64,000 nucleotides of DNA from Microthyrium microscopicum (GCA_010405405.1 MU004233.1:1501122-1565121), one strand, 5' to 3'. Numbered from the stretch's first letter, positions 1 to 64,000 are shown. Numbers and translations: made by a program. The notes: generated by a model not told the origin, from the sequence alone.

Positions 1-2333
1 TTAACTGCTAAATTGTGGTTTCCCATCAGTATCTTCACTAAGTCGAGCTCTGGTAGCTTTGGCCACCTCCAAGATATCATCTCTCGTACTGTTCATTCCG
101 ATCCTTTGATATATCTTCTCATCCAAAGAGCAGAGCAGAACAGAAAGACTCGAAGATTTCCATATTCGATTAGAAGCGCCGGGCGGACTCTTAATCAGGA
201 GCAGAACGAAGAATACATAAGAGAGGACCGTCAGAACAGCCAGATACGATAGCCATGGCCTGGATTTTGTTAGTATAATGCGATCGAAGTTAATATGCCT
301 GAAAGACCATTTGGTCTCCTGGTGCTGAACAGGCCAAACACCCATCGTATTCGGTAGCACCCATCGTACTATATGGTAGCCATCGAGTGTGGTGGATGAT
401 GTGATTGTTTCAGTCCCATTGGATTTTGTCAGGAAATATGACTTGACAAGGAGAATTCTTACCACTGAACACGAAGACATGTAGTATCAAATGATACCGC
501 ACCCTGCTGGTACTCTGCAAGGCCCCCATTCCCAGTCTGACGAATTGTCGCCGTCATAATCTCCGATAGATTTCCCATGAACATATTAAAGGAATGGAGA
601 TTCGCTGTACCATTTTGCCATAGATTCAGAGCAGGTATCAAGCCCACTGGAGCCGCACCCGATGTATCAACTTCCAGTTTGCCTAGAACGCGACCGAGCT
701 CTCCGGCGATTGAGTCAGCGGACTGGCGACCGAATCCCCAGACACAATCCTGCGGGAAGAATCTGGTAGGCCCAGTCTGGTTTTTAAACACTGGCCCAAA
801 GTAGTTTGGAGCGCTATCCACATTTTCGAATGACACTTCTTTTAGGCCTGGGCCCGCCTCGTTTTGTGCGTCGCAGGATTGCCATTTCCCGTCACGAATT
901 GTCTGGTTGCTTGCTAGAATAAATGATTCCGGATCCTGTTGCTGGCCGATGTAGAATAATTGGTTGTATCCCATTGGCTTCGTCGACAGTGTGGTCTCTG
1001 TCAAAACATTCCTTTCCATACTGGCAGATTTCTCGACAACACAAGGGAATAATCGACAAGTAAAAGCCGCGGCTGTCTGATTTGAGGCCCCAGTTGTGGC
1101 ATTGCTCTTGGCTGCTAACAGCGTGAACATGGTATCGTTCCTGCTAGGAAGCAAAGATGTGTAGAACCATCTCTCTCTTCCAACCCATATAAGAGTTTTG
1201 TTTGATTGATCTGTTATAGTCCAATTCACTGGGGACGAACCGGGTACAATAGACAATCTGTCAGATGAGTCTTCACAGGCGTGGCACATCCCAACAGTCT
1301 GAAATCTTGGGAATGTGCAGTTTCCCGAGCTACAGTCAACTGTAAGGAGGCTCGGAATCCTGGGAGGTGGGCTATAGCTAGCAGTATTGATAGCGACCGC
1401 CATGGGAGGATGTATCGAACTTTCGCCAGCTGCAATGTGCCCTCCATTTATAATATACTCAGACGTTCGAGGTAGTCTGGACGCATGTCCGATATAAGTT
1501 TGGGGACAGTCCACGTTCTGGACGACTTGTTGAACGAATGGATCAGCAATGAAGGCGATTATCGTTAACAGCGCCGCAAACTTAGCGAGGTACTTGAAAA
1601 CATTGCTAGAAGGAATGAGCATAGATATGGTAGTTGTGGCTCACTTAACATACTCTTTCCATGACGAACCTGACGGTGCCCATCGTGGATTAAACACGAA
1701 TTGGAATGAACCCCATGCACTCCGACTGGCACTATCATAGTCCTCCATGTCGATAAGCCTTTGCTCATGTGATTTGGCGGCTTGCCATTTCAGCTGGCTG
1801 ATGCCTTTGCACAATTTAGTGGGACATCCTATTTCAATCGCTCAAAAACTCAAGGTACCTTCGGATAATGGCAAAGCCACGCCAGCTTTCAGCATTGCGG
1901 TAAAAACGGCGATCAATGCGTTTATAGAGATGCTGAATGGCCATTGCGGCAGTGGCTTTCCCTCATGCAGCTTAAGAGTTATGATAATCGCAGCGAGTGA
2001 GATTCCAGCTAACAAGCAACTCAAGGCTTCGGGAAACCAAGTGTTGCGCCAAAGACGTTGCATTCTTCTTCTTCTTGAAACATTTCTTTCTCTTTCCTGA
2101 GCCATTTGAACTGTGGGCGCGTTCTTTGCTGTTATTTGAGAAGTTAATAGTGAGGATTTCTCAACTAAACGCATATCCTGTGTATGCTCATGAAGTTCGG
2201 TTTCACGAAATACCGACGCGAAATTATTCCCATCGGTGTACGGAACTTGCCCGCGTTGATGTGATGACTGAAGCTGGTAAGATATCTCGGTAGATGGAAC
2301 TGCATCCCTCTGAGCATCCGGGTGAGTTGACAT
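1..2333 (-). CDS. DUF3176-family fungal membrane protein (multi-exon)
   Basis: Spliced ORFs 1842-2333, 1565-1768 region, 459-1622 and 1-259. Family-typical motifs: W..E.LSC, L..HEGKPLPQWPFSISINALIAVF, EGISQLKW across the first intron, DPFVQQ, CSSGNCTFP, RVQW|PWL, WKSSSL. Intron 260-462 is GTAAG..CTAAC..CAG. Stop TAA at 1-3. Confidence 0.8.
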
Positions 2334-3214
2334 GGCTTTGGTGCCTGGAGGGAGCGAACAAGGAGCAAAACGCGGTCAACATTTTAAACGGAGTGAGATT
2401 TGTGTATAAGTAGGAGATACATCTAGCATCAAAAGATACCTACATGGTAAATGAGATCTAAAGGACTGCGCCCCTATGCGGGACCAGGTGCTCAGTCCAG
2501 TTCGAAACCAAATGTGAACTACTAGTAAGTTAGTTAGCTAGTTCGTGAAACGCCGTAACTACGCTGGCCATTGAAATGAGTTGTGAATGAGAAATGATTG
2601 GCTCACGTATTAGGCCTCCTGTCAGCTCTATTTTTAGCCGTCTGACAAGTTTTGACCTTGATCATCTCCTAATGTAGGCACTTAGATTGTAGATCACCAC
2701 ATCCGTTATTAGCAGGGTCAACAATCGAAAGTTCTACCTACCTGTACATAATTCGATTTTGACCATGCTTGCAAACGATGGACAAAACCAATGACATGCC
2801 CCATCAGCCTGGTTAGCTGCCGTGTGCTACAATCTTGCATCCACTTTCTCTCCAGCGAGTATATAGAAAAAGGCAAAAACTATCCCATCAGAAGTCAATA
2901 AGAGCGCATATTCTTTATCAGGCGCGGTGGTAGCCGTCGTACTCGAGGGTAGCGTACCATTCTCATTATTTCGTCGACACGTTCGCTTGCAGCATAGACA
3001 GTATTTGCACCCAATAGATGTCGTCGATCCCAAGACGAGAACTTTCAACAATAATTCAAGCTCTGATCTCTCAAATCGTTCACACGACAGCAACATACTA
3101 AGAGACTGTCCCAATAATGAACACTCAAACAAAATAATCATATTCGAACTTCCATCCACCAAGTTCTATCTCCATTCTTATGAGTGAGTACATATCCTGA
3201 TATCCTAAGATCAT

Positions 3215-3475
3215 CTAACAACACTGCCCACTAGCAGGACAATCCGATCCATCATCACAATAGCATTTCCCACCAACTAAAGCTGTGCAGGTGCACTTAT
3301 AACACGCCTCTCCGACGGGAGATGGAGGCTGGTTGAGAGTCTATCCATAACATTAGCCGAGAAGACCACAAAAAGTCTGAGTGTGCTGATTGGAACTTAC
3401 TGAAGATGGTGGTGAGGCCGCGACTAGAGCGGCGGAGGTGAGGAGGAGGAATGATAGGAGTGAGAAAGAACGCAT
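3215..3475 (-). CDS. Small secreted cysteine-rich peptide (66 aa, 8 Cys), two exons
   Basis: Exon 1 3475-3401 encodes MRSFSLLSFLLLTSAALVAASPPSS (signal peptide-like). Intron 3400-3341 is GTAAGT..GCTAAT..TAG. Exon 2 3340-3215 encodes TLNQPPSPVGEACYKCTCTALVGGKCYCDDGSDCPASGQCC*. Absent from the ORF track. Confidence 0.8.
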
Positions 3476-4064
3476 TGTTTGGTAGGCTTGAAGGTATGGA
3501 TAGATTGTATCGTGGAGATGTGTGTGCTGGTTTTATGTGAATTCAAACAGAAGTTTGAACAATCTGAGAGTGCGAGACGAAGTGATTCTTATACTACATT
3601 TTGCAAGTCAAATTATACTAGCTGAAGGCTAACGGTTGTGGCATGAGAAAGTTGCTCCATGCCGATTATCGAGTCAAGTCGTGAAGTTGCGAGACGCGAC
3701 GCCGAAGGATTTCATTCCCTGATGACCCGTCGGCGATGCCGTATGCTTTATACCACCCCTCACCATCCAAATTTTTTGATTATCACGACCATGGACATAA
3801 GTACTCGAACTGAATCGCCAAGATGGCCGATAACAGAGGTCAAGATAGGCAGGCGTGAGAATACAAGGATTCCACGAAGGAAGCGGAGAACGCATGTCAA
3901 TGACAAGCTATCTCCATAGAATAGAAGCTAAGCCAATCGAAGATAGTATGTACAGTTTGGATTCATGCTGCTCTCGCAAGTAATATGGTAACATACTAAG
4001 GCATCAATGTACCAATTCAACCAGCTGACGTCTCATACCAGCTCCATAACGTCGCAATGGCATA

Positions 4065-6914
4065 TCATCCTTTAAGCCCAATGCCATCGCCCCACCCAAA
4101 TAACCTAAACCCAAAGCTCACCAACACCGCACCAAATAGCCCAAGACATAGACCAGTAGGTCCAATCCAATCGTGGTAATTAACACTCATTCTCTTGCTT
4201 ATCCGGTCTACGCGCCATAAATAAAGACCCAAGCTATACAGTAGCGCAATGAGAGCAATGACAGTAAACGTTGATGCGGAAATGATATTCAAGGGGAGAT
4301 CTTTGAAGTCGCGCTTAGGTGGTTTGGTGGAGTTATTGGTATGCGAGAAAATCTGTTGGTTGGAAGTGAAGCTGTGAGGAGGACCGCTGGATGGTGGGCC
4401 AGGATTTAGAGTGCTATCAAGAGGGCCTGTGAAGTTCAGGAGTGCAGCTGCGATACTACCGAGGATGATGCTGAATTCAAGCCAAGAGAGGAACGTACGT
4501 TCGGTGGCGAGGGCGACTTTGGGCTCGACACGGACAGGAACGTGGATTTCTGGGGGAGGTTAGTGGTCTGTGTTGACTTGGAAGAGTGAGAAGGATCAAC
4601 ATACTCTTGCCCTTGGGAGCCTTGAACCGTTTGCCTTCGCCAGTGCGCTTGGGAATACCAAGTGCTCCGTTATTGCCATCAACGGGTATTTCAGTAGGTT
4701 GAGGTCGTGGAACTAAATACGAAAGTCCATTGTACACAGCAACGGCGCTGCCGATGGCGGCTTTCTTGGCCTGCAATTTGCGAAAACGCCAGCCACCTGT
4801 ACGCCGGGCTGCTTCATAATCCTCGTCTTCATCATCAGAGTCATACAAGGGATAGTCATCATTGCCAGGCACTGGTTTGGAAGAATTTGGGACAGCAGAG
4901 ATCCGCTCCTCGGCATCCAATTCATTGGGCTCATCATCCAGGAGAGTCGAGTTGCCATTCGTAGTAGGAGTAGCATTATCGGAGAACTCAGCAGCCATTG
5001 CACGATCATGCTGTTCCATTGCTTCACGAGCTTCTCGCAGGCGTCTGAGATTAGCATCGCCCATTCGCTGAGTATCTTCCTCGTTAGCAAATTCTTCATC
5101 GGAGTCGTCGTCAAGTTCATCGGCCGTGGTACTTGTATCTTGGCTTTGAGCAGCTCTTTCAATACCAAACTGATGACTGACAGGTTTTCTGATATCGACA
5201 TCCATTTGAGGCATCCAGTATGGTAAGAGATTAATTCGATGTGGTAACAGGACAGCAGTTCCATGAATGAACTTGCTGAATTTCGGTGTAGCTTCGACCA
5301 AATGCGATGCAGTAAGCTCTCTGATCCACTCTGGCGGTTGTTGTCCGGCTTGCGTTTGCAATTTGACTTCGAGCACAGCATAAGGAAAGCGTTCCACATC
5401 CTCAGCCGGCAATTGGCTGAAAGGCCAATCAACTCCAATGTCCATGCGTCTCCAATTCTTGCCAGTTCGCGTCTTGCCATCCAGGTTATCTTCTCGTGTC
5501 ATGGTCAACTCTGTGTCGAGTGAAATTCGAACGCGAGCATCTCCAGGAAGCTGAAAAGCGGTACGATGGTAAAACGACCTTGTCATTGGAACCAATTTAC
5601 GGTCAATGACGCGGTATTGAATCTCTTTGGCGAGTTGTTCGAGCTCGTCAATCTCTTTGGTGGACTTTTTGCCATCTTTACGCATCTTCTCGAACGCTTG
5701 CTTCGTAGTCATCTTGCCAGACATGAAATCATTCACGTATTTCTCTTTGAGAGAAAAGCGAGCCTTGACGGATTTTTCTCCAGTCCAATCCTCTCTATGC
5801 GTTTTGCGTTCGATGAATATAGTATCCGATGCCATGCCGCCGTACCATCTTAGCCGAATGGCTTCAGCTCCCTCTGTTTTCTTGAGACGTCCAGTGTAAA
5901 GTTCGAAGGTATCCGCGTTGTCGTAATAAATGGAAGAAATAGCCATGTCATCTTCGGAAAATTCTTTGTTGGCGTTGAAAACCAGTACGGGCAGATGCTG
6001 ATTCAAGTTAGCAAGATCAAAGAAAGCCTGACACACTGTGTACCTTGAGAATGATAAGCTTCAATTCGGTGATATTGTCGGCATGAACCCAGTATTTGGT
6101 CGTCTGTCTGACGAAATTTTGTTGTCCACCACCAGCAGCAGAATCACCTTTGACAGGATTTCCTCGGGTTCGGACGAGATCATATTGCTTTGATAGCTTG
6201 ACAATGAACGCGTCGTAATTGTCTTTGAAAAAAGGCTTGGCCTTGAGCCGGGCAGCGAAGACGGGTTTAAGTTGCCATTTCGTTTGTTTCTAGGACAGTC
6301 AGCATGCCAATTGACCCCGAGGATGCTCATCATCATACATCGTGCTTCTTGATAATCTTTGTGAAGCCAGTATAGTTCAATTGGGTGAACTTGGCCAGAT
6401 CGTGAACATCAGCAATAATGTCGCTCAGATCTTCCTCAAGCAGCTCAAAGTCTTCCTCTGTAGGCGCATCCGCATCTCTACTATCTGCTCTGGAGATGAC
6501 TGAATTGACCTCGACTTCGGCAGCCTTAATGCGTTGAACGATTTCCTGGCTTTTGACTTTTTGGAAGGTAAAGACCTTGTCGAGCTCGCCCTCAAGGTCG
6601 GAGACGAACTGAGTTTCGTCATCATCAGACCAGCCTGACTTGGAAGTGTGGAGGAGATCTTTTAGGCGGTCATAGTCGATGTAATGCCATTCCCAGTCCT
6701 TGATCAAGGAGGTATGAAGCTGGTGTCCGAACCTAGAAGAAGAAAAGAGCTGTTAGTTGTCTGATTGTTTGTGAATAGCTCTATCAGTTTGAAGCGGGAG
6801 GATCTGAACTGGACTCTGGAGCTAGGATAGCTAGCTGCATCAAATTGAATGCATCTGGCCGATCGCCGTCGTCTCCTCCGACAATTGAAGAGCTTGGGTA
6901 TAAACTCACCTCAT
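4065..6914 (-). CDS. VTC4: Vacuolar transporter chaperone 4, polyphosphate polymerase (SPX + VTC + DUF202 TM)
   Basis: Micro-exon ATGAG|gtgagt at 6914 gives [18 protein letters not shown] (SPX). Also [82 protein letters not shown] and [10 protein letters not shown] followed by three TM helices. Confidence 0.96.
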
Positions 6915-7387
6915 GTTTGACGACAAAGAGTCTTCTCTCTGGAAGCTCTGTAAAATGTATGGAGGGGTGGGGACACAAGAGAGAGAAAACGGTTCCAGCA
7001 AGAGTCAAGACATTGAAAGGTGGAGGAGCAATGAAGGCATTGGCAGATTGACGCGATTTCATTGGCGCTTGCTGCCGCAGAGGCTGGAGCTCCCACGCTG
7101 CAAGGCGGGAGCAACCAGCCAATCGTAGCTTCTCTTCTTGGCACGTTCTCTGATCTGAACAGGGAAGGTGAGCACACGACTTGTTGCCTTTTTCATCTTC
7201 TATCGCGATCGTTTCTCTAAACAGCTTCATCATACAACATAGAAAAATTGTCTTGAAATGTCTAATCAGTATTTTAGCAACTATGGTACATTTACACATC
7301 CTTTTCCCAACATAGTAAACTCCACACTCGACTCCATGCCGGACTCCCAACCGCAAATGGGCTACTGATTATAACAAGAGAGAAGAT

Positions 7388-8983
7388 CTATGCCTGCTTC
7401 CGCTTGCCAATTCTCACATCAAGGTTTCCAATCACCCAAGTCAATGCGAACACCGAGAATACTGCTGCTGTAATCACGATTGGCTTCCGGTACGCCGCCG
7501 TCCATGGATAGTCGTATGTGATAACGACGTGAGGGCGCTCTCTCCATTCCTCGATAGCATTACGCGCAGTTAGGACCAATGTAGGCCGACCAGTGGTGTC
7601 CATGAATGTACGGTGGGTTTGAATAAATGATGAGGTTAGAGGAACGCCAGCTTCGAATTTGATGTTCCTGTTTTATGGTTAGAGAGGTTGTCTAGACAGG
7701 ATGAGGCTGATCACTTACTCTGAACCTTCTGGTAGGACGACTCGAACGGTAACTTGTTCGTAGGCGATACCAGCATCCGTTCTGGGACCCTCCATGAAAG
7801 GAACCTTGAGAACATGCTTCTCACCTCCAGCCTTTCTCAAAAAGCCCTTCAAGCTGTGGTCCCAACCGACCTTGAAGCTGTAGTTCCATCCACCATAGAT
7901 TGGATATCTGGGACGAATGTTGAGCAGAGATTCACGTCGACCTGGTCTGAAGTTGCTGGTAGACACGTTTCCAATATCGTCCGTGTAGTATGGGTTCTCG
8001 GCGCCTCCTAGCAAGGGAAGTGTCAAAGACCCTGCCGACACAGAAGCGGGATTCGCATATTTGGACATTTGCCATTGAACCCGCGAGAAGTGGTTCTTTA
8101 ATTTGGCACCACGGTTGGTGAGCCAGTATCGCTCTTCCACGGCCAAGTTGCCTCCCCAGTGTGATACTTCAATGTCACGCTCAAACTTGGTTGCGACCAA
8201 AAGTGGCTTGGTGAACTCGTAGCGAACGCTGACTGGCTTGGTCGAGAACGGCTCGACTGCGTTATATGGGCCGTATGTGAGGGACGAGCCCTGGTGGACC
8301 GGATCTTTCTTGCCCTCGGCATTCTTTTCCTCTAGCTTAGTGAACTCAGCAGGAGATGATGTTGGAAGCTTAAGCTTGGTCTTTTGTTTCTGTGACTTGT
8401 AGGCTGAGGGCAGATGAGCGGAGAAAGGGTATACGATGGTTTGCGCGGCAACCTGTTCGATCAAGGCGGGAAGAGGATGAACGGCGGATAGGAGGGCGTA
8501 AGATACACCAATGGTGATCTTCTCGGAGGGTTTTAGGGGTTCGTTAAGATGGAGAATGAAGTATGAATTTGCACTTGTACAGAGTTAGTTTCCCCTGTCC
8601 TCGAGAACAACTGTCTCTGCCTACCTGGGTGTTTCATATTGTGCCAGTTCTACTTTGAAAGGGTGTTTTGCGGTATCTGCGCTGACTTTGCTCCTGGCTT
8701 CGAAAGTGCCAACATTGTGAATTTCAGCCGTTGGAAATAGAAAGTAGTATTCTGATTGTGCCTCTTTCCCAATGTTTCTAATGACAATATTGGTGGTTTC
8801 ACGAGGATAACTCTTCTCTAAGTTTATATTTCGGACAAGTTCCGTGTTTTCGAAAACAGGAGCTGGCGTAAAGGAGTTGGAAAGGAGCTTCACGCTGGAG
8901 TTGGAAGCAGCCAATGCAGGCGTTGCGAGGGACAGCGAGAGAAGGGCGACGGCGCAATGCCGTAGCGAAGATGAGTATTTCAT
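7388..8983 (-). CDS. OST1: Oligosaccharyltransferase alpha subunit (ribophorin I)
   Basis: Signal peptide, ERDIEVSHWGGNLAVEERY, YYTDDIGNVSTS, RPRYPIYGGWNYSF, MDTTGRPTL, C-terminal TM. Three exons. Confidence 0.95.
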
Positions 8984-9308
8984 GGCGATGAGGACGGGAT
9001 GGTAATAGTCCTACACCTCTTCGTTTGACAGAAGACAAGTTTCGCAACAACTTTCTGATGCCGCGAGGCCAGGTGGAACGTAGCTTGAGGAAGTCTTGGC
9101 AGATGAGATGAGATAAGATCCTGCACCAAATTATCCAAGCTCAACCTGGGAAACTTCAAATCAATGATGGATTGATCCACCTCAAGCTAAACACCTCCGG
9201 ACGTTCAGGAATTTGTTGTTGAACGCTTCTTCTCATCTAAATTCATTCATTCAGCGTTGGTGTTGGACTGAACTGTTTCTTTCTTCCTCTACTTTCCAAT
9301 CTTACACG

Positions 9309-10306
9309 ATGAGCGAGTTCCGTAATCGATTCGAGGAGCTGCAACGAACTCTGCAAAATGCTCAACGAAATGGTCGCAACTTTGGCGGCGGACCTGGTGG
9401 TTCAGGAAGAGCAATTGGAGGAGGGCTTTTGTTAGTCCTAGGAGGAGTAGTACTCTACGCTGGAAACAATGCGCTTTTCAACGGTATGCTTGTACCAACC
9501 GGCACTCATACATCCCCAGTCTGGAGCTAACTTTCGCCCTCACAGTGGACGGTGGTCATCGCGCCATCAAATACACACGTCTAGGAGGTGTATCCAAACA
9601 GATCTACGCCGAAGGAACCCATCTACAAATCCCCTGGTTCGAAACACCCATCATCTACGACGTCCGCGCCAAACCGCGAAATGTTTCCTCCCTTACCGGC
9701 ACAAAAGACTTGCAAATGGTCAACATCACCTGCCGTGTTCTCTCACGCCCCAGCGTTGAGGCCTTGCCACAAATATACCGAACACTCGGACAGGACTACG
9801 ACGAGCGGGTGCTCCCCAGTATCGTCAACGAGGTCCTCAAGAGCGTAGTTGCCCAGTTCAACGCCAGTCAGCTCATTACACAGCGTGAGAATGTCTCAAG
9901 ACTGGTACGAGAAAACCTAGTGAGACGCGCTTCACGATTCAATATCTTGTTGGATGATGTGTCATTGACACAAATGTCCTTCTCCCCGGAGTTCACTGCA
10001 GCAGTTGAAGCGAAGCAAGTTGCACAGCAAGACGCCCAGAGAGCCGCCTTCGTTGTTGACAAGGCCCGCCAAGAGAAGCAAGCTATGGTTGTTCGCGCCC
10101 AGGGTGAAGCACGATCAGCAGAACTTATTGGTGACGCTATCAAGAAGAGTCGGTCGTACGTCAGTCTCAAGGAATTTGAGAATGCTCGTGATATCGCAGC
10201 CATCCTCGAAAAGAGCCGAAACAAGGTGTACTTGGACTCGCAAGGCTTGGGTCTCAATGTTCTTGAGACGACAAGCGAGAAGGCGGCTAAAAACTACAGC
10301 AATTAA
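9309..10306 (+). CDS. PHB2: Prohibitin-2 (SPFH domain)
   Basis: ALFN|VDGGHRAIKYTRLGGV, IPWFETPIIYDVRAKPRNVSSLTGTKDLQMVNITCRVL, AVEAKQVAQQDAQRA. Intron ~9485-9545. Confidence 0.96.
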
Positions 10307-10479
10307 GCATCTGTTTACTGAGAAGTTGTACATGGGAATGACCTTGCTGATTAATTCCTCTCCTGTATTACATATGTATGAAGAACAGTTTGAAATAATA
10401 AATCTCGAACGGCATCATCTTGCTCTATAGTAACTATATCCTCTCAGGGAAAAATCAGTATGGAGTTGACCTCTCCAAT

Positions 10480-12456
10480 CTATTTCCTTCCTGCCCCCCA
10501 ATGCCGGCTCTGGCTAGAAACAATTTTACCTTGAGTCGCAGACGTTCCCATTGCTGGGTCAAAGCTGCCCTGTTGCTGAGACTGTTCATACACCTCTGGA
10601 CGCTGACCGTCCATTGAACGCCTGAAAAGACCTGTTCTAGAGCGAGACCTCTCACGGCCTGACCGCTTGGAGCGACCCTGTCGCGCTCTGTCGGATTCCT
10701 CCTGTGGTAGTTGTGCAGGAGAGCTACGACCTCGCGGCTGGAGATCCGCAACCTGTCGCTGATGAGCGAGATGCGTAACAGAGAGTGACTGATCTGATAT
10801 ACTGACCATATTCAACTGAGGGGATACCAAACTTTGTTGTTGAATCTGAGGCTGTTGAGGAGCTAAGTATATCATAACCGTCCCTTTGACGATCAACTGT
10901 GCAGCTTTCAAGTAGTCATCGCCAGCCGACGTCCCACGTTTATAGAGCCACGGCCGAATGACGAACGCAACGATAGCAGTCGCTGGATGTTGCGCTCCAT
11001 CTACAGATTCCATCGTCGTAGGGTTGAAGTATAGTTTAGTGTGTCTCATGGAATCCGCAATTAGACAATACTGTGCTCGCTGCTTCTTCATTTCCGCATC
11101 AAAGTTTATTGCGTGGGCGAAGATTTCTCGAAGGTCGGGCTCCATTGTTGACCATTGGTCACTTTCGCTGTATCGCCCGAGCCACTTGACTTGTGTCATT
11201 ACTTGAGTTATGTACGCGGACTGTTCGTGCTGGCTTATTGTTCTTTCTTGGACAAGGCCGGTGGTTACTGCGCGCCACGAGTGAAAGTATCCAAGATCTG
11301 CTTCTGTTTTATCCTTGTATTGAGCTAGACATACGAGTCAGAATTGAATTGTCGAGTAGCACGTATATGAACCTACTTGGATCTAGACTTCTTTGCAGCT
11401 CTATAACTGGTTTCTGTAGGCGACCAGCCCAGACGTTTCCTTTATCACTGAAGACTGTGTTTAACAGAACTGACCACATGTATGCTTCTACAACAAATGG
11501 GCGACGAGATGGATTTCGGAAAGCAAATTTGGCAAAATCCTCGCTGAAAGTCAAACGGTAGATATTTTCTTTGCTGTTCGCGGTACTTGATCGTAAAGAA
11601 GATGGAAGAGCATGAGACCGCGCTTCTCCATTGAAGAACTGGCCAGCCCAATTCTTTACTCGATAATTCAATTGACCAAGGCCATTCTTGAAGAAATCGT
11701 CGTCTCTATTGAAACTTTTTTCGTTCTTCATTGAGTTCAGCTCCATTGCCGCATTTTTGTTCTGCTCTTGGAGTTCTTGATTCTCTTGTCTTAGATCCTC
11801 TATCTGATAAGTCAATGCTTCTATATCTCGGTACATTTCTTCCTTGGACCAGTTGCGAAAATCCTCAGGTAATGGTATGTGCGGCGGTCTCATTGTACAT
11901 TCTGCAAAAGATGCTTCGTGGTGGCTAATTTGCAGACTGGAGGAAGTTTGGCTGCTGCTTGTATTGAATGTAGCGGCGCGCTGAATTGGTGGTCTTGAAG
12001 TTTGAGCATAACCGTCGGAAGTGTTCTTAGCTGGAGGAGGAGGAGGGGCTTGATTGGCATCGTAAGAGTTTAATATTGCGTTATAATCGTTCTCATCATG
12101 GATGTGATCTGCTTCTCGGTTCGTTAAAATAGCACTTCGTGGTCTGCTGCTAACGGCTTTCCGACCACTGTATCTCGTTGGAGTCGGGCTCATATGAGTC
12201 GTGCCACTTCTTTGCTTCGGTCTAGCTTCCATGGCATCCAGCTCTTCTGATTCATCGGTGAACAGAAATGATTCCTTCCTCGTTCCCTGGTCACTCTCGT
12301 TGAGCGCTTGGTCACTGGGTGCCAATGATATATCTCCAACAATCTCTGCCGTAGTTTTGACCCTACTTGGGCTTTTCTGTAACTTGCCCGCTATTAACTG
12401 ACTTGGTATTGAGGATGATATACTTGACAATGACATTTTTCAATTAAGGTTGCCAT
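10480..12456 (-). CDS. Uncharacterised coiled-coil protein with a GrpE/Mieap-like C-terminal domain
   Basis: ORFs 11309-12436 and 10480-11199 are joined by intron 11376-11325 (GTAGGT..CTGAC..TAG), giving ..LDP|TQYKDK..FHSWRAVT..MTQVKW. Disordered N-terminus, heptad coiled coil (IEALTYQIEDLRQENQELQEQNKN), then FNPTTMESV..IVAFVIRPWLYKRG..LIVKGTVMI. Start is either 12456 (with a short intron) or 12436. Confidence 0.75.
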
Positions 12457-12665
12457 GTAGCAGGTACTGTTTGTTGATGAGAGCAAGTTAGACCACCAAA
12501 TGACTGCAAAGCCTACTTCTAGTGTATAGAGTTGACCTTGTCCTTGAAATAATTTCTTTTCAATGACAGAGGCCTCAGATTGCATTTCAGCTTGGCTCTC
12601 AGGTATCTGGGCACAGCTGTCACATCCCAAAGGGGCGAAATGCATCATTAGCGCATCTTCACAGC

Positions 12666-12680
12666 CTCAGCCTGATGAAC
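12666..12680 (+). promoter_or_regulatory. Shared cis-element CTCAGCCTGATGAAC (copy 1, upstream of the GrpE-like gene)
   Basis: Exact 15-bp reverse complement at 14314-14328 and a 13/15 copy at 14703-14717. Core palindrome TCAG-C-CTGA. Confidence 0.6.
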
Positions 12681-13142
12681 TTTTTGATTTCTCTCAGCCT
12701 AACGATAAGACGATGTCTTCCGGCTGAGGTTCTAGACCCTGGAACATAATCACTAAACCTGGCGGGATTGGCTGCTAGATTGACCTGCGAAAAATGCATG
12801 GCGTAGCAATATTCTTGTGGCAGTGCCTTGGTACAAGGAGGGAAAAAGAGGAAACTGACATGATTTCCTGTCAGATGGCATAAGGGCCTTCAGACGAGGA
12901 TAATCTATGCTTTCATGGAAAGCATAGCATCTGTCGATTAGTAGCGTTAATGGCAGCCATCGCAGTTGTTGAGAGTACGCCATTTGTTTTGCCATTCAGT
13001 TGTCTGTTCAAATACCAGCGACTAAAGGCTCATCTGGCTCGACTTGAGCTGCAGGTAGGATTAGCATGCTAAATCTGGAGAAGAAAAGAACCGAATCTGA
13101 GCTCAAAGGGTTTAAATAACGCTCAAGACAGGAACGATTGCT

Positions 13143-14170
13143 TCATTGCATTTGTATCAACCCAATCACAATATTTGCTGTAATAGAAGCTACCGACACG
13201 AAGATCCCTAACGCATCTTTCCAGCCGAACTTGCGTTTGACTTCAGCAATTTTTTCATCAGTAGAATTCTTTATTTTTTTGCCCAATTTCTCACGACGAC
13301 GAACCTTGGTTTGCTTCTCCTTCGCCTTCTGTTGCTTCTCCTCCCACAACAACTTTTCTGTATCCCAGTCCTCTGTTTGTTGCGCTCTATATATCCGTTC
13401 CTGTACCTCCATTTGCTCATCGTGTATTCTTTGAACTTCGGCGTCCAACTCAGGTGTAATGAGTCTGCCGGCCGTCGTTTCATCCAGTCTCAGGCCTTGC
13501 TCGTGAATGTCTCGTTGAATTCTCAGCACTATTTGCTCTTTGTGGTAGAGCTCATATATAATGCCCTGAGCTGTACTGGGCTCTTCTCCATTGAATTCTG
13601 CAATAGAGGCACCCATTTCTTCCATTTCGCTCCAGTATTTGTCTCTCATTTCTTGAAATCTGTTACGAGCCTCTCCGTAATCCTTTTCTCTTACCCGGTC
13701 CCACATTGTAGTGACCAATACTATATTGCCAAACGCTTCCTCACCACACAACTTCTTGAACATCTCAAAGTATCTCCGCGAATGGCCCTTCCATCTCACC
13801 TCGACGATTGGAGTAAGGAATATGATCCCTTTCAAAGGTACGCCAGAGGCGTATTGCCAGCTCAAGTATGTAGCGATCTCGTTGAGTATCTCGTCATCTT
13901 CGCGGTGGGAATCGTCAAAGCCCGGTGTGTCTACGATGGCTATCGAAGTCTCGTCATTGAGCTCAGCCAAGACCATCTCGCATTTTGATGTGCCTATTGT
14001 CCAGGTTAAATACTTCGTATTGAAGAACTTTACATCTCACACTCACAGCTATCGACTCCGCTAGATTCTTTCACTTCCCCAGATTCGATAAGCTTATTGA
14101 TGAAGTAGCTCTTGCCGGAACCTGTCTCCCCCATCACAAGAATGACACCTTCGACATTCCTGACGGACAT
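13143..14170 (-). CDS. TRAFAC-class P-loop GTPase (AIG1/septin/50S-binding-GTPase-like) with coiled coil and C-terminal hydrophobic tail
   Basis: Exon 1 14170-14047 encodes MSVRNVEGVILVMGETGSGKSYFIN (G1). Intron 14046-13994. G2 SCT, G3 DTPGFDD, G4-like TTMWD, then a coiled coil and the tail ALGIFVSVASITANIVIGLI. Confidence 0.9.
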
Positions 14171-14313
14171 TGTATGCTAAGGAGATGTGGAACTGATTCG
14201 TCGCAAATTATCTCGGTAATCTCTATGCAGTATTTGGGATGATAAGCTTTGTGGGCTTCACTTACCTGACGCTCTTAGATTATGGTGTGATGATCAAGGA
14301 CGCCTCGTTCTCG

Positions 14314-14328
14314 GTTCATCAGGCTGAG
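14314..14328 (-). promoter_or_regulatory. Shared cis-element CTCAGCCTGATGAAC (copy 2, GTPase/Hsp70 divergent promoter)
   Basis: Plus strand GTTCATCAGGCTGAG is the exact reverse complement of 12666-12680. Confidence 0.6.
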
Positions 14329-14702
14329 AAATACGCTCTTGTGATTGGCCGAGCTGAGCCCCTATCAACAGATTGCTGCATAATCACAATGCACTGCTCC
14401 GCTTCCAGCCCGAAATCTTGACCAGTCAGTTGTGACATGTTGACAGGAGCCGACCTGAGCTGAACGGTGGAGCAAATGCTTACTCGCTGTTCTCTCACTT
14501 TGCTGATGAATCCCTCGCTCCATTCACAGGCTCCTAGCTAGACTGCGACCTCTTCAGCCACGATGGCGGAAATGTTTGAATAGTGGTAGCTGGATATATC
14601 TGCTTTGATGGGTCACATCGTTATATTCATTAGTCCGCTGCTCCAGGCTAAAGACACCTGTTGGAGCACTTTCCAAATCACTTCGCTTCTCCCACTTACA
14701 GC

Positions 14703-14717
14703 ATCAGCCTGATCAAC
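14703..14717 (+). promoter_or_regulatory. Shared cis-element ATCAGCCTGATCAAC (copy 3, ~100 bp upstream of the Hsp70 ATG)
   Basis: 13/15 match to copies 1 and 2. Confidence 0.55.
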
Positions 14718-14814
14718 CCTTTTCTACCATATCCATACTAAATTTCTGTTCAATACTCCAGGCTTGATACGAACTCTCACTGGAAGCATTGAATCGTTTC
14801 AATCCTACACGATC

Positions 14815-17437
14815 ATGGAAGAAAATGATTTCACAAGGCAATATATGGGTCGGCCTGTCTTGCCCGGGCGTCCATATTCTCCAGCCTACTCAGACAGACA
14901 TGCGCCTTTGTCTCCGAGATCATCGACTGCCTCGCCTAGATCAAGAATGTCCATGTCGACAATTTCATCCTCCAACAGCAACGACGCCTGCTGGTTTATT
15001 GGTATAGATTTTGGCACCACGTACGTTTCTCCGTTCCTGTCAGCTGCTGCGAGAGATAGTTAGCATATTCTCAAGCAGATCAATACCTATCAACTGCTCC
15101 CTAGCTCTACAAGATTCTCGTCCCCTCCGATTACTACAAGAATTGCATACTCTATAGAGAACGCATCATCAGTTTCTCGACTTTATGAGAGGTTCTTATC
15201 ACACTGTATGGCTCCCATGGCATTCCATGGCGCCCCCAGCATGTCTTGTAATGGTTTGATATGCGCTTTCTCTTGCACCAGAAGCGAGAAATCGTATCCA
15301 ATTTGGTCAGATTTCTATCACAACCTCCATATTCTCAAAACAAGTTGCTATTCCTTTGTATTGTTGAATGTGGTTCAAGCAACGTGTTAATGACCAATCA
15401 TATACTGAATCTTCCCCCAGATACTCTGGTGTAGCTTGGGCCTGGTCCGGTGACCCAGACAACATCCGTCTCGTCCAAAACTGGCCTACCAACGTTCCTC
15501 GAGCTCGTGATAACGCCAAAGCTCCTACCAAGATCGTCTACTTTGGCAACGAGCCCGGCGCTTGGGGCTATGAAGTTACTGATGGTGACTCTGCCGACAG
15601 TGTGGAGTGGTTCAAGCTGCTATTGCTAAAGGATGAAGACATCCCCAGCGACTACAAAGCCTCACCCTATCTAGCGCGTGCGCGACGGAAGCTTGATCGC
15701 CTACGTAAGACGCCAGAGCAAGTGATTGCAGACTACTTGAAGAAACTGTGGGGGCATACTATCAGCACGCTAAAGAGGGAGAGGGGGTCGGCCGCCGTGG
15801 ATGGGCTGCCATTCAGGGTTGTGATCACGGTGCCGGCAATTTGGCAGCCTTATGCCAACGAGAAGATGAAAAAGGCGGCGAAGGATGCTGGGATACTGGA
15901 CCGTCGTGCTTGTGGACCCACGACGTTGGAGCTTGTTCCCGAGCCGGAAGCTGCGGCGCTTTCGACGTTGTCGGAGTATCGCCAAATATTCGCGGTATGT
16001 GCCTAATGTTCAGTATGCAGATAACACCGATACTCATTAGAATGTAGCTAAACGATGTGTTCATTGTATGTGACTGCGGAGGCGGAACTGTGGTGAGTAC
16101 CGCGCAGCTCGAGTAAATGGGTAGTCTTGCAAGACTAATTCATTCTTTTAGGACATTATTACCTATAAAATCACTTCTCTGAACCCGCTCAAATTTGAGG
16201 AGTGCGTAAAAGGAAAAGGTAAAATTCTTGGCTGGAGACGACTACACTGCAGGTGCTGACCTGTACCTCTAGGCAAACTTTGTGGAGCAATATTCGTAGA
16301 TGAGGCCTTTGAGCGTCTAATAAGAACACGACTTGGAACCAAATGGGACAAGATAAGCGCCAGCGGGAAGCAAAGAATGATGGAACAGGACTGGGAAAAT
16401 GGGATAAAGCGACTTTTCAGTAGTTTGCCATCCTCAAAGACAACTTATACCGTTGAGCTACCCCCAGAGGCGTTAAGTGGCGGGCTGTTCGGCAAGAACC
16501 TCAACAATAAGAAGGTCAAAAACCAGCCAATCTCCAATGGGCGGCTACAGCTGGACAGAGGATTCATCAAAAATCTCTTCTTGCAGTCGTCCATCAATCA
16601 CATCAGCAGTCTTGTTGCAGAGCAGATCCGAATGGTTCAAGAAAAATTGGGGACAAAACCAAAGGCGAGTACCTTGAACACTACAACTTTGAAGCCATAA
16701 TTAATGTGTAATAGGGGCTCATTCTTGTTGGCGGCTACGGAGCATGCAACTACGTGTACGAAATACTCAAAGCCGAGAATGAGCACAAAGGCATCCAAGT
16801 TCTGCAGCCTAGCAACCAAGGACCTTGGGCCGCAATCTGTAGAGGGGCCGCAATCCGAGCTCGAGAAAACGGCATTGGCATTGGGACGCCTCAAAGTATG
16901 ATCACCTCCCGGATTGCTAGATATCATTATGGCACAGCCGCGAACCACATCTTCGACGAGCGAAAACACAACATTCGAGATAGATACCACTGCGAAGTTG
17001 AGAACAAATGGAAAGCTCGTGACCAAATGCACTGGTATCTAAAAATGGCAAGCAGCGATCTTCCTTGAAAAATACTTCAATGGTTGCTAATACTTGTCTA
17101 GAACTCTAACATCCAAACTCAACAGCCCGTTAAAGTCCAATACTACCGCCACATGCTCCATCCCGAGCCGACGATCGCGATGGACATTTATCAATGCGAA
17201 TTGGAACCAGCCCCAAGCAGCAAGGTTGACAGTGTTAGAAAGCTATGTTCCATTACATGCAATCTCAGTATAGACTTCAATTCTTTACAGAAGTATCAGA
17301 GTCCGGATGGGCATATGTACTACGTCCTCCAGTTTGAAGTAGAGATGATCTGTCGGGGTGGAAACTCTGTCGAATTCTCCATTTTGGTCAACAATGTCCG
17401 ACAAGGAAGGCAGAATGTCCAAGTTGACTTTATGTAA
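14815..17437 (+). CDS. Atypical Hsp70 (HSPA12-like actin-fold ATPase), multi-exon
   Basis: IGIDFGT|TYSG spans the 400-nt intron 15021-15420. Also VEWFKLLL, VITVPAIW, EPEAAAL, CDCGGGTV|DI, LCGAIFVD, ILVGGYG, WAAICRGA, SRIAR.HYG. No canonical DnaK substrate-binding domain or EEVD. Confidence 0.9.
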
Positions 17438-17451
17438 TGTCAATAGTAAGA

Positions 17452-19116
17452 TCAAGCTATAATTTCATGCTTTTCCTCTCCGTTCCTCCATGCCTCCAAT
17501 CCCTTTGCTGCATCTTCCGGGCTGGTCTTATACTTGAGCAGATAACCTTGAATCTCTGCCGGAGTGAGCTTCCAAGAGGACACCACAGCCCCAAAACGCT
17601 CGGCCATGATTTGGAGTTCTTCTTCAGACTTTCCGTGATCGAACCGCCCCAGTCCGCTTCCGATCGCATCACGTCCTACGACAGGACCCTTCGATCGATC
17701 AGAGCCACCTAATAGGCTATCATCAACTGAGTGGCCCTTGATCCCACTCTTTTTGACTAGGATATCTGCTTCAACTGTTGAATAAATGGCTAAGAACAGT
17801 CCCTGGGCGACATCTTTATCTGCATGAGTAAAGCGAACTTTGAGATCCACCCTTCCCGGGCGTAATAAAGCTGTATCCAGCTTTTCGATATGATTTGTTG
17901 TCATGATGAGAATTTGACCTTCACTTGATGCGACGCCATCAATGATGTTCAAGAGGCCGCTGAGACTGATACCCTTGGTAGCGCTTGCCTTGTCTCGGTC
18001 TTCGACATCTTTCTCCATCAACCCGGTCTCACGCTTACCCGTCATGCCCGCCGAATCCACATCCTCGAGAAGAACAATGCATCGAGGAGGTAAATCGCGA
18101 AAGAGCGATGCAAGGCCATCCTCCGTCATATTCGAATTCAGACTGGTGACGTATATCCTGAGGTGCAGTACGCCAGCTAGAGCCACGCAAAGGGAAGTTT
18201 TGCCAGTGCCAGGAGGTCCGCAGAAGAGATAGCCCCTTCGATAAGGGATGCCGCGGTTGGAGTACCATCTTCTAGTCGATGGATGGAGATATTCTTCCAT
18301 ATCATGTAAAACCATATTCTTCTGGTCTTCGTCTAGCACCACTGTTGAAAGAGGACGTCGAGGTCTGGATGCGCATTTTTCCCATTCAACACTATCGGAA
18401 GCACCAGGATGAGGTCTGTGGCTCCGATAGATGGCCGTCCTGTTGCCCTCTCGCTCCAAATAGGTGATTTGAGCCTCTTGGACGAGCTTCTTTATGATCC
18501 GCGGCTTTGTGCCAAAGCATGAAAGCAGGATCTTTTCTCGGCGTTGCTCACCAGGGAGACGATTCTCCTCGCATCGTGTGAAGGCGATCCAGTAGCCTCG
18601 GTAGCGGAAATGTTTTGTTCCAGCGGCGGGTGTATAGCGAATCGCCTTCATCCTGTCCCAGTTTCGATATGTTTTTGAAAGACCATTGAAAGTGGACTCC
18701 TCTGAATCGTCTAGCTCTTTATCAAAGTCAAAGTCTGACCTAGCTTGGTGGTAAACAAGACTGCTATTGGTTTTCGTACCAATTACAAATTGCGCAGCTT
18801 CTGTGGATAAGGCTTGCTTTGAAATCCAGTACATGAGGTAGTTGTAGACTTCATCGGTAGAACGAATTTCAGCAGTACATGTTACACATGACTTGAGGAG
18901 TTGAAATGGGCCGTCTATGCCAAAGGTCACCCCGTAGGCCAAGATAATGACAGCGAAGATTCCAAAATATGGTAAAGTGCTGGCGTTGAGGTATTCTGAA
19001 GACAAAGATGTGAATAAAGATAGCCCAGGTATGAGATTTGTAAGAATCGACATCAGCGCTGCCGAATTTGCTGCGTTAGGCGCACCAAATCCATTGTGAG
19101 ATGTTGTATTATGCAT
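17452..19116 (-). CDS. BCS1-like AAA+ ATPase
   Basis: N-terminal TM and BCS1_N-like region. RPRRPLSTVVLD, WYSNRGIPYRRGYLFCGPPGTGKTS (Walker A), IVLLEDVD (Walker B), SLSGLLNIIDG, MTTNH, LDTALLRPGRVD, TPAEIQGYLL. Confidence 0.92.
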   Translation of the reverse strand: MHNTTSHNGFGAPNAANSAALMSILTNLIPGLSLFTSLSSEYLNASTLPYFGIFAVIILAYGVTFGIDGPFQLLKSCVTCTAEIRSTDEVYNYLMYWISKQALSTEAAQFVIGTKTNSSLVYHQARSDFDFDKELDDSEESTFNGLSKTYRNWDRMKAIRYTPAAGTKHFRYRGYWIAFTRCEENRLPGEQRREKILLSCFGTKPRIIKKLVQEAQITYLEREGNRTAIYRSHRPHPGASDSVEWEKCASRPRRPLSTVVLDEDQKNMVLHDMEEYLHPSTRRWYSNRGIPYRRGYLFCGPPGTGKTSLCVALAGVLHLRIYVTSLNSNMTEDGLASLFRDLPPRCIVLLEDVDSAGMTGKRETGLMEKDVEDRDKASATKGISLSGLLNIIDGVASSEGQILIMTTNHIEKLDTALLRPGRVDLKVRFTHADKDVAQGLFLAIYSTVEADILVKKSGIKGHSVDDSLLGGSDRSKGPVVGRDAIGSGLGRFDHGKSEEELQIMAERFGAVVSSWKLTPAEIQGYLLKYKTSPEDAAKGLEAWRNGEEKHEIIA

Positions 19117-20096
19117 TGCTTTCTACTCTGGAAAAGCCACTGAGATAGTAGCTAAGAGCATGTCAAGTTTGGTTTGCGAATTGCCCTGCTTGATCAACAT
19201 TCAACCTTTATAATGAGAAGTACGATGGGAAGGATTCCGGAAGGATTTCAGCCCTATTCTACAAGCATCAGTGTTACCCCCACGGTAGTTTTATTTTAGA
19301 ACCAGGTATATGGTTGGAAAAGATGTTGATTCGTTCACCATGTTGTTGAAAGAATAGAGTATAGAATGGCAATAGCTCAATTTCCTTGCAGCCCATATCA
19401 ACTCTAAAGTAGCGACGTCAGTAGGATGTGAATTTGTTTCGGGAACCATGCAACTGAGCACATTCGCACCCAATCTCACCCAATCATACCCAATCGTACA
19501 AAAGCTCGGCAGTATATGGGAAGAGCATACTATGTACGCAGGAATAGGAAGCGTTTAGGCATGTAACAGCTTCAAAATCCTTAGAGCGAGTGATGATCAT
19601 TCTGTTAGGTTTTCAGAGACTATACTGAATCATCTGTACATGCGCACTGGTACAAGGTCGTTAGCAGTCATCCTCTGTTTCAGCATAGGTCAATCCTTGA
19701 AATCCTCGCATAAACCTAAAAAGAATCCCTCTCAGCCTCATGGCTTAGCCTCATACCGTAGAACTGAGGATTGTATCCTAAGGATCTAGAGAAAGAACAA
19801 CAGGATCACATATGATCTAACGAAAAATATAAAAATCCTACTAGACTAAAGAGCTGAGAATAGTTCTCATCCTAGGTTGCAAATTGAAACAACTCTGGAT
19901 TCTTCATTATGGAGAATTGATCCTGCCATCAAGCCCACATAATGATATTCATGAGATCTCGGTATATAAAGCAGTGATGTTCTCTCAAGTTTTCAATCTC
20001 ATCAACAAACCAGAACACTATTTCAATCTTACATTCCTATTCAACAACCAGCAACAACCCACCTATCCCAAACAATCCCCCAAACAATCAACAATC

Positions 20097-20524
20097 ATGA
20101 AGCACTTCAATGTTCTTTTCCTTGCTGCACTTAGCTTGCTCAGCGGTGTCAACGGACGTCTTCAAACCGCTCAAGGCAATGCTTTAGTTGAGCGCTCAGC
20201 TGAGGTGTTGGCCTCATCAGACGTGTTGGCAGCAAAACCGCCTCCAAAAGTCAAGTGCAACCGTCGCAGAGACGTTAATGGCCTGATGAAGAGGAACGAC
20301 CGTACGCCATCACTAAGAACGAAATGTCCTAAAACTGACCTTTTACTAACTTCTTGGCAGGAGGTGGGTGGAACCCAAACAACATCGAATATCACCCGGG
20401 CGACATTGTCACTGGCCATGATGGAGTCAGATACTCCTGCAGAGTGCAACACCACTCCACGGAGCTCACCAAGCCCGACAATCACACGGACTACTCCTTT
20501 GGTTTTTGGGCAGTTTGCGCATAA
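20097..20524 (+). CDS. Small secreted protein with a single CBM5/12 (ChtBD3-type) chitin-binding module
   Basis: Exon 1 20097-20301 encodes MKHFNVLFLAALSLLSGVNG (signal) plus a propeptide with RRR/KR. Intron 20302-20360 is GTACGC..TACTAAC..CAG. Exon 2 encodes RGGWNPNNIEYHPGDIVTGHDGVRYSCRVQHHSTELTKPDNHTDYSFGFWAVCA*, matching the W..n..Y..GD.V...G..Y.C...H.S....P.....W pattern. TATATAAA at ~19963. Confidence 0.8.
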
Positions 20525-21176
20525 GATGCAAGCCCACAACCATTTCACAGGGTAGATTCTTCGAGGATCCCTAGTGGCCAGTCCTTACCTTCTCCTAACT
20601 TTGCATCATTCGATAGAAAAAAAACAGAGGAAAAAGTTCGAAATATAGAAGGCTGGGAGTTGTGATATTTGGAATTAGATTGTAGGTTTTAGATAGAAAA
20701 TTTCAGTTCAGCCTTTCGGCTAGATTTTTATGATTTTATTACTTATCTCAATTAACCGGATGAATTGTCTAAGTCTTGGTGGAAAGTTCAAGAGACTGAT
20801 GAGACTCTGTTCCTGAGTACCCTGACGCCAAACATGAATTGACATACACAAGAGTTGAGGAAGGAAAACAAACACAAATAACTGACACAAGAGGGAAAGT
20901 ATTATCTTAAAGCGTGTCTCTCTCTTGAATCAAGCAAAGATATATGCTATGGGAAGCATGGCTTGTTTCCCACCACGGTGACAATGAAACTCAATGGAAT
21001 ACACCAGCCAATATCCAGCAAAACACTCTCAACCAAGACCATGAAACTCTTCCAAAAAAAAATCAAAACGCCATCAAACAACCGAAGATAAACTCTTTCA
21101 ATTCCAAAAACCACAAAAAACTCAGATATCATCCAGTGACACCAACCAGAATCGAACCGCGCTCCTTCACGATGGC

Positions 21177-21414
21177 AAAAACTTGAGCTCCCAATCGCCC
21201 ACCCAACGGAGTAGACAATTGACAGCTCAAGCCAAACCAGACTAACTGAGTTTTGATTTCTTGACACAATTCATTTTAACGTTCCATGTATGGGTTTAAG
21301 TGACCACCCTAGGAACAACCAATACGATGGTGGTATTGGCCCAATGCGGATAAGCTTGTAAGGTATTGAGAAGCCAAACTTATTCCCCACTGGGCCATCT
21401 GCTTGATTAGTATT
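21177..21414 (-). ncRNA. Putative Pol III-transcribed structured ncRNA (pri-milRNA-like)
   Basis: On the minus strand: TATATATT 21445-21438, A box TGGCCCAGTGG 21397-21387, four hairpins (the two long ones need G-U pairs, which fixes the strand), T5 at 21181-21177, B box GGTTCGATTC 21158-21149 and T6 at 21120-21115. Confidence 0.6.
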
Positions 21415-21925
21415 GGGAGATTATTTCGGGGATTTTGAATATATAGAGCATTGCTCGCTTTTCACTTCGGTTCCGTTTGTACTCTGGTTTTACCAGAACA
21501 GAACGAGAGTTCATATAATCAGGAGAAATAAAAAGATTTATTAATATTATGTGTGTGAGAGAATTGTATTTTATTTTGGTTTTGTAACAGAACTTTAGAT
21601 GTTTGGATTTCCTACACTGTCAAAGGCCGACCAAAATGTATCATTCCCTCTGACTTGGCATGCGGGCGACATTGCCATTACATACCTAGGTAATTATTAC
21701 AATATTCTCCCGTCTTATGATATCAGTGAAGCTGAAGTCGCTGACACAATGTAGGATCAGATTATGTTTGTGATACTTGTTCAATTGTCTACAATGACAT
21801 GAAGCAGCCACTGAAAGTCTATAAAGTTCTGGTAGAGGACATCCCTCATACCTTTTATGAAGCACACACGACCCATCAATTAATGGTGCCAGCACGATTC
21901 AACATGCCACCGGGCCGCTACTTAT

Positions 21926-22920
21926 CTAATAAGTCGAGGTCATGACAGACAATCTACCTCCATCAACGACCTGCACCGATCCATTCAAATACCCACCACT
22001 CTGTCCAACCATATACAACAACGTCGCCGCAAACTCCTCCAGCCCACCCGGCCGATGCGCGGGAATCATATTCACCGGATGTTCCATCTTCAACCCCTCC
22101 GTCATCTCACTAGGAAACACTAACAAACACCATCAGCATATTCACAACTCTCTTCGGGTTTCTGGGGTCAGTGAGTATACTTACAGCCCGGACAAATAAC
22201 ATTCGACCGAATCCCATATGGCGCCAACATAGTCGCCAAACACTTGCCCAAATGTATCGCCCCCGCCTTACTACTCGCATAAGCCAAGCCCGCCGTCACA
22301 TATCTGTTGAAGCCCGCAATGGAGGCCACGCTAATAATCTGGCTAGTCCGTCGATCGCCTTTGGAGACACCGTCTTTTGGCTCATTGCGTGCGCGCACGG
22401 CGCCATTGGGCTCGGTTTTGCCAGAGACCCATCCACGACGGGAATTACCTGCGTCTAAAAGCGGTAAAAAGACGGCACTGACATTGGCGAGCGCAGTCAC
22501 GTTGATGGCCATACAACTCTCCCATTTCTCCGTCTGGCTTAGTAGGACATCTTGTAGTTCTTTGATGTTGGTGGCGTCGTGGGAGGCTTTGTGGTCGGGG
22601 CCGGTGATGCCGGCGTTGTTGATGAGGATGTCGATGAATCCTACGTCTTTCTCGATTTGGGCTGCTACTTTCTTGATGCTGTCCAAATCGCTCACGTCCG
22701 CAGCTAAACCGACGACGACATCTGGTGAGTTGGCGTTGATGTTGGCGGCAGCGTTTTCAATGACATTGGCGCGACGGCCGAGGATGTAGACTTTTTGGGC
22801 GCCGGATTGGGCGAGGGCGGTGGCCATTGTTAGACCGAGACCTGTGCCGCCGCCTGTGATGACGGCGACGAGACCTTTGGCGGAGAAAAGGGTGGCCGGG
22901 TTTATAGTGGGAGTTGCCAT
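21926..22920 (-). CDS. Short-chain dehydrogenase/reductase (classical SDR)
   Basis: AVITGGGTGLG, ILINNAG, catalytic YASSK, IRSNVICPG|LFPSEMT across intron 22184-22120, VDGG. Confidence 0.93.
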
Positions 22921-25547
22921 GTTTGTCTATTTCCTGGCTCTTTAACTTTGTTCTATTTGTGGGGTTATATGTTTTTAGAGAATGGAGGAGGAATTTGGAC
23001 GTTGCTTGAGATATCAAAGATGGAAAGTGCGAGTGACTCTGAGACTCTGTGACGAGTAGTGTCACGTCATTGTTTTATATCCGAGATGGAAATGTGCCTA
23101 TTCGCAGCGAGTGAGATATTCAAATATGATGTATTGAGTATTAATTATACATGACTTGGGTGTGTACGGATCTAGTAGATCAGCCAAGTATAAAAATGAA
23201 TGAGCTTCTCCAGCGAAAATTGTGGTCGAATTCAGATACCGATGAGTGCCAGTGATCATAATTTTACGCAATCGACTAAAAGATTAGAGACACATTTTTC
23301 CCCATTAACCTTCAAGAAAAGTATCGTATCAATCAATCATTAAGATTTGACCATACTCTTCCGTGCAATGAAAATCAAACTTGAATATTCCTCAATGTTT
23401 TGCCAAAATAGGGGTATTTTGAGAGTAATTGTAGGCGAACCACTTCCAGGCAGAAAACCGCAGAACCCACGTTGCAGTTGCAGAATACACACACCACCAC
23501 AAAACCACAAAAAACACAAATACTGCATCCCAGACGCAGGGAAACCACTGCTATAAATTTTTTTACCCTGAAGCTAGCCTTGACGCTGCATATCCGCCAG
23601 TCTCCGCCCGTTGGCCCGCGAAAACGTTGCCGGCAGAACTGGCCACAACAACGGGATAGTGCCATTACACATTATTAGACATGTACCCCAAAATTCGCAT
23701 CTCGGCCAAAGACGGGAATTCACTGGAAACAAACCCAGAAACGTAGTTCCTTTTTGTATGGGGTGCAATTGAGCGGTGAGGAGTTGAAGTTGGGTGATGT
23801 CAACGAATGGACCTGGTTAATGGGACTTGCTTGGGAAGATAATAGCGCGCTTGGGAAGGTTTCAACGGCGACTATGGATTTTAGCTTTTGGGTGGTTAGC
23901 CCGTAAACGGGTTGTTTTTGCGCATCATTGGGGAGGCGAAATGGAAAGGTCTTTGGGGGGTTTGGGAGGGATGTTGGCCTCGGTTGTTGGCAACGTAGAG
24001 TATATGGCACGCGATCGAAGCAGGTTGTGAAAAATCCCAATGCTTCAGATGCGCTTTGTTGGAGAGTTATACCCGTCATGTGGGCTAAATCATGAGTAAT
24101 GATGTCGTCGTGAATGTTGAATAAGATCGGGCAAGTTGATGTTGATGAACGAAACGAGGCTCGCAAGTATGCTATTTCAGTTTGCCCATATCGGCGGCTT
24201 AGGATGATGCTGAAAAAAGACAAGTGAGGCAGCCGGACTGTTGGTGCAGGGCTGGAACTTTACAGGCGTGATCCAGGAACAATGACAGGAACCACCCAGT
24301 AAGGTGGAGTAAAAGAGGAGAAAATTGGTCAATAAGCTTGTAGGCGAGGCGGGGATTGCGTTGGATTTTCACTGGGATTGTTTGATGGGTATTGTCCGGC
24401 AAACGAGATGGAGAGTACTGTAAGAATTCATCAGCAACGGTTTCGGAATTGGATCGGGAATCGGGACAGTGAGATCAAGATGCAGCGACAAGGGCGAAGG
24501 AACAAGAGTGAATTGAGATATATATTTGCAGGAGTGCGATTGGTGTAGGGAGAGAAAAGACTGACGTGGCGGATCTGATGGCATCGTGGCTCAACTGTGC
24601 CAACTTGACGCTGGATTATGGGAGATGTTATTGGACAAGGAGAGAAGGACGGTGTGCGGTTTCACAGAACCATTGAAGTCAAGGTGTACTTTGTTTAACA
24701 CGACATTTGATGTAGGTTCAGGTTACTGTACTATTCCTGTTAGATTTGGCAGTACATTGATATGTATGTGTTGGCAGTATTAGGAGATTGAGATGTATAG
24801 AGACTCGTGACACTTTAACTGCAGGCGCGTCATTTTAATTTGAAGGATTAGAAGACGGCGAAGGAAGGCGAGGCGCAAGGCAGAAGCAAAGAAGGTGCAC
24901 ATGCAGTTGAAGGAAGGCGCAGATTCCAATCGTGGAAAGAGCATGGCACCGGCTGAGGCAGGCACAACCACCTACACTTGAGTCTTGAGCACAGCACACA
25001 CGTCAAGATCAGCAAGAGCAGCAAGTAGTTGAGAGCAGCAAGAGCAATCCGGCTTTCTGGGTCTTTCTTGCCTTGCCAACTATTCATGACTAAGCTCGCC
25101 CTACCCCGGTTCCGTCTGGTATGAGACCTACCCCTAGCCCGTTTCAGTTGCCACTAATCCTAATATTCTCTAACCCCAGCCACAGTACCAACATCGCCAA
25201 GCATACCATCATTAATTACAGCGCTGTACCCTTCATCGTCTCGGCTCTTGCTCCTGCACAACAACGCAGCATCGCATCTCCATTTCCTCTCTTCTTCTTC
25301 CACTCGCCCACAACACCACAATTCTAACCACTCCAACCAGTCCAACCACTGTCTCTAGTTTCACGCCTTTTACTGCACCTCGCCATATTATCTCTTCTGC
25401 CTTTTTCTAGTCCTGCATTATCCCATTCCCTCTACTTCTCCTTGCGTCTAGTTGCGCTGCTTGATGGCTAGGCCTCCACCAGATCCTCGATGACGACTGT
25501 CCAATACCACTATCAATACGCCTGTCTGTCCAATTTACCCTCTAAAA

Positions 25548-28500
25548 ATGTCCGACTCGTCTCCGTCACTAGCAAATGGCCATGCGCCTAACTCCAAAGA
25601 CCGTGAACAACCAGACATGCAATCTGCATCTGCTGCCATGGATGATCTCTCCACAAACCTATCCCACGCTTCGCCCAACATTTCTGCCAAACGCGACCTA
25701 AACTCTACTGCACCCCACAACTCTCGCGCCTCTGCAATCCCTAGAAACCAGTCCCAATCTGTCGGCCCGCCAAGTAGCATACACTCTCTCAACGTTTCCA
25801 GATCGCCCTCTCTTGCTGCCTCGCCCCGATCCTCCCGCGACTCTTCTCCTGCTGGTCCTCCCTTTCGTCATACCTCAAGTACTGGTGCCACCTCAACTGC
25901 CTCTAGAGGAATGAGGTCTAGGAAAAACAGTCATGATGTTAGCCCTCAGCGGCCCCCGTCTTCTTTCAATTCCACAGTTCCATCCGCTGCCGCCATACAA
26001 CGAGCCTTGTCGCAAACTGTCCCCCAACTTCAGCCATCAATCACATCCGATATCAACTCGAGGTTGCCAAGAGCGCAAAAGACAAACGGTATCTCGGAAG
26101 AAAGGGAGAGGCCATCGTGGCCTGTGTCTCCGCGCCTCAAATCGCCTCCTCCGGCAACAAGCTCGCGCCGAGGTTCGAAGAACTCTCCCCGTAAGGTTAC
26201 GGAAAATGGTTTGCCGGCACCAGACATTACCCTTCAACGAGCATCTCCTGATTTAGTACCAGTTGATGATGCGAGCGAGTCTTCAGATATGCCAACCCCA
26301 AAAGCTAGTAGCCGTGCCACTAGCAACAATGCGCCCGCTCTTGAGACTGTACAAGAGACTACTCCCCCAGTCACTACTGATACAGCTAGTATTCTAAGGT
26401 ATGATATGTTCATATTTCACTTATTCTCAAACGTCCGACTATACTCATCGGGCCTTTTATTGATTCTATTTTAGCTCTGAAGATAAGAAACCCGAATATT
26501 TCAGCTTTACATCAGACGAAGATCGGCCTTCTACAGCTCTTCATAGTCATGAAAACTCATTTACAGGGTCTAGTAAACACGATCCCATTCGAAGTAGTTC
26601 AAGAAGCAGAACTTCTGAAGAAACTGGTGATCTTGAGCTTACTCCAAAACCGAAACTGTCCAACAAGGACTCACTTAGTAAGCTTGATATGAAATCAGGA
26701 ACTGCGCCAGTCTCGAAAAACATGACGGTGGAGACTGAGACTATCAACTCTGGTCCTCAGGCCGCACTTGGTGCTCCAACCGATCGTTCTGGCTCTGGCC
26801 GAGTAGAGCCGGGTGGCACTCTCCGTGTCAAGGCAAGTAATGAAACCATCAGACCCAAGAAGGAACGGAAAAAGGCAACGAGGAAAGCACCCTCTGCCAA
26901 TGTCGCATCTTGTAGGTGTTCATCTATTTCTTCTACTAAATGTTTCTGCTTTAGTGATCCTCTTGCTGCCCAACCGGCACGCAATACTAGAATCATGACC
27001 TCTCCTTTGCCTCGCTCAAAGCAAGGCATCCAGCTTGTACCTTCAGGCCTGGATTCGGCATCGGCGAGTCAAACTTCGTCGACCAATGCCAGTCCAGTAC
27101 AATCGCGTTTTCTTCCACTGCGTGCGATTGAACGTATGTACAGCAGCACTAACCTTCGATCCCGTGAAGCATCAACTCGAGCAGACATATTTGAGGATCG
27201 AGTTAAGAATGCTATGGATGAGGCTACATCAGACGATTCTGATGAAACTTTCGTGTACGAGAGCAACCCTCCTGACCATGCACCCCGTCGAAGCCGTCAT
27301 CACTCACGAACCCCCAGTGGTGCGAGCCTCGCAAGTATGGCTGAACGCAGCGGCCTGCGTAGTATTGCCAATGTCTTTACCGATCAACAACGAACCGTCT
27401 CGAAAACCCGAAGCATGAAGTTTTCTAGCAACAACAGCAATTACGGAACTGCTGACGAGGAAACCGACAACCGAGATGGAACCATTCGAGCACGAGACCG
27501 CGCCCGTAGTAATGTCGCAAATCATGCCATCAGTGGACAGCGAACCGTCACCGGCCAATCCATCCCTATTGACGACGACAATAATATTGTTCCACTTTCA
27601 AAAACTAAATCACTCACGGCTGTTGGTGCACGTGGATCCTATGCAGCTCGACTCGCTGCTCAAAATCTTCGACACACTAGTACGATGAGGAAGAACGATG
27701 GGTACTCGTCGTTGGACATTGATGCCGAAGGGGCCGATGATGAAAGGACTCCATTGATGGGAACGGTTCGCACTCCTCGAAGCAACCGTACAGCACGACG
27801 ATATCGTTACATCGACAATCGACCGCCACCACAAGAGCATCGACGTAGTGTGCTTGCTCGACTGGCTGGAATCCTACTCATTCTGGTCACAGTTAGCCTG
27901 CTCGCATTTGGCGTTGTCTGCTTCCTCTTTGCCATGAGCAAACCTTTGATGGATGTACAGGTCCTCAGACTGGAGTCAATCATTGCCAGCGAACAAGAAA
28001 TCATGATGGATGTTGTCGTTCAGGCTGTCAACCCAAATCTGGTACCAATAACCGTCACGGATATGGATTTACATATTTTTGCGCTCAGCAAGTACGCTGG
28101 CTCTGAAAAATGGTGGAGAGAGCATGGGCAGCTTCCAGAACCGGATCCCAATCTTGACAAGAAGCGTAAGGATGCTTTAATTCAGAAGCGAGATGCCGTT
28201 CGACGACGCGAAAACATGGCGTTACCAGGAGACTTTGGCAACATCATCATCTCCGATCCTAAACCTCAAGACCCACCCTCTGGACAAACCATGCTTCTTG
28301 GAGCTGTCTTGAAACTGGACAACCCACTTGTCTTCGATGGCTCTTTCTGGAAACGTCAGCCACTTTATACTACTGGTTCAATACGGCTTTCGAAACCAGG
28401 AAACCACAGCGAAGCCGGCGGCACAGAAAGATGGGAACACGTTTTGAAACATGACTTTGAGCTCATAATTCGCGGTGTGCTCAAATACAACATACCGCTA

Positions 28501-28608
28501 GGAGGAAAGACTATCAGTGTTCCTATCAGCGGCAATAAATCAGTAGAGGGCAACGGCGGCGAGGAAGATGACGACGATGGGGATGAAGACGAATGGCATT
28601 TTCAGTGA
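25548..28608 (+). CDS. VAC7: Vacuolar segregation protein 7 (Fab1 regulator)
   Basis: Ser/Pro-rich N-terminus, intron 26399-26474, MTVETET, IFEDRVKNAMDEATSDDSDETFVYESNP, DDERTPL, a single TM, IASEQEIMMD..AVNPN, GGTERWE, FELIIRGVLKY. Confidence 0.88.
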
Positions 28609-29543
28609 ACGGCAGGTCGTCAAATCTTTCGCCGCTACCTTCACCAACCACAATTTTTCTTTTGTTTCAACGACTTAGACTTGTTTCCTCTTGCTCACGG
28701 CAAGCATGATGACAAAAATCAACCTTGTAAAACTTGCCATACAAGCAAAACACTTAACGACCTCTGGACAACGGCATTCACCACCTGCCCAGCACTTGCA
28801 AATTTTTCACGATATACCATGACCACCAAAAGATTACAAATACCCCCTGTTTGGCCCTCCAAAGCAATCAAGGAGCCGCGCCATGTGTTCAAGCATTGCA
28901 CCTGATCCTTTTTTCTGCCTGTTTGTATTACTGTTGGACAACTGTTTCGAGCATTTTGTAGGAGTGGCTTTTATTTGATACGTTGGTGAAGAGCATGGCA
29001 TCATCCGCTATTCTTAGCGATAAACGGACATTCATTTGCGTCTGTCTTTTCTTGGTGGCAGCGTTAAAGCAGGCAAGCGATTGTTCTTTTTATCATATAC
29101 ATATTACATTTGTAACGACTCTTTGCTCTTTTCCTTTGAACTATACATAGCCCAGTCCATTAATCTGTTGTCCTAGTGTCACTTGAGTGGTGCATACGCT
29201 CGAAACCGTCTCCTTGTGATTTACGATCTAACAACGAGCTGGTGAGTAGGGACGGCGAGACTTATTTGAGCAATTCCATCAAGAGGCTGGTGTTTTGGTG
29301 GTGAGCAATGGATTTTGGGATGGTGCCTTAACACGCAAAGTCAATGGACCGATTTATTCGGAAAATCAACTCTGAAAATCATTCGAGCAGTAATAGCTCA
29401 GTAGGAGATGTCGAATTGTAGAGAATAATAGGCAAAAAGCAAGGCCACCATATATACAATAGGCCAAAAGAATACCAAACCTATATCCCTCCCAGCAAAA
29501 CCCATCGCTTCCATGCAAAGCATACAAAATCCAATTCCTATCA

Positions 29544-30323
29544 TTAATCATCACCATTCTTCAAATCCACAAACCTCACCACAGCCGCCTCCCCCACCAT
29601 CCCATCCCTCTCACCCTTCTCCTCCCCATGTCCTTTACCGCTCAAAATCTCCCTCCCACCCGTAACACCAACCCGCCACCGCTCCTCCAGCAATGTCACC
29701 GGCCAGCCCACCCAAGCGCCAAGTATGCAAATAACCGTGACGAAATACTGCCAAAGAATTACGGGCAGCCAAATCGGGACCCAGAGAAATTTCAGCGTGT
29801 TGACGAGATCGTAAAGATCCGTCTGGCGCGAAATATAATAGCGTCGCCAATGCCGGTCCCATACAAGGTCTAGTTTGACGACTAATTCTACATCTGCTTT
29901 GTAGAAGGGGAGTGGGAAGATTCGGAATGTTTGTTTTATGTTTGCGTAGGCTGTTTTTGCTGTTCCTTGTTTTGCTAGTGCTTTTGTGTCTCTCGTATCC
30001 ACCCCATTGACCTGGCTCCCAATAGGACTCTGGTCTGTGGTAGAGAAAGTGTGGAGTGTGTTTGTTTGGCCATAGTCGACTGCGACGCTGACGACTACGA
30101 CATCAATGGTTGGTGATAGGATTTTATACCACCGGTAGACTTTCGAGATTGCCCAGCGGCTGTTGAGGCCGTTGCCGAGATCCCAGGAACCGGTGCGGAC
30201 GAAGGGGTGGGAGAAGGAGGCGCTGGGGAGGAAGTAGGTTTGTATGGCGGTGCTTTGGAGGTGCGGTGGTGTGCGGGTGAGGGTGTGGATTAGGAGGGGG
30301 ATTTGGGTTTCGGGGTCCTCCAT
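29544..30323 (-). CDS. Conserved fungal hypothetical protein (NTF2/SnoaL-like fold plus C-terminal TM)
   Basis: 259-aa ORF with MEDP..I..LIH.LT..PP..Q..AI..YF.P.ASF.HP, YRWYKILSP, YYISRQTDLY and a hydrophobic tail. Confidence 0.7.
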   Translation of the reverse strand: MEDPETQIPLLIHTLTRTPPHLQSTAIQTYFLPSASFSHPFVRTGSWDLGNGLNSRWAISKVYRWYKILSPTIDVVVVSVAVDYGQTNTLHTFSTTDQSPIGSQVNGVDTRDTKALAKQGTAKTAYANIKQTFRIFPLPFYKADVELVVKLDLVWDRHWRRYYISRQTDLYDLVNTLKFLWVPIWLPVILWQYFVTVICILGAWVGWPVTLLEERWRVGVTGGREILSGKGHGEEKGERDGMVGEAAVVRFVDLKNGDD

Positions 30324-31116
30324 TGTTGTTTAGTCGATTGGGGTTATCGGATGGTTGTGGATGTATGGTGGACGTGTTGTTGAGCTTGCTCTTTGATTTG
30401 GAGGAGTTGGTGAGTTGGCTGTGTCAGTGGGAGTTGGTAGGATTGGTTTGGTGGTAGAGATGTTGAGTTGGTATGGTGTAGAGAATCTGGTGATGCTGAA
30501 AGCGGATGGCAAGTCGTTGGATCGGATGCAGGCGAAAACGTGGGTGATGTCAGGGGTGTCTGTGCTTTGTCGCGTGGCTGGTCAGCGGAAAAGTCAATTC
30601 CAACTTCATCTCTTCGAATGATCATGACAATTCTTGCATTTAATTCAAATACTTTTGCGCAAAAGGATATAAAGACTGGAAAACTCCTTCATCTGGTTTT
30701 CGTTGTTGCAAGAAACTCAGAGATACAAGAATTGAGATCAATATGGCAGTACCTCTCTGTAAAGTTCGCAGTGATGCCAGAGACTCTATCATCACAACCT
30801 CACCGTTCTTGGGCAACACTGAACACTCATCCAGTCAAACAAGTGTCATATTTACTCATGACTCCATACGCCATGCATGTAACACCTTGTCCGTAATCTT
30901 CGTAAGCAAAAATTGGAGCCGTGGGCTGCCATTTCATTGCAGCACTTCAACGCAAGGTGTTGAGCACGACAAAAATAACAATTCAGATTCATATTGTGTT
31001 GATATTCCCTTATCTTTATAAATATGCTCCAATTATCATTCCCCAATTTCGTGGCACCAGCTTTCATTGTTTTTTCCTTACAAATCTTCGAGCCATAATT
31101 ACAACCTTTTTCAAAG

Positions 31117-33313
31117 ATGTGCCTACTTATTTGGGCTCGTTGTAACATCTGCCACCATACAATAAAACCTGATAAAGAAATCCAAGATCGTTTGCCTCAT
31201 GAACCTCTCAAGAGTTGTAGGCGCGGTACAGGATGTCCAGGACATATGTATCTTACCATCCCTCTGCATTTCAACCATCTTGATACAAATGAGACGAGTG
31301 AGTGCATTGTGAAGCTCTTAGGAAAAGATAGGGAAAACTATAGTGAACCTTTGGTCAATCCTTGTTTTGACATAAAGTATGGTCATAGAGACCCAATTGA
31401 GTGGTCTTCGCTGGCAATGAATCAGCGGGTTACAAAACAGCCTGGAAATGGCAACAATGCTGGTGAGTAAATTGCACCTTCCTGCTCCTCCAATATTTGG
31501 GGTCACCGCGCTCACTTCTCCGTTAGTCTCCGACAATGATGCCAGTTCAGGTCAAGCTCGGAGTGAAGGTATTATGACACCGGATAGCACTAGACCCAAT
31601 ACTCTCGAAGGGGCCTCTGAAATCTCTCGTGGGGAAGGAACTCCTTCCTCTGAAGCAAATCCACCCCAGGAAGGCCAATTAGGAGCCAGCACCACTGACC
31701 TCACGACAGAAACTGCTGTCGTTCCTGCCAATTCGAGCTATACCGCACAAGAAAATTTCCACAACTCGCGCGCTAACGTTTTACCTCATGATGCTTCACC
31801 CCGCAAAATAACTATAAAGCCTGATGAGCCTCCGTCCCAAACATCTCTTCCTCATCCTTCTGCTCGCACCATCACCGCGACCACAGCTTTCTTGCCGCCA
31901 TCAAAATTTGCGCAGACTTCATCAGCCTTCGAACAACTTCAAGATCTTAGAGATCATAACCAGTCGTCCGAAGTTATAGTCTTTCAAGAACAACGTCGCC
32001 CCAACAGATTCTTCCAGCCCGCACCTCCGCGAAGAAGAATCGTCAGAATGGACTCCACCGGCCAAAACTCGAATGCGCAGGCAAACCCAGCTGCCGCTAC
32101 TACTACCGGCAACACTCGATCTCCTGCGCCCGTTCACTCTTCGCGCGTAGCCATCCCGCGTGCTCGTGAGGCATCGCGGGCTGCTACACCAAATGCGCCC
32201 ACAACCACCGTCCGACTTCCAACAGGAGCTGCCACTACTGTCGCTCCTGCCCAGCCAGCACTTCCCCCAACAACGCTACCAATAAATGGCTCTGTTCCCG
32301 GTCGCCCAACATTCGCTGGGCACAATCATTACCCAATTGGTACTGCTTCCGGCCAGGCATGGCAAGCCCAACGCCTGCGTGAGCAGCAACTACAGGCAAT
32401 GGCGCAGTATCACGCGCAGCGGGCAGGCAATATGGCTCCTCGCGGAGGATTCCCTCCTGGTGGCCTTGGCCACTTTCAACATACTGGCCTCGCTACTCAG
32501 GGCAGCCAGTATCCAACGAGTGCGCAGGTATATGGAGGCGTGCCTGCCCATCAAGGTCAAACTGGTCACCGATATCAAGCGCAACAACCTGCAGTTCCCT
32601 CTTACGCTTACGGCGCGCCTTCTCAAAACCAGCATATATATCATGGCCAGCAAAGTCAATCCGGAGCTTGGGCTCCTTCTACTGAAGGTCAGCAGTACCT
32701 TCCATCGACTGTAATTCCGCGGGACCACTTTCGCAGTCCTGCTCCCCCTCAACCGCAGCCCACTCGGCAGTCTGGAGCAGCTGGACCTTCCCGCCAGCCT
32801 CAAACCCAGCAGCCACATCGTGACCCACCGCGGGAAGAGGCTCCTGGCTGGGTAGACCCAGCTGTCATCCAGGAGCGGCAGCGACGGGCCGCGGAGGAGC
32901 CTGCTGTTCGAGCCGCCCCTCCCACTTCTCCGGACTGGACGCGCGACTTTGCGCCGCAACCAGTCCCGCCCACCATCACCCCTGCCGAGAGGGCAAGCCG
33001 CGTTCGGGAAGTCAATCGGATGAACGCCGGATTGGGGATCACACCCTTGGCCTTTGCAGACCCGTGGGTTCCGGGCGCAGTTGGGGCTGCTGCGGCCAAA
33101 GACGAATTAGAGCTCCTGAAACGAAACGCGCCTCCCCGTCGACTTCGTCCTTGGGACAGAAACGAGTACCTCCGCACGAAGGAAGCAGAGGAAGCGGAGA
33201 CGGCTTTGCCAGGTTTGGGACCAGCGCTGCCGCCGCTGCCACCCAAAAAGGATAATGAAGAGGGCCAGAAAAAGGACGGTGATGAGGAGGACAAGAAGGA
33301 TGGCGAGATGTGA
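31117..33313 (+). CDS. Hypothetical protein: N-terminal Cys/His cluster plus long P/Q/A/G low-complexity region
   Basis: Exon 1 31117-31462 (MCLLIWARCNICHH..C..C.GH) joins in frame through intron 31463-31526 (GTGAGT..CTCAC..TAG) to the 31448-33313 ORF. Confidence 0.65.
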
Positions 33314-33909
33314 AGATTGATAGTAAAAGGTTGGCGCAAGCGCAAAATGAAGGGTGTGTGGCGTGCTTGGTTAGCGTTTTTGTTTGATACCCTTTGATAG
33401 TTTTCAATACCCAGCTCTGAAGGCATGAGTCCATGTTGTACGTTTAGAATAGAGTATCGTTTATAAGTTCATCAATGCAACAACACCATCACTGCACATT
33501 CATTTCTCAGCTTCCTTGTGACATATATTGCTTTGCTTGAGGAGCCAACGGCATACTATATAAAAGGTGTGACTCCATCACTGTTAGTGATGGATCCCGC
33601 CATATATTTTGATTGAGAGGTACTGTACTTGCCATTGCGGTGGAGACGACGACATCAGAAATTTTGAGCGTTTTGTATGGCAGCTGAAACACCCGATAAG
33701 CAAGCGTGATGGATAGAATACATTGTTGTAAATGGGGGAGCGCCCTCTATCTTGCCATATATTTGGGGGCCTGACGTGCTTGTACAGGGTAACGCAGAGC
33801 TCATCTTACGGTTGAGAGTCATATTATTCTTTGAGTACTAGCTACGGTCCAGACTAGTTCAACTTGCAGTCCAACCATTCGCTCCACCAACAAGCCTTAC
33901 AGTCTACCA

Positions 33910-35270
33910 TCAGTTATGCAGACCGCAATTTTCTGTATGCTCAAGTACACATTTCAGACATACCCCTTCGATATTATTTTCAACACTGCGAAGCCGCTCC
34001 AGCCACTCATTCTTCCAGTCCTTGCTGCAAGCCCAACAGGGTCCTTCTTTGTCATTCGATATGAGAATATTATTCCAGGGTAGTCTTCGTAGCATACCAA
34101 GATCGACACCTACAGGTATGTAGCCTTTGGATCCATAGACGGTTTGAAAGCCTACGGGCCGAATCGCGTCTTTGAATCTGACAACGCAGCTCAGATCATG
34201 CTGGCCGAACTGGTATAGGCCTTCCGGACCCATCTTTCCATGCCAATCTATAGCAGGGCTGTATGGAATGCGATCAGGGACAAGATTGCGCTGAAAGTCG
34301 CCGATGATGTACTGTATCCGCATTCGCGTGTCGGTGTTTGACGCCTTGATGTGAACTAGAAGAATGTAAGCTTGAGTTCATTATCGGTGAGACTCCCTTA
34401 CACATCACTGTGTCAAGTTGAGAGCTAATGGCTTGCGGAGCCTGATCGCGAAACAATTCGCGACCATGTGTGAGCGAGTCGGCATGATCATGTAGCATGA
34501 TTGACTTAGTCACGCGACGGAATAAGCCTTGGCTCCTAGTAAGCATAGAACAGGCACAAGCTACAAACATGGTGTAACTGAGATGCAATTGGTCCTGAAG
34601 TTTCCAGGTGGGACCACCAGTTTTGACCAATGTGACCTGCTCAAGAAGATGAGCAAGGCTCGCATTCCAGGAGTCCAAGAAGTCTTTGCAAGCGTTGAAA
34701 ACGTCGTATTTTTCGCAAGATATGAGGAGGCGCAACATCTTTTCCGCTTGTTCACGGACTGTGGAGGTTCTAGTTAGCTTGGTCTAATACATCATTTGGG
34801 TGGAGATGACTACCTGCTAGTAGGACATTTTCATGCCGAACCCACGCGTAGAATTGTGCCTCCGGAACCACGGCCCAATGATATAAAACTTCACACATCA
34901 AGACCATTGACTGGAAGTCGTCGTCAGGAAGAGCAAGGTCGAAAGGTTCCCTGTTTGTGGATCTAATCTGGTCAGTGACAATATGCCCAACGTACTAGTT
35001 TGGAGATATCATACGCTTTGGCAATTCCGACACTCTCTTTCCAAGAACCTTTGAGAATAGAACGGAAGAACGGGGAATATCTGGCGAGAAAAGCGGACGA
35101 AACGACGATTTGTCCTTTCTCTTCGGGCTTTGTTCCAACCACGAGACGTAAATCGCCCTCATCGTCAAGAATGACATCTTTGACAGCTTCGTCCTCACCA
35201 GCCTGCGTTCTGGTGTCTGTTAGCACAGGAATCAATTTTGTGTGTCCAAGTTCACTTACTGGTCGGCCAT
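33910..35270 (-). CDS. BTB/POZ domain protein (paralogue 1)
   Basis: Micro-exon MAD. LDDEGDLRLVVG..IVVSSAFLARYSPFFRSILKGSWKES, LPDDD..MCEVLYH, CEKYD, C-terminal CxxC..GVCLKC..C..H. Confidence 0.8.
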
Positions 35271-35773
35271 TTTGCGCTACGGCCTGAAGAGTGCAGCGGG
35301 TAGCAGAATGGTGAATGGTAGAAACCGCAGATAATGGAAGCGTAGGAGAACAAGAAATCCTTGGGGCAGATGAGGTGATTTTTATTTGCTTGGCTCAGGT
35401 GTTGTGGGTGTAGTTTAATTGTGTTAGCTTCTCGGGAAGGTGCAGGTTACCGGCTCTCTCAACGGATTTCAGATGGCAAGAGCAATCGCGCCGGTTTTCA
35501 AAAAGCAGGCGCTTCACAACTCAGAGCGAACAGTGACTATTACACCTTGGGATGACTCTAACATGCGGCGAGAGTGAAAGCGCGAGCAAGGAGCTCGCTT
35601 TCGGTCAATTTTGCGATATATATTTGGGCAACTTAGTCAACAATACCTCACTGCTATTATATTGCGAAACCATCCTTTTGAGCAACTCGTCTTCATCAAA
35701 TTCTTGCGCAAAGCAATTCGGTCTATTCGAGTTTTCTTTATCTTCTCCTATAAGTTCCAGTCTCGCGACAACA

Positions 35774-37379
35774 ATGAACAGCATGTGAGTACTTGCACAG
35801 TTTGGCAAATAACTTTGTACCTTGAGCTAATCCAAGGCTTAACAGAGATTCTTACGAAGATGGCGAGGAAGTAACTCTTGATCTTGATTATGAAGACTTC
35901 GGGTTTCGCGAGGATAGCGATGCTTATAAAATATATCAAGCCAATTCCCATGGCGAAAAGCGTCGCTTAGTCCTTATCCCTGGTGGCACGAGCATCGTTG
36001 ACGACGAGGGCGATGTAGTGCTTCTTGTTGGAAAACACAAACAACGCGTTTTGGTCTCCGCTGCCTTGCTGGCCAAGCACTCAAAGCCTTTTCGAAGCAT
36101 GCTTCGTGGGCCATGGAAGGAAGCAACACAAGCCGCGTAAGATAATTATCCAATCGTTAAAAGTATACCCGGGATTAGCTAACAAATTTATAGATCTGCA
36201 GAAAATGGACCAACTCAAACAATCGAGCTTCCTTGTGATGATCTTGAGCCGATGCTTTTATTATTCAAGATTATCCACCACAAAGCCGAGATTCCATACA
36301 ATGGTTCTCTCGCCTTTGACAAATATCCAGGCCATATTTTCTACGCGCAAGAAGAAGACTACTCCGGTATGTACTCCGGTAAGTATGCAGAAACCCACTA
36401 CAACATGAAAGAGTTGCTATTCATCGGTGTAGAAGGAGCTCGATGCAAGGTACTTCTGTCATTGCTTACTGTATGCGACAAGTATTTCGCAACTGAGGTT
36501 TGCAAAAGCTTCATTGATATGTGCGTCACGAACTGCATACAGTACACTGAAGAACTTTGCGAGGACTTGTGGAAGCCGTCAACCCACGCTTCCCAAATCC
36601 CAGTTCAGAAGAAAATTGATGTGGATGGGATGATGGCTGGACGACGCACTCCTAAAAGTCATTACTGGACAGAACTGGATAGTAAAGGCATCGCACGGGT
36701 GATACTTAGCATGCTTTTATGCTGTCTCCACACCAACAATCACAAACTCTTCTGGCGGGTTGGTAAGTGCCTCATACTCTTCCAATATCCGATCCAAGAG
36801 GCATGTGCAGAGCTTCGGAAAGATCACCCAAATCTCGAAAACAAACTAAATGCCATTATTTGTAAGTGATACCTGGGATCTCACGTCATTTTATTTAGAT
36901 GCTAATCATTGAGTACAGGTCAATTCAAACATCGAATGCTACTGGAGAGCAATCGAGTGACGGATCTTCTAGACGAGTTCCAAGCCTACCTTGACCACGG
37001 TAGCCTGCCTGAGGGCCCTTTTCTTGAACTTCATGGAGTCTATCCTCATGATCAACCCGATACTTACATACTGGGTAAGCACGACTTAAAATTTAGTGAT
37101 AGGTTCCGGTCAGTGCTGCGAGGCCTAAACCGCGATTCAAGATATGCGGTGCAAGTTCCATTGGGTGGACTTATCAATCAGCTCGAGACTAAGGTTGATT
37201 TGGATAGCTTAGCTTGGGATACAACTTCTGACCCTCGTTGTGCGGTCTGTCAGGGAGGCTGGAAAGAACATTGGAAGACACTGTGCCGAAAATTGAGAGA
37301 CGAGGCGAGAGGACTTTGCTCAACATGCACACGTCTACGCTTGAATCATTGCGATCTTCATGGAGGATACTACCACTAG
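35774..37379 (+). CDS. BTB/POZ domain protein (paralogue 2)
   Basis: Micro-exon ATGAACAGCAT|gtgagt. VDDEGDVVLLVG..VLVSAALLAKHSKPFRSMLRGPWKEA, IELPCDD..LFKIIHHK, CDKYF, C-terminal CAVC..GLCSTC..C..H. Confidence 0.8.
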
Positions 37380-37769
37380 GTAGGCCACGAAGAATATCTA
37401 TCAGCCTCCTATCACTTCCGGTGGCTAGTCTTTCAAGTTAGGTCTAAATCTTACCGTATTACCCGTCATTTTCTCCTTTCTCATTGATGTTGGTTGTGGT
37501 TATCACAATTTTGCCAGTTCGCCCAGTGTGTTTCACCGTGACTTGCTCCAGCTCCCATGGCATTCGTACTTCGAGTAAGCTTTCGGCGCATTGCTAGGAA
37601 ATGGAGCTTATGGTGTCCTAGGATTATCATGTCAGATACGGCATTGGATGGGAGATTTTCTGTATGGAAGAGTTGTCAATTTGACTGTTGAAGGCATTTT
37701 GACCTATCATGAACAGACTGCCAAAGACTGTTCTTCCCGAAAGGTAATGTGAGCTTCTGACATTCATGC

Positions 37770-39188
37770 TCATTCTTCCACCATTTCATGCATAACACAG
37801 TCCGTAAAGTTGTTTGTGATACACTCCCAACAGATTGCCTCAACTTGGCCCAGGATCTTATCAACAGCATCTTGCCATCCGGAGCGCAAATTATTACAAC
37901 CATAGCATACCTTGTTCGAAATCTCCCAATCGAGCAGACCCCAGCCCTTCTTCCTTAGTTGGCTCAAACCAAGGATATCGCTTCCAACTGGCAGATAAGG
38001 GTCAGTAACGCCCTCAGAATGGTCACCAATCTTTGATTGTCTCAGCTCCTCGTTGCAACTCCAGAAACACTGTAAGTCATGCTGGCCTAAACAATAAGTA
38101 TTTGCGTCACCATAACCGTGAGGCTTTAGCATGTCCAGGCCTTTTGGTCCATAGAGAACGTGATTGAAGTGCTCCGATAAGGTTTTATGCATTTTCATTC
38201 GTTGCACAAGAATTTGACTCTTGGTTTTGGCTTGGAGAAAATTAGCAGAAGGCAAATAATCAGAGGGATTGGTTTACCAAGAAGTTCCTTCGCCTTCAAA
38301 CCATATAGTGACGCGTTGCCGGATTGAACTGTCTTTACAATGCTTCGCAGAGAACCAGTAGACAGCAGAAGAGACTTGCTCAGTCTTTGGAATAGCTCGG
38401 AATTGTTGATCATCAAGGAGTTGAGGCAGATACTGAACATCAGTTGAGTGAGACGCGCGTTGAACTCTGACTGTCGGATATGTTTCTGAAAGCCAGGCTC
38501 AACTGACCGAGTATGATGGATTTTGGCGCTATGAAGCTGCTCAAACCAGTTTGCAAGGTTTGTGATCCAAGCACCGAGGAAAATGCTGCAAGGTTCGATG
38601 ATCGCGTACTTGTCACATACCGTAATAAACGAAGCCATTCGCTCCGCCTCTCGTTCGGCTGTTTCAAGCTGCTCGTCGCATACCTCTTTGGAAGCCGATG
38701 TCGAGTGATGGATAGCTTTGGGCATCACTGCCTGGTGATAGAGGATTTCGCACAAGAACGTGGTTGGCTCGAACAGATCTTCGGGTAATTCCAATTGGTA
38801 CGGATTTTGGCTCTGTGACAAGTTAGTGAATAATGCCCATCAGCGCTGGCGGTCACCATAAAATGCGATCCATCCCACAGTGGCACCGACTCCCAGAAGT
38901 GCAATAGTCATTTCACAGACAATCCTGTCTTTGATATCTTTGAGATGCTGTGGTAATCCACATAGTCCGCTGAATATCAAGGCTTACCTTGACTGCAAGT
39001 GCAAAATGGACTGCCTCTTTCCAAGGACCTTGAAAGATTGTGCGGAAAACAGAAGAGTACATGGCTAATAGCATTGTCGAAACCTGAATACGCCCTTGAT
39101 GGGGGTCTTTTCCAACCACCAAGATCACGTCACCCTTTTCATCGATGGTGATTTCTTGCGCCGTCGCGGAGGGAGGATCGTTTGCCAT
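37770..39188 (-). CDS. BTB/POZ domain protein (paralogue 3)
   Basis: IDEKGDVILVVG..IQVSTMLLAMYSSVFRTIFQGPWKEA, LELPED..LCEILYHQ, CDKYA, C-terminal CYGC..AICWEC..C..H. Confidence 0.8.
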
Positions 39189-40515
39189 GATTGATTTTTG
39201 AGTCGATATGCTGAATTTGGTTGGCTGAAAGTATCGTGCCAGAAACTGTGAGTGTGTGGAAGCGACAGGATCATGGCAAGATTAAATAAGAGACTGGAAG
39301 AATTAAAATCACACCGAAGTGAAGTTGTGCTGCTAAAAAGAGGATTTCAAGCAGTGAGAAGTGTTAGAGTGCCAATGAGACTTGATATCTGACTTGATGA
39401 ACCATCAAGGAGATACTTGCCAGGAAGTGAAGTGACGTAAAGCAAAGGCTGAGCGTACTTGATGAGAAGGAGCTACCTTGGGTCCTAGTTTTAGTGGGCT
39501 TGAAAAGAAATCTTTACATAGAGTAAGTAGCATGCTCCCACATACCTACTTCTTTGGTCGCCATCACCTGCTGAAAAGAGAACAGGGTCTGTCTCCCACC
39601 AAGTACGAAAGAAGAAGATAAGAAGCATCGCATTTTATGGGACAATAAGTTCAAGGTTTTCTTAAAGTTTGATGGCGGCCATCACAGTGTGCGGGACTTC
39701 ATCAAGTCGCTTGTCCTCATGCTGAGAGAAACTTCCCCCAAGGAAGGTTGAAGATATAACAGTTGTCATGGAGGACAAATGTGTGCTAGCTGAAGGAAGC
39801 TTTGAATCCCACCCTTCCATATTTGCAAGTCTTGAGATTCATGTTCTTATAAATTTACAGACAAGGATAAACATTGTGTATACAACAGCCGTTCATACTT
39901 CAAGCAAATCAATTACAGATGTTACGGGATCTATGATAGACATACTTGTTGGAGCAGCGGCAGTTCAACTGACATAGATCTGTTCGACTCAAAATTAGAA
40001 CCCATGGTTTCAGCCTCAACTCTTCTGCATTTTCTGAAAAACTTGAAGTCGTGACTAGAGAGAAGCTCAAGAAACCAAAATCAATTTTTAGCTTCGTAGA
40101 CCAGCTCTGTATTCAGATCAATGATAGGGCAATCCACCCAAAAGCCACCCCCAGATTCGTCTCATATCCCAACAACGAGTATAGATGGGGAACCCTACAC
40201 TTGACAAATTGACAACACCTGATAATTTCGCAGTCGTCAATCATCAAACCATTGGTGGAAAACTACAGGGTCCAGCCATTTCTCCCAAGCAACGTAATTT
40301 ATACGCAGCATCATCGCACACTCTCGACCAACCGGCGCTTTTCCCTCCCCATCCCTTGATGAATACCTCCGGACAAGTAACCCAATACTGAAATTCGATT
40401 TCTGTGGGGGGAAGGTGGACAGCATGGCACTCTCATATAATGTCCTGTCAAGGCCCGTGTTTTGCATATTGCATCTTCCAACTACAACGCTCTTTTGATA
40501 TATCACCACACGACC

Positions 40516-41533
40516 ATGGTTGGCTTTTCTTCAGTCATTGTTCCGCTTTATGCTCTGTTGTCCGGTGTGGCTGCTCATGGAAGTCTCAAGGCGGTGGAGG
40601 TGAATGGGAAGAAGTACATGGCGTGGCAGATCAATGCGGATCCGTATGAGAAGGGTCCACTGGTGCGATATGCGAGACGAGTGTTAAATGAGGGACCAGT
40701 CAAGGACTTTACGGGCAAAGGAATCACGTACATGTAGCTCATTTTGAGATTGTTCATGATTTGCTGATGCTAAGCAGTTGTGGTGATGCGGGCAACCAAG
40801 CTGCTGCTGGAATCATTCCAGTCAATGCAGGCGACAAAGTGTAAGCTTAGACATTCTCCCACTAAAAGCCGTTTGGGAGGAGAATATAGTCTTACTAACC
40901 ATGAATAATAGTAAATTGATCTGGGACCAGTGGGGCTCATCGCATAGCGGTCCAGTGATGGAGTTCGTAATTCCCTAACATCGAGCGAGCACAATCTAAC
41001 AGACAACAGTTACATGGCAAAATGCACCGGCAGCGATAACTGTGCTTCGTTCAAGGGAGACTCAGGTCCAGTCTGGGTCAAGATCGATCAAGCAGGCTAC
41101 GATACAAAGCTAAACCCACCATGGGCGTCCGACAGACTAGGAAGACAAAACGCGACGTGGACAACGACCATACCGAAGAGCCTCGCACCCGGCGACTATC
41201 TCTTGCGACATGAGATTCTGGGTCTACACGTTGCTGGAAAGAGAATGGGTGCACAATTTTACCCGTAAGTCGATACTGATATGTGATTAAGAGGGGTGCT
41301 AATGTTGTAGGACCTGTGTTCAAATCAAGTTGACTAGCTCTGGTACTGCCAATCCTAAGGGCATTGCGCTTCCAGGAGCTTATCAACCAGATGATAAAGG
41401 CGTAAGTACTTTTGGTTTAATAACGGTGGTCCTCGACTGACTGTTGGTGCAGATTCTTGTTGAGCTCTGGAGAGTTAACCAAGGACAAGTACAATACACT
41501 CCACCTGGAGGTCCTGTTTGGAACGGAGTCTAA
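40516..41533 (+). CDS. AA9 (GH61) lytic polysaccharide monooxygenase, secreted
   Basis: Signal peptide ending VAA|HG (His1), SSHSGPV (second His), YMAKC, WVKIDQAG, IPKSLAPGDYLLRHEILGLH, GAQFYP, CVQIKL, LPGAY, PPGGPVW. Multiple short introns. Confidence 0.93.
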
Positions 41534-41642
41534 GAGTAAGTGGAAATATACATAAGCATAAACAAAATATAGCATACAATTACATCCTGTAAATGTGAAT
41601 ATAGCGCTTATGAAAATCCTACATGGCATCCCAGACAAGATA

Positions 41643-43026
41643 TCAAGCATGACTGGAACAATCATCAAAGCCTTTCAAGACACAATTCAGACAAAGCCCT
41701 TCTATTGACTCCAGGAATGATTCCAGGCTTTTCTTCAATGCCTTCCCGACATCAAATGTACAAGCTCGACAAGAGGCACTGTCACTCACCTTGATGCCTT
41801 TCAGAGAATCCAGTGTAGCAAATGGTTTGATCTTGACTTTGCCAAGACAGTCGACCGTGTACCACAAAGTAGCACCGTGGTTTTTTTGATCCTCATCAGG
41901 TAAAAGGTATTTGTTGATAGCAGTGGCGAAGCCTCCCATGAGCATAATATCGTGAGTTCCCAACCGATAAGCCTCGAACGTACGCCGCATGGATTCAAGG
42001 GTGAGCTCTGGACTACATTTAGGCCCTTTGAAGTACCCATGGATAGGCAGCAATCTGATATCATCCAGAACATCTTGTGTTTGACCTATGCAGAGTAGGT
42101 CTTTGAGATTGGTGAGTAGACCATGTAGACCTTCCCGGTTCTCTCTGTTCCGGCGGTACACAAAATCTGATCATGTTAGTATTGAGCATATGACTATCAA
42201 GGATACTGCGTACCGACAAACGCATCCGGTAAGCCAGGGTATTTGTGCTCTATCTCCGCCCGCCAGTTTTGTAGCCCTTGATAGTTACAGCCCCGTAACA
42301 ACAGATTTTGAGTAACTTCTTCAAAGATTTGATCTTGTCTCAACAGAGCTGCAATTTCACAAAGATCTAGACGTAGCCAAAACTGCCGCCCTGGTATGAC
42401 TCCACCAAAAGATTCTCCATTACTCCAACGGGAAAGTTGAGTCAACCAGTTGCCCGCAAAGTGAGTGGTCACTGCAGTCAGTTGATACTTGTCTGCTGCC
42501 AGCGCAAATTTGCGAAAGAAGTGGACTTCGGGCTCCAGCTTGTCAAAGTTTGATTGAGTCTTGGTAACTTTACCAGTCAACCATTTTGGTGGACTGCGAC
42601 CTTGGTGGTGAATGAGGTCGCATAATGTAGCTATTGCGAGATAGTCGTCGTCCGGTAAATGAAGCTCGTATGGCTTATTCGACCTGTGTCATTATCAACT
42701 CGTCGTTTCTAAGATTGTTGTCAGAACACTTACGACTTGAAATCTACGGCCTCCTTGAACCTGCCATTAAGCATGATCTGGAAGACAGTAGACACTGGCG
42801 CCAGGCTCGCGGATGCAAGTTTAATCTTCTGACGTAGCTCTCCGACAACCAATATCAAATCTCCAGAAGGTTGAAAGACTTTCATTGCAGCGTTATTTGA
42901 GACTTTATTGACTGGCATATCCACTGCCTTGTCCATGGGCTCGTCAATATGTGTCGTTGACCAAGCTGTTCTTTGAATATGTGAATCTCTAATCGCGGCC
43001 AGTAAGAGAGAACTTTGCGAAGCCAT
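41643..43026 (-). CDS. BTB/POZ domain protein (paralogue 4)
   Basis: QPSGDLILVVG..IKLASASLAPVSTVFQIMLNGRFKEA, ELHLPDDD..LCDLIHHQ, ADKYQ, C-terminal CRAC..GLCLNC..C..H. Confidence 0.8.
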
Positions 43027-43763
43027 TCCTGTAGTTTCGTTATTGGTTCATATATGACTTGTGAGAATGAGTAACCCGAGGGAACTTGGGGGATCATTGG
43101 AACTTATATGACTCGCTGGCAATCTTGTCAGGCAGGCTGCTCAACTTCAGCCATACTAGAGCGAATACACTTAACCCTTCAGACTGTGCTCCCGATAGCT
43201 CGCTGCCGAGTGGCTTATCGGATGTATTCAACATCTATCCTGTCTCAAGGCAGCTACATGGAACGAGGATTCGATCCAACCTGCTTCCGGTCACCGTCAA
43301 GCCTCAATTCGGCTAGGTTCATGTACTCAGCCTTATTGATGCACAGGTGTGGCTCAAAGCTCTGATATTGTGGCTGGTAAAGCTAGCGATTAGGTAAACA
43401 AAACGAGATTAATTCAGCAAGGATTACTCCCAAATGAGCTTAGTGCATGCGCTGGCTCAGCAAGCTCCAGACGTCGATTGGTTGCTAGAAACCCCTGTCC
43501 CCAGCCTCCTTTGAAGAAGTAAACATGTGTAGCGCTCCAGCCAACACAACATCAGGACGATAAACTCTCCTCTTGTCTCTTGTCGCTCACCAGAGCGCCT
43601 CGCTGTTTACACTTGCATCGCACGTGGCTGAATCTCAGCTCCAACTCCCTAAATCTTCAATCACACATCAACTTCAACGCATCCGACACGTCGCAGCGCC
43701 ATTGAGACACCCCATTGACACCCCTCAACCACCCGCGTTGTTGCTCCATACACCTCTCCAGCA

Positions 43764-45051
43764 ATGCCCCGACACGAGGGACTCGGCTTCGGTCTAGGAG
43801 CGCTCAGTCTTGGTGCCGTCGTCAGTGCCGTCGCGGGAACCCACAAGATAATCGAGGCCCTCGTAGAGCTTCGCAAGCTGCACGACGTTGGCAAGGATAA
43901 CATGATCTTTGTGCGCATTATTGATCGAGTCCGCGTGGATTTGACCGAGACTGAGCGTCTACTTGCTCACAAGGATGTCAAGTATGCGCTTTCCAAGTCG
44001 CCGGAGAAGGTCGCGTGGATTCACAAGACTATCACTGCTGTTCGCGAGGCGCTGCAAGAAATGAACGGGTATACTATGCGCGTGCGAAAAGATACAGATC
44101 GTGGTAGATGGGTTGGACTCAGAAATCGCATTTACTGGCGCATGGAGGAATTGGAAAAACTGGAAGTGCATTCCATGGAGGTTGCAAGATGTCATGAGAG
44201 TCTGCTCCAGGTCTTGACTTTCTTGGGCACTCTGGAACCTTTGCCAGCGGTTGACCAGGAACAGGAGAAACATCGCTCAGGCAGACACGATACCCAGCAA
44301 AATGACTTCAGATACAAGGAGGAGAGATACATTGAGCCTCAGTACAAGGAGACCAGATTCAAGGAGGAGCGATATATTGAACCGCGCTACGAAGAAAGAG
44401 AAGCCGTTTACGAGGAACGTCCCCGCCGCGGTGGCTACGAAGAGGAGCGATATGTGGAGCAGCGCAAGGTTGGCAACTTTGACGGTAACTTTAGCCAACG
44501 GATTCCTGTACAAAGGGATACTCTTTCTGATATTCGCGAAGGACATTTTGTCGAACGCGACATGGAGCGGACCATTGAAGTCGAGGACCCACGTTATGGC
44601 CGGACACTGGACCGCGAGTTCGACCGCCGAGTTGAGGAAGAGCGTGGTCCCCGCGGCTACCGTGACTCATACGAAGAAGATCGCTATGTGGAGCGCGACT
44701 ATGAGGCACGAGCCGAACCACGCTATAGAGAGGAGATCCGCGAGGAGCGATTCGTTGAGCGCGATGAAGAAGAGCCACACCATCACGTACATAAGCATGT
44801 ACACAAGCATGTTCACCGAGGACATGATGGTAGACGTGAAGAAACCGAGGAACGATACATCGATATGGATAGAAGAGCGGAGGTTCGCCATCGCCATCCT
44901 GGACATGGACACAACGAGCGCGACGAGGTATGCATACTTTCCTACATATATTGATGATGAGACTAACAATATGCAGCATGTTACCATTTCCCGAGAAGAA
45001 TATCGCTCTGACGACGGCGGCCGCGGTTTCCGTCTTCGTAGTCGAATTTAG
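43764..45051 (+). CDS. Protein with HeLo/SesA-like N-terminal helical domain and E/R/Y-rich repetitive C-terminus
   Basis: Exon 1 43764-44927, intron 44928-44976, exon 2 HVTISREEY..RSRI*. N-terminal GLGALSLGAVVSAVAG..KII, motif RIYW..EELEKL..CHESL, repeats EERY(I/V)E and HVHKHVHKHVH. Confidence 0.7.
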
Positions 45052-45522
45052 CCGCATTATGCTGTTAGAGTTGGATTTGGCTCTATTTCGCTGTTCTTAA
45101 ATATGTTGATCAACCAAGTTCTTCATGTATCTTGCTACTGCAGTCCCTTCTTGTATTCAGTGCTAATGAAAACAATTTTGTCAATATACCAGAATTCAAA
45201 ATACTCCACGTCGCAGCGAACGTGCTACGAAACCTATCGAACTCCGCAAGCTCGTCTTGAGACCAAGCGCAGTCGTATTCATCCAGATCAACAATGCCCC
45301 TGTTATCTTTCTTTCTCGTCACAAAGCACAATACCACGGGCATGAATACTATACATCTGAACCAACGCACATCGTCTTCCATATAAAATATGCCCATTCC
45401 GGTGAACCTACTCAACATCCTCTCTATCGCCGTAGATTTTCTTCGACACTGAATACTCGTCATAATATAATTTCAGTTCCAAGTTCATTTTAGTGGAAAT
45501 CCACTTGTTCGAGACATAACCG

Positions 45523-45576
45523 CTTTGTTCCTGCAACTCCTTGTCTCTTTGTGATATCACCACAATCTCATTATCT
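45523..45576 (+). promoter_or_regulatory. Conserved upstream element of the orphan array (copies also at ~46559-46608, 47675-47731, 48914-48970)
   Basis: Consensus CTTTGT..CAACTCCTTGTCTCTTTGT-N~9-ACAATCTC about 120-200 bp upstream of each ATG. 17 bp are identical between 45534-45550 and 47693-47709. Confidence 0.65.
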
Positions 45577-45697
45577 ACCTTGTTATACAAGTCGCTTAAT
45601 GAAAGATTATAAAATACCAAGATCTTCCGGATTTCAAGAGCATAGAGAACTTTAACGAATCATTCCCCAAAACCCTTCCAAATATCAACCTCTGACC

Positions 45698-46477
45698 ATG
45701 GCCCGACGTTTTATTGCCCGCCCGGTATTTGCAGATAAGCTAACAACTGATGAACGGATTAAGATCAATAAGAAAAACAGAGCTAATATCAACCAGCAAG
45801 TAGATGTTGCCTCTTCTTCATCGGAACCGCAGATCATCCAGTTCAATAGCAGGTCTCCGGTCTCACTTAGGTCTAAGAGGTCCCAACGTAAACGCTATGA
45901 GTATATCCAAACCAAACTTTACAAGGAAGTTCTCTCCTACAACCACGAGCTCACAGAAGAGAACCAATTGACCTATTCCATGGCCTTGGGAGATGGCGAT
46001 GGCCCCATGACTGACTCAAGCCCCGAATCTTCCTCACCTTATTCTTACGAGATTCATCGCACAGATAGCTTTCTAACCGTGCTCGTCCGTTTAGCTAATG
46101 TGCCTTTCGAATCGGAATGGCAAGACCCCTACGAGCTTGAGTTCCCTCGCCCTGGCAGGAACGGGCCGGCCATCTACGGCGGTGCAGTTGTCGGGCCAGT
46201 GTTTGTTATTATTGTCAAGGTGAGCCCAGCTGCTCAGTTTGGACCAGGCGAGAAATGGCAACAGGACGGAAACTTCCAGTCCATAGCCTCCTCCCAAAGA
46301 GGTGAGAAGCTACGACTACAGAGCCAGGTCATTGTGAACAATGACTTCATTCGTGTCAACATGGGTACATGGAGCTCCATGTTTAGTTTGACGGTTGACC
46401 GTGAGACTGGTCAGCGATTCCTTTTTCCTGGGTTTGTGGACAGTGTGCGAAATTCGCAGGTGAGAAGACTCGAGTAG
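45698..46477 (+). CDS. Orphan family 'SSPEPQ/DGP/AIYG/KVSP/DRETG' protein, copy 1
   Basis: 259-aa ORF sharing ordered motifs with the three downstream ORFs. Confidence 0.75.
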   Translation: MARRFIARPVFADKLTTDERIKINKKNRANINQQVDVASSSSEPQIIQFNSRSPVSLRSKRSQRKRYEYIQTKLYKEVLSYNHELTEENQLTYSMALGDGDGPMTDSSPESSSPYSYEIHRTDSFLTVLVRLANVPFESEWQDPYELEFPRPGRNGPAIYGGAVVGPVFVIIVKVSPAAQFGPGEKWQQDGNFQSIASSQRGEKLRLQSQVIVNNDFIRVNMGTWSSMFSLTVDRETGQRFLFPGFVDSVRNSQVRRLE

Positions 46478-46733
46478 TCGATCCAAGAGAATAAATCACT
46501 AAGTAAATGAACAGCAGGCTGTTTTGGCATTGTTTGAATCTATGGCTCTTCCTTTTTTTGCAATCCTTTTGTCTCCTTGTGATGAACTTAAACAATCCCA
46601 TTGTCTACGTTTACCACACCCCAATACATTGCCTTTGTCAAGGTTTAAAACTTGAGCATATATAGGTCCTGATATCCCAACTTTTTCGGGACATGAAAAC
46701 AACTTCTAAGAAACCACAACACGCATACCCACG

Positions 46734-47540
46734 ATGTTCCCCGTCAAACCCAGCTGGGAGTTCGGAACCAAGGATTCATGGTTCAGGGCAGAGGACGAAG
46801 AAGAGAGGAAACTAAACGTATATTTCAGCAATCAAGCAGTAGAGGCCGCATCTTCCTCTCCGGAGCCTCAGGTTATTCATTACAGAAAGCATCCTGTTAC
46901 ACCCGAATGCTTCCTCGCTAAATTTGCCAAAAAGAAGAAAGACAGCTTTTCATTCCACAAGTTTGCTCTCAAACGCAGCCACAAGGTCGGACCTGCCACT
47001 ATCGAGGATTGCAATGAAGCAGATGGCCCTGTTATCGACGAGAGTGCCAGAGAGCCACGGTCCCGCTTTGAATGGGAGGTGCGAAGCAATGAGAACTTTC
47101 TGACGGTATTTGCCGCCCTTGGAAGTGTATTTGCACAAGAAATGGATAATGGGATTGAATTCCCTAAAAGCGGCAAAGCAATCTATGGCACTGCTTATGC
47201 TTCTAACGGCGACCTTTCAATTGTCCTTAAGGTAAGTCCGGCAGCTCGCTTTCAAGCAGGAGAGGTCTGGGAAGAGAATGGTTACTTTGGTTCTGCCCTC
47301 TTCAAAACTCTGGTGACTAACGAGCACGTCAGGCTCATTATCAATCATGAAGATCTGGAGCACATGGTCCTCATTGATCGTAAGACTGGTCACTCGCTTC
47401 TTCCTGCTGACTTACCGAACGGAGAAAATTCAATGATAAGTAATCCAGCAGAAGAAAGTGGAGAGTACAAGCACTATGTTGTGAAGGAGACAACAGATAA
47501 ACCAGAGATGCGAATGCGGTGGCAACCAAAATGGCCTTAG
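46734..47540 (+). CDS. Orphan family protein, copy 2
   Basis: 268 aa: SSSPEPQVI, DGPVID, IEFP..GKAIYG, LKVSP, IDRKTG. Confidence 0.75.
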   Translation: MFPVKPSWEFGTKDSWFRAEDEEERKLNVYFSNQAVEAASSSPEPQVIHYRKHPVTPECFLAKFAKKKKDSFSFHKFALKRSHKVGPATIEDCNEADGPVIDESAREPRSRFEWEVRSNENFLTVFAALGSVFAQEMDNGIEFPKSGKAIYGTAYASNGDLSIVLKVSPAARFQAGEVWEENGYFGSALFKTLVTNEHVRLIINHEDLEHMVLIDRKTGHSLLPADLPNGENSMISNPAEESGEYKHYVVKETTDKPEMRMRWQPKWP

Positions 47541-47875
47541 TTGTTGTCTCTTAGTACATTTCAAAATTGCATGGTCTGGAACCTGTAATACTAAATTTGA
47601 ACGTGAAATGGCGAGTGTGTCCACTGCGCTCTACAACAAGCCTTCGTACAGCGGGTCCATATAGCTTGAATTGAATCAATTCCTTTTGTCCCCAACTCCT
47701 TGTCTCTTTATGTATCTCGACAATCTCCTTGTTCTGCTCTCAGTATACCAACGTTGTCTTTGTAAGATTTTAGTATATGTAGTCGCCGATATCTCGAAAT
47801 GTGAAAGGTATGAAAAATCCCTAACAGTCCACGCCACACCTTTTCAGAATTCATCCTATCGTGCCGAAAGATTAT

Positions 47876-48541
47876 ATGGATAAACAATCGATAGAGAAGA
47901 AGCATCAAACGCTCAAAGAGCATAATAGACTGGCTATCAATCGAGATGTAGATACCGCAGCATCATCTCCAGAACCACAGGTTGTTCACTTCAAAAGAAC
48001 TCCGGTCTCCCCCAAGTGTTACGTTTTCCGTTCGCGTAAGCCATACAAAAAGAAAGACCAGTCCCGTAATCTCGAAAAGCAGGTCGTTACAAGGAACCAT
48101 AACATAGAGCCCTACAAATATCCAAGCTTCACTTTGGTCTGCAACGAATTCGATGGTCCCATAATTGACCAAAGCCATGCCCGCTCACTGCCCTTTACAT
48201 ACCAAACTCGAAAAACGGATAAGTATCTGAGTGTGGCCGTCTCATACCAAGATGCGTTTCGCAGCACGGCGACAGACTGCATCGAGTTCCCTCACCAGGG
48301 CGGCAAAGCTATCTACGGTGGCGCTTTTGCTGATGGTGACTTTGGAGTCGTTCTCAAGGTAAGTCCGACAGCTCGGTTTGATCGGGGCACGACTTGGAAA
48401 GTGTTTGGAGGCTTGGATTCCGCTCTGTATGAGGTCCAAGTTACTAACGAGTACATCAGCATCACCATTTGTGTTGGAGTCCTTGAGTACTCGGTGCCTA
48501 TTTCTCGTGAAACGGGTCGTTACAAGAGTCTACCTGCGTAG
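47876..48541 (+). CDS. Orphan family protein, copy 3
   Basis: ATG at 47876 (the track's 47861 start is GTG). ASSPEPQVV, RNH, DGPIID, IEFP..GKAIYGGA, LKVSP, ISRETG. Confidence 0.75.
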   Translation: MDKQSIEKKHQTLKEHNRLAINRDVDTAASSPEPQVVHFKRTPVSPKCYVFRSRKPYKKKDQSRNLEKQVVTRNHNIEPYKYPSFTLVCNEFDGPIIDQSHARSLPFTYQTRKTDKYLSVAVSYQDAFRSTATDCIEFPHQGGKAIYGGAFADGDFGVVLKVSPTARFDRGTTWKVFGGLDSALYEVQVTNEYISITICVGVLEYSVPISRETGRYKSLPA

Positions 48542-49080
48542 ATGAGTAGGGCAGGAATGAAGATCGAGGTAAGTACAGATGCAACAGCAGAAAGAGGAGG
48601 ATAGAAGGACTAGAGATACGACCACGGTGGTCACCAAAGTGGCTTCAGCAATATCTCTTGATCAAACCTAACATGTAGGAATCCAGTCATGCTATCAAGC
48701 TTGTCAGCAAGAGCTGGTTTCCAAATTATGGAACAATGGTCTTAGTTTTTTGAGAGACCAGTAAGCAACTCATATTATGACTGATTCAATAGGAACTACA
48801 AAAGAATTTCAGCACACTGTATAGACTTGATAGCGAGTTCCATTCCCTCTTGCCATTACTGCACTCATAATAGGTCAACAAGGAGCACGCTGATATAGCG
48901 TGCATCGTATGAAATCAATTCCTTTGTCCCCAGCTCTCTTGTGTCTTTGTTATCTTTGAACAATCTCTTTATTTTATCTTTGTCGTAGTTAATTTACAGG
49001 CGAGCAAAATGTACATATGCCCATGAGACTCCGAGGAAGAGGCAGAGCATACCAGATATCGCTGCTCTTGAGACCTCATA

Positions 49081-49749
49081 ATGTTTAACGTGCGACCCCA
49101 ATCCCCAACTCTCCAACAGGCTAGAGAAGATCTCATCCATTCATTGAGCCGAGTGCAAATTCGGATGTCTAACGGTTATATACGTCGGAGTTCGGATTCC
49201 TTGGAGCCACAAGTCATCTCTTGGGAAAGATATACTGTCAATAACTACCGTCGACTTCGAAATAGAAAATACAAGAGAGATGATGGCGCTCGCCTGCGAA
49301 AACGGGTTCTGAAGCGCAATCACAAGCGCCTTGGCCTGAGCAGCAAGCCTTTCGACGGACCCGTCCTTGACACCAAGACCTCACTCCCCTTTTCATATGA
49401 GGTGCGCAGCACGTACGACTGCGTGACTGTATCTGTCCGATACTGGGGCGCAGAAGCCAGGGGCAGAACAATCGGTGTATTTCCTCCTATGCCTGGCAAA
49501 GCTATTCTTGGGGGTGCATTGGCTGTAGGTCCATCCGTTACGGTTATTCTTAAGGTAAGTCCTGGTGCTTTTGCTCCAGGTTCAGTCGAAGCGTGGAAAC
49601 ATGATGGAGCGGTTGGTTCCTTTCGCTTTGAAACTTTTGTTGACCACAAGTACATCCGTATAGTTCTTACCGGACCTGACAAGGAGGCCAAGGTGCTTAT
49701 TGATCGAGAGTCACTTCAACGTGTTCCAAATTCCCGGTACTCGCCATAA
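49081..49749 (+). CDS. Orphan family protein, copy 4
   Basis: 222 aa: SDSLEPQVI, KRNH, DGPVLD, PFSYEVR, GKAILGGA, LKVSP, IDRES. Confidence 0.75.
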   Translation: MFNVRPQSPTLQQAREDLIHSLSRVQIRMSNGYIRRSSDSLEPQVISWERYTVNNYRRLRNRKYKRDDGARLRKRVLKRNHKRLGLSSKPFDGPVLDTKTSLPFSYEVRSTYDCVTVSVRYWGAEARGRTIGVFPPMPGKAILGGALAVGPSVTVILKVSPGAFAPGSVEAWKHDGAVGSFRFETFVDHKYIRIVLTGPDKEAKVLIDRESLQRVPNSRYSP

Positions 49750-50056
49750 TTAGAGTCGTGAGCAGGTATTACAGGAAAGTAGAAGTGTAATAAGAGCTGG
49801 GTTCAAATTTGCTTCGCTTTAGGGATTGGAAGACGTAATTTAGCAGAGTATTACTATGCAGTGTCTGATTAGAAATTGATATCATTGATCGAACAAACTA
49901 TTCCAGTGAATTGATCTTGAGCGGTGTATTGGAGACGACAACTACAACATAAGAAACCGAATCCTTGTTTTCTAACCACACTGAAACTTTAACAACAATC
50001 AAATGAGCGAATATGCCCAGCAGCAGTCCTCTCCAGGAAACTCGCTGTCTCGGAAC

Positions 50057-51703
50057 TTATAGCTCCAATTCTTCGACATGAGACTGTTGACCCCAGTCTC
50101 CAGTCACACTGCACACAACCTTTGTGACAGGTTCCATGCTCTGGACGAATCTCATCTGTATCAGCACACGTGGGGGGTGACGCCATGAAGTATGCGTCGA
50201 GAATGACCATTCCCAATTGTCCTTCTCCTCGCCTAACGTCTCGCGGATATGGCGCATACGTTCATGGTGTATTCGGAAGTTGAGCGGAAGTGGATAGGCT
50301 GCTCGAGGATGAGAAGCATAGCCCTCCTTCATGTGAGCATGGTATGTAGGGTCGATATTGGAATGGGCAGCAATACAGGTAGATGTCGGTGTTGAGATGA
50401 CCTCAGTGGTGGACTTGCTGCAATCGGCGCGACTACTGTTGTCCAGATGTTGGTTGCTGCTCTCAGTGTCTGCCTCGTCACCGCGATGGTTTGTATTGTT
50501 ATTGAAATATTCTGTTGATCTAACACCATAAGCACGGTCAATAGCGTCCACTGGCCCCTCGAAAAGGCGATCAGTGGCAAGTGGAACCATGCGATGGCGC
50601 CACAACTGAGTGGCATAACCCTGCTCATCATGAACTTGATTTCTAGAGTTGATGTTAGGCGTTATCGTGACAACATCATCATCTAAGGTCTCAGTAGTAG
50701 AGTCGCCTTCGTCAGCTGGGTTGACGTGTTTCTGGAGAGCTGTGATACTCTCCCCAGAATTCTTGTCATCAAGACTATCAATGTCTTTTGCCATGGGCGG
50801 AGCACGCGGCGGGAGCTGGTGTGCCCACAACCACGCGTAGTAATCGTTAAGTCGAAACTCCAGGAAGTGTTTGTCACAAGAATCTGGGAGATGCTCCCGT
50901 GCTAATGGGTATCGCAACATGTACAGAGATCGACATCGGCACCGACCTAGGTCAAATCCTACTTCCAAGTGTTTCAGAGCTGGGAATGACTTGCGAAGCT
51001 TGTCGATGGTCAGACGTAGAGAGTCGTCCCATTTTCGTGGATGTTCTCCCACAAATTCTTCTCCAAATTCTTCAACATCATCATCATCAAAATCAGCAAT
51101 AGGGTCAGGAATTTGCAAGTCCGAGCCCTCTAAGGCGTTGTACGTATCCAAGTAGAGAGTTACGGTCTTGACATTCGGAAAGAAAGATCCAAATCCTACC
51201 GTAATGTCGCCAAAGTCTCGCACTAACCATGCATTGCGAAATACGAGGTGATTGATGGACCAAAGGGCTTTGAGGCGTAGTGAGGTATTTCCGTGGGGAG
51301 GAAGATGGCCACTAAACATTTGTTTACCATCACCCCAGAGGTACTGGAAGCTGTTTTGGCTGTACAGGATGCCATAGCCTTCGTCGTAGAATTGATGACA
51401 TGTCGCCAAGACTTGCGGATACAACAATTGCTGTTTAGGAGGCACTTGCCTGATTTCAAAGTCATAATATGGAAGGCTTGTTGATGGATACCAATATGGA
51501 CGGCGCGGGAAAAGACTTTTGTAGAACATCTGCGGAGTGAGGACACAATCCTTAGCACGGACGAGAAGATATCGGAATATGAGAAGCCGAATTTCAGGCG
51601 GAATGATGTTCTGCAGATATGGGACTGGCAGATCGAAAAGAGATGCAGCAGACGTGTTGCTGGCGAACGGGTCAAGTGATGGCGGAAGCGGTTGGTTGGT
51701 CAT
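50057..51703 (-). CDS. F-box-like fungal protein
   Basis: 548-aa ORF with IPPEIRLLIFRYLL and QVLATCHQFYDEGYGILYSQNSF, typical of expanded fungal F-box-like families. Confidence 0.65.
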   Translation of the reverse strand: MTNQPLPPSLDPFASNTSAASLFDLPVPYLQNIIPPEIRLLIFRYLLVRAKDCVLTPQMFYKSLFPRRPYWYPSTSLPYYDFEIRQVPPKQQLLYPQVLATCHQFYDEGYGILYSQNSFQYLWGDGKQMFSGHLPPHGNTSLRLKALWSINHLVFRNAWLVRDFGDITVGFGSFFPNVKTVTLYLDTYNALEGSDLQIPDPIADFDDDDVEEFGEEFVGEHPRKWDDSLRLTIDKLRKSFPALKHLEVGFDLGRCRCRSLYMLRYPLAREHLPDSCDKHFLEFRLNDYYAWLWAHQLPPRAPPMAKDIDSLDDKNSGESITALQKHVNPADEGDSTTETLDDDVVTITPNINSRNQVHDEQGYATQLWRHRMVPLATDRLFEGPVDAIDRAYGVRSTEYFNNNTNHRGDEADTESSNQHLDNSSRADCSKSTTEVISTPTSTCIAAHSNIDPTYHAHMKEGYASHPRAAYPLPLNFRIHHERMRHIRETLGEEKDNWEWSFSTHTSWRHPPRVLIQMRFVQSMEPVTKVVCSVTGDWGQQSHVEELEL

Positions 51704-52663
51704 AGTGGCTGAGTGGCGATAGCGGTCAAGTAGCGGAAGTAGTCGTGGAGAAAGATGTTGAATAGTACAGGGAAAAAGTAAGCCGGAGTTTATATATCTA
51801 AAACATAGTAAGTTATGACTATTTGAGGTAGAGTTTCGTCCAGAGGTTACGAATGTTCCAAACGCAAAAACAAGGCTGAAGCATAGAGCCTCACAGGCAA
51901 GACAAGTTATTACGCGGTACTCCTCTCCAAGGCGCTTACCGGATGGTCTTGCCGCTGATCAACTGCGGTCGATAATAGATCCTGACCAGGCGCATGAAAT
52001 CCCACAGGTGCCCCAGGTGGTCAAGCGTAAGGTCAACAACCACGCAATGCGTTATCTCCACTGCTCCCAATGCTTCGCTGTCGCTTTTTTGAAAGAGTTG
52101 ACACAGGGCGTCGTTCTCTCTGTAATGAGCTGACATATAAGTCAGGTAAATCGACTTTACCCAAGTTCATAGGCGATGTCTCATGTGGCAGAACAGGTAG
52201 CTAGTAATAGGCTGAATACTTCTGGACTGTCAATAATGACTTTGAAAGATAAGCAAAAGAAAACGCACCGCTTCCCCTGCGAGGTGAACCGCTGCTAGGT
52301 GGAAGTGATGTTTTGTAACTTCGTAAGGCAGAAATCAGGTTGTTCAAATACTTAAAGAGAACGAAGTCTTCCTCGGGCCCATTGCCAAGGCTATTATCTG
52401 ACTCAACTCCTAAAATACAAATGTTTAGAGCGATAGCTTAGTAGATATATTTGCTAACAAGCAAAGGATTGTGGGCAGGCGGCAGCAGGTAACAGCAACA
52501 GGTAGTTGGAGGTAGAGGCTACGTAAAGAGCAACTGGGGGCTATGAAGTCGTTGCTTCACGACGCGCCTTGATTGATGATCGACGTGTTCTTCTTCTAGA
52601 ATCTACGGTAATAGATTGCAAGACAATTGTCAGAGCATAATTCTAGAGTATCCGGTCTCAATT

Positions 52664-53086
52664 ATGTCGACTTCAGATATCGTGACTCTTAAACACCAGC
52701 TGACAATCACGCCAAAGACAGCAACACTGCTTATCAAAGCAGGCTACACGGATTATAGAGATCTCGCCCATGTTTCCCCAGAACAAGTTGCAAAACAGTT
52801 TGCTGACAGCCTCAAAGTACCCATCAAACACGCATTAGCTTACAAGCGACCATTACGGCGGATCGTATGGCTTGGGACTCAGAAACATCCTGAGAATCAT
52901 CCCAAGGATTGTAAGAACTGGTCAAACAAAGCATTGATGGCGAGAGGTGTATGGTCATCCGATTTTGATCGATTGACAGGAAACGAGATTGATGTCAAGC
53001 TCAAAGACGCCGAAAGCATCGGGATCAAAAAGGAGACGAAGCAGAAAATGAGCATGGAGGCAAAGGAGGTCAATCACGAGGACTAG
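52664..53086 (+). CDS. Small helix-hairpin-helix protein (Cdd1/TfoX-C-like)
   Basis: 140 aa, intronless. ITPKTATLLIKAGYTDYRDLAHVSPEQV is HhH-like, followed by LRRIVWL..PE..KNWS. Confidence 0.6.
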   Translation: MSTSDIVTLKHQLTITPKTATLLIKAGYTDYRDLAHVSPEQVAKQFADSLKVPIKHALAYKRPLRRIVWLGTQKHPENHPKDCKNWSNKALMARGVWSSDFDRLTGNEIDVKLKDAESIGIKKETKQKMSMEAKEVNHED

Positions 53087-53441
53087 ATGCCCTTCTCAGA
53101 GTTCAGAGTTCCGTACTCACTTTGACAAAAAAACGTCTGGAGCTATTCGGATCTTGAAAAGGGGAAACCCGGACAAGCATGCTCTCATCGCAGCAAGACT
53201 GTTAGCTGATGAGGTTGATTGACGCCATGGACAAGGGCGATCAGCTTCCGTTTCAACATTCCATTACACATTGCCTGCCATGAACTCTACCGAATCAATT
53301 ACTTGGCAATGGACAATACCTCGACTGAGGAGCATTCACACCCTTTTATGACCTAACGAGAATTCGATCAAAGAGACGATTCATCGTCAACTTCCAACCC
53401 CTATCCACAACCAACAACAAATCCCCCTATCCAACTCCCAA

Positions 53442-54377
53442 TCAACCCTCCTTCCTCCCAACAAAACAATGCACATAAAACTGCAAATACGCCCCACTCT
53501 CCACCTCCCTCGCCATATCCTTCTTAACCCTCTCCACCCTCTCCTCATCAAGCACCTCCTTCCCACTCGCCATCCGCTGCTTCAACGCACCAACAACCAC
53601 ACCCACCATAACCTTCGTCGCCGCGCCCCGCTGCGAGATCTCTCGCTCGGAACTCACCACATCCGTCTTAACATCCACCAACGACTTGCCAAAACCATCC
53701 CTCAACAGACCAAGGACTTGCGACGCGCTCTGCACAATCGCTTCCCCGGAACCTAGCATTGTATTCAATTCACCTTGGAACACCGTCGTGGATGCGGTGG
53801 GTTTTGTGCGCAATACATATGTCGCGGGCGCAGGGTTAATTTCTTCCCATTGCAAATACCCGCCTGGTTTGAGGAGTGTTGTCAGATTCGCTACGGCGGG
53901 TGCCCATTCTTCAGCCTGGAGGGCGAAAATTAGCAGGCGCGCGTGTACCAGGTCGAATGTACCGAGTAGTTCGGGTGGGAAAGGCTGTTTGAAGTCTGAG
54001 AGGTGGAAGTGTAGGTTAGAGGAGCTGTTGAAGTCGGGGTGTATTTGGGCGGCGGAGATGTCGAAGCCGTGGAGGACGTAGGATGGGTTGGTGCGCGCGA
54101 TGTCGAGGAGCCAGATACCTGTGCCGGTGCCAATGTCTGCGATGGTAGCGTTGGGGGGAAGGGAGGCGGTGGCTGTGGGATGGATTTCGTAGCCTAGGGA
54201 GCTGTGGAGATGGTCAGTGAGATGTGAGTACTTGGAAGCATAGGGATCAAAGTTCGTGAGCTGGAGGATTGTGGTGGAATCGATGGTTGGGGATATGTAC
54301 GTTACGTAGACTTTATGTTGCTCATTCAAGCGACGAGTTTCTTCAGCGTCGCGGTTCAGGAGATAGGTTTCTGGCAT
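53442..54377 (-). CDS. Class I SAM-dependent methyltransferase (LaeA-like family)
   Basis: YLLNRDAEETRRLNEQH, IADIGTGTGIWL, GFDIS, FDLVHARLL, LLKPGGYLQWEE. Probable in-frame intron near 54240-54305. Confidence 0.88.
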   Translation of the reverse strand: MPETYLLNRDAEETRRLNEQHKVYVTYISPTIDSTTILQLTNFDPYASKYSHLTDHLHSSLGYEIHPTATASLPPNATIADIGTGTGIWLLDIARTNPSYVLHGFDISAAQIHPDFNSSSNLHFHLSDFKQPFPPELLGTFDLVHARLLIFALQAEEWAPAVANLTTLLKPGGYLQWEEINPAPATYVLRTKPTASTTVFQGELNTMLGSGEAIVQSASQVLGLLRDGFGKSLVDVKTDVVSSEREISQRGAATKVMVGVVVGALKQRMASGKEVLDEERVERVKKDMAREVESGAYLQFYVHCFVGRKEG

Positions 54378-55060
54378 TGTGAGAGTAAGTCTGTTGGTAT
54401 CAATGTAGCTAAAAGTATGATCAGACAGATGAGTACGAAGTTAGACACCTTCAAAATCTTATATGCTACTTCTTGCTCACTAAGTCAGCCTATGATCGTG
54501 CATGGCATTGCATAAGCTCAACCTAAGGGTCTACCTGGTAACTTCGCATCGGATTTAGAGCATGTCAGCTAGTCCCCCAACCTAATTGTGTATAAGTATT
54601 GAGCTAGATCATGGCTCTCTATGTAGTGTAGATCGCATTCTTATCACGAGGCATCCATGTGGGGCTCTTGGTAGACCAGTTGAGTTGCAACAAATATACA
54701 CCTATACCTAGTGCTAGATCTTGGAGTGAGCATATGATCCGCAGTGAAGCCGAAGATCTTGACCAGATATGCATCATCTCCACCGCAACTCCGCAAATTA
54801 GCTTCGCTAGCCTCCAAGTCCCTTTAGTGCACTAATATCTGACTAAGAGCTTTTCTTCAAGCCAGGGGCCTGATATCAATCTTGATCGTTGAGAAGCAAA
54901 TAAGATATTAGCATAGATGTCATTTTAATACTACATCATTCATACAAACGAAGCCACCCGCAATAGCCAAGCAATGCACCTACGCTAGACATGAAGATGG
55001 TGAACTACCTAACAAAAAAACACAGAAGAACCCTCGAGTTCAGCAAGCCGAAAGGAGTAG

Positions 55061-57738
55061 CTAGCCCTTCTCTGAAGCTTCTACACCCTTCGCTTCATCC
55101 TCGTCACTTTCTTCCAAAGCCGCTTTCATCATCGCCTCAAGTCCATCATCACCGTCGTCGTCGTCGTCTTCCTCATCCTGCTCCATGCCGTTCCCATTCT
55201 CCGCCTTAGAAGCAGCGGGCTCCACAATCGTGGGAATCGCACCCTTCTTTCCATTGAGACCCTTTCCATAAGTAGCGTTCTCCACCTTTGTAAGACTGCT
55301 AGTCCGTTCAAAGGCACGCTTCTTGCGCTTCTGCAGGTCCGACTCGCCCCACGCGGCCTCCTCAGCCGCTGTCCGCGGTGGATCTGCCTCTCCGCGCTTG
55401 CGCTTGCGATGTGGTAGACTCTTTTGACTGTCTTGGCTGTTGTCCGAGTGAGAAGAATCACCGTCGTCATCGTCTTTGTCGTCTCCATCTTCGCTGTCAG
55501 AAGAATTCATGAATTCGGCAAGTTCGGCATCAATACCCTCCCAGGCCTCCTCGTCTATGCCTGTAAGGGCAGGAATGGGATTGCCTTCAGCGTCAAGATC
55601 TACAGATTCCATGTCGTCGTCGGTTTCGCCAGAGGTACCAGTGTCATTCTTAGAGTCACCGGATCTGTCTGCGCGCACGTCGGCTTCGTCGTCGGAGAGG
55701 AGTTCACTCGATTCGCCAGGTAAATCTTCGATTGGTCGGTTATCTGTTTCGACTTCAATGAGATATGGAGTTTCGGAGACGCGCTGCCAGCGCGAGAAGC
55801 ATTCTGCCAGCCAGTGTCTATCAATGATGAAGATATGAGAATACTTGGCAGCTAAGCGCACTTTGGAGGTTCTACGAGTTGGTTCCGCAATGACGTGGGT
55901 TGTGGATTTAGTGAGGTTGGGATTGATGCGGGCGCCAAACGATAGGGCCCAAAATCCAATGTCGGAACTACATGTGTTAGTCTTTGCGATGTATTCGGGC
56001 GTGATTGACTTACTGTTGGTGAGGAATACCCTGGGGTATAACTCCAGTAAAGCAGATGACTACTCCACGAAGAACGTCGAGTTTCATCTTGGGAATTATT
56101 ATCTTCACGTCAGGCACTACTAGAGGTCCATCGGTAATTGATCCCCGCTTGGCACCTCTCGCGCCTTTCAGTTGCGACACTCGGGGTGCAGCCAAGGTCT
56201 TTTCTTCATTTTCTGCATCGAAGCTAGAGAAGAAGTTTTCATGGATGTTCGCGAGATGCTTTGTGAGGTAGATGAGTTCATCATCGTCGTTTCTCAACAA
56301 AGGTTGGTGGCTGTGTGTTGAAGCCGACTGGCGACTTGCTGGTCTATTTTCCCCTGTACCTGCTTCGGCATTTTCTCCATCCTCTTGAGGCGGCGCTTCT
56401 GACTCCGCAATTTCACTATTTGCATCCGAAACCTCAATTCGATCTAACTGCTCTTGCTGCCTGAGTAATGGCCGCTCCTGTACCTGGGCAGCAACTTGCT
56501 CTGCGTGTTGGGTTTCTTGTTGCTCAACAGTAGAGGGATCTGTGCTACCAGCCATTGCAACAAGTTGGTCCTCAATAGATATCGATGGCGACGCGCTAGC
56601 AGAAGCATAGGCGCTATCCGCTTGCGGGCTATTGGTGCTTTCGGCGGTGTTTTCAGCTGGTCTTGGTTGGAGTACGGCAGGTGCGGGCGTAGAGGTATCA
56701 GCAGTAGGATCTAGTTGCGGCAGAAAACTCGCGTTGATGTCTCCCTGTCCAGGGTAGAAGTTAAATGCTTTGACGCGGATGAGATTTGGACTCCAGCTCC
56801 ATACATCGCCACGGTCATCAATAATGACTACCATGTTGGTATCGAAGGGAAAGAGGCGACGCAAATCCTTGGCAGACATACTACCACTCTCATCGCGGCT
56901 TAATATACGGTCGGCAAAGATGTTACCTTTTGGGTCAACAATCCTAGCCACGTTTTCCGCATACGAACGGGTCCCCATTGTATAGATATGCAGCTCGTAA
57001 ATCTGTGACATTTCTTCAAGGAACTCCTTTAACCCAGGCCGCATTTTGATATAATACGTGGATGGATCGCGCCTAGGGCCTTCATCCTGCAACTCAAATG
57101 ATTGTACGTCCTTGACGGCCTCGTGATTCGGATTGGATTCGTCATTCTGCCATTCACCCACGGTTGGATCGCAAACTGCGTGAATGATTGTCTGATCGAG
57201 ATCAACAACGAGAGACAATTTGCGACTTTTCAGGAGACGGCGCATGGCGGATCCTTCAGCCCGACTAGCTTCATTCGCGCTGACTCTGAGATCGGTCGTA
57301 TTATGATTCATGACTATGCCGGCGCGTTGGGTGTTTTTGCGGGTAGAAGTGTAGTCGACTTCCTCCATATCCATTCCGCAGTTACCACACATACCCATAT
57401 ATTGTACATCGTGGGAACAGGCTTCTTTAACTTCGAACAGAGGGACGCTATAAACCAGGTCAGTATGCAATTGCAAACAAGGAAGGGGGAACAAACCCGT
57501 GCTGAGTGATGACTTGATCCTTAGTAATGACCACTCTGGTCAAGGTACCATCGGCGCCAGCTTCGAAGTCGGCATAGCATTTGAGAGGAGTGGGGATCAT
57601 CTCCGGGCCCTCAGGGCGCATAGTTGTGTATTCATACTCGAACAAGACGTCGGACTTCTTGAGCTCGTCGCCAACATTCTTTTGGATGCGTACAATACGA
57701 ATCGGGAACTTGAGACTACGGTCGGTAGTGACCAACAT
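55061..57738 (-). CDS. FCP1: RNA polymerase II CTD phosphatase
   Basis: LFEYEY, CSHDVQYMGMCGNCG, LSLVVDLDQTIIH (DxDxT), YYIKMRPGL, YELHIYTMGTRSYA, VVIIDDRGDVW, BRCT domain (VICFTGVIP..WLAECFSRW) and an acidic tail. Confidence 0.95.
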
Positions 57739-60524
57739 GTTGAGATGACAAAGTGATTGATGAGTTACATGCTCCGTCAAAGGTGCGTATGGTTTCTGGG
57801 GGTTTTGTGCGATATGTGAGGAAGATCTATGGCGGGGTGCAGCGGAAGCTGAGGTGTTATAAACGAACCAGTCTTGGTGGTGAAGTTGCTAATAGTCAGA
57901 GTCGTAGTTAAATAGGAAGGGCGGAAAAGTCGCAATGATGGCAATTGAGGTGGAGGCTGACAATGCGATGGTAGGAGTTCGCGAGGTAATTGTGATGCAG
58001 TAGGAGATATGCCAAATAATAAGTAATTGCCTTGGCGCGTGATTGATATAGGCAGTTGTTGTTTGAAGCAAGTGACAACTTCAAAGAGGGAAAGAGCAAC
58101 TCGGTAGAAGTATAGATGTAAAGATTTAAGGCAGGCACGACAGGCAAAGACACGAGCTGACAGGGGTAGTCGCTGTTGCTTGGCGCGAAGTTGGGAAACC
58201 ACGATGCAGTAGGCCCAAAGAGGCAAGACCAGCCAGACTAGAGCTCTTTCCAAAGATGGCGTTGGGAGCTCGGGCCAAGTGAGGAGACAGCTTTTGCTCT
58301 GGATTTATGGTGGGGGAATCCTCTGGGGAATCCTTCGCTTTTGTAAACCTCTGCACTCTACCCCCGGATCATCTTTTCCCCGCTCCGCCCTTCTTTAACT
58401 TCATCTCCTCGCCGCTTTGGCTTTGTTGTCACTTGCTGTATTTATCCCTTGCTACATTCCCTAGATTCCGTTTGATGCAACCTTATGCTGCTTTCCATAC
58501 CGACTTCTGTCACTTGCTGCCATACACAATTCCGTGCTTCTCATTTGGTTCAGATCTGCTGAGCGGCTTGTAAACCGTGCTCGTAGAAGGTATGATCACA
58601 GATCACACCATACATACTCCTCAATCGCCCTGGATATGGTAACACAAGTTATCTATCTACCATCAATCATCAATGGGCCATTAATATACAGACCAATGAT
58701 TTCTCATCTCACATGTCTTCAGACATTCCCGCACTGGGAAAGTAGTTACTACTACCTGATCAACAGAAAGCGAGTAGGTGAGAAGTACCCTTCACTCTTA
58801 CATACAGCCTAGGGAAATACCCTAGTAAACTTGAATTTCATATTCAGATTACAAGAGACGCTTTATCAACCGTAAACGAGTTCTAGAAATATGCGCCTGC
58901 CCATGATCAGTATTTAAACCAAAGATTATTTCAACGACCAAGCTCTCGCCTGGGTACTTGTATTGATCTCGCCATCACGCATCTTTGACAAGGCCACTCG
59001 AATAACGTTATCTTTTCGACTGCGATATCAAACCATACATTAACGAACCACAACTCTGCTCCCCCTTCCCATCACCACTATTCCCATCACTCCATACTAT
59101 TCGCAACCATCCCGGGAATCCACCAAAACAAGCCCGCATACCAACCCATCCATCCCATCACATCCACAACCTCAAGCCCCATCCCTCCCATTGATCCCAC
59201 CACCAAACCCTTCGCAACGCAATTCCCAGCCCAACGCCAAACCACGCCAAAACCAACCACAGCAGCCACAAACAACCACCGAAGGATTCATGCAGACACG
59301 TGACCTGCATCTCATGCAGACGATAGGTTAAACCGCCCGTGCCAACTAACCACTTCAAAACGCCACCCGCTGCGCTGCTTGGCTGGCCGCAGTGCGGAGG
59401 AATAATTGCGGACAGTTGCCCAGCCCCAATCACATATGCACTTATTATCTCTCCGAACTTCATGCAGGCTATCGCCGATTGGAGGCGTGTACATATGCAG
59501 TGTGCGCAGGAGGATTTTATGGGTGTAAAAGCAAAGACTTGAAATTATTCTCCGATGTACGATATCGTACTGTACGTAGCTGTGGCTTGATATCTTGTAT
59601 GCAACGCATGATCAGAGAAGGAGTGGTCAATGCATTGTGATTCTGCTCATCGCGGTCCTTTAATGTTAGAGTAGCCTTGTATGTGCTGGTTCAAAAGGAG
59701 AATATTTCTTGTTGAATCGATTCATAGACATGGAGAACAGTGTTTTGAGGGATGGGTGTTCTTTAATCATTCCAGGCGAACTGGGAAGCCATGGTTTGCG
59801 ATATAGAGTATTACCAACAAGATTTTGAAGATTCGATCCCATCTAAATGGCAGCAGATCAGATCTTGACCAATATCCTCCAGGTTATCAAGCTTGTAACC
59901 AACAGAGCTTGCCCATTAAATTGCGCGAAGCTGGTGACCAGCGCGAGTCCAATGAGATCCCATACCATACACTGTATACGTTCTCGTACCGAGAAAAACC
60001 AGATAATAAGAATCGGGCGTGTAGAAGTTGAACAACAACCACAGCAAAACCCTGAAAAGTCAAACGCAGACGCCTATACCTAAAATCACTAGTTATTCGC
60101 AATGTACAGTTCAAGCGAAGACAAAATAGCCGCCAGCGATCCATTCGTCATTGTTGCAATGAGCACCAAAAAAAAGGGTAAGAGCAAGACGGAACACATA
60201 ACGCACAGTAAAGGCCGTCAACACACACGCTAAAAGGAAAACGAAACAGGCATTTTTCGCCTGACAAAAGCAAAATACCACACAAGCGCCGATCAGTCCG
60301 GGGTAGTATTGATGCGGTTCAAAGAAAAATTCAGCGCTAGCCTCCAATGCAATGGTTTTCGCACATTGATTGTTGAATGAAAAGAAAAGGTAGACGTGTT
60401 TCCGGGAAACAAGGAGGAGAGGGCTGCTTTGAGATTCCGGAACTGGTTTGTGGAGATAAGGATATTGGGTATCTTCGAAGAAATATCAGATATAGTGGGG
60501 AGCGCTGTGTGATGGAATGGCGAG

Positions 60525-63500
60525 TCATCGGTGGTGTGCGCTAAAAGAGGAGGTAGCACTCGCGGATTCGTGATACTGTCTACTGGTGGGAGTGCCAGCA
60601 TCGCCGCTCATTGCTCTGCCGGAAAGTGGACTGCCATACTGAGGCAATGAGGGAGGGGTTGGGATGTTTGCTGGAAGTCGAAATTGCCCTGTTGACTCGG
60701 TCTTGAAGACACGTCCAGTGTCTAAGCGGCGAATCTCTGCCTTGCATGCTTGTAGTATGTTCCTCATTGTACGGAAGACGTCAGAGATAGGTGTAAGGTT
60801 ATTAAGGAGATTTATGGTTCGGTCGAGCATTTGGGCAAATTCTTCGACAGGAACAAGGGGCCGAAGCTTGTCGTTCAAGTATGATACTCCAAGTACAAGC
60901 ATGTTGCCGAATTGTCTAGTGAACATTAGATTCCGAGGTTTACCATCAAAGTAACAGACAACTTACGCAGTAACAGTGCCGTAGACGTTGGGCAACCTTG
61001 GTCTCTGGGGAAATGCTCTGTCAAATGCAATCGTACTCGACATTGCGCTCAAAATGCAACGCTTGCAGGAAACGCTGACATCACTTCCTGCATTGTAGAG
61101 ATCTTCTGCACTCATGTATTGGGCACTTGAGAGGTCGTAAATGTTCGGATCCCTGATTGCCTCGGTGAGTATTTTGCGATTGATCATGTATGCTGCTCCA
61201 TAGTACTTGGCTCGTAAACGCGCTGTAAGAATATCCGTCGATTGGTCATCACTGTCAGACCACTTAAAATGAGCCGGAAGCGAGTCACGCCACTGCTTGA
61301 CGGACTCCCAGGCATCGGCAGGCCGCATGTCCGCCCAGGTGAGTCCTTGTAATTGTTGTTTCTCCTCTTTAGTACCGTAAAGAGCCAAATGCGCTCGGTT
61401 GAGCAGCGTTCGAAGATATATCTGAGCGGCGAAATGGAACATGATGTCGTTGGTATCTAGATGTGAGATAAACATCTCATGGTTGCCATGGCTTGTTGAT
61501 CCAACAACGCCTGTTGGGGTCGCAACTCGTCTGCCATCAATTTCCACATAGTTAGGTAGCTGACTGCTGGGAAGCTTTTCCAGTTCTGCAAGGATGTCTC
61601 CTTCAAGCTGTTGTACTGACCAAAATGCGATGAGGAAGAGATCGGCTTCATTTCGTTCATGCTCTGAGCGACCAGCCCACCGCTCTTCACGTGGTTTGGG
61701 ATGTGAGGGCTTCACATCTTCAATGTCATTTGAATGGTCTTGCGGCACCTCAATCGTAATATCCAGTGGATTGAAGCGATGAAGCATCTCGATAACATCA
61801 TTGGCGGCCTTGTGGATGTAATCCGCGCTGAGAAGCATGTGTCCAATCTGGCCCCAATACAAGCCGGCCAGTATGTATGCTTGAATGGTCATGAGATCTC
61901 GCCTTCCCCAGAACTCGGAAAGAATTGTGATTGCTTTGGCATAATAGGCAAGCCCTGGATATTTACTGACGTTTGGTGTCGGCGTATCTGGAGGAGGGTT
62001 CATGATTGTTGCCGGAAATCGTGGACTAGCATGACTGCTCGCAGAGCGAGGAGTTCCAGTTGAAGTTCGAAATCTTGGAGAAGATGCCTGCGACATGTTG
62101 TCGCTGTTGCTCGGAGGCTCCGGTCCTCCTGCAACATCTTTAATGTCTTCACGCATAAGAAAATCTTCATGCTCACTGAGCTTTCCAAGAGCAAGGACCA
62201 GCAAAACAAGAGCATTGTTGAGAGAGTGCTCTATGGCTCTTTTGGGGTCAGCCGATTCTCCTGGGTCAGAATCTTCCATCTGGGAGTGGGATCTTTTCAT
62301 GCCTCCATAGGTTGGAGACATTGCGGATTGCGGCGGCTGTGGAGGAGTATATGGTTTGCTATCAGGAGGGCCGTATCGATGTATAAAAGTCGCAACTTGA
62401 GACTTCAACTTTGCAGCGTGGAAGATGGGGTATGTTACCCACACATTCCGCATGTAACTATCATGTAGTCGTTTGACAGTACTCTCATCAAGTCGTAAGG
62501 AACCATTTGGGTTTGCACCACCTTTGTTGAATGCGTCTAGTCTCAACAACTTGCTGAAGCCATCGTTGTAGACTTTGTCATGCTCTGCTTGCTCGTAAGT
62601 ATCCTGAAATACCTGATCTTGACCAGACCAGCCGAAACCATATAGTCGCGGTACTCCTCGCGCGATTTCCAAGTCGTAAGGATATTTTTCGTCCTTCACT
62701 TCAGCCTGGTCAAACCATACTCGGATTCGTGGAATCTGGATTAAATGCTGAGCGCCAGTTATGTGAACTCCCGGTGCTTGTTCTTTAACCTGGCCATCGT
62801 CCACCGAAACTGAAGCAAGTCGAGTCTCCAGAGCATGTCGCACAGGAGATGCACTCACTGCTCTCCTGTCAACCGATTGGAGGTTAAGAATTTCTACGAG
62901 TGCTGATCTCATCATGTCCGGAAATGATTCTTTGAGAGCCTTGACTTCGTCTTGTAGCGCCTTGATTTCATCTTGTACGACAAGAAAGTTCTTGTCCAAT
63001 CTGAGGAACTTTTAGTCAAGTCACGGAAATGTCTGCATCATACATACTTTGGAGGTGCCACATTCCGATACTCACAAGTAATATTTTCCTGCTGACAATA
63101 GCTACAAGCTGGAAAATTCTCGTCACACTTCTGTTTTCGATGTCTACAATTATTGCACGCCTAAGCCGAGGTTAGCCTCATATCGCTTTCTAAATGATGC
63201 AAAACTGACCACATGCGCCCTCGTGTGCTTCTTCGCCGGATTTCCTCGCGGAGGTCTCCAGTTTGGATCATTTGGATGATACATTCCCGGAGGAGGATAA
63301 CTGGCATGCTGTTGATATCCTGGCGGTGGGGGCTGAACGAATTGCTGTTGTGCTGACTGAACAGGATGGTATCCTGGCGGAGGAACGCCATTTGGACCAC
63401 GCAATGGAGTAGATGATCCATTGACTGGTGCTTCCAACGGTGGTCCATATGCTGATAAAGGAGCTTGTGGCTGCTCCATTCCAGGATGATGTTCCATAAC

Positions 63501-63992
63501 TGGAGGTGCGCCGGCAGGCGCAGTCTGCTGTCGTTCAGTTCCAGAGCTTGAAGGCCGGCTATGAGGTGGACCAGATTGGATACCTCGAGAGTGGGATGTT
63601 CCTAACGGTCCATAGCCTGGTCGGGCCTCTCCGGGAGGGAGATAGCCACTAGCAGGAGGAGCGGATGCCGAGTGTCCTGGAGATGGTAGAAGAGGTCCAG
63701 AGGGAGGGGGAAGAGTTGCTGATAGAGGGCCTTGATGGGGGATGGCCACGGATATTGGCGCACCACGCGAGATAGAAGCTTGCTGTGGTGGATAAGAGTC
63801 GGGGTGAGGCTGATATGCGATGGAAGAACCAGATGCAGATACAGGTGCAGGTACAGCAGCAAGCGTTCCAGGCGCTTGGGGCGGAGGGTGAGGTGGGTGA
63901 GCAAGTGAATGAAGTGGAGACGGGCGAGTAGATGTAAGAGGATGGGCGTCCAAGTCCAGGCGGGGACGTTTTGTCTCAAGATCACGGCCCAT
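60525..63992 (-). CDS. Zn(II)2Cys6 fungal transcription factor
   Basis: A spliced exon at ~63161-63049 encodes ACNNCRHRKQKCDENFPACSYCQQENITCEY. Pro-rich N-terminus and fungal TF middle homology region (ALVLLVLALG, ARLRAKYYGA, QFGNMLVL). The 5' end may extend past the window. Confidence 0.9.
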
Positions 63993-64000
63993 GGTTACTA

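Follow-up and report, generated by a model that had tools for sequence, protein, structure and literature searches.

Two exceptionally stable minus-strand hairpins in a putative polymerase III-type unit of Microthyrium microscopicum

The intergenic spacer and its features

The stretch of DNA analysed (64 kb, hereafter the window) was like that of a filamentous fungus; contigs derived from RNA spliced out GT..AG introns of 50–76 nt. That these contigs, from a sequencing run of the same species, represent RNA follows from their splicing (GT..AG and CT..AC joints, 50–400 nt). The candidate locus is situated within a 1.4-kb spacer between an open reading frame of 152 aa and a short-chain dehydrogenase gene. 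The neighbouring features are:

17455–19116, minus strand: gene for a BCS1-type AAA ATPase
20097–20552, plus strand: 152-aa open reading frame with a signal-peptide-like start, for which Pfam returned no family
22920 down to about 21926, minus strand: gene for the short-chain dehydrogenase, with an intron at 22119–22185

The stop codon of the dehydrogenase lies approximately 480 nt upstream of the candidate locus, and both are on the minus strand. Among the sequencing runs searched, no RNA run was listed as containing the candidate stretch, and the run of the same species shared next to none of its sequence words. Over the part examined (positions 12000–31000), the RNA contigs spanned the genes around the locus, and for the dehydrogenase they reached as far as the bin 21510–22143. 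The bins covering 19608–21509 held no RNA contigs; the library type is not on record, and this gap counts neither for nor against expression. A coding function of the locus was rejected, because the open reading frames overlapping it were short (three starting with ATG, of 29, 61 and 80 aa, and a GTG-initiated frame of 106 aa) and those of 61 and 80 aa had no Pfam family. A cis target in the 3' UTR of the dehydrogenase gene was also rejected, as the 12-nt match between this UTR and the locus did not extend and was at the level expected by chance for a 2-kb region.

The following elements were located within the spacer:

21438–21445, minus strand: TATA-like element TATATATT, at about −31 to −24 of a predicted start near 21414
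21387–21397, minus strand: box A TGGCCCAGTGG, an exact match to TRGCNNAGTGG at about +18, forming the outer 5' arm of hairpin 1
21337–21397, minus strand: hairpin 1, 21 bp (10 bp, a G.G mismatch, 3 bp, a bulged A and 8 bp) with a 16-nt loop
21318–21340, minus strand: hairpin 2, 8 bp, an alternative fold that uses part of the 3' arm of hairpin 1
21281–21316, minus strand: hairpin 3, an outer 5-bp stem and a weak inner stem
21180–21233, minus strand: hairpin 4, 24 bp (10 bp, a G.G mismatch and 14 bp), 7 of them G.U, with a 4-nt loop
21177–21181, minus strand: T5, the first possible polymerase III terminator, the use of which would give an RNA of about 238 nt
21148–21158, minus strand: box B-like element GGTTCGATTCT, with one mismatch to GGTTCGANTCC, at the last consensus C
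21054–21120, minus strand: T-runs that could act as back-ups (T6 at 21120–21115, T5 at 21110–21106, T4 at 21068–21065 and T9 at 21062–21054)

An earlier note on this DNA, made from the sequence, had described a TATA element at 21445, a perfect A box at about +18, hairpin 1 with about 21 bp, hairpin 4 with 22–24 bp, many G-U pairs and a 3' end running into T5, and a B box followed by T6. All of these were recovered, the B box with its single mismatch.

Stability and strand of the hairpins

Folding energies were compared with those of 200 shuffles that preserved the dinucleotide composition. Hairpins 1 and 4 were exceptionally stable, and specifically so on the minus strand. Hairpin 1 folded with −33.0 kcal/mol (z −6.0) and hairpin 4 with −35.2 kcal/mol (z −8.8), and in neither case was any of the 200 shuffles as good. 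Their complements on the plus strand reached −21.2 kcal/mol (z −2.3) and −14.0 kcal/mol (z −3.6), respectively. Pair probabilities were approximately 1.0 for both hairpins, and the 3' arm of hairpin 4 continued directly into T5. The other two hairpins of the earlier note held up in part. Hairpin 2 does compete with hairpin 1 as had been proposed, and its stability was marginal (−8.7 kcal/mol, z −2.87, 3/200 shuffles as good) and equal on the plus strand (−8.4). In the full-length fold only 4 bp of it formed, with probabilities of 0.7–0.8. Hairpin 3 was found where it had been placed and was no more stable than expected by chance (−10 kcal/mol, z −0.82, 45/200 shuffles as good); in context, its outer stem had a probability of 0.97.

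The asymmetry between the strands extended to the whole 300-nt stretch, which folded with −108.1 kcal/mol on the minus strand (z −5.46, 0/200 shuffles as good) versus a z-score of −0.28 on the plus strand (83/200 shuffles as good). The version of 238 nt that ends at T5 had a z-score of −5.92, again unmatched by any of the 200 shuffles. Stability was also ranked across the window, with 64-nt windows taken at steps of 4 nt along each strand (31,970 folds) and the energy regressed on G+C content. Hairpin 4 came first with a z-score of −5.68, ahead of hairpin 1 with −5.15 and, in third place, a G+C-rich coding region with −4.27. An energy of −30 kcal/mol was reached by only 15 of the 31,970 windows, six of which corresponded to hairpins 1 and 4. 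The two best hairpins of the 64 kb are on the same strand, 160 nt apart. When windows of 300 nt were used (1,276 folds), the locus was third, outranked by the two strands of a single stretch with 68% G+C (32701–33000). This stretch is part of a Pro/Gln/Ala-rich open reading frame.

In the 238-nt fold, the 5' leader (21405–21397) paired with bases just before hairpin 4. The resulting helix closed a 5' domain consisting of hairpins 1 to 3 and left hairpin 4 and the U-tail free at the 3' end; it was only partly retained in the centroid. Hairpins 1 and 4 share their build, with 10 bp, then a G.G mismatch and then 11 to 14 paired positions. The common 10-bp base and mismatch could be a recognition or measuring feature; with two cases it is only a curiosity.

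Hairpins 1 and 4 together have 45 pairs, namely 19 G-C, 17 A-U, 9 G.U and 0 A.C. The sole defects of the stems were one G.G mismatch in each and one bulged A. In a decaying DNA palindrome, transitions are expected to yield G.U and A.C equally often per strand. Under such neutral decay, 9 G.U versus 0 A.C has a two-sided P of approximately 0.004 by our own calculation. Together with the energy gap between plus and minus strand, this argues that pairing was kept in a minus-strand RNA and speaks for selection on that RNA. The minus strand at the locus is rich in G+T (G+U in RNA), a composition that the shuffles keep. Repeat-induced point mutation (RIP) was rejected as the origin of the G.U pairs. 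Only one of the five inner U.G positions was in the TpA context that RIP leaves behind, and the hairpin arms are far shorter than the substrates of RIP.

Promoter-like elements and competing explanations

The TATA-like element (−31) and box A (+18) imply one common start near 21414. Measured from start to start, box A and box B are 239 nt apart, and box B sits 19 nt past T5. Neither box was enriched when considered singly: exact matches to box A numbered 2 in the window versus 0.79 expected, and matches to box B with up to one mismatch numbered 3 versus 3.94 expected. The box B at 21158–21148 was the only one in the window located downstream of a box A, and the other box A (51706, plus strand) was accompanied by neither a box B nor a TATA element. 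The composite was evaluated in 400 simulated first-order Markov windows of 64 kb each, scanned on both strands. A box A followed by a box B after 30–400 nt occurred in one of the 400 windows, and in none of them when a TATA hexamer 36–56 nt upstream of box A was added. As very many windows were read in the scan from which this locus came, a 1-in-400 composite will arise by chance somewhere. Box A is moreover part of the stem of hairpin 1, so that its sequence may be held by pairing and not by TFIIIC.

No run of four or more T was present between 21414 and 21182, an absence that is not significant (P = 0.30). After the T5 at the end of hairpin 4, four further T-runs follow within 130 nt. Such clusters (at least five runs of four or more T per 130 nt) were found in 12 of 6,387 windows on the minus strand, 4 of them at this locus and the others at a second one (60390–60151), and in 0 of 6,387 windows on the plus strand.

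These observations led us to propose, with a probability of roughly 0.4, that the locus is a minus-strand unit transcribed by polymerase III from an SNR6-like promoter, yielding a hairpin RNA of about 238 nt, possibly a precursor of small RNAs. In such a unit, TFIIIC would bind box A at +18 and the extragenic box B at +257, TFIIIB would assemble on the TATA element at −31, and polymerase III would start near position 21414. Transcription would terminate at T5 (21181–21177), or at T6 in the case of read-through, with the later runs as back-ups. In the product of about 238 nt, the 21-bp hairpin 1 would be the dominant part of the 5' domain, and the 3' end would consist of the 24-bp hairpin 4 and an oligo-U tail. 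What we observed are the sequence elements with their geometry and the exceptional stability of hairpins 1 and 4 on one strand; what we infer is where transcription starts and ends, which polymerase is involved, and whether the RNA is processed or has a target. The earlier note had proposed a structured RNA from a polymerase III gene. The structured-RNA part of that proposal is well supported, both by the window statistics and by the strand asymmetry, and the assignment to polymerase III is supported only by how the motifs are arranged. The locus is a real, statistically unusual structure in a coherent polymerase III-like frame and not yet a gene.

Processing into small RNAs in the manner of milRNAs would be the most likely fate of such a transcript, because the geometry of a 21–24-bp stem with a terminator-set 3' end is that of a short-hairpin RNA. 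The milRNA stem criterion is about 20 bp or more, and hairpins 1 and 4 have 21 and 24 bp. It is stem length alone that suggests the terms pri-milRNA-like and Dicer substrate, which should be read in this sense. According to the available part of PMC9757828, fewer than half of the published fungal loci pass basic expression standards, and structure alone is therefore insufficient. A more far-reaching version, which we consider improbable, is that of an undescribed fungal polymerase III gene with the rare SNR6-type promoter, unrelated to the curated families, encoding a 'tandem short-hairpin' RNA in which the 3' end of a Dicer-sized hairpin of 24 bp would be set by the terminator, so that small RNAs could be made without a Drosha-like step.

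Several other explanations were weighed. It is somewhat unlikely that the locus is a DNA feature without a functional RNA, either the remnant of a mobile element or related sequence (MITE, foldback element, tRNA-derived SINE or broken tRNA gene) or a set of protein-bound palindromes. Inverted-repeat elements typically have long and nearly perfect stems, and boxes A and B, a TATA element and T-runs are what would remain of a tRNA-type gene after decay. However, ARAGORN at default thresholds predicted no tRNA gene in the window, whether introns were allowed or not, which agrees with the lack of a cloverleaf reported before. Rfam at E values up to 10 likewise gave no tRNA match. With the threshold at 80%, ARAGORN made 5 weak calls in 1.7 kb; these, including one that overlapped box B, were taken as noise, and the T-arm of a presumed tRNA relic would, as we read the sequence, hold only 3 pairs. 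Boxes A and B of the head of a tRNA-derived SINE are roughly 30–60 bp apart. For tRNA genes, a typical distance of 50–60 bp is given in the available part of PMC9136082. The missing cloverleaf and the 239 nt between the boxes speak against a tRNA gene or tRNA-derived SINE.

With respect to a MITE, the inner part of hairpin 1 begins with CAGTG, like the ends of Tc1-type elements. It also loosely resembles the mimp repeat consensus, CAGTGGG.GCAA[TA]AA, as given in the available part of PMC6131394. Nevertheless, the mimp consensus had no match when up to 2 mismatches were allowed, the stem of hairpin 1 extends 5 bp outside CAGTG, and no TA duplication was present at hairpin 1. Inverted repeats in the flanks did not exceed the chance level (P = 0.17 in a shuffling test), with 6% of equally spaced segment pairs along the window scoring as high. 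A MITE of the mimp or Tc1-impala type was rejected on these grounds. Numerous genomic copies of a SINE or MITE had been named beforehand as evidence that would speak against a novel RNA; within the 64-kb window, no second copy of 20556–22168 was found. The 9 G.U versus 0 A.C pairs are also unexpected from neutral decay of a DNA element. A metagenome scan for the two outer arms of hairpin 1 with a gap between them yielded 8 loci, about the number expected by chance and none of them similar beyond the pattern itself. A full-text literature search with a 12-mer from hairpin 4 returned only two papers, both on human cells and unrelated.

A polymerase II transcript, an lncRNA or pri-milRNA-like RNA from the same TATA element, is unlikely in our view. 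Boxes A and B would then be coincidental, in keeping with the chance frequency of each, the T-runs would be read through, and hairpin 4 would be the tip of a longer, irregular hairpin of about 160 nt. A TATA element at −31 suits polymerase II equally. In a 310-nt fold, hairpin 4 was enclosed by two helices (21261–21246 with 21125–21106, and 21242–21236 with 21137–21131) with probabilities of 0.4–0.96, which persisted in the centroid of a 163-nt fold. Since these helices require read-through of both T5 and T6, polymerase II would fit them better. Binding of polymerase II at some milR loci of Neurospora is described in the available part of PMC3547838. However, pairing in the outer helices is mostly A/U-rich and involves oligo-U, the 12-nt inverted match on which they rest is 1 of 26 such pairs in 2 kb, and the z-score of the 163-nt fold (−5.95) is owed mostly to hairpin 4. 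The absence of the composite of box A, box B and TATA element from all simulated windows also stands against coincidental boxes.

Chance alone is quite unlikely; it would mean that a functionless, G+T-rich intergenic spacer happens to carry two hairpins of unusual quality along with some matches to motifs. Very many windows were scanned, a G+U-rich minus strand favours G.U pairing, and hairpins 2 and 3 and the single boxes were at chance level (hairpin 2 marginally). Nonetheless, no dinucleotide shuffle reached the energy of hairpin 1, hairpin 4, the 238-nt fold or the 300-nt fold, and the two best hairpins of the 31,970 windows lie side by side on one strand. The motif composite is rare too, and it is independent of the hairpin statistics.

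A known class of RNA (SRP, RNase P/MRP, snRNA or snoRNA) that has diverged beyond the Rfam models is very unlikely. A length of about 240–310 nt and polymerase III-type signals would fit genes of the SRP or RNase P type, and AAGUUUUUG after hairpin 4 is loosely like the consensus of an Sm site. However, Rfam 15 at gathering scores gave 0 matches in the whole 64-kb window, consistent with the novelty claimed in the earlier note. At E values up to 10, searches of 1.2 kb and of 371 nt returned only noise (snoZ162, RT-6, RsaH, MIR7533 and SOX2OT), the best of which was snoZ162 with 16.6 bits versus a gathering score of 45. The U6 motif ACAGAGA was absent from the locus, as had been stated before, and with no Rfam match to U6 either, a U6 snRNA was rejected. 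Comparison by eye with the CR-I/CR-V and SRP helix-8 consensus sequences did not reveal these motifs.

Comparison with known systems

To our knowledge, fungi have few polymerase III genes beyond those for tRNA, 5S, U6, SRP and RNase P RNA, and Neurospora is the only well-studied fungal case of small-RNA precursors made by polymerase III. The locus merits a check at the bench or in databases. It is ordinary if it turns out to be a repeat or a relic without transcription; if it is real, it is a hairpin-RNA locus of polymerase III whose promoter is of the SNR6 type. It would then represent a new class of RNA to be sought in the annotation of fungal genomes, as well as a natural template for the expression of hairpin RNA in filamentous fungi.

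The putative promoter is closest in layout to that of SNR6 of Saccharomyces cerevisiae: a TATA element lies upstream at about −30, box A is intragenic near +20, and box B follows a terminator made of a T-run. The available part of PMC9136082 describes SNR6 with the TATA element at −30, box A within the gene and box B 202 bp away past the terminator, the same arrangement that the earlier note had recognised here. The distance between the boxes, 202 bp in SNR6 and 239 bp at the candidate locus, is in both far above that of tRNA genes. Unlike SNR6, the RNA of the locus would not be U6, would be about twice as long and would be made of long hairpins; box B lies 19 nt past T5 here, and transcription by polymerase III is a prediction.

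Adenovirus VA RNA is a viral hairpin unit transcribed by polymerase III. The pre-miRNA genes of bovine leukemia virus (available parts of PMC12498455 and PMC5622367) are further units of this kind, and the tRNA-miRNA of MHV68 is named as one in the available part of PMC3547838. The reading proposed for the candidate locus shares the principle of such viral units, in which polymerase III with internal type-2 elements produces a hairpin, a T-run sets its 3' end, and a Dicer substrate arises without Drosha. The candidate locus differs in that the viral units are about 55–170 nt long, and their boxes A and B lie near each other within the RNA. In addition, the 5' end of hairpin 4 would lie inside a longer transcript and need a further cut, and the candidate locus is cellular, with fungal-type sequence.

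For Neurospora crassa, the available part of PMC3547838 reports that the major milRNAs are transcribed by polymerase III, as evidenced by an inhibitor, ChIP and promoter mutation. As these precursors are made by polymerase III, a small-RNA fate would also be the most natural one for the putative transcript described here. The loci milR-1 and milR-4 are like the candidate locus in being intergenic, in carrying a hairpin and in having TATA-like elements as well as stretches of poly-T (PMC3547838, available part). In the same part of that source, milR-1 has TATA-like elements and no predicted box A or box B, the main milRNA locus being without these boxes, and milR-4 is carried by a tRNA-Ala transcript, which RNase Z cleaves. 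In contrast, the candidate locus has boxes A and B and no tRNA, and it is likened to the Neurospora loci by layout and not by sequence. An SNR6-type promoter joined to terminator-defined hairpins in a cellular gene would, if confirmed, extend the Neurospora pathway.

Surroundings of hairpin 4

Hairpin 4 of the candidate RNA, the proposed minus-strand Pol III hairpin-RNA gene, is a 24-bp stem (21233-21180) that runs into the T run T5. Two possible extra helices in the minus-strand RNA would enclose it:

21246-21261 with 21106-21125, minus strand: possible extra helix
21236-21242 with 21131-21137, minus strand: possible extra helix

Both consist mostly of A/U pairs with oligo-U. Together with hairpin 4 they could form an irregular hairpin of approximately 160 nt, which would require read-through of the putative Pol III terminators T5 (21181-21177) and T6 (21120-21115).

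Twelve nucleotides of the hairpin 4 5' arm (21211-21222, in the sense of the minus-strand RNA) had a perfect complement at 21781-21792. This site falls within the 3' UTR of the mRNA for the adjacent dehydrogenase, approximately 135 nt past the stop codon. The complementarity did not extend beyond these 12 nt, and a match of this length is about what chance would provide in 2 kb.

An open reading frame is convergent with the candidate RNA:

20097-20552, plus strand: 152-aa ORF with a signal-peptide-like N-terminus

It matched no Pfam family, and no contigs from the same-species RNA run X1 covered it, a gap that counts neither for nor against expression.

Promoter- and terminator-like motifs elsewhere

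A second exact box A match was present in the window:

51706-51716, plus strand: TGGCTGAGTGG

It lacked an upstream TATA, had no box B at a distance of up to 400 nt, and is probably a chance occurrence. Apart from the candidate locus itself, the only minus-strand site in the window with at least five runs of four or more T per 130 nt was 60151-60390.

Other strong folds

The top 300-nt folds on both strands of the window fell in a stretch of 58-68% G+C at 31421-33313 (plus strand), especially 32300-33100. Since this stretch lies within an open frame of 630 aa with a high content of Pro, Gln and Ala, its fold signal probably stems from coding sequence of low complexity and not from an RNA element. 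The 64-nt scan (31,970 folds, both strands) ranked fourth a G+C-rich (64%) hairpin at 7057-7136, with −31 to −33 kcal/mol on the two strands.
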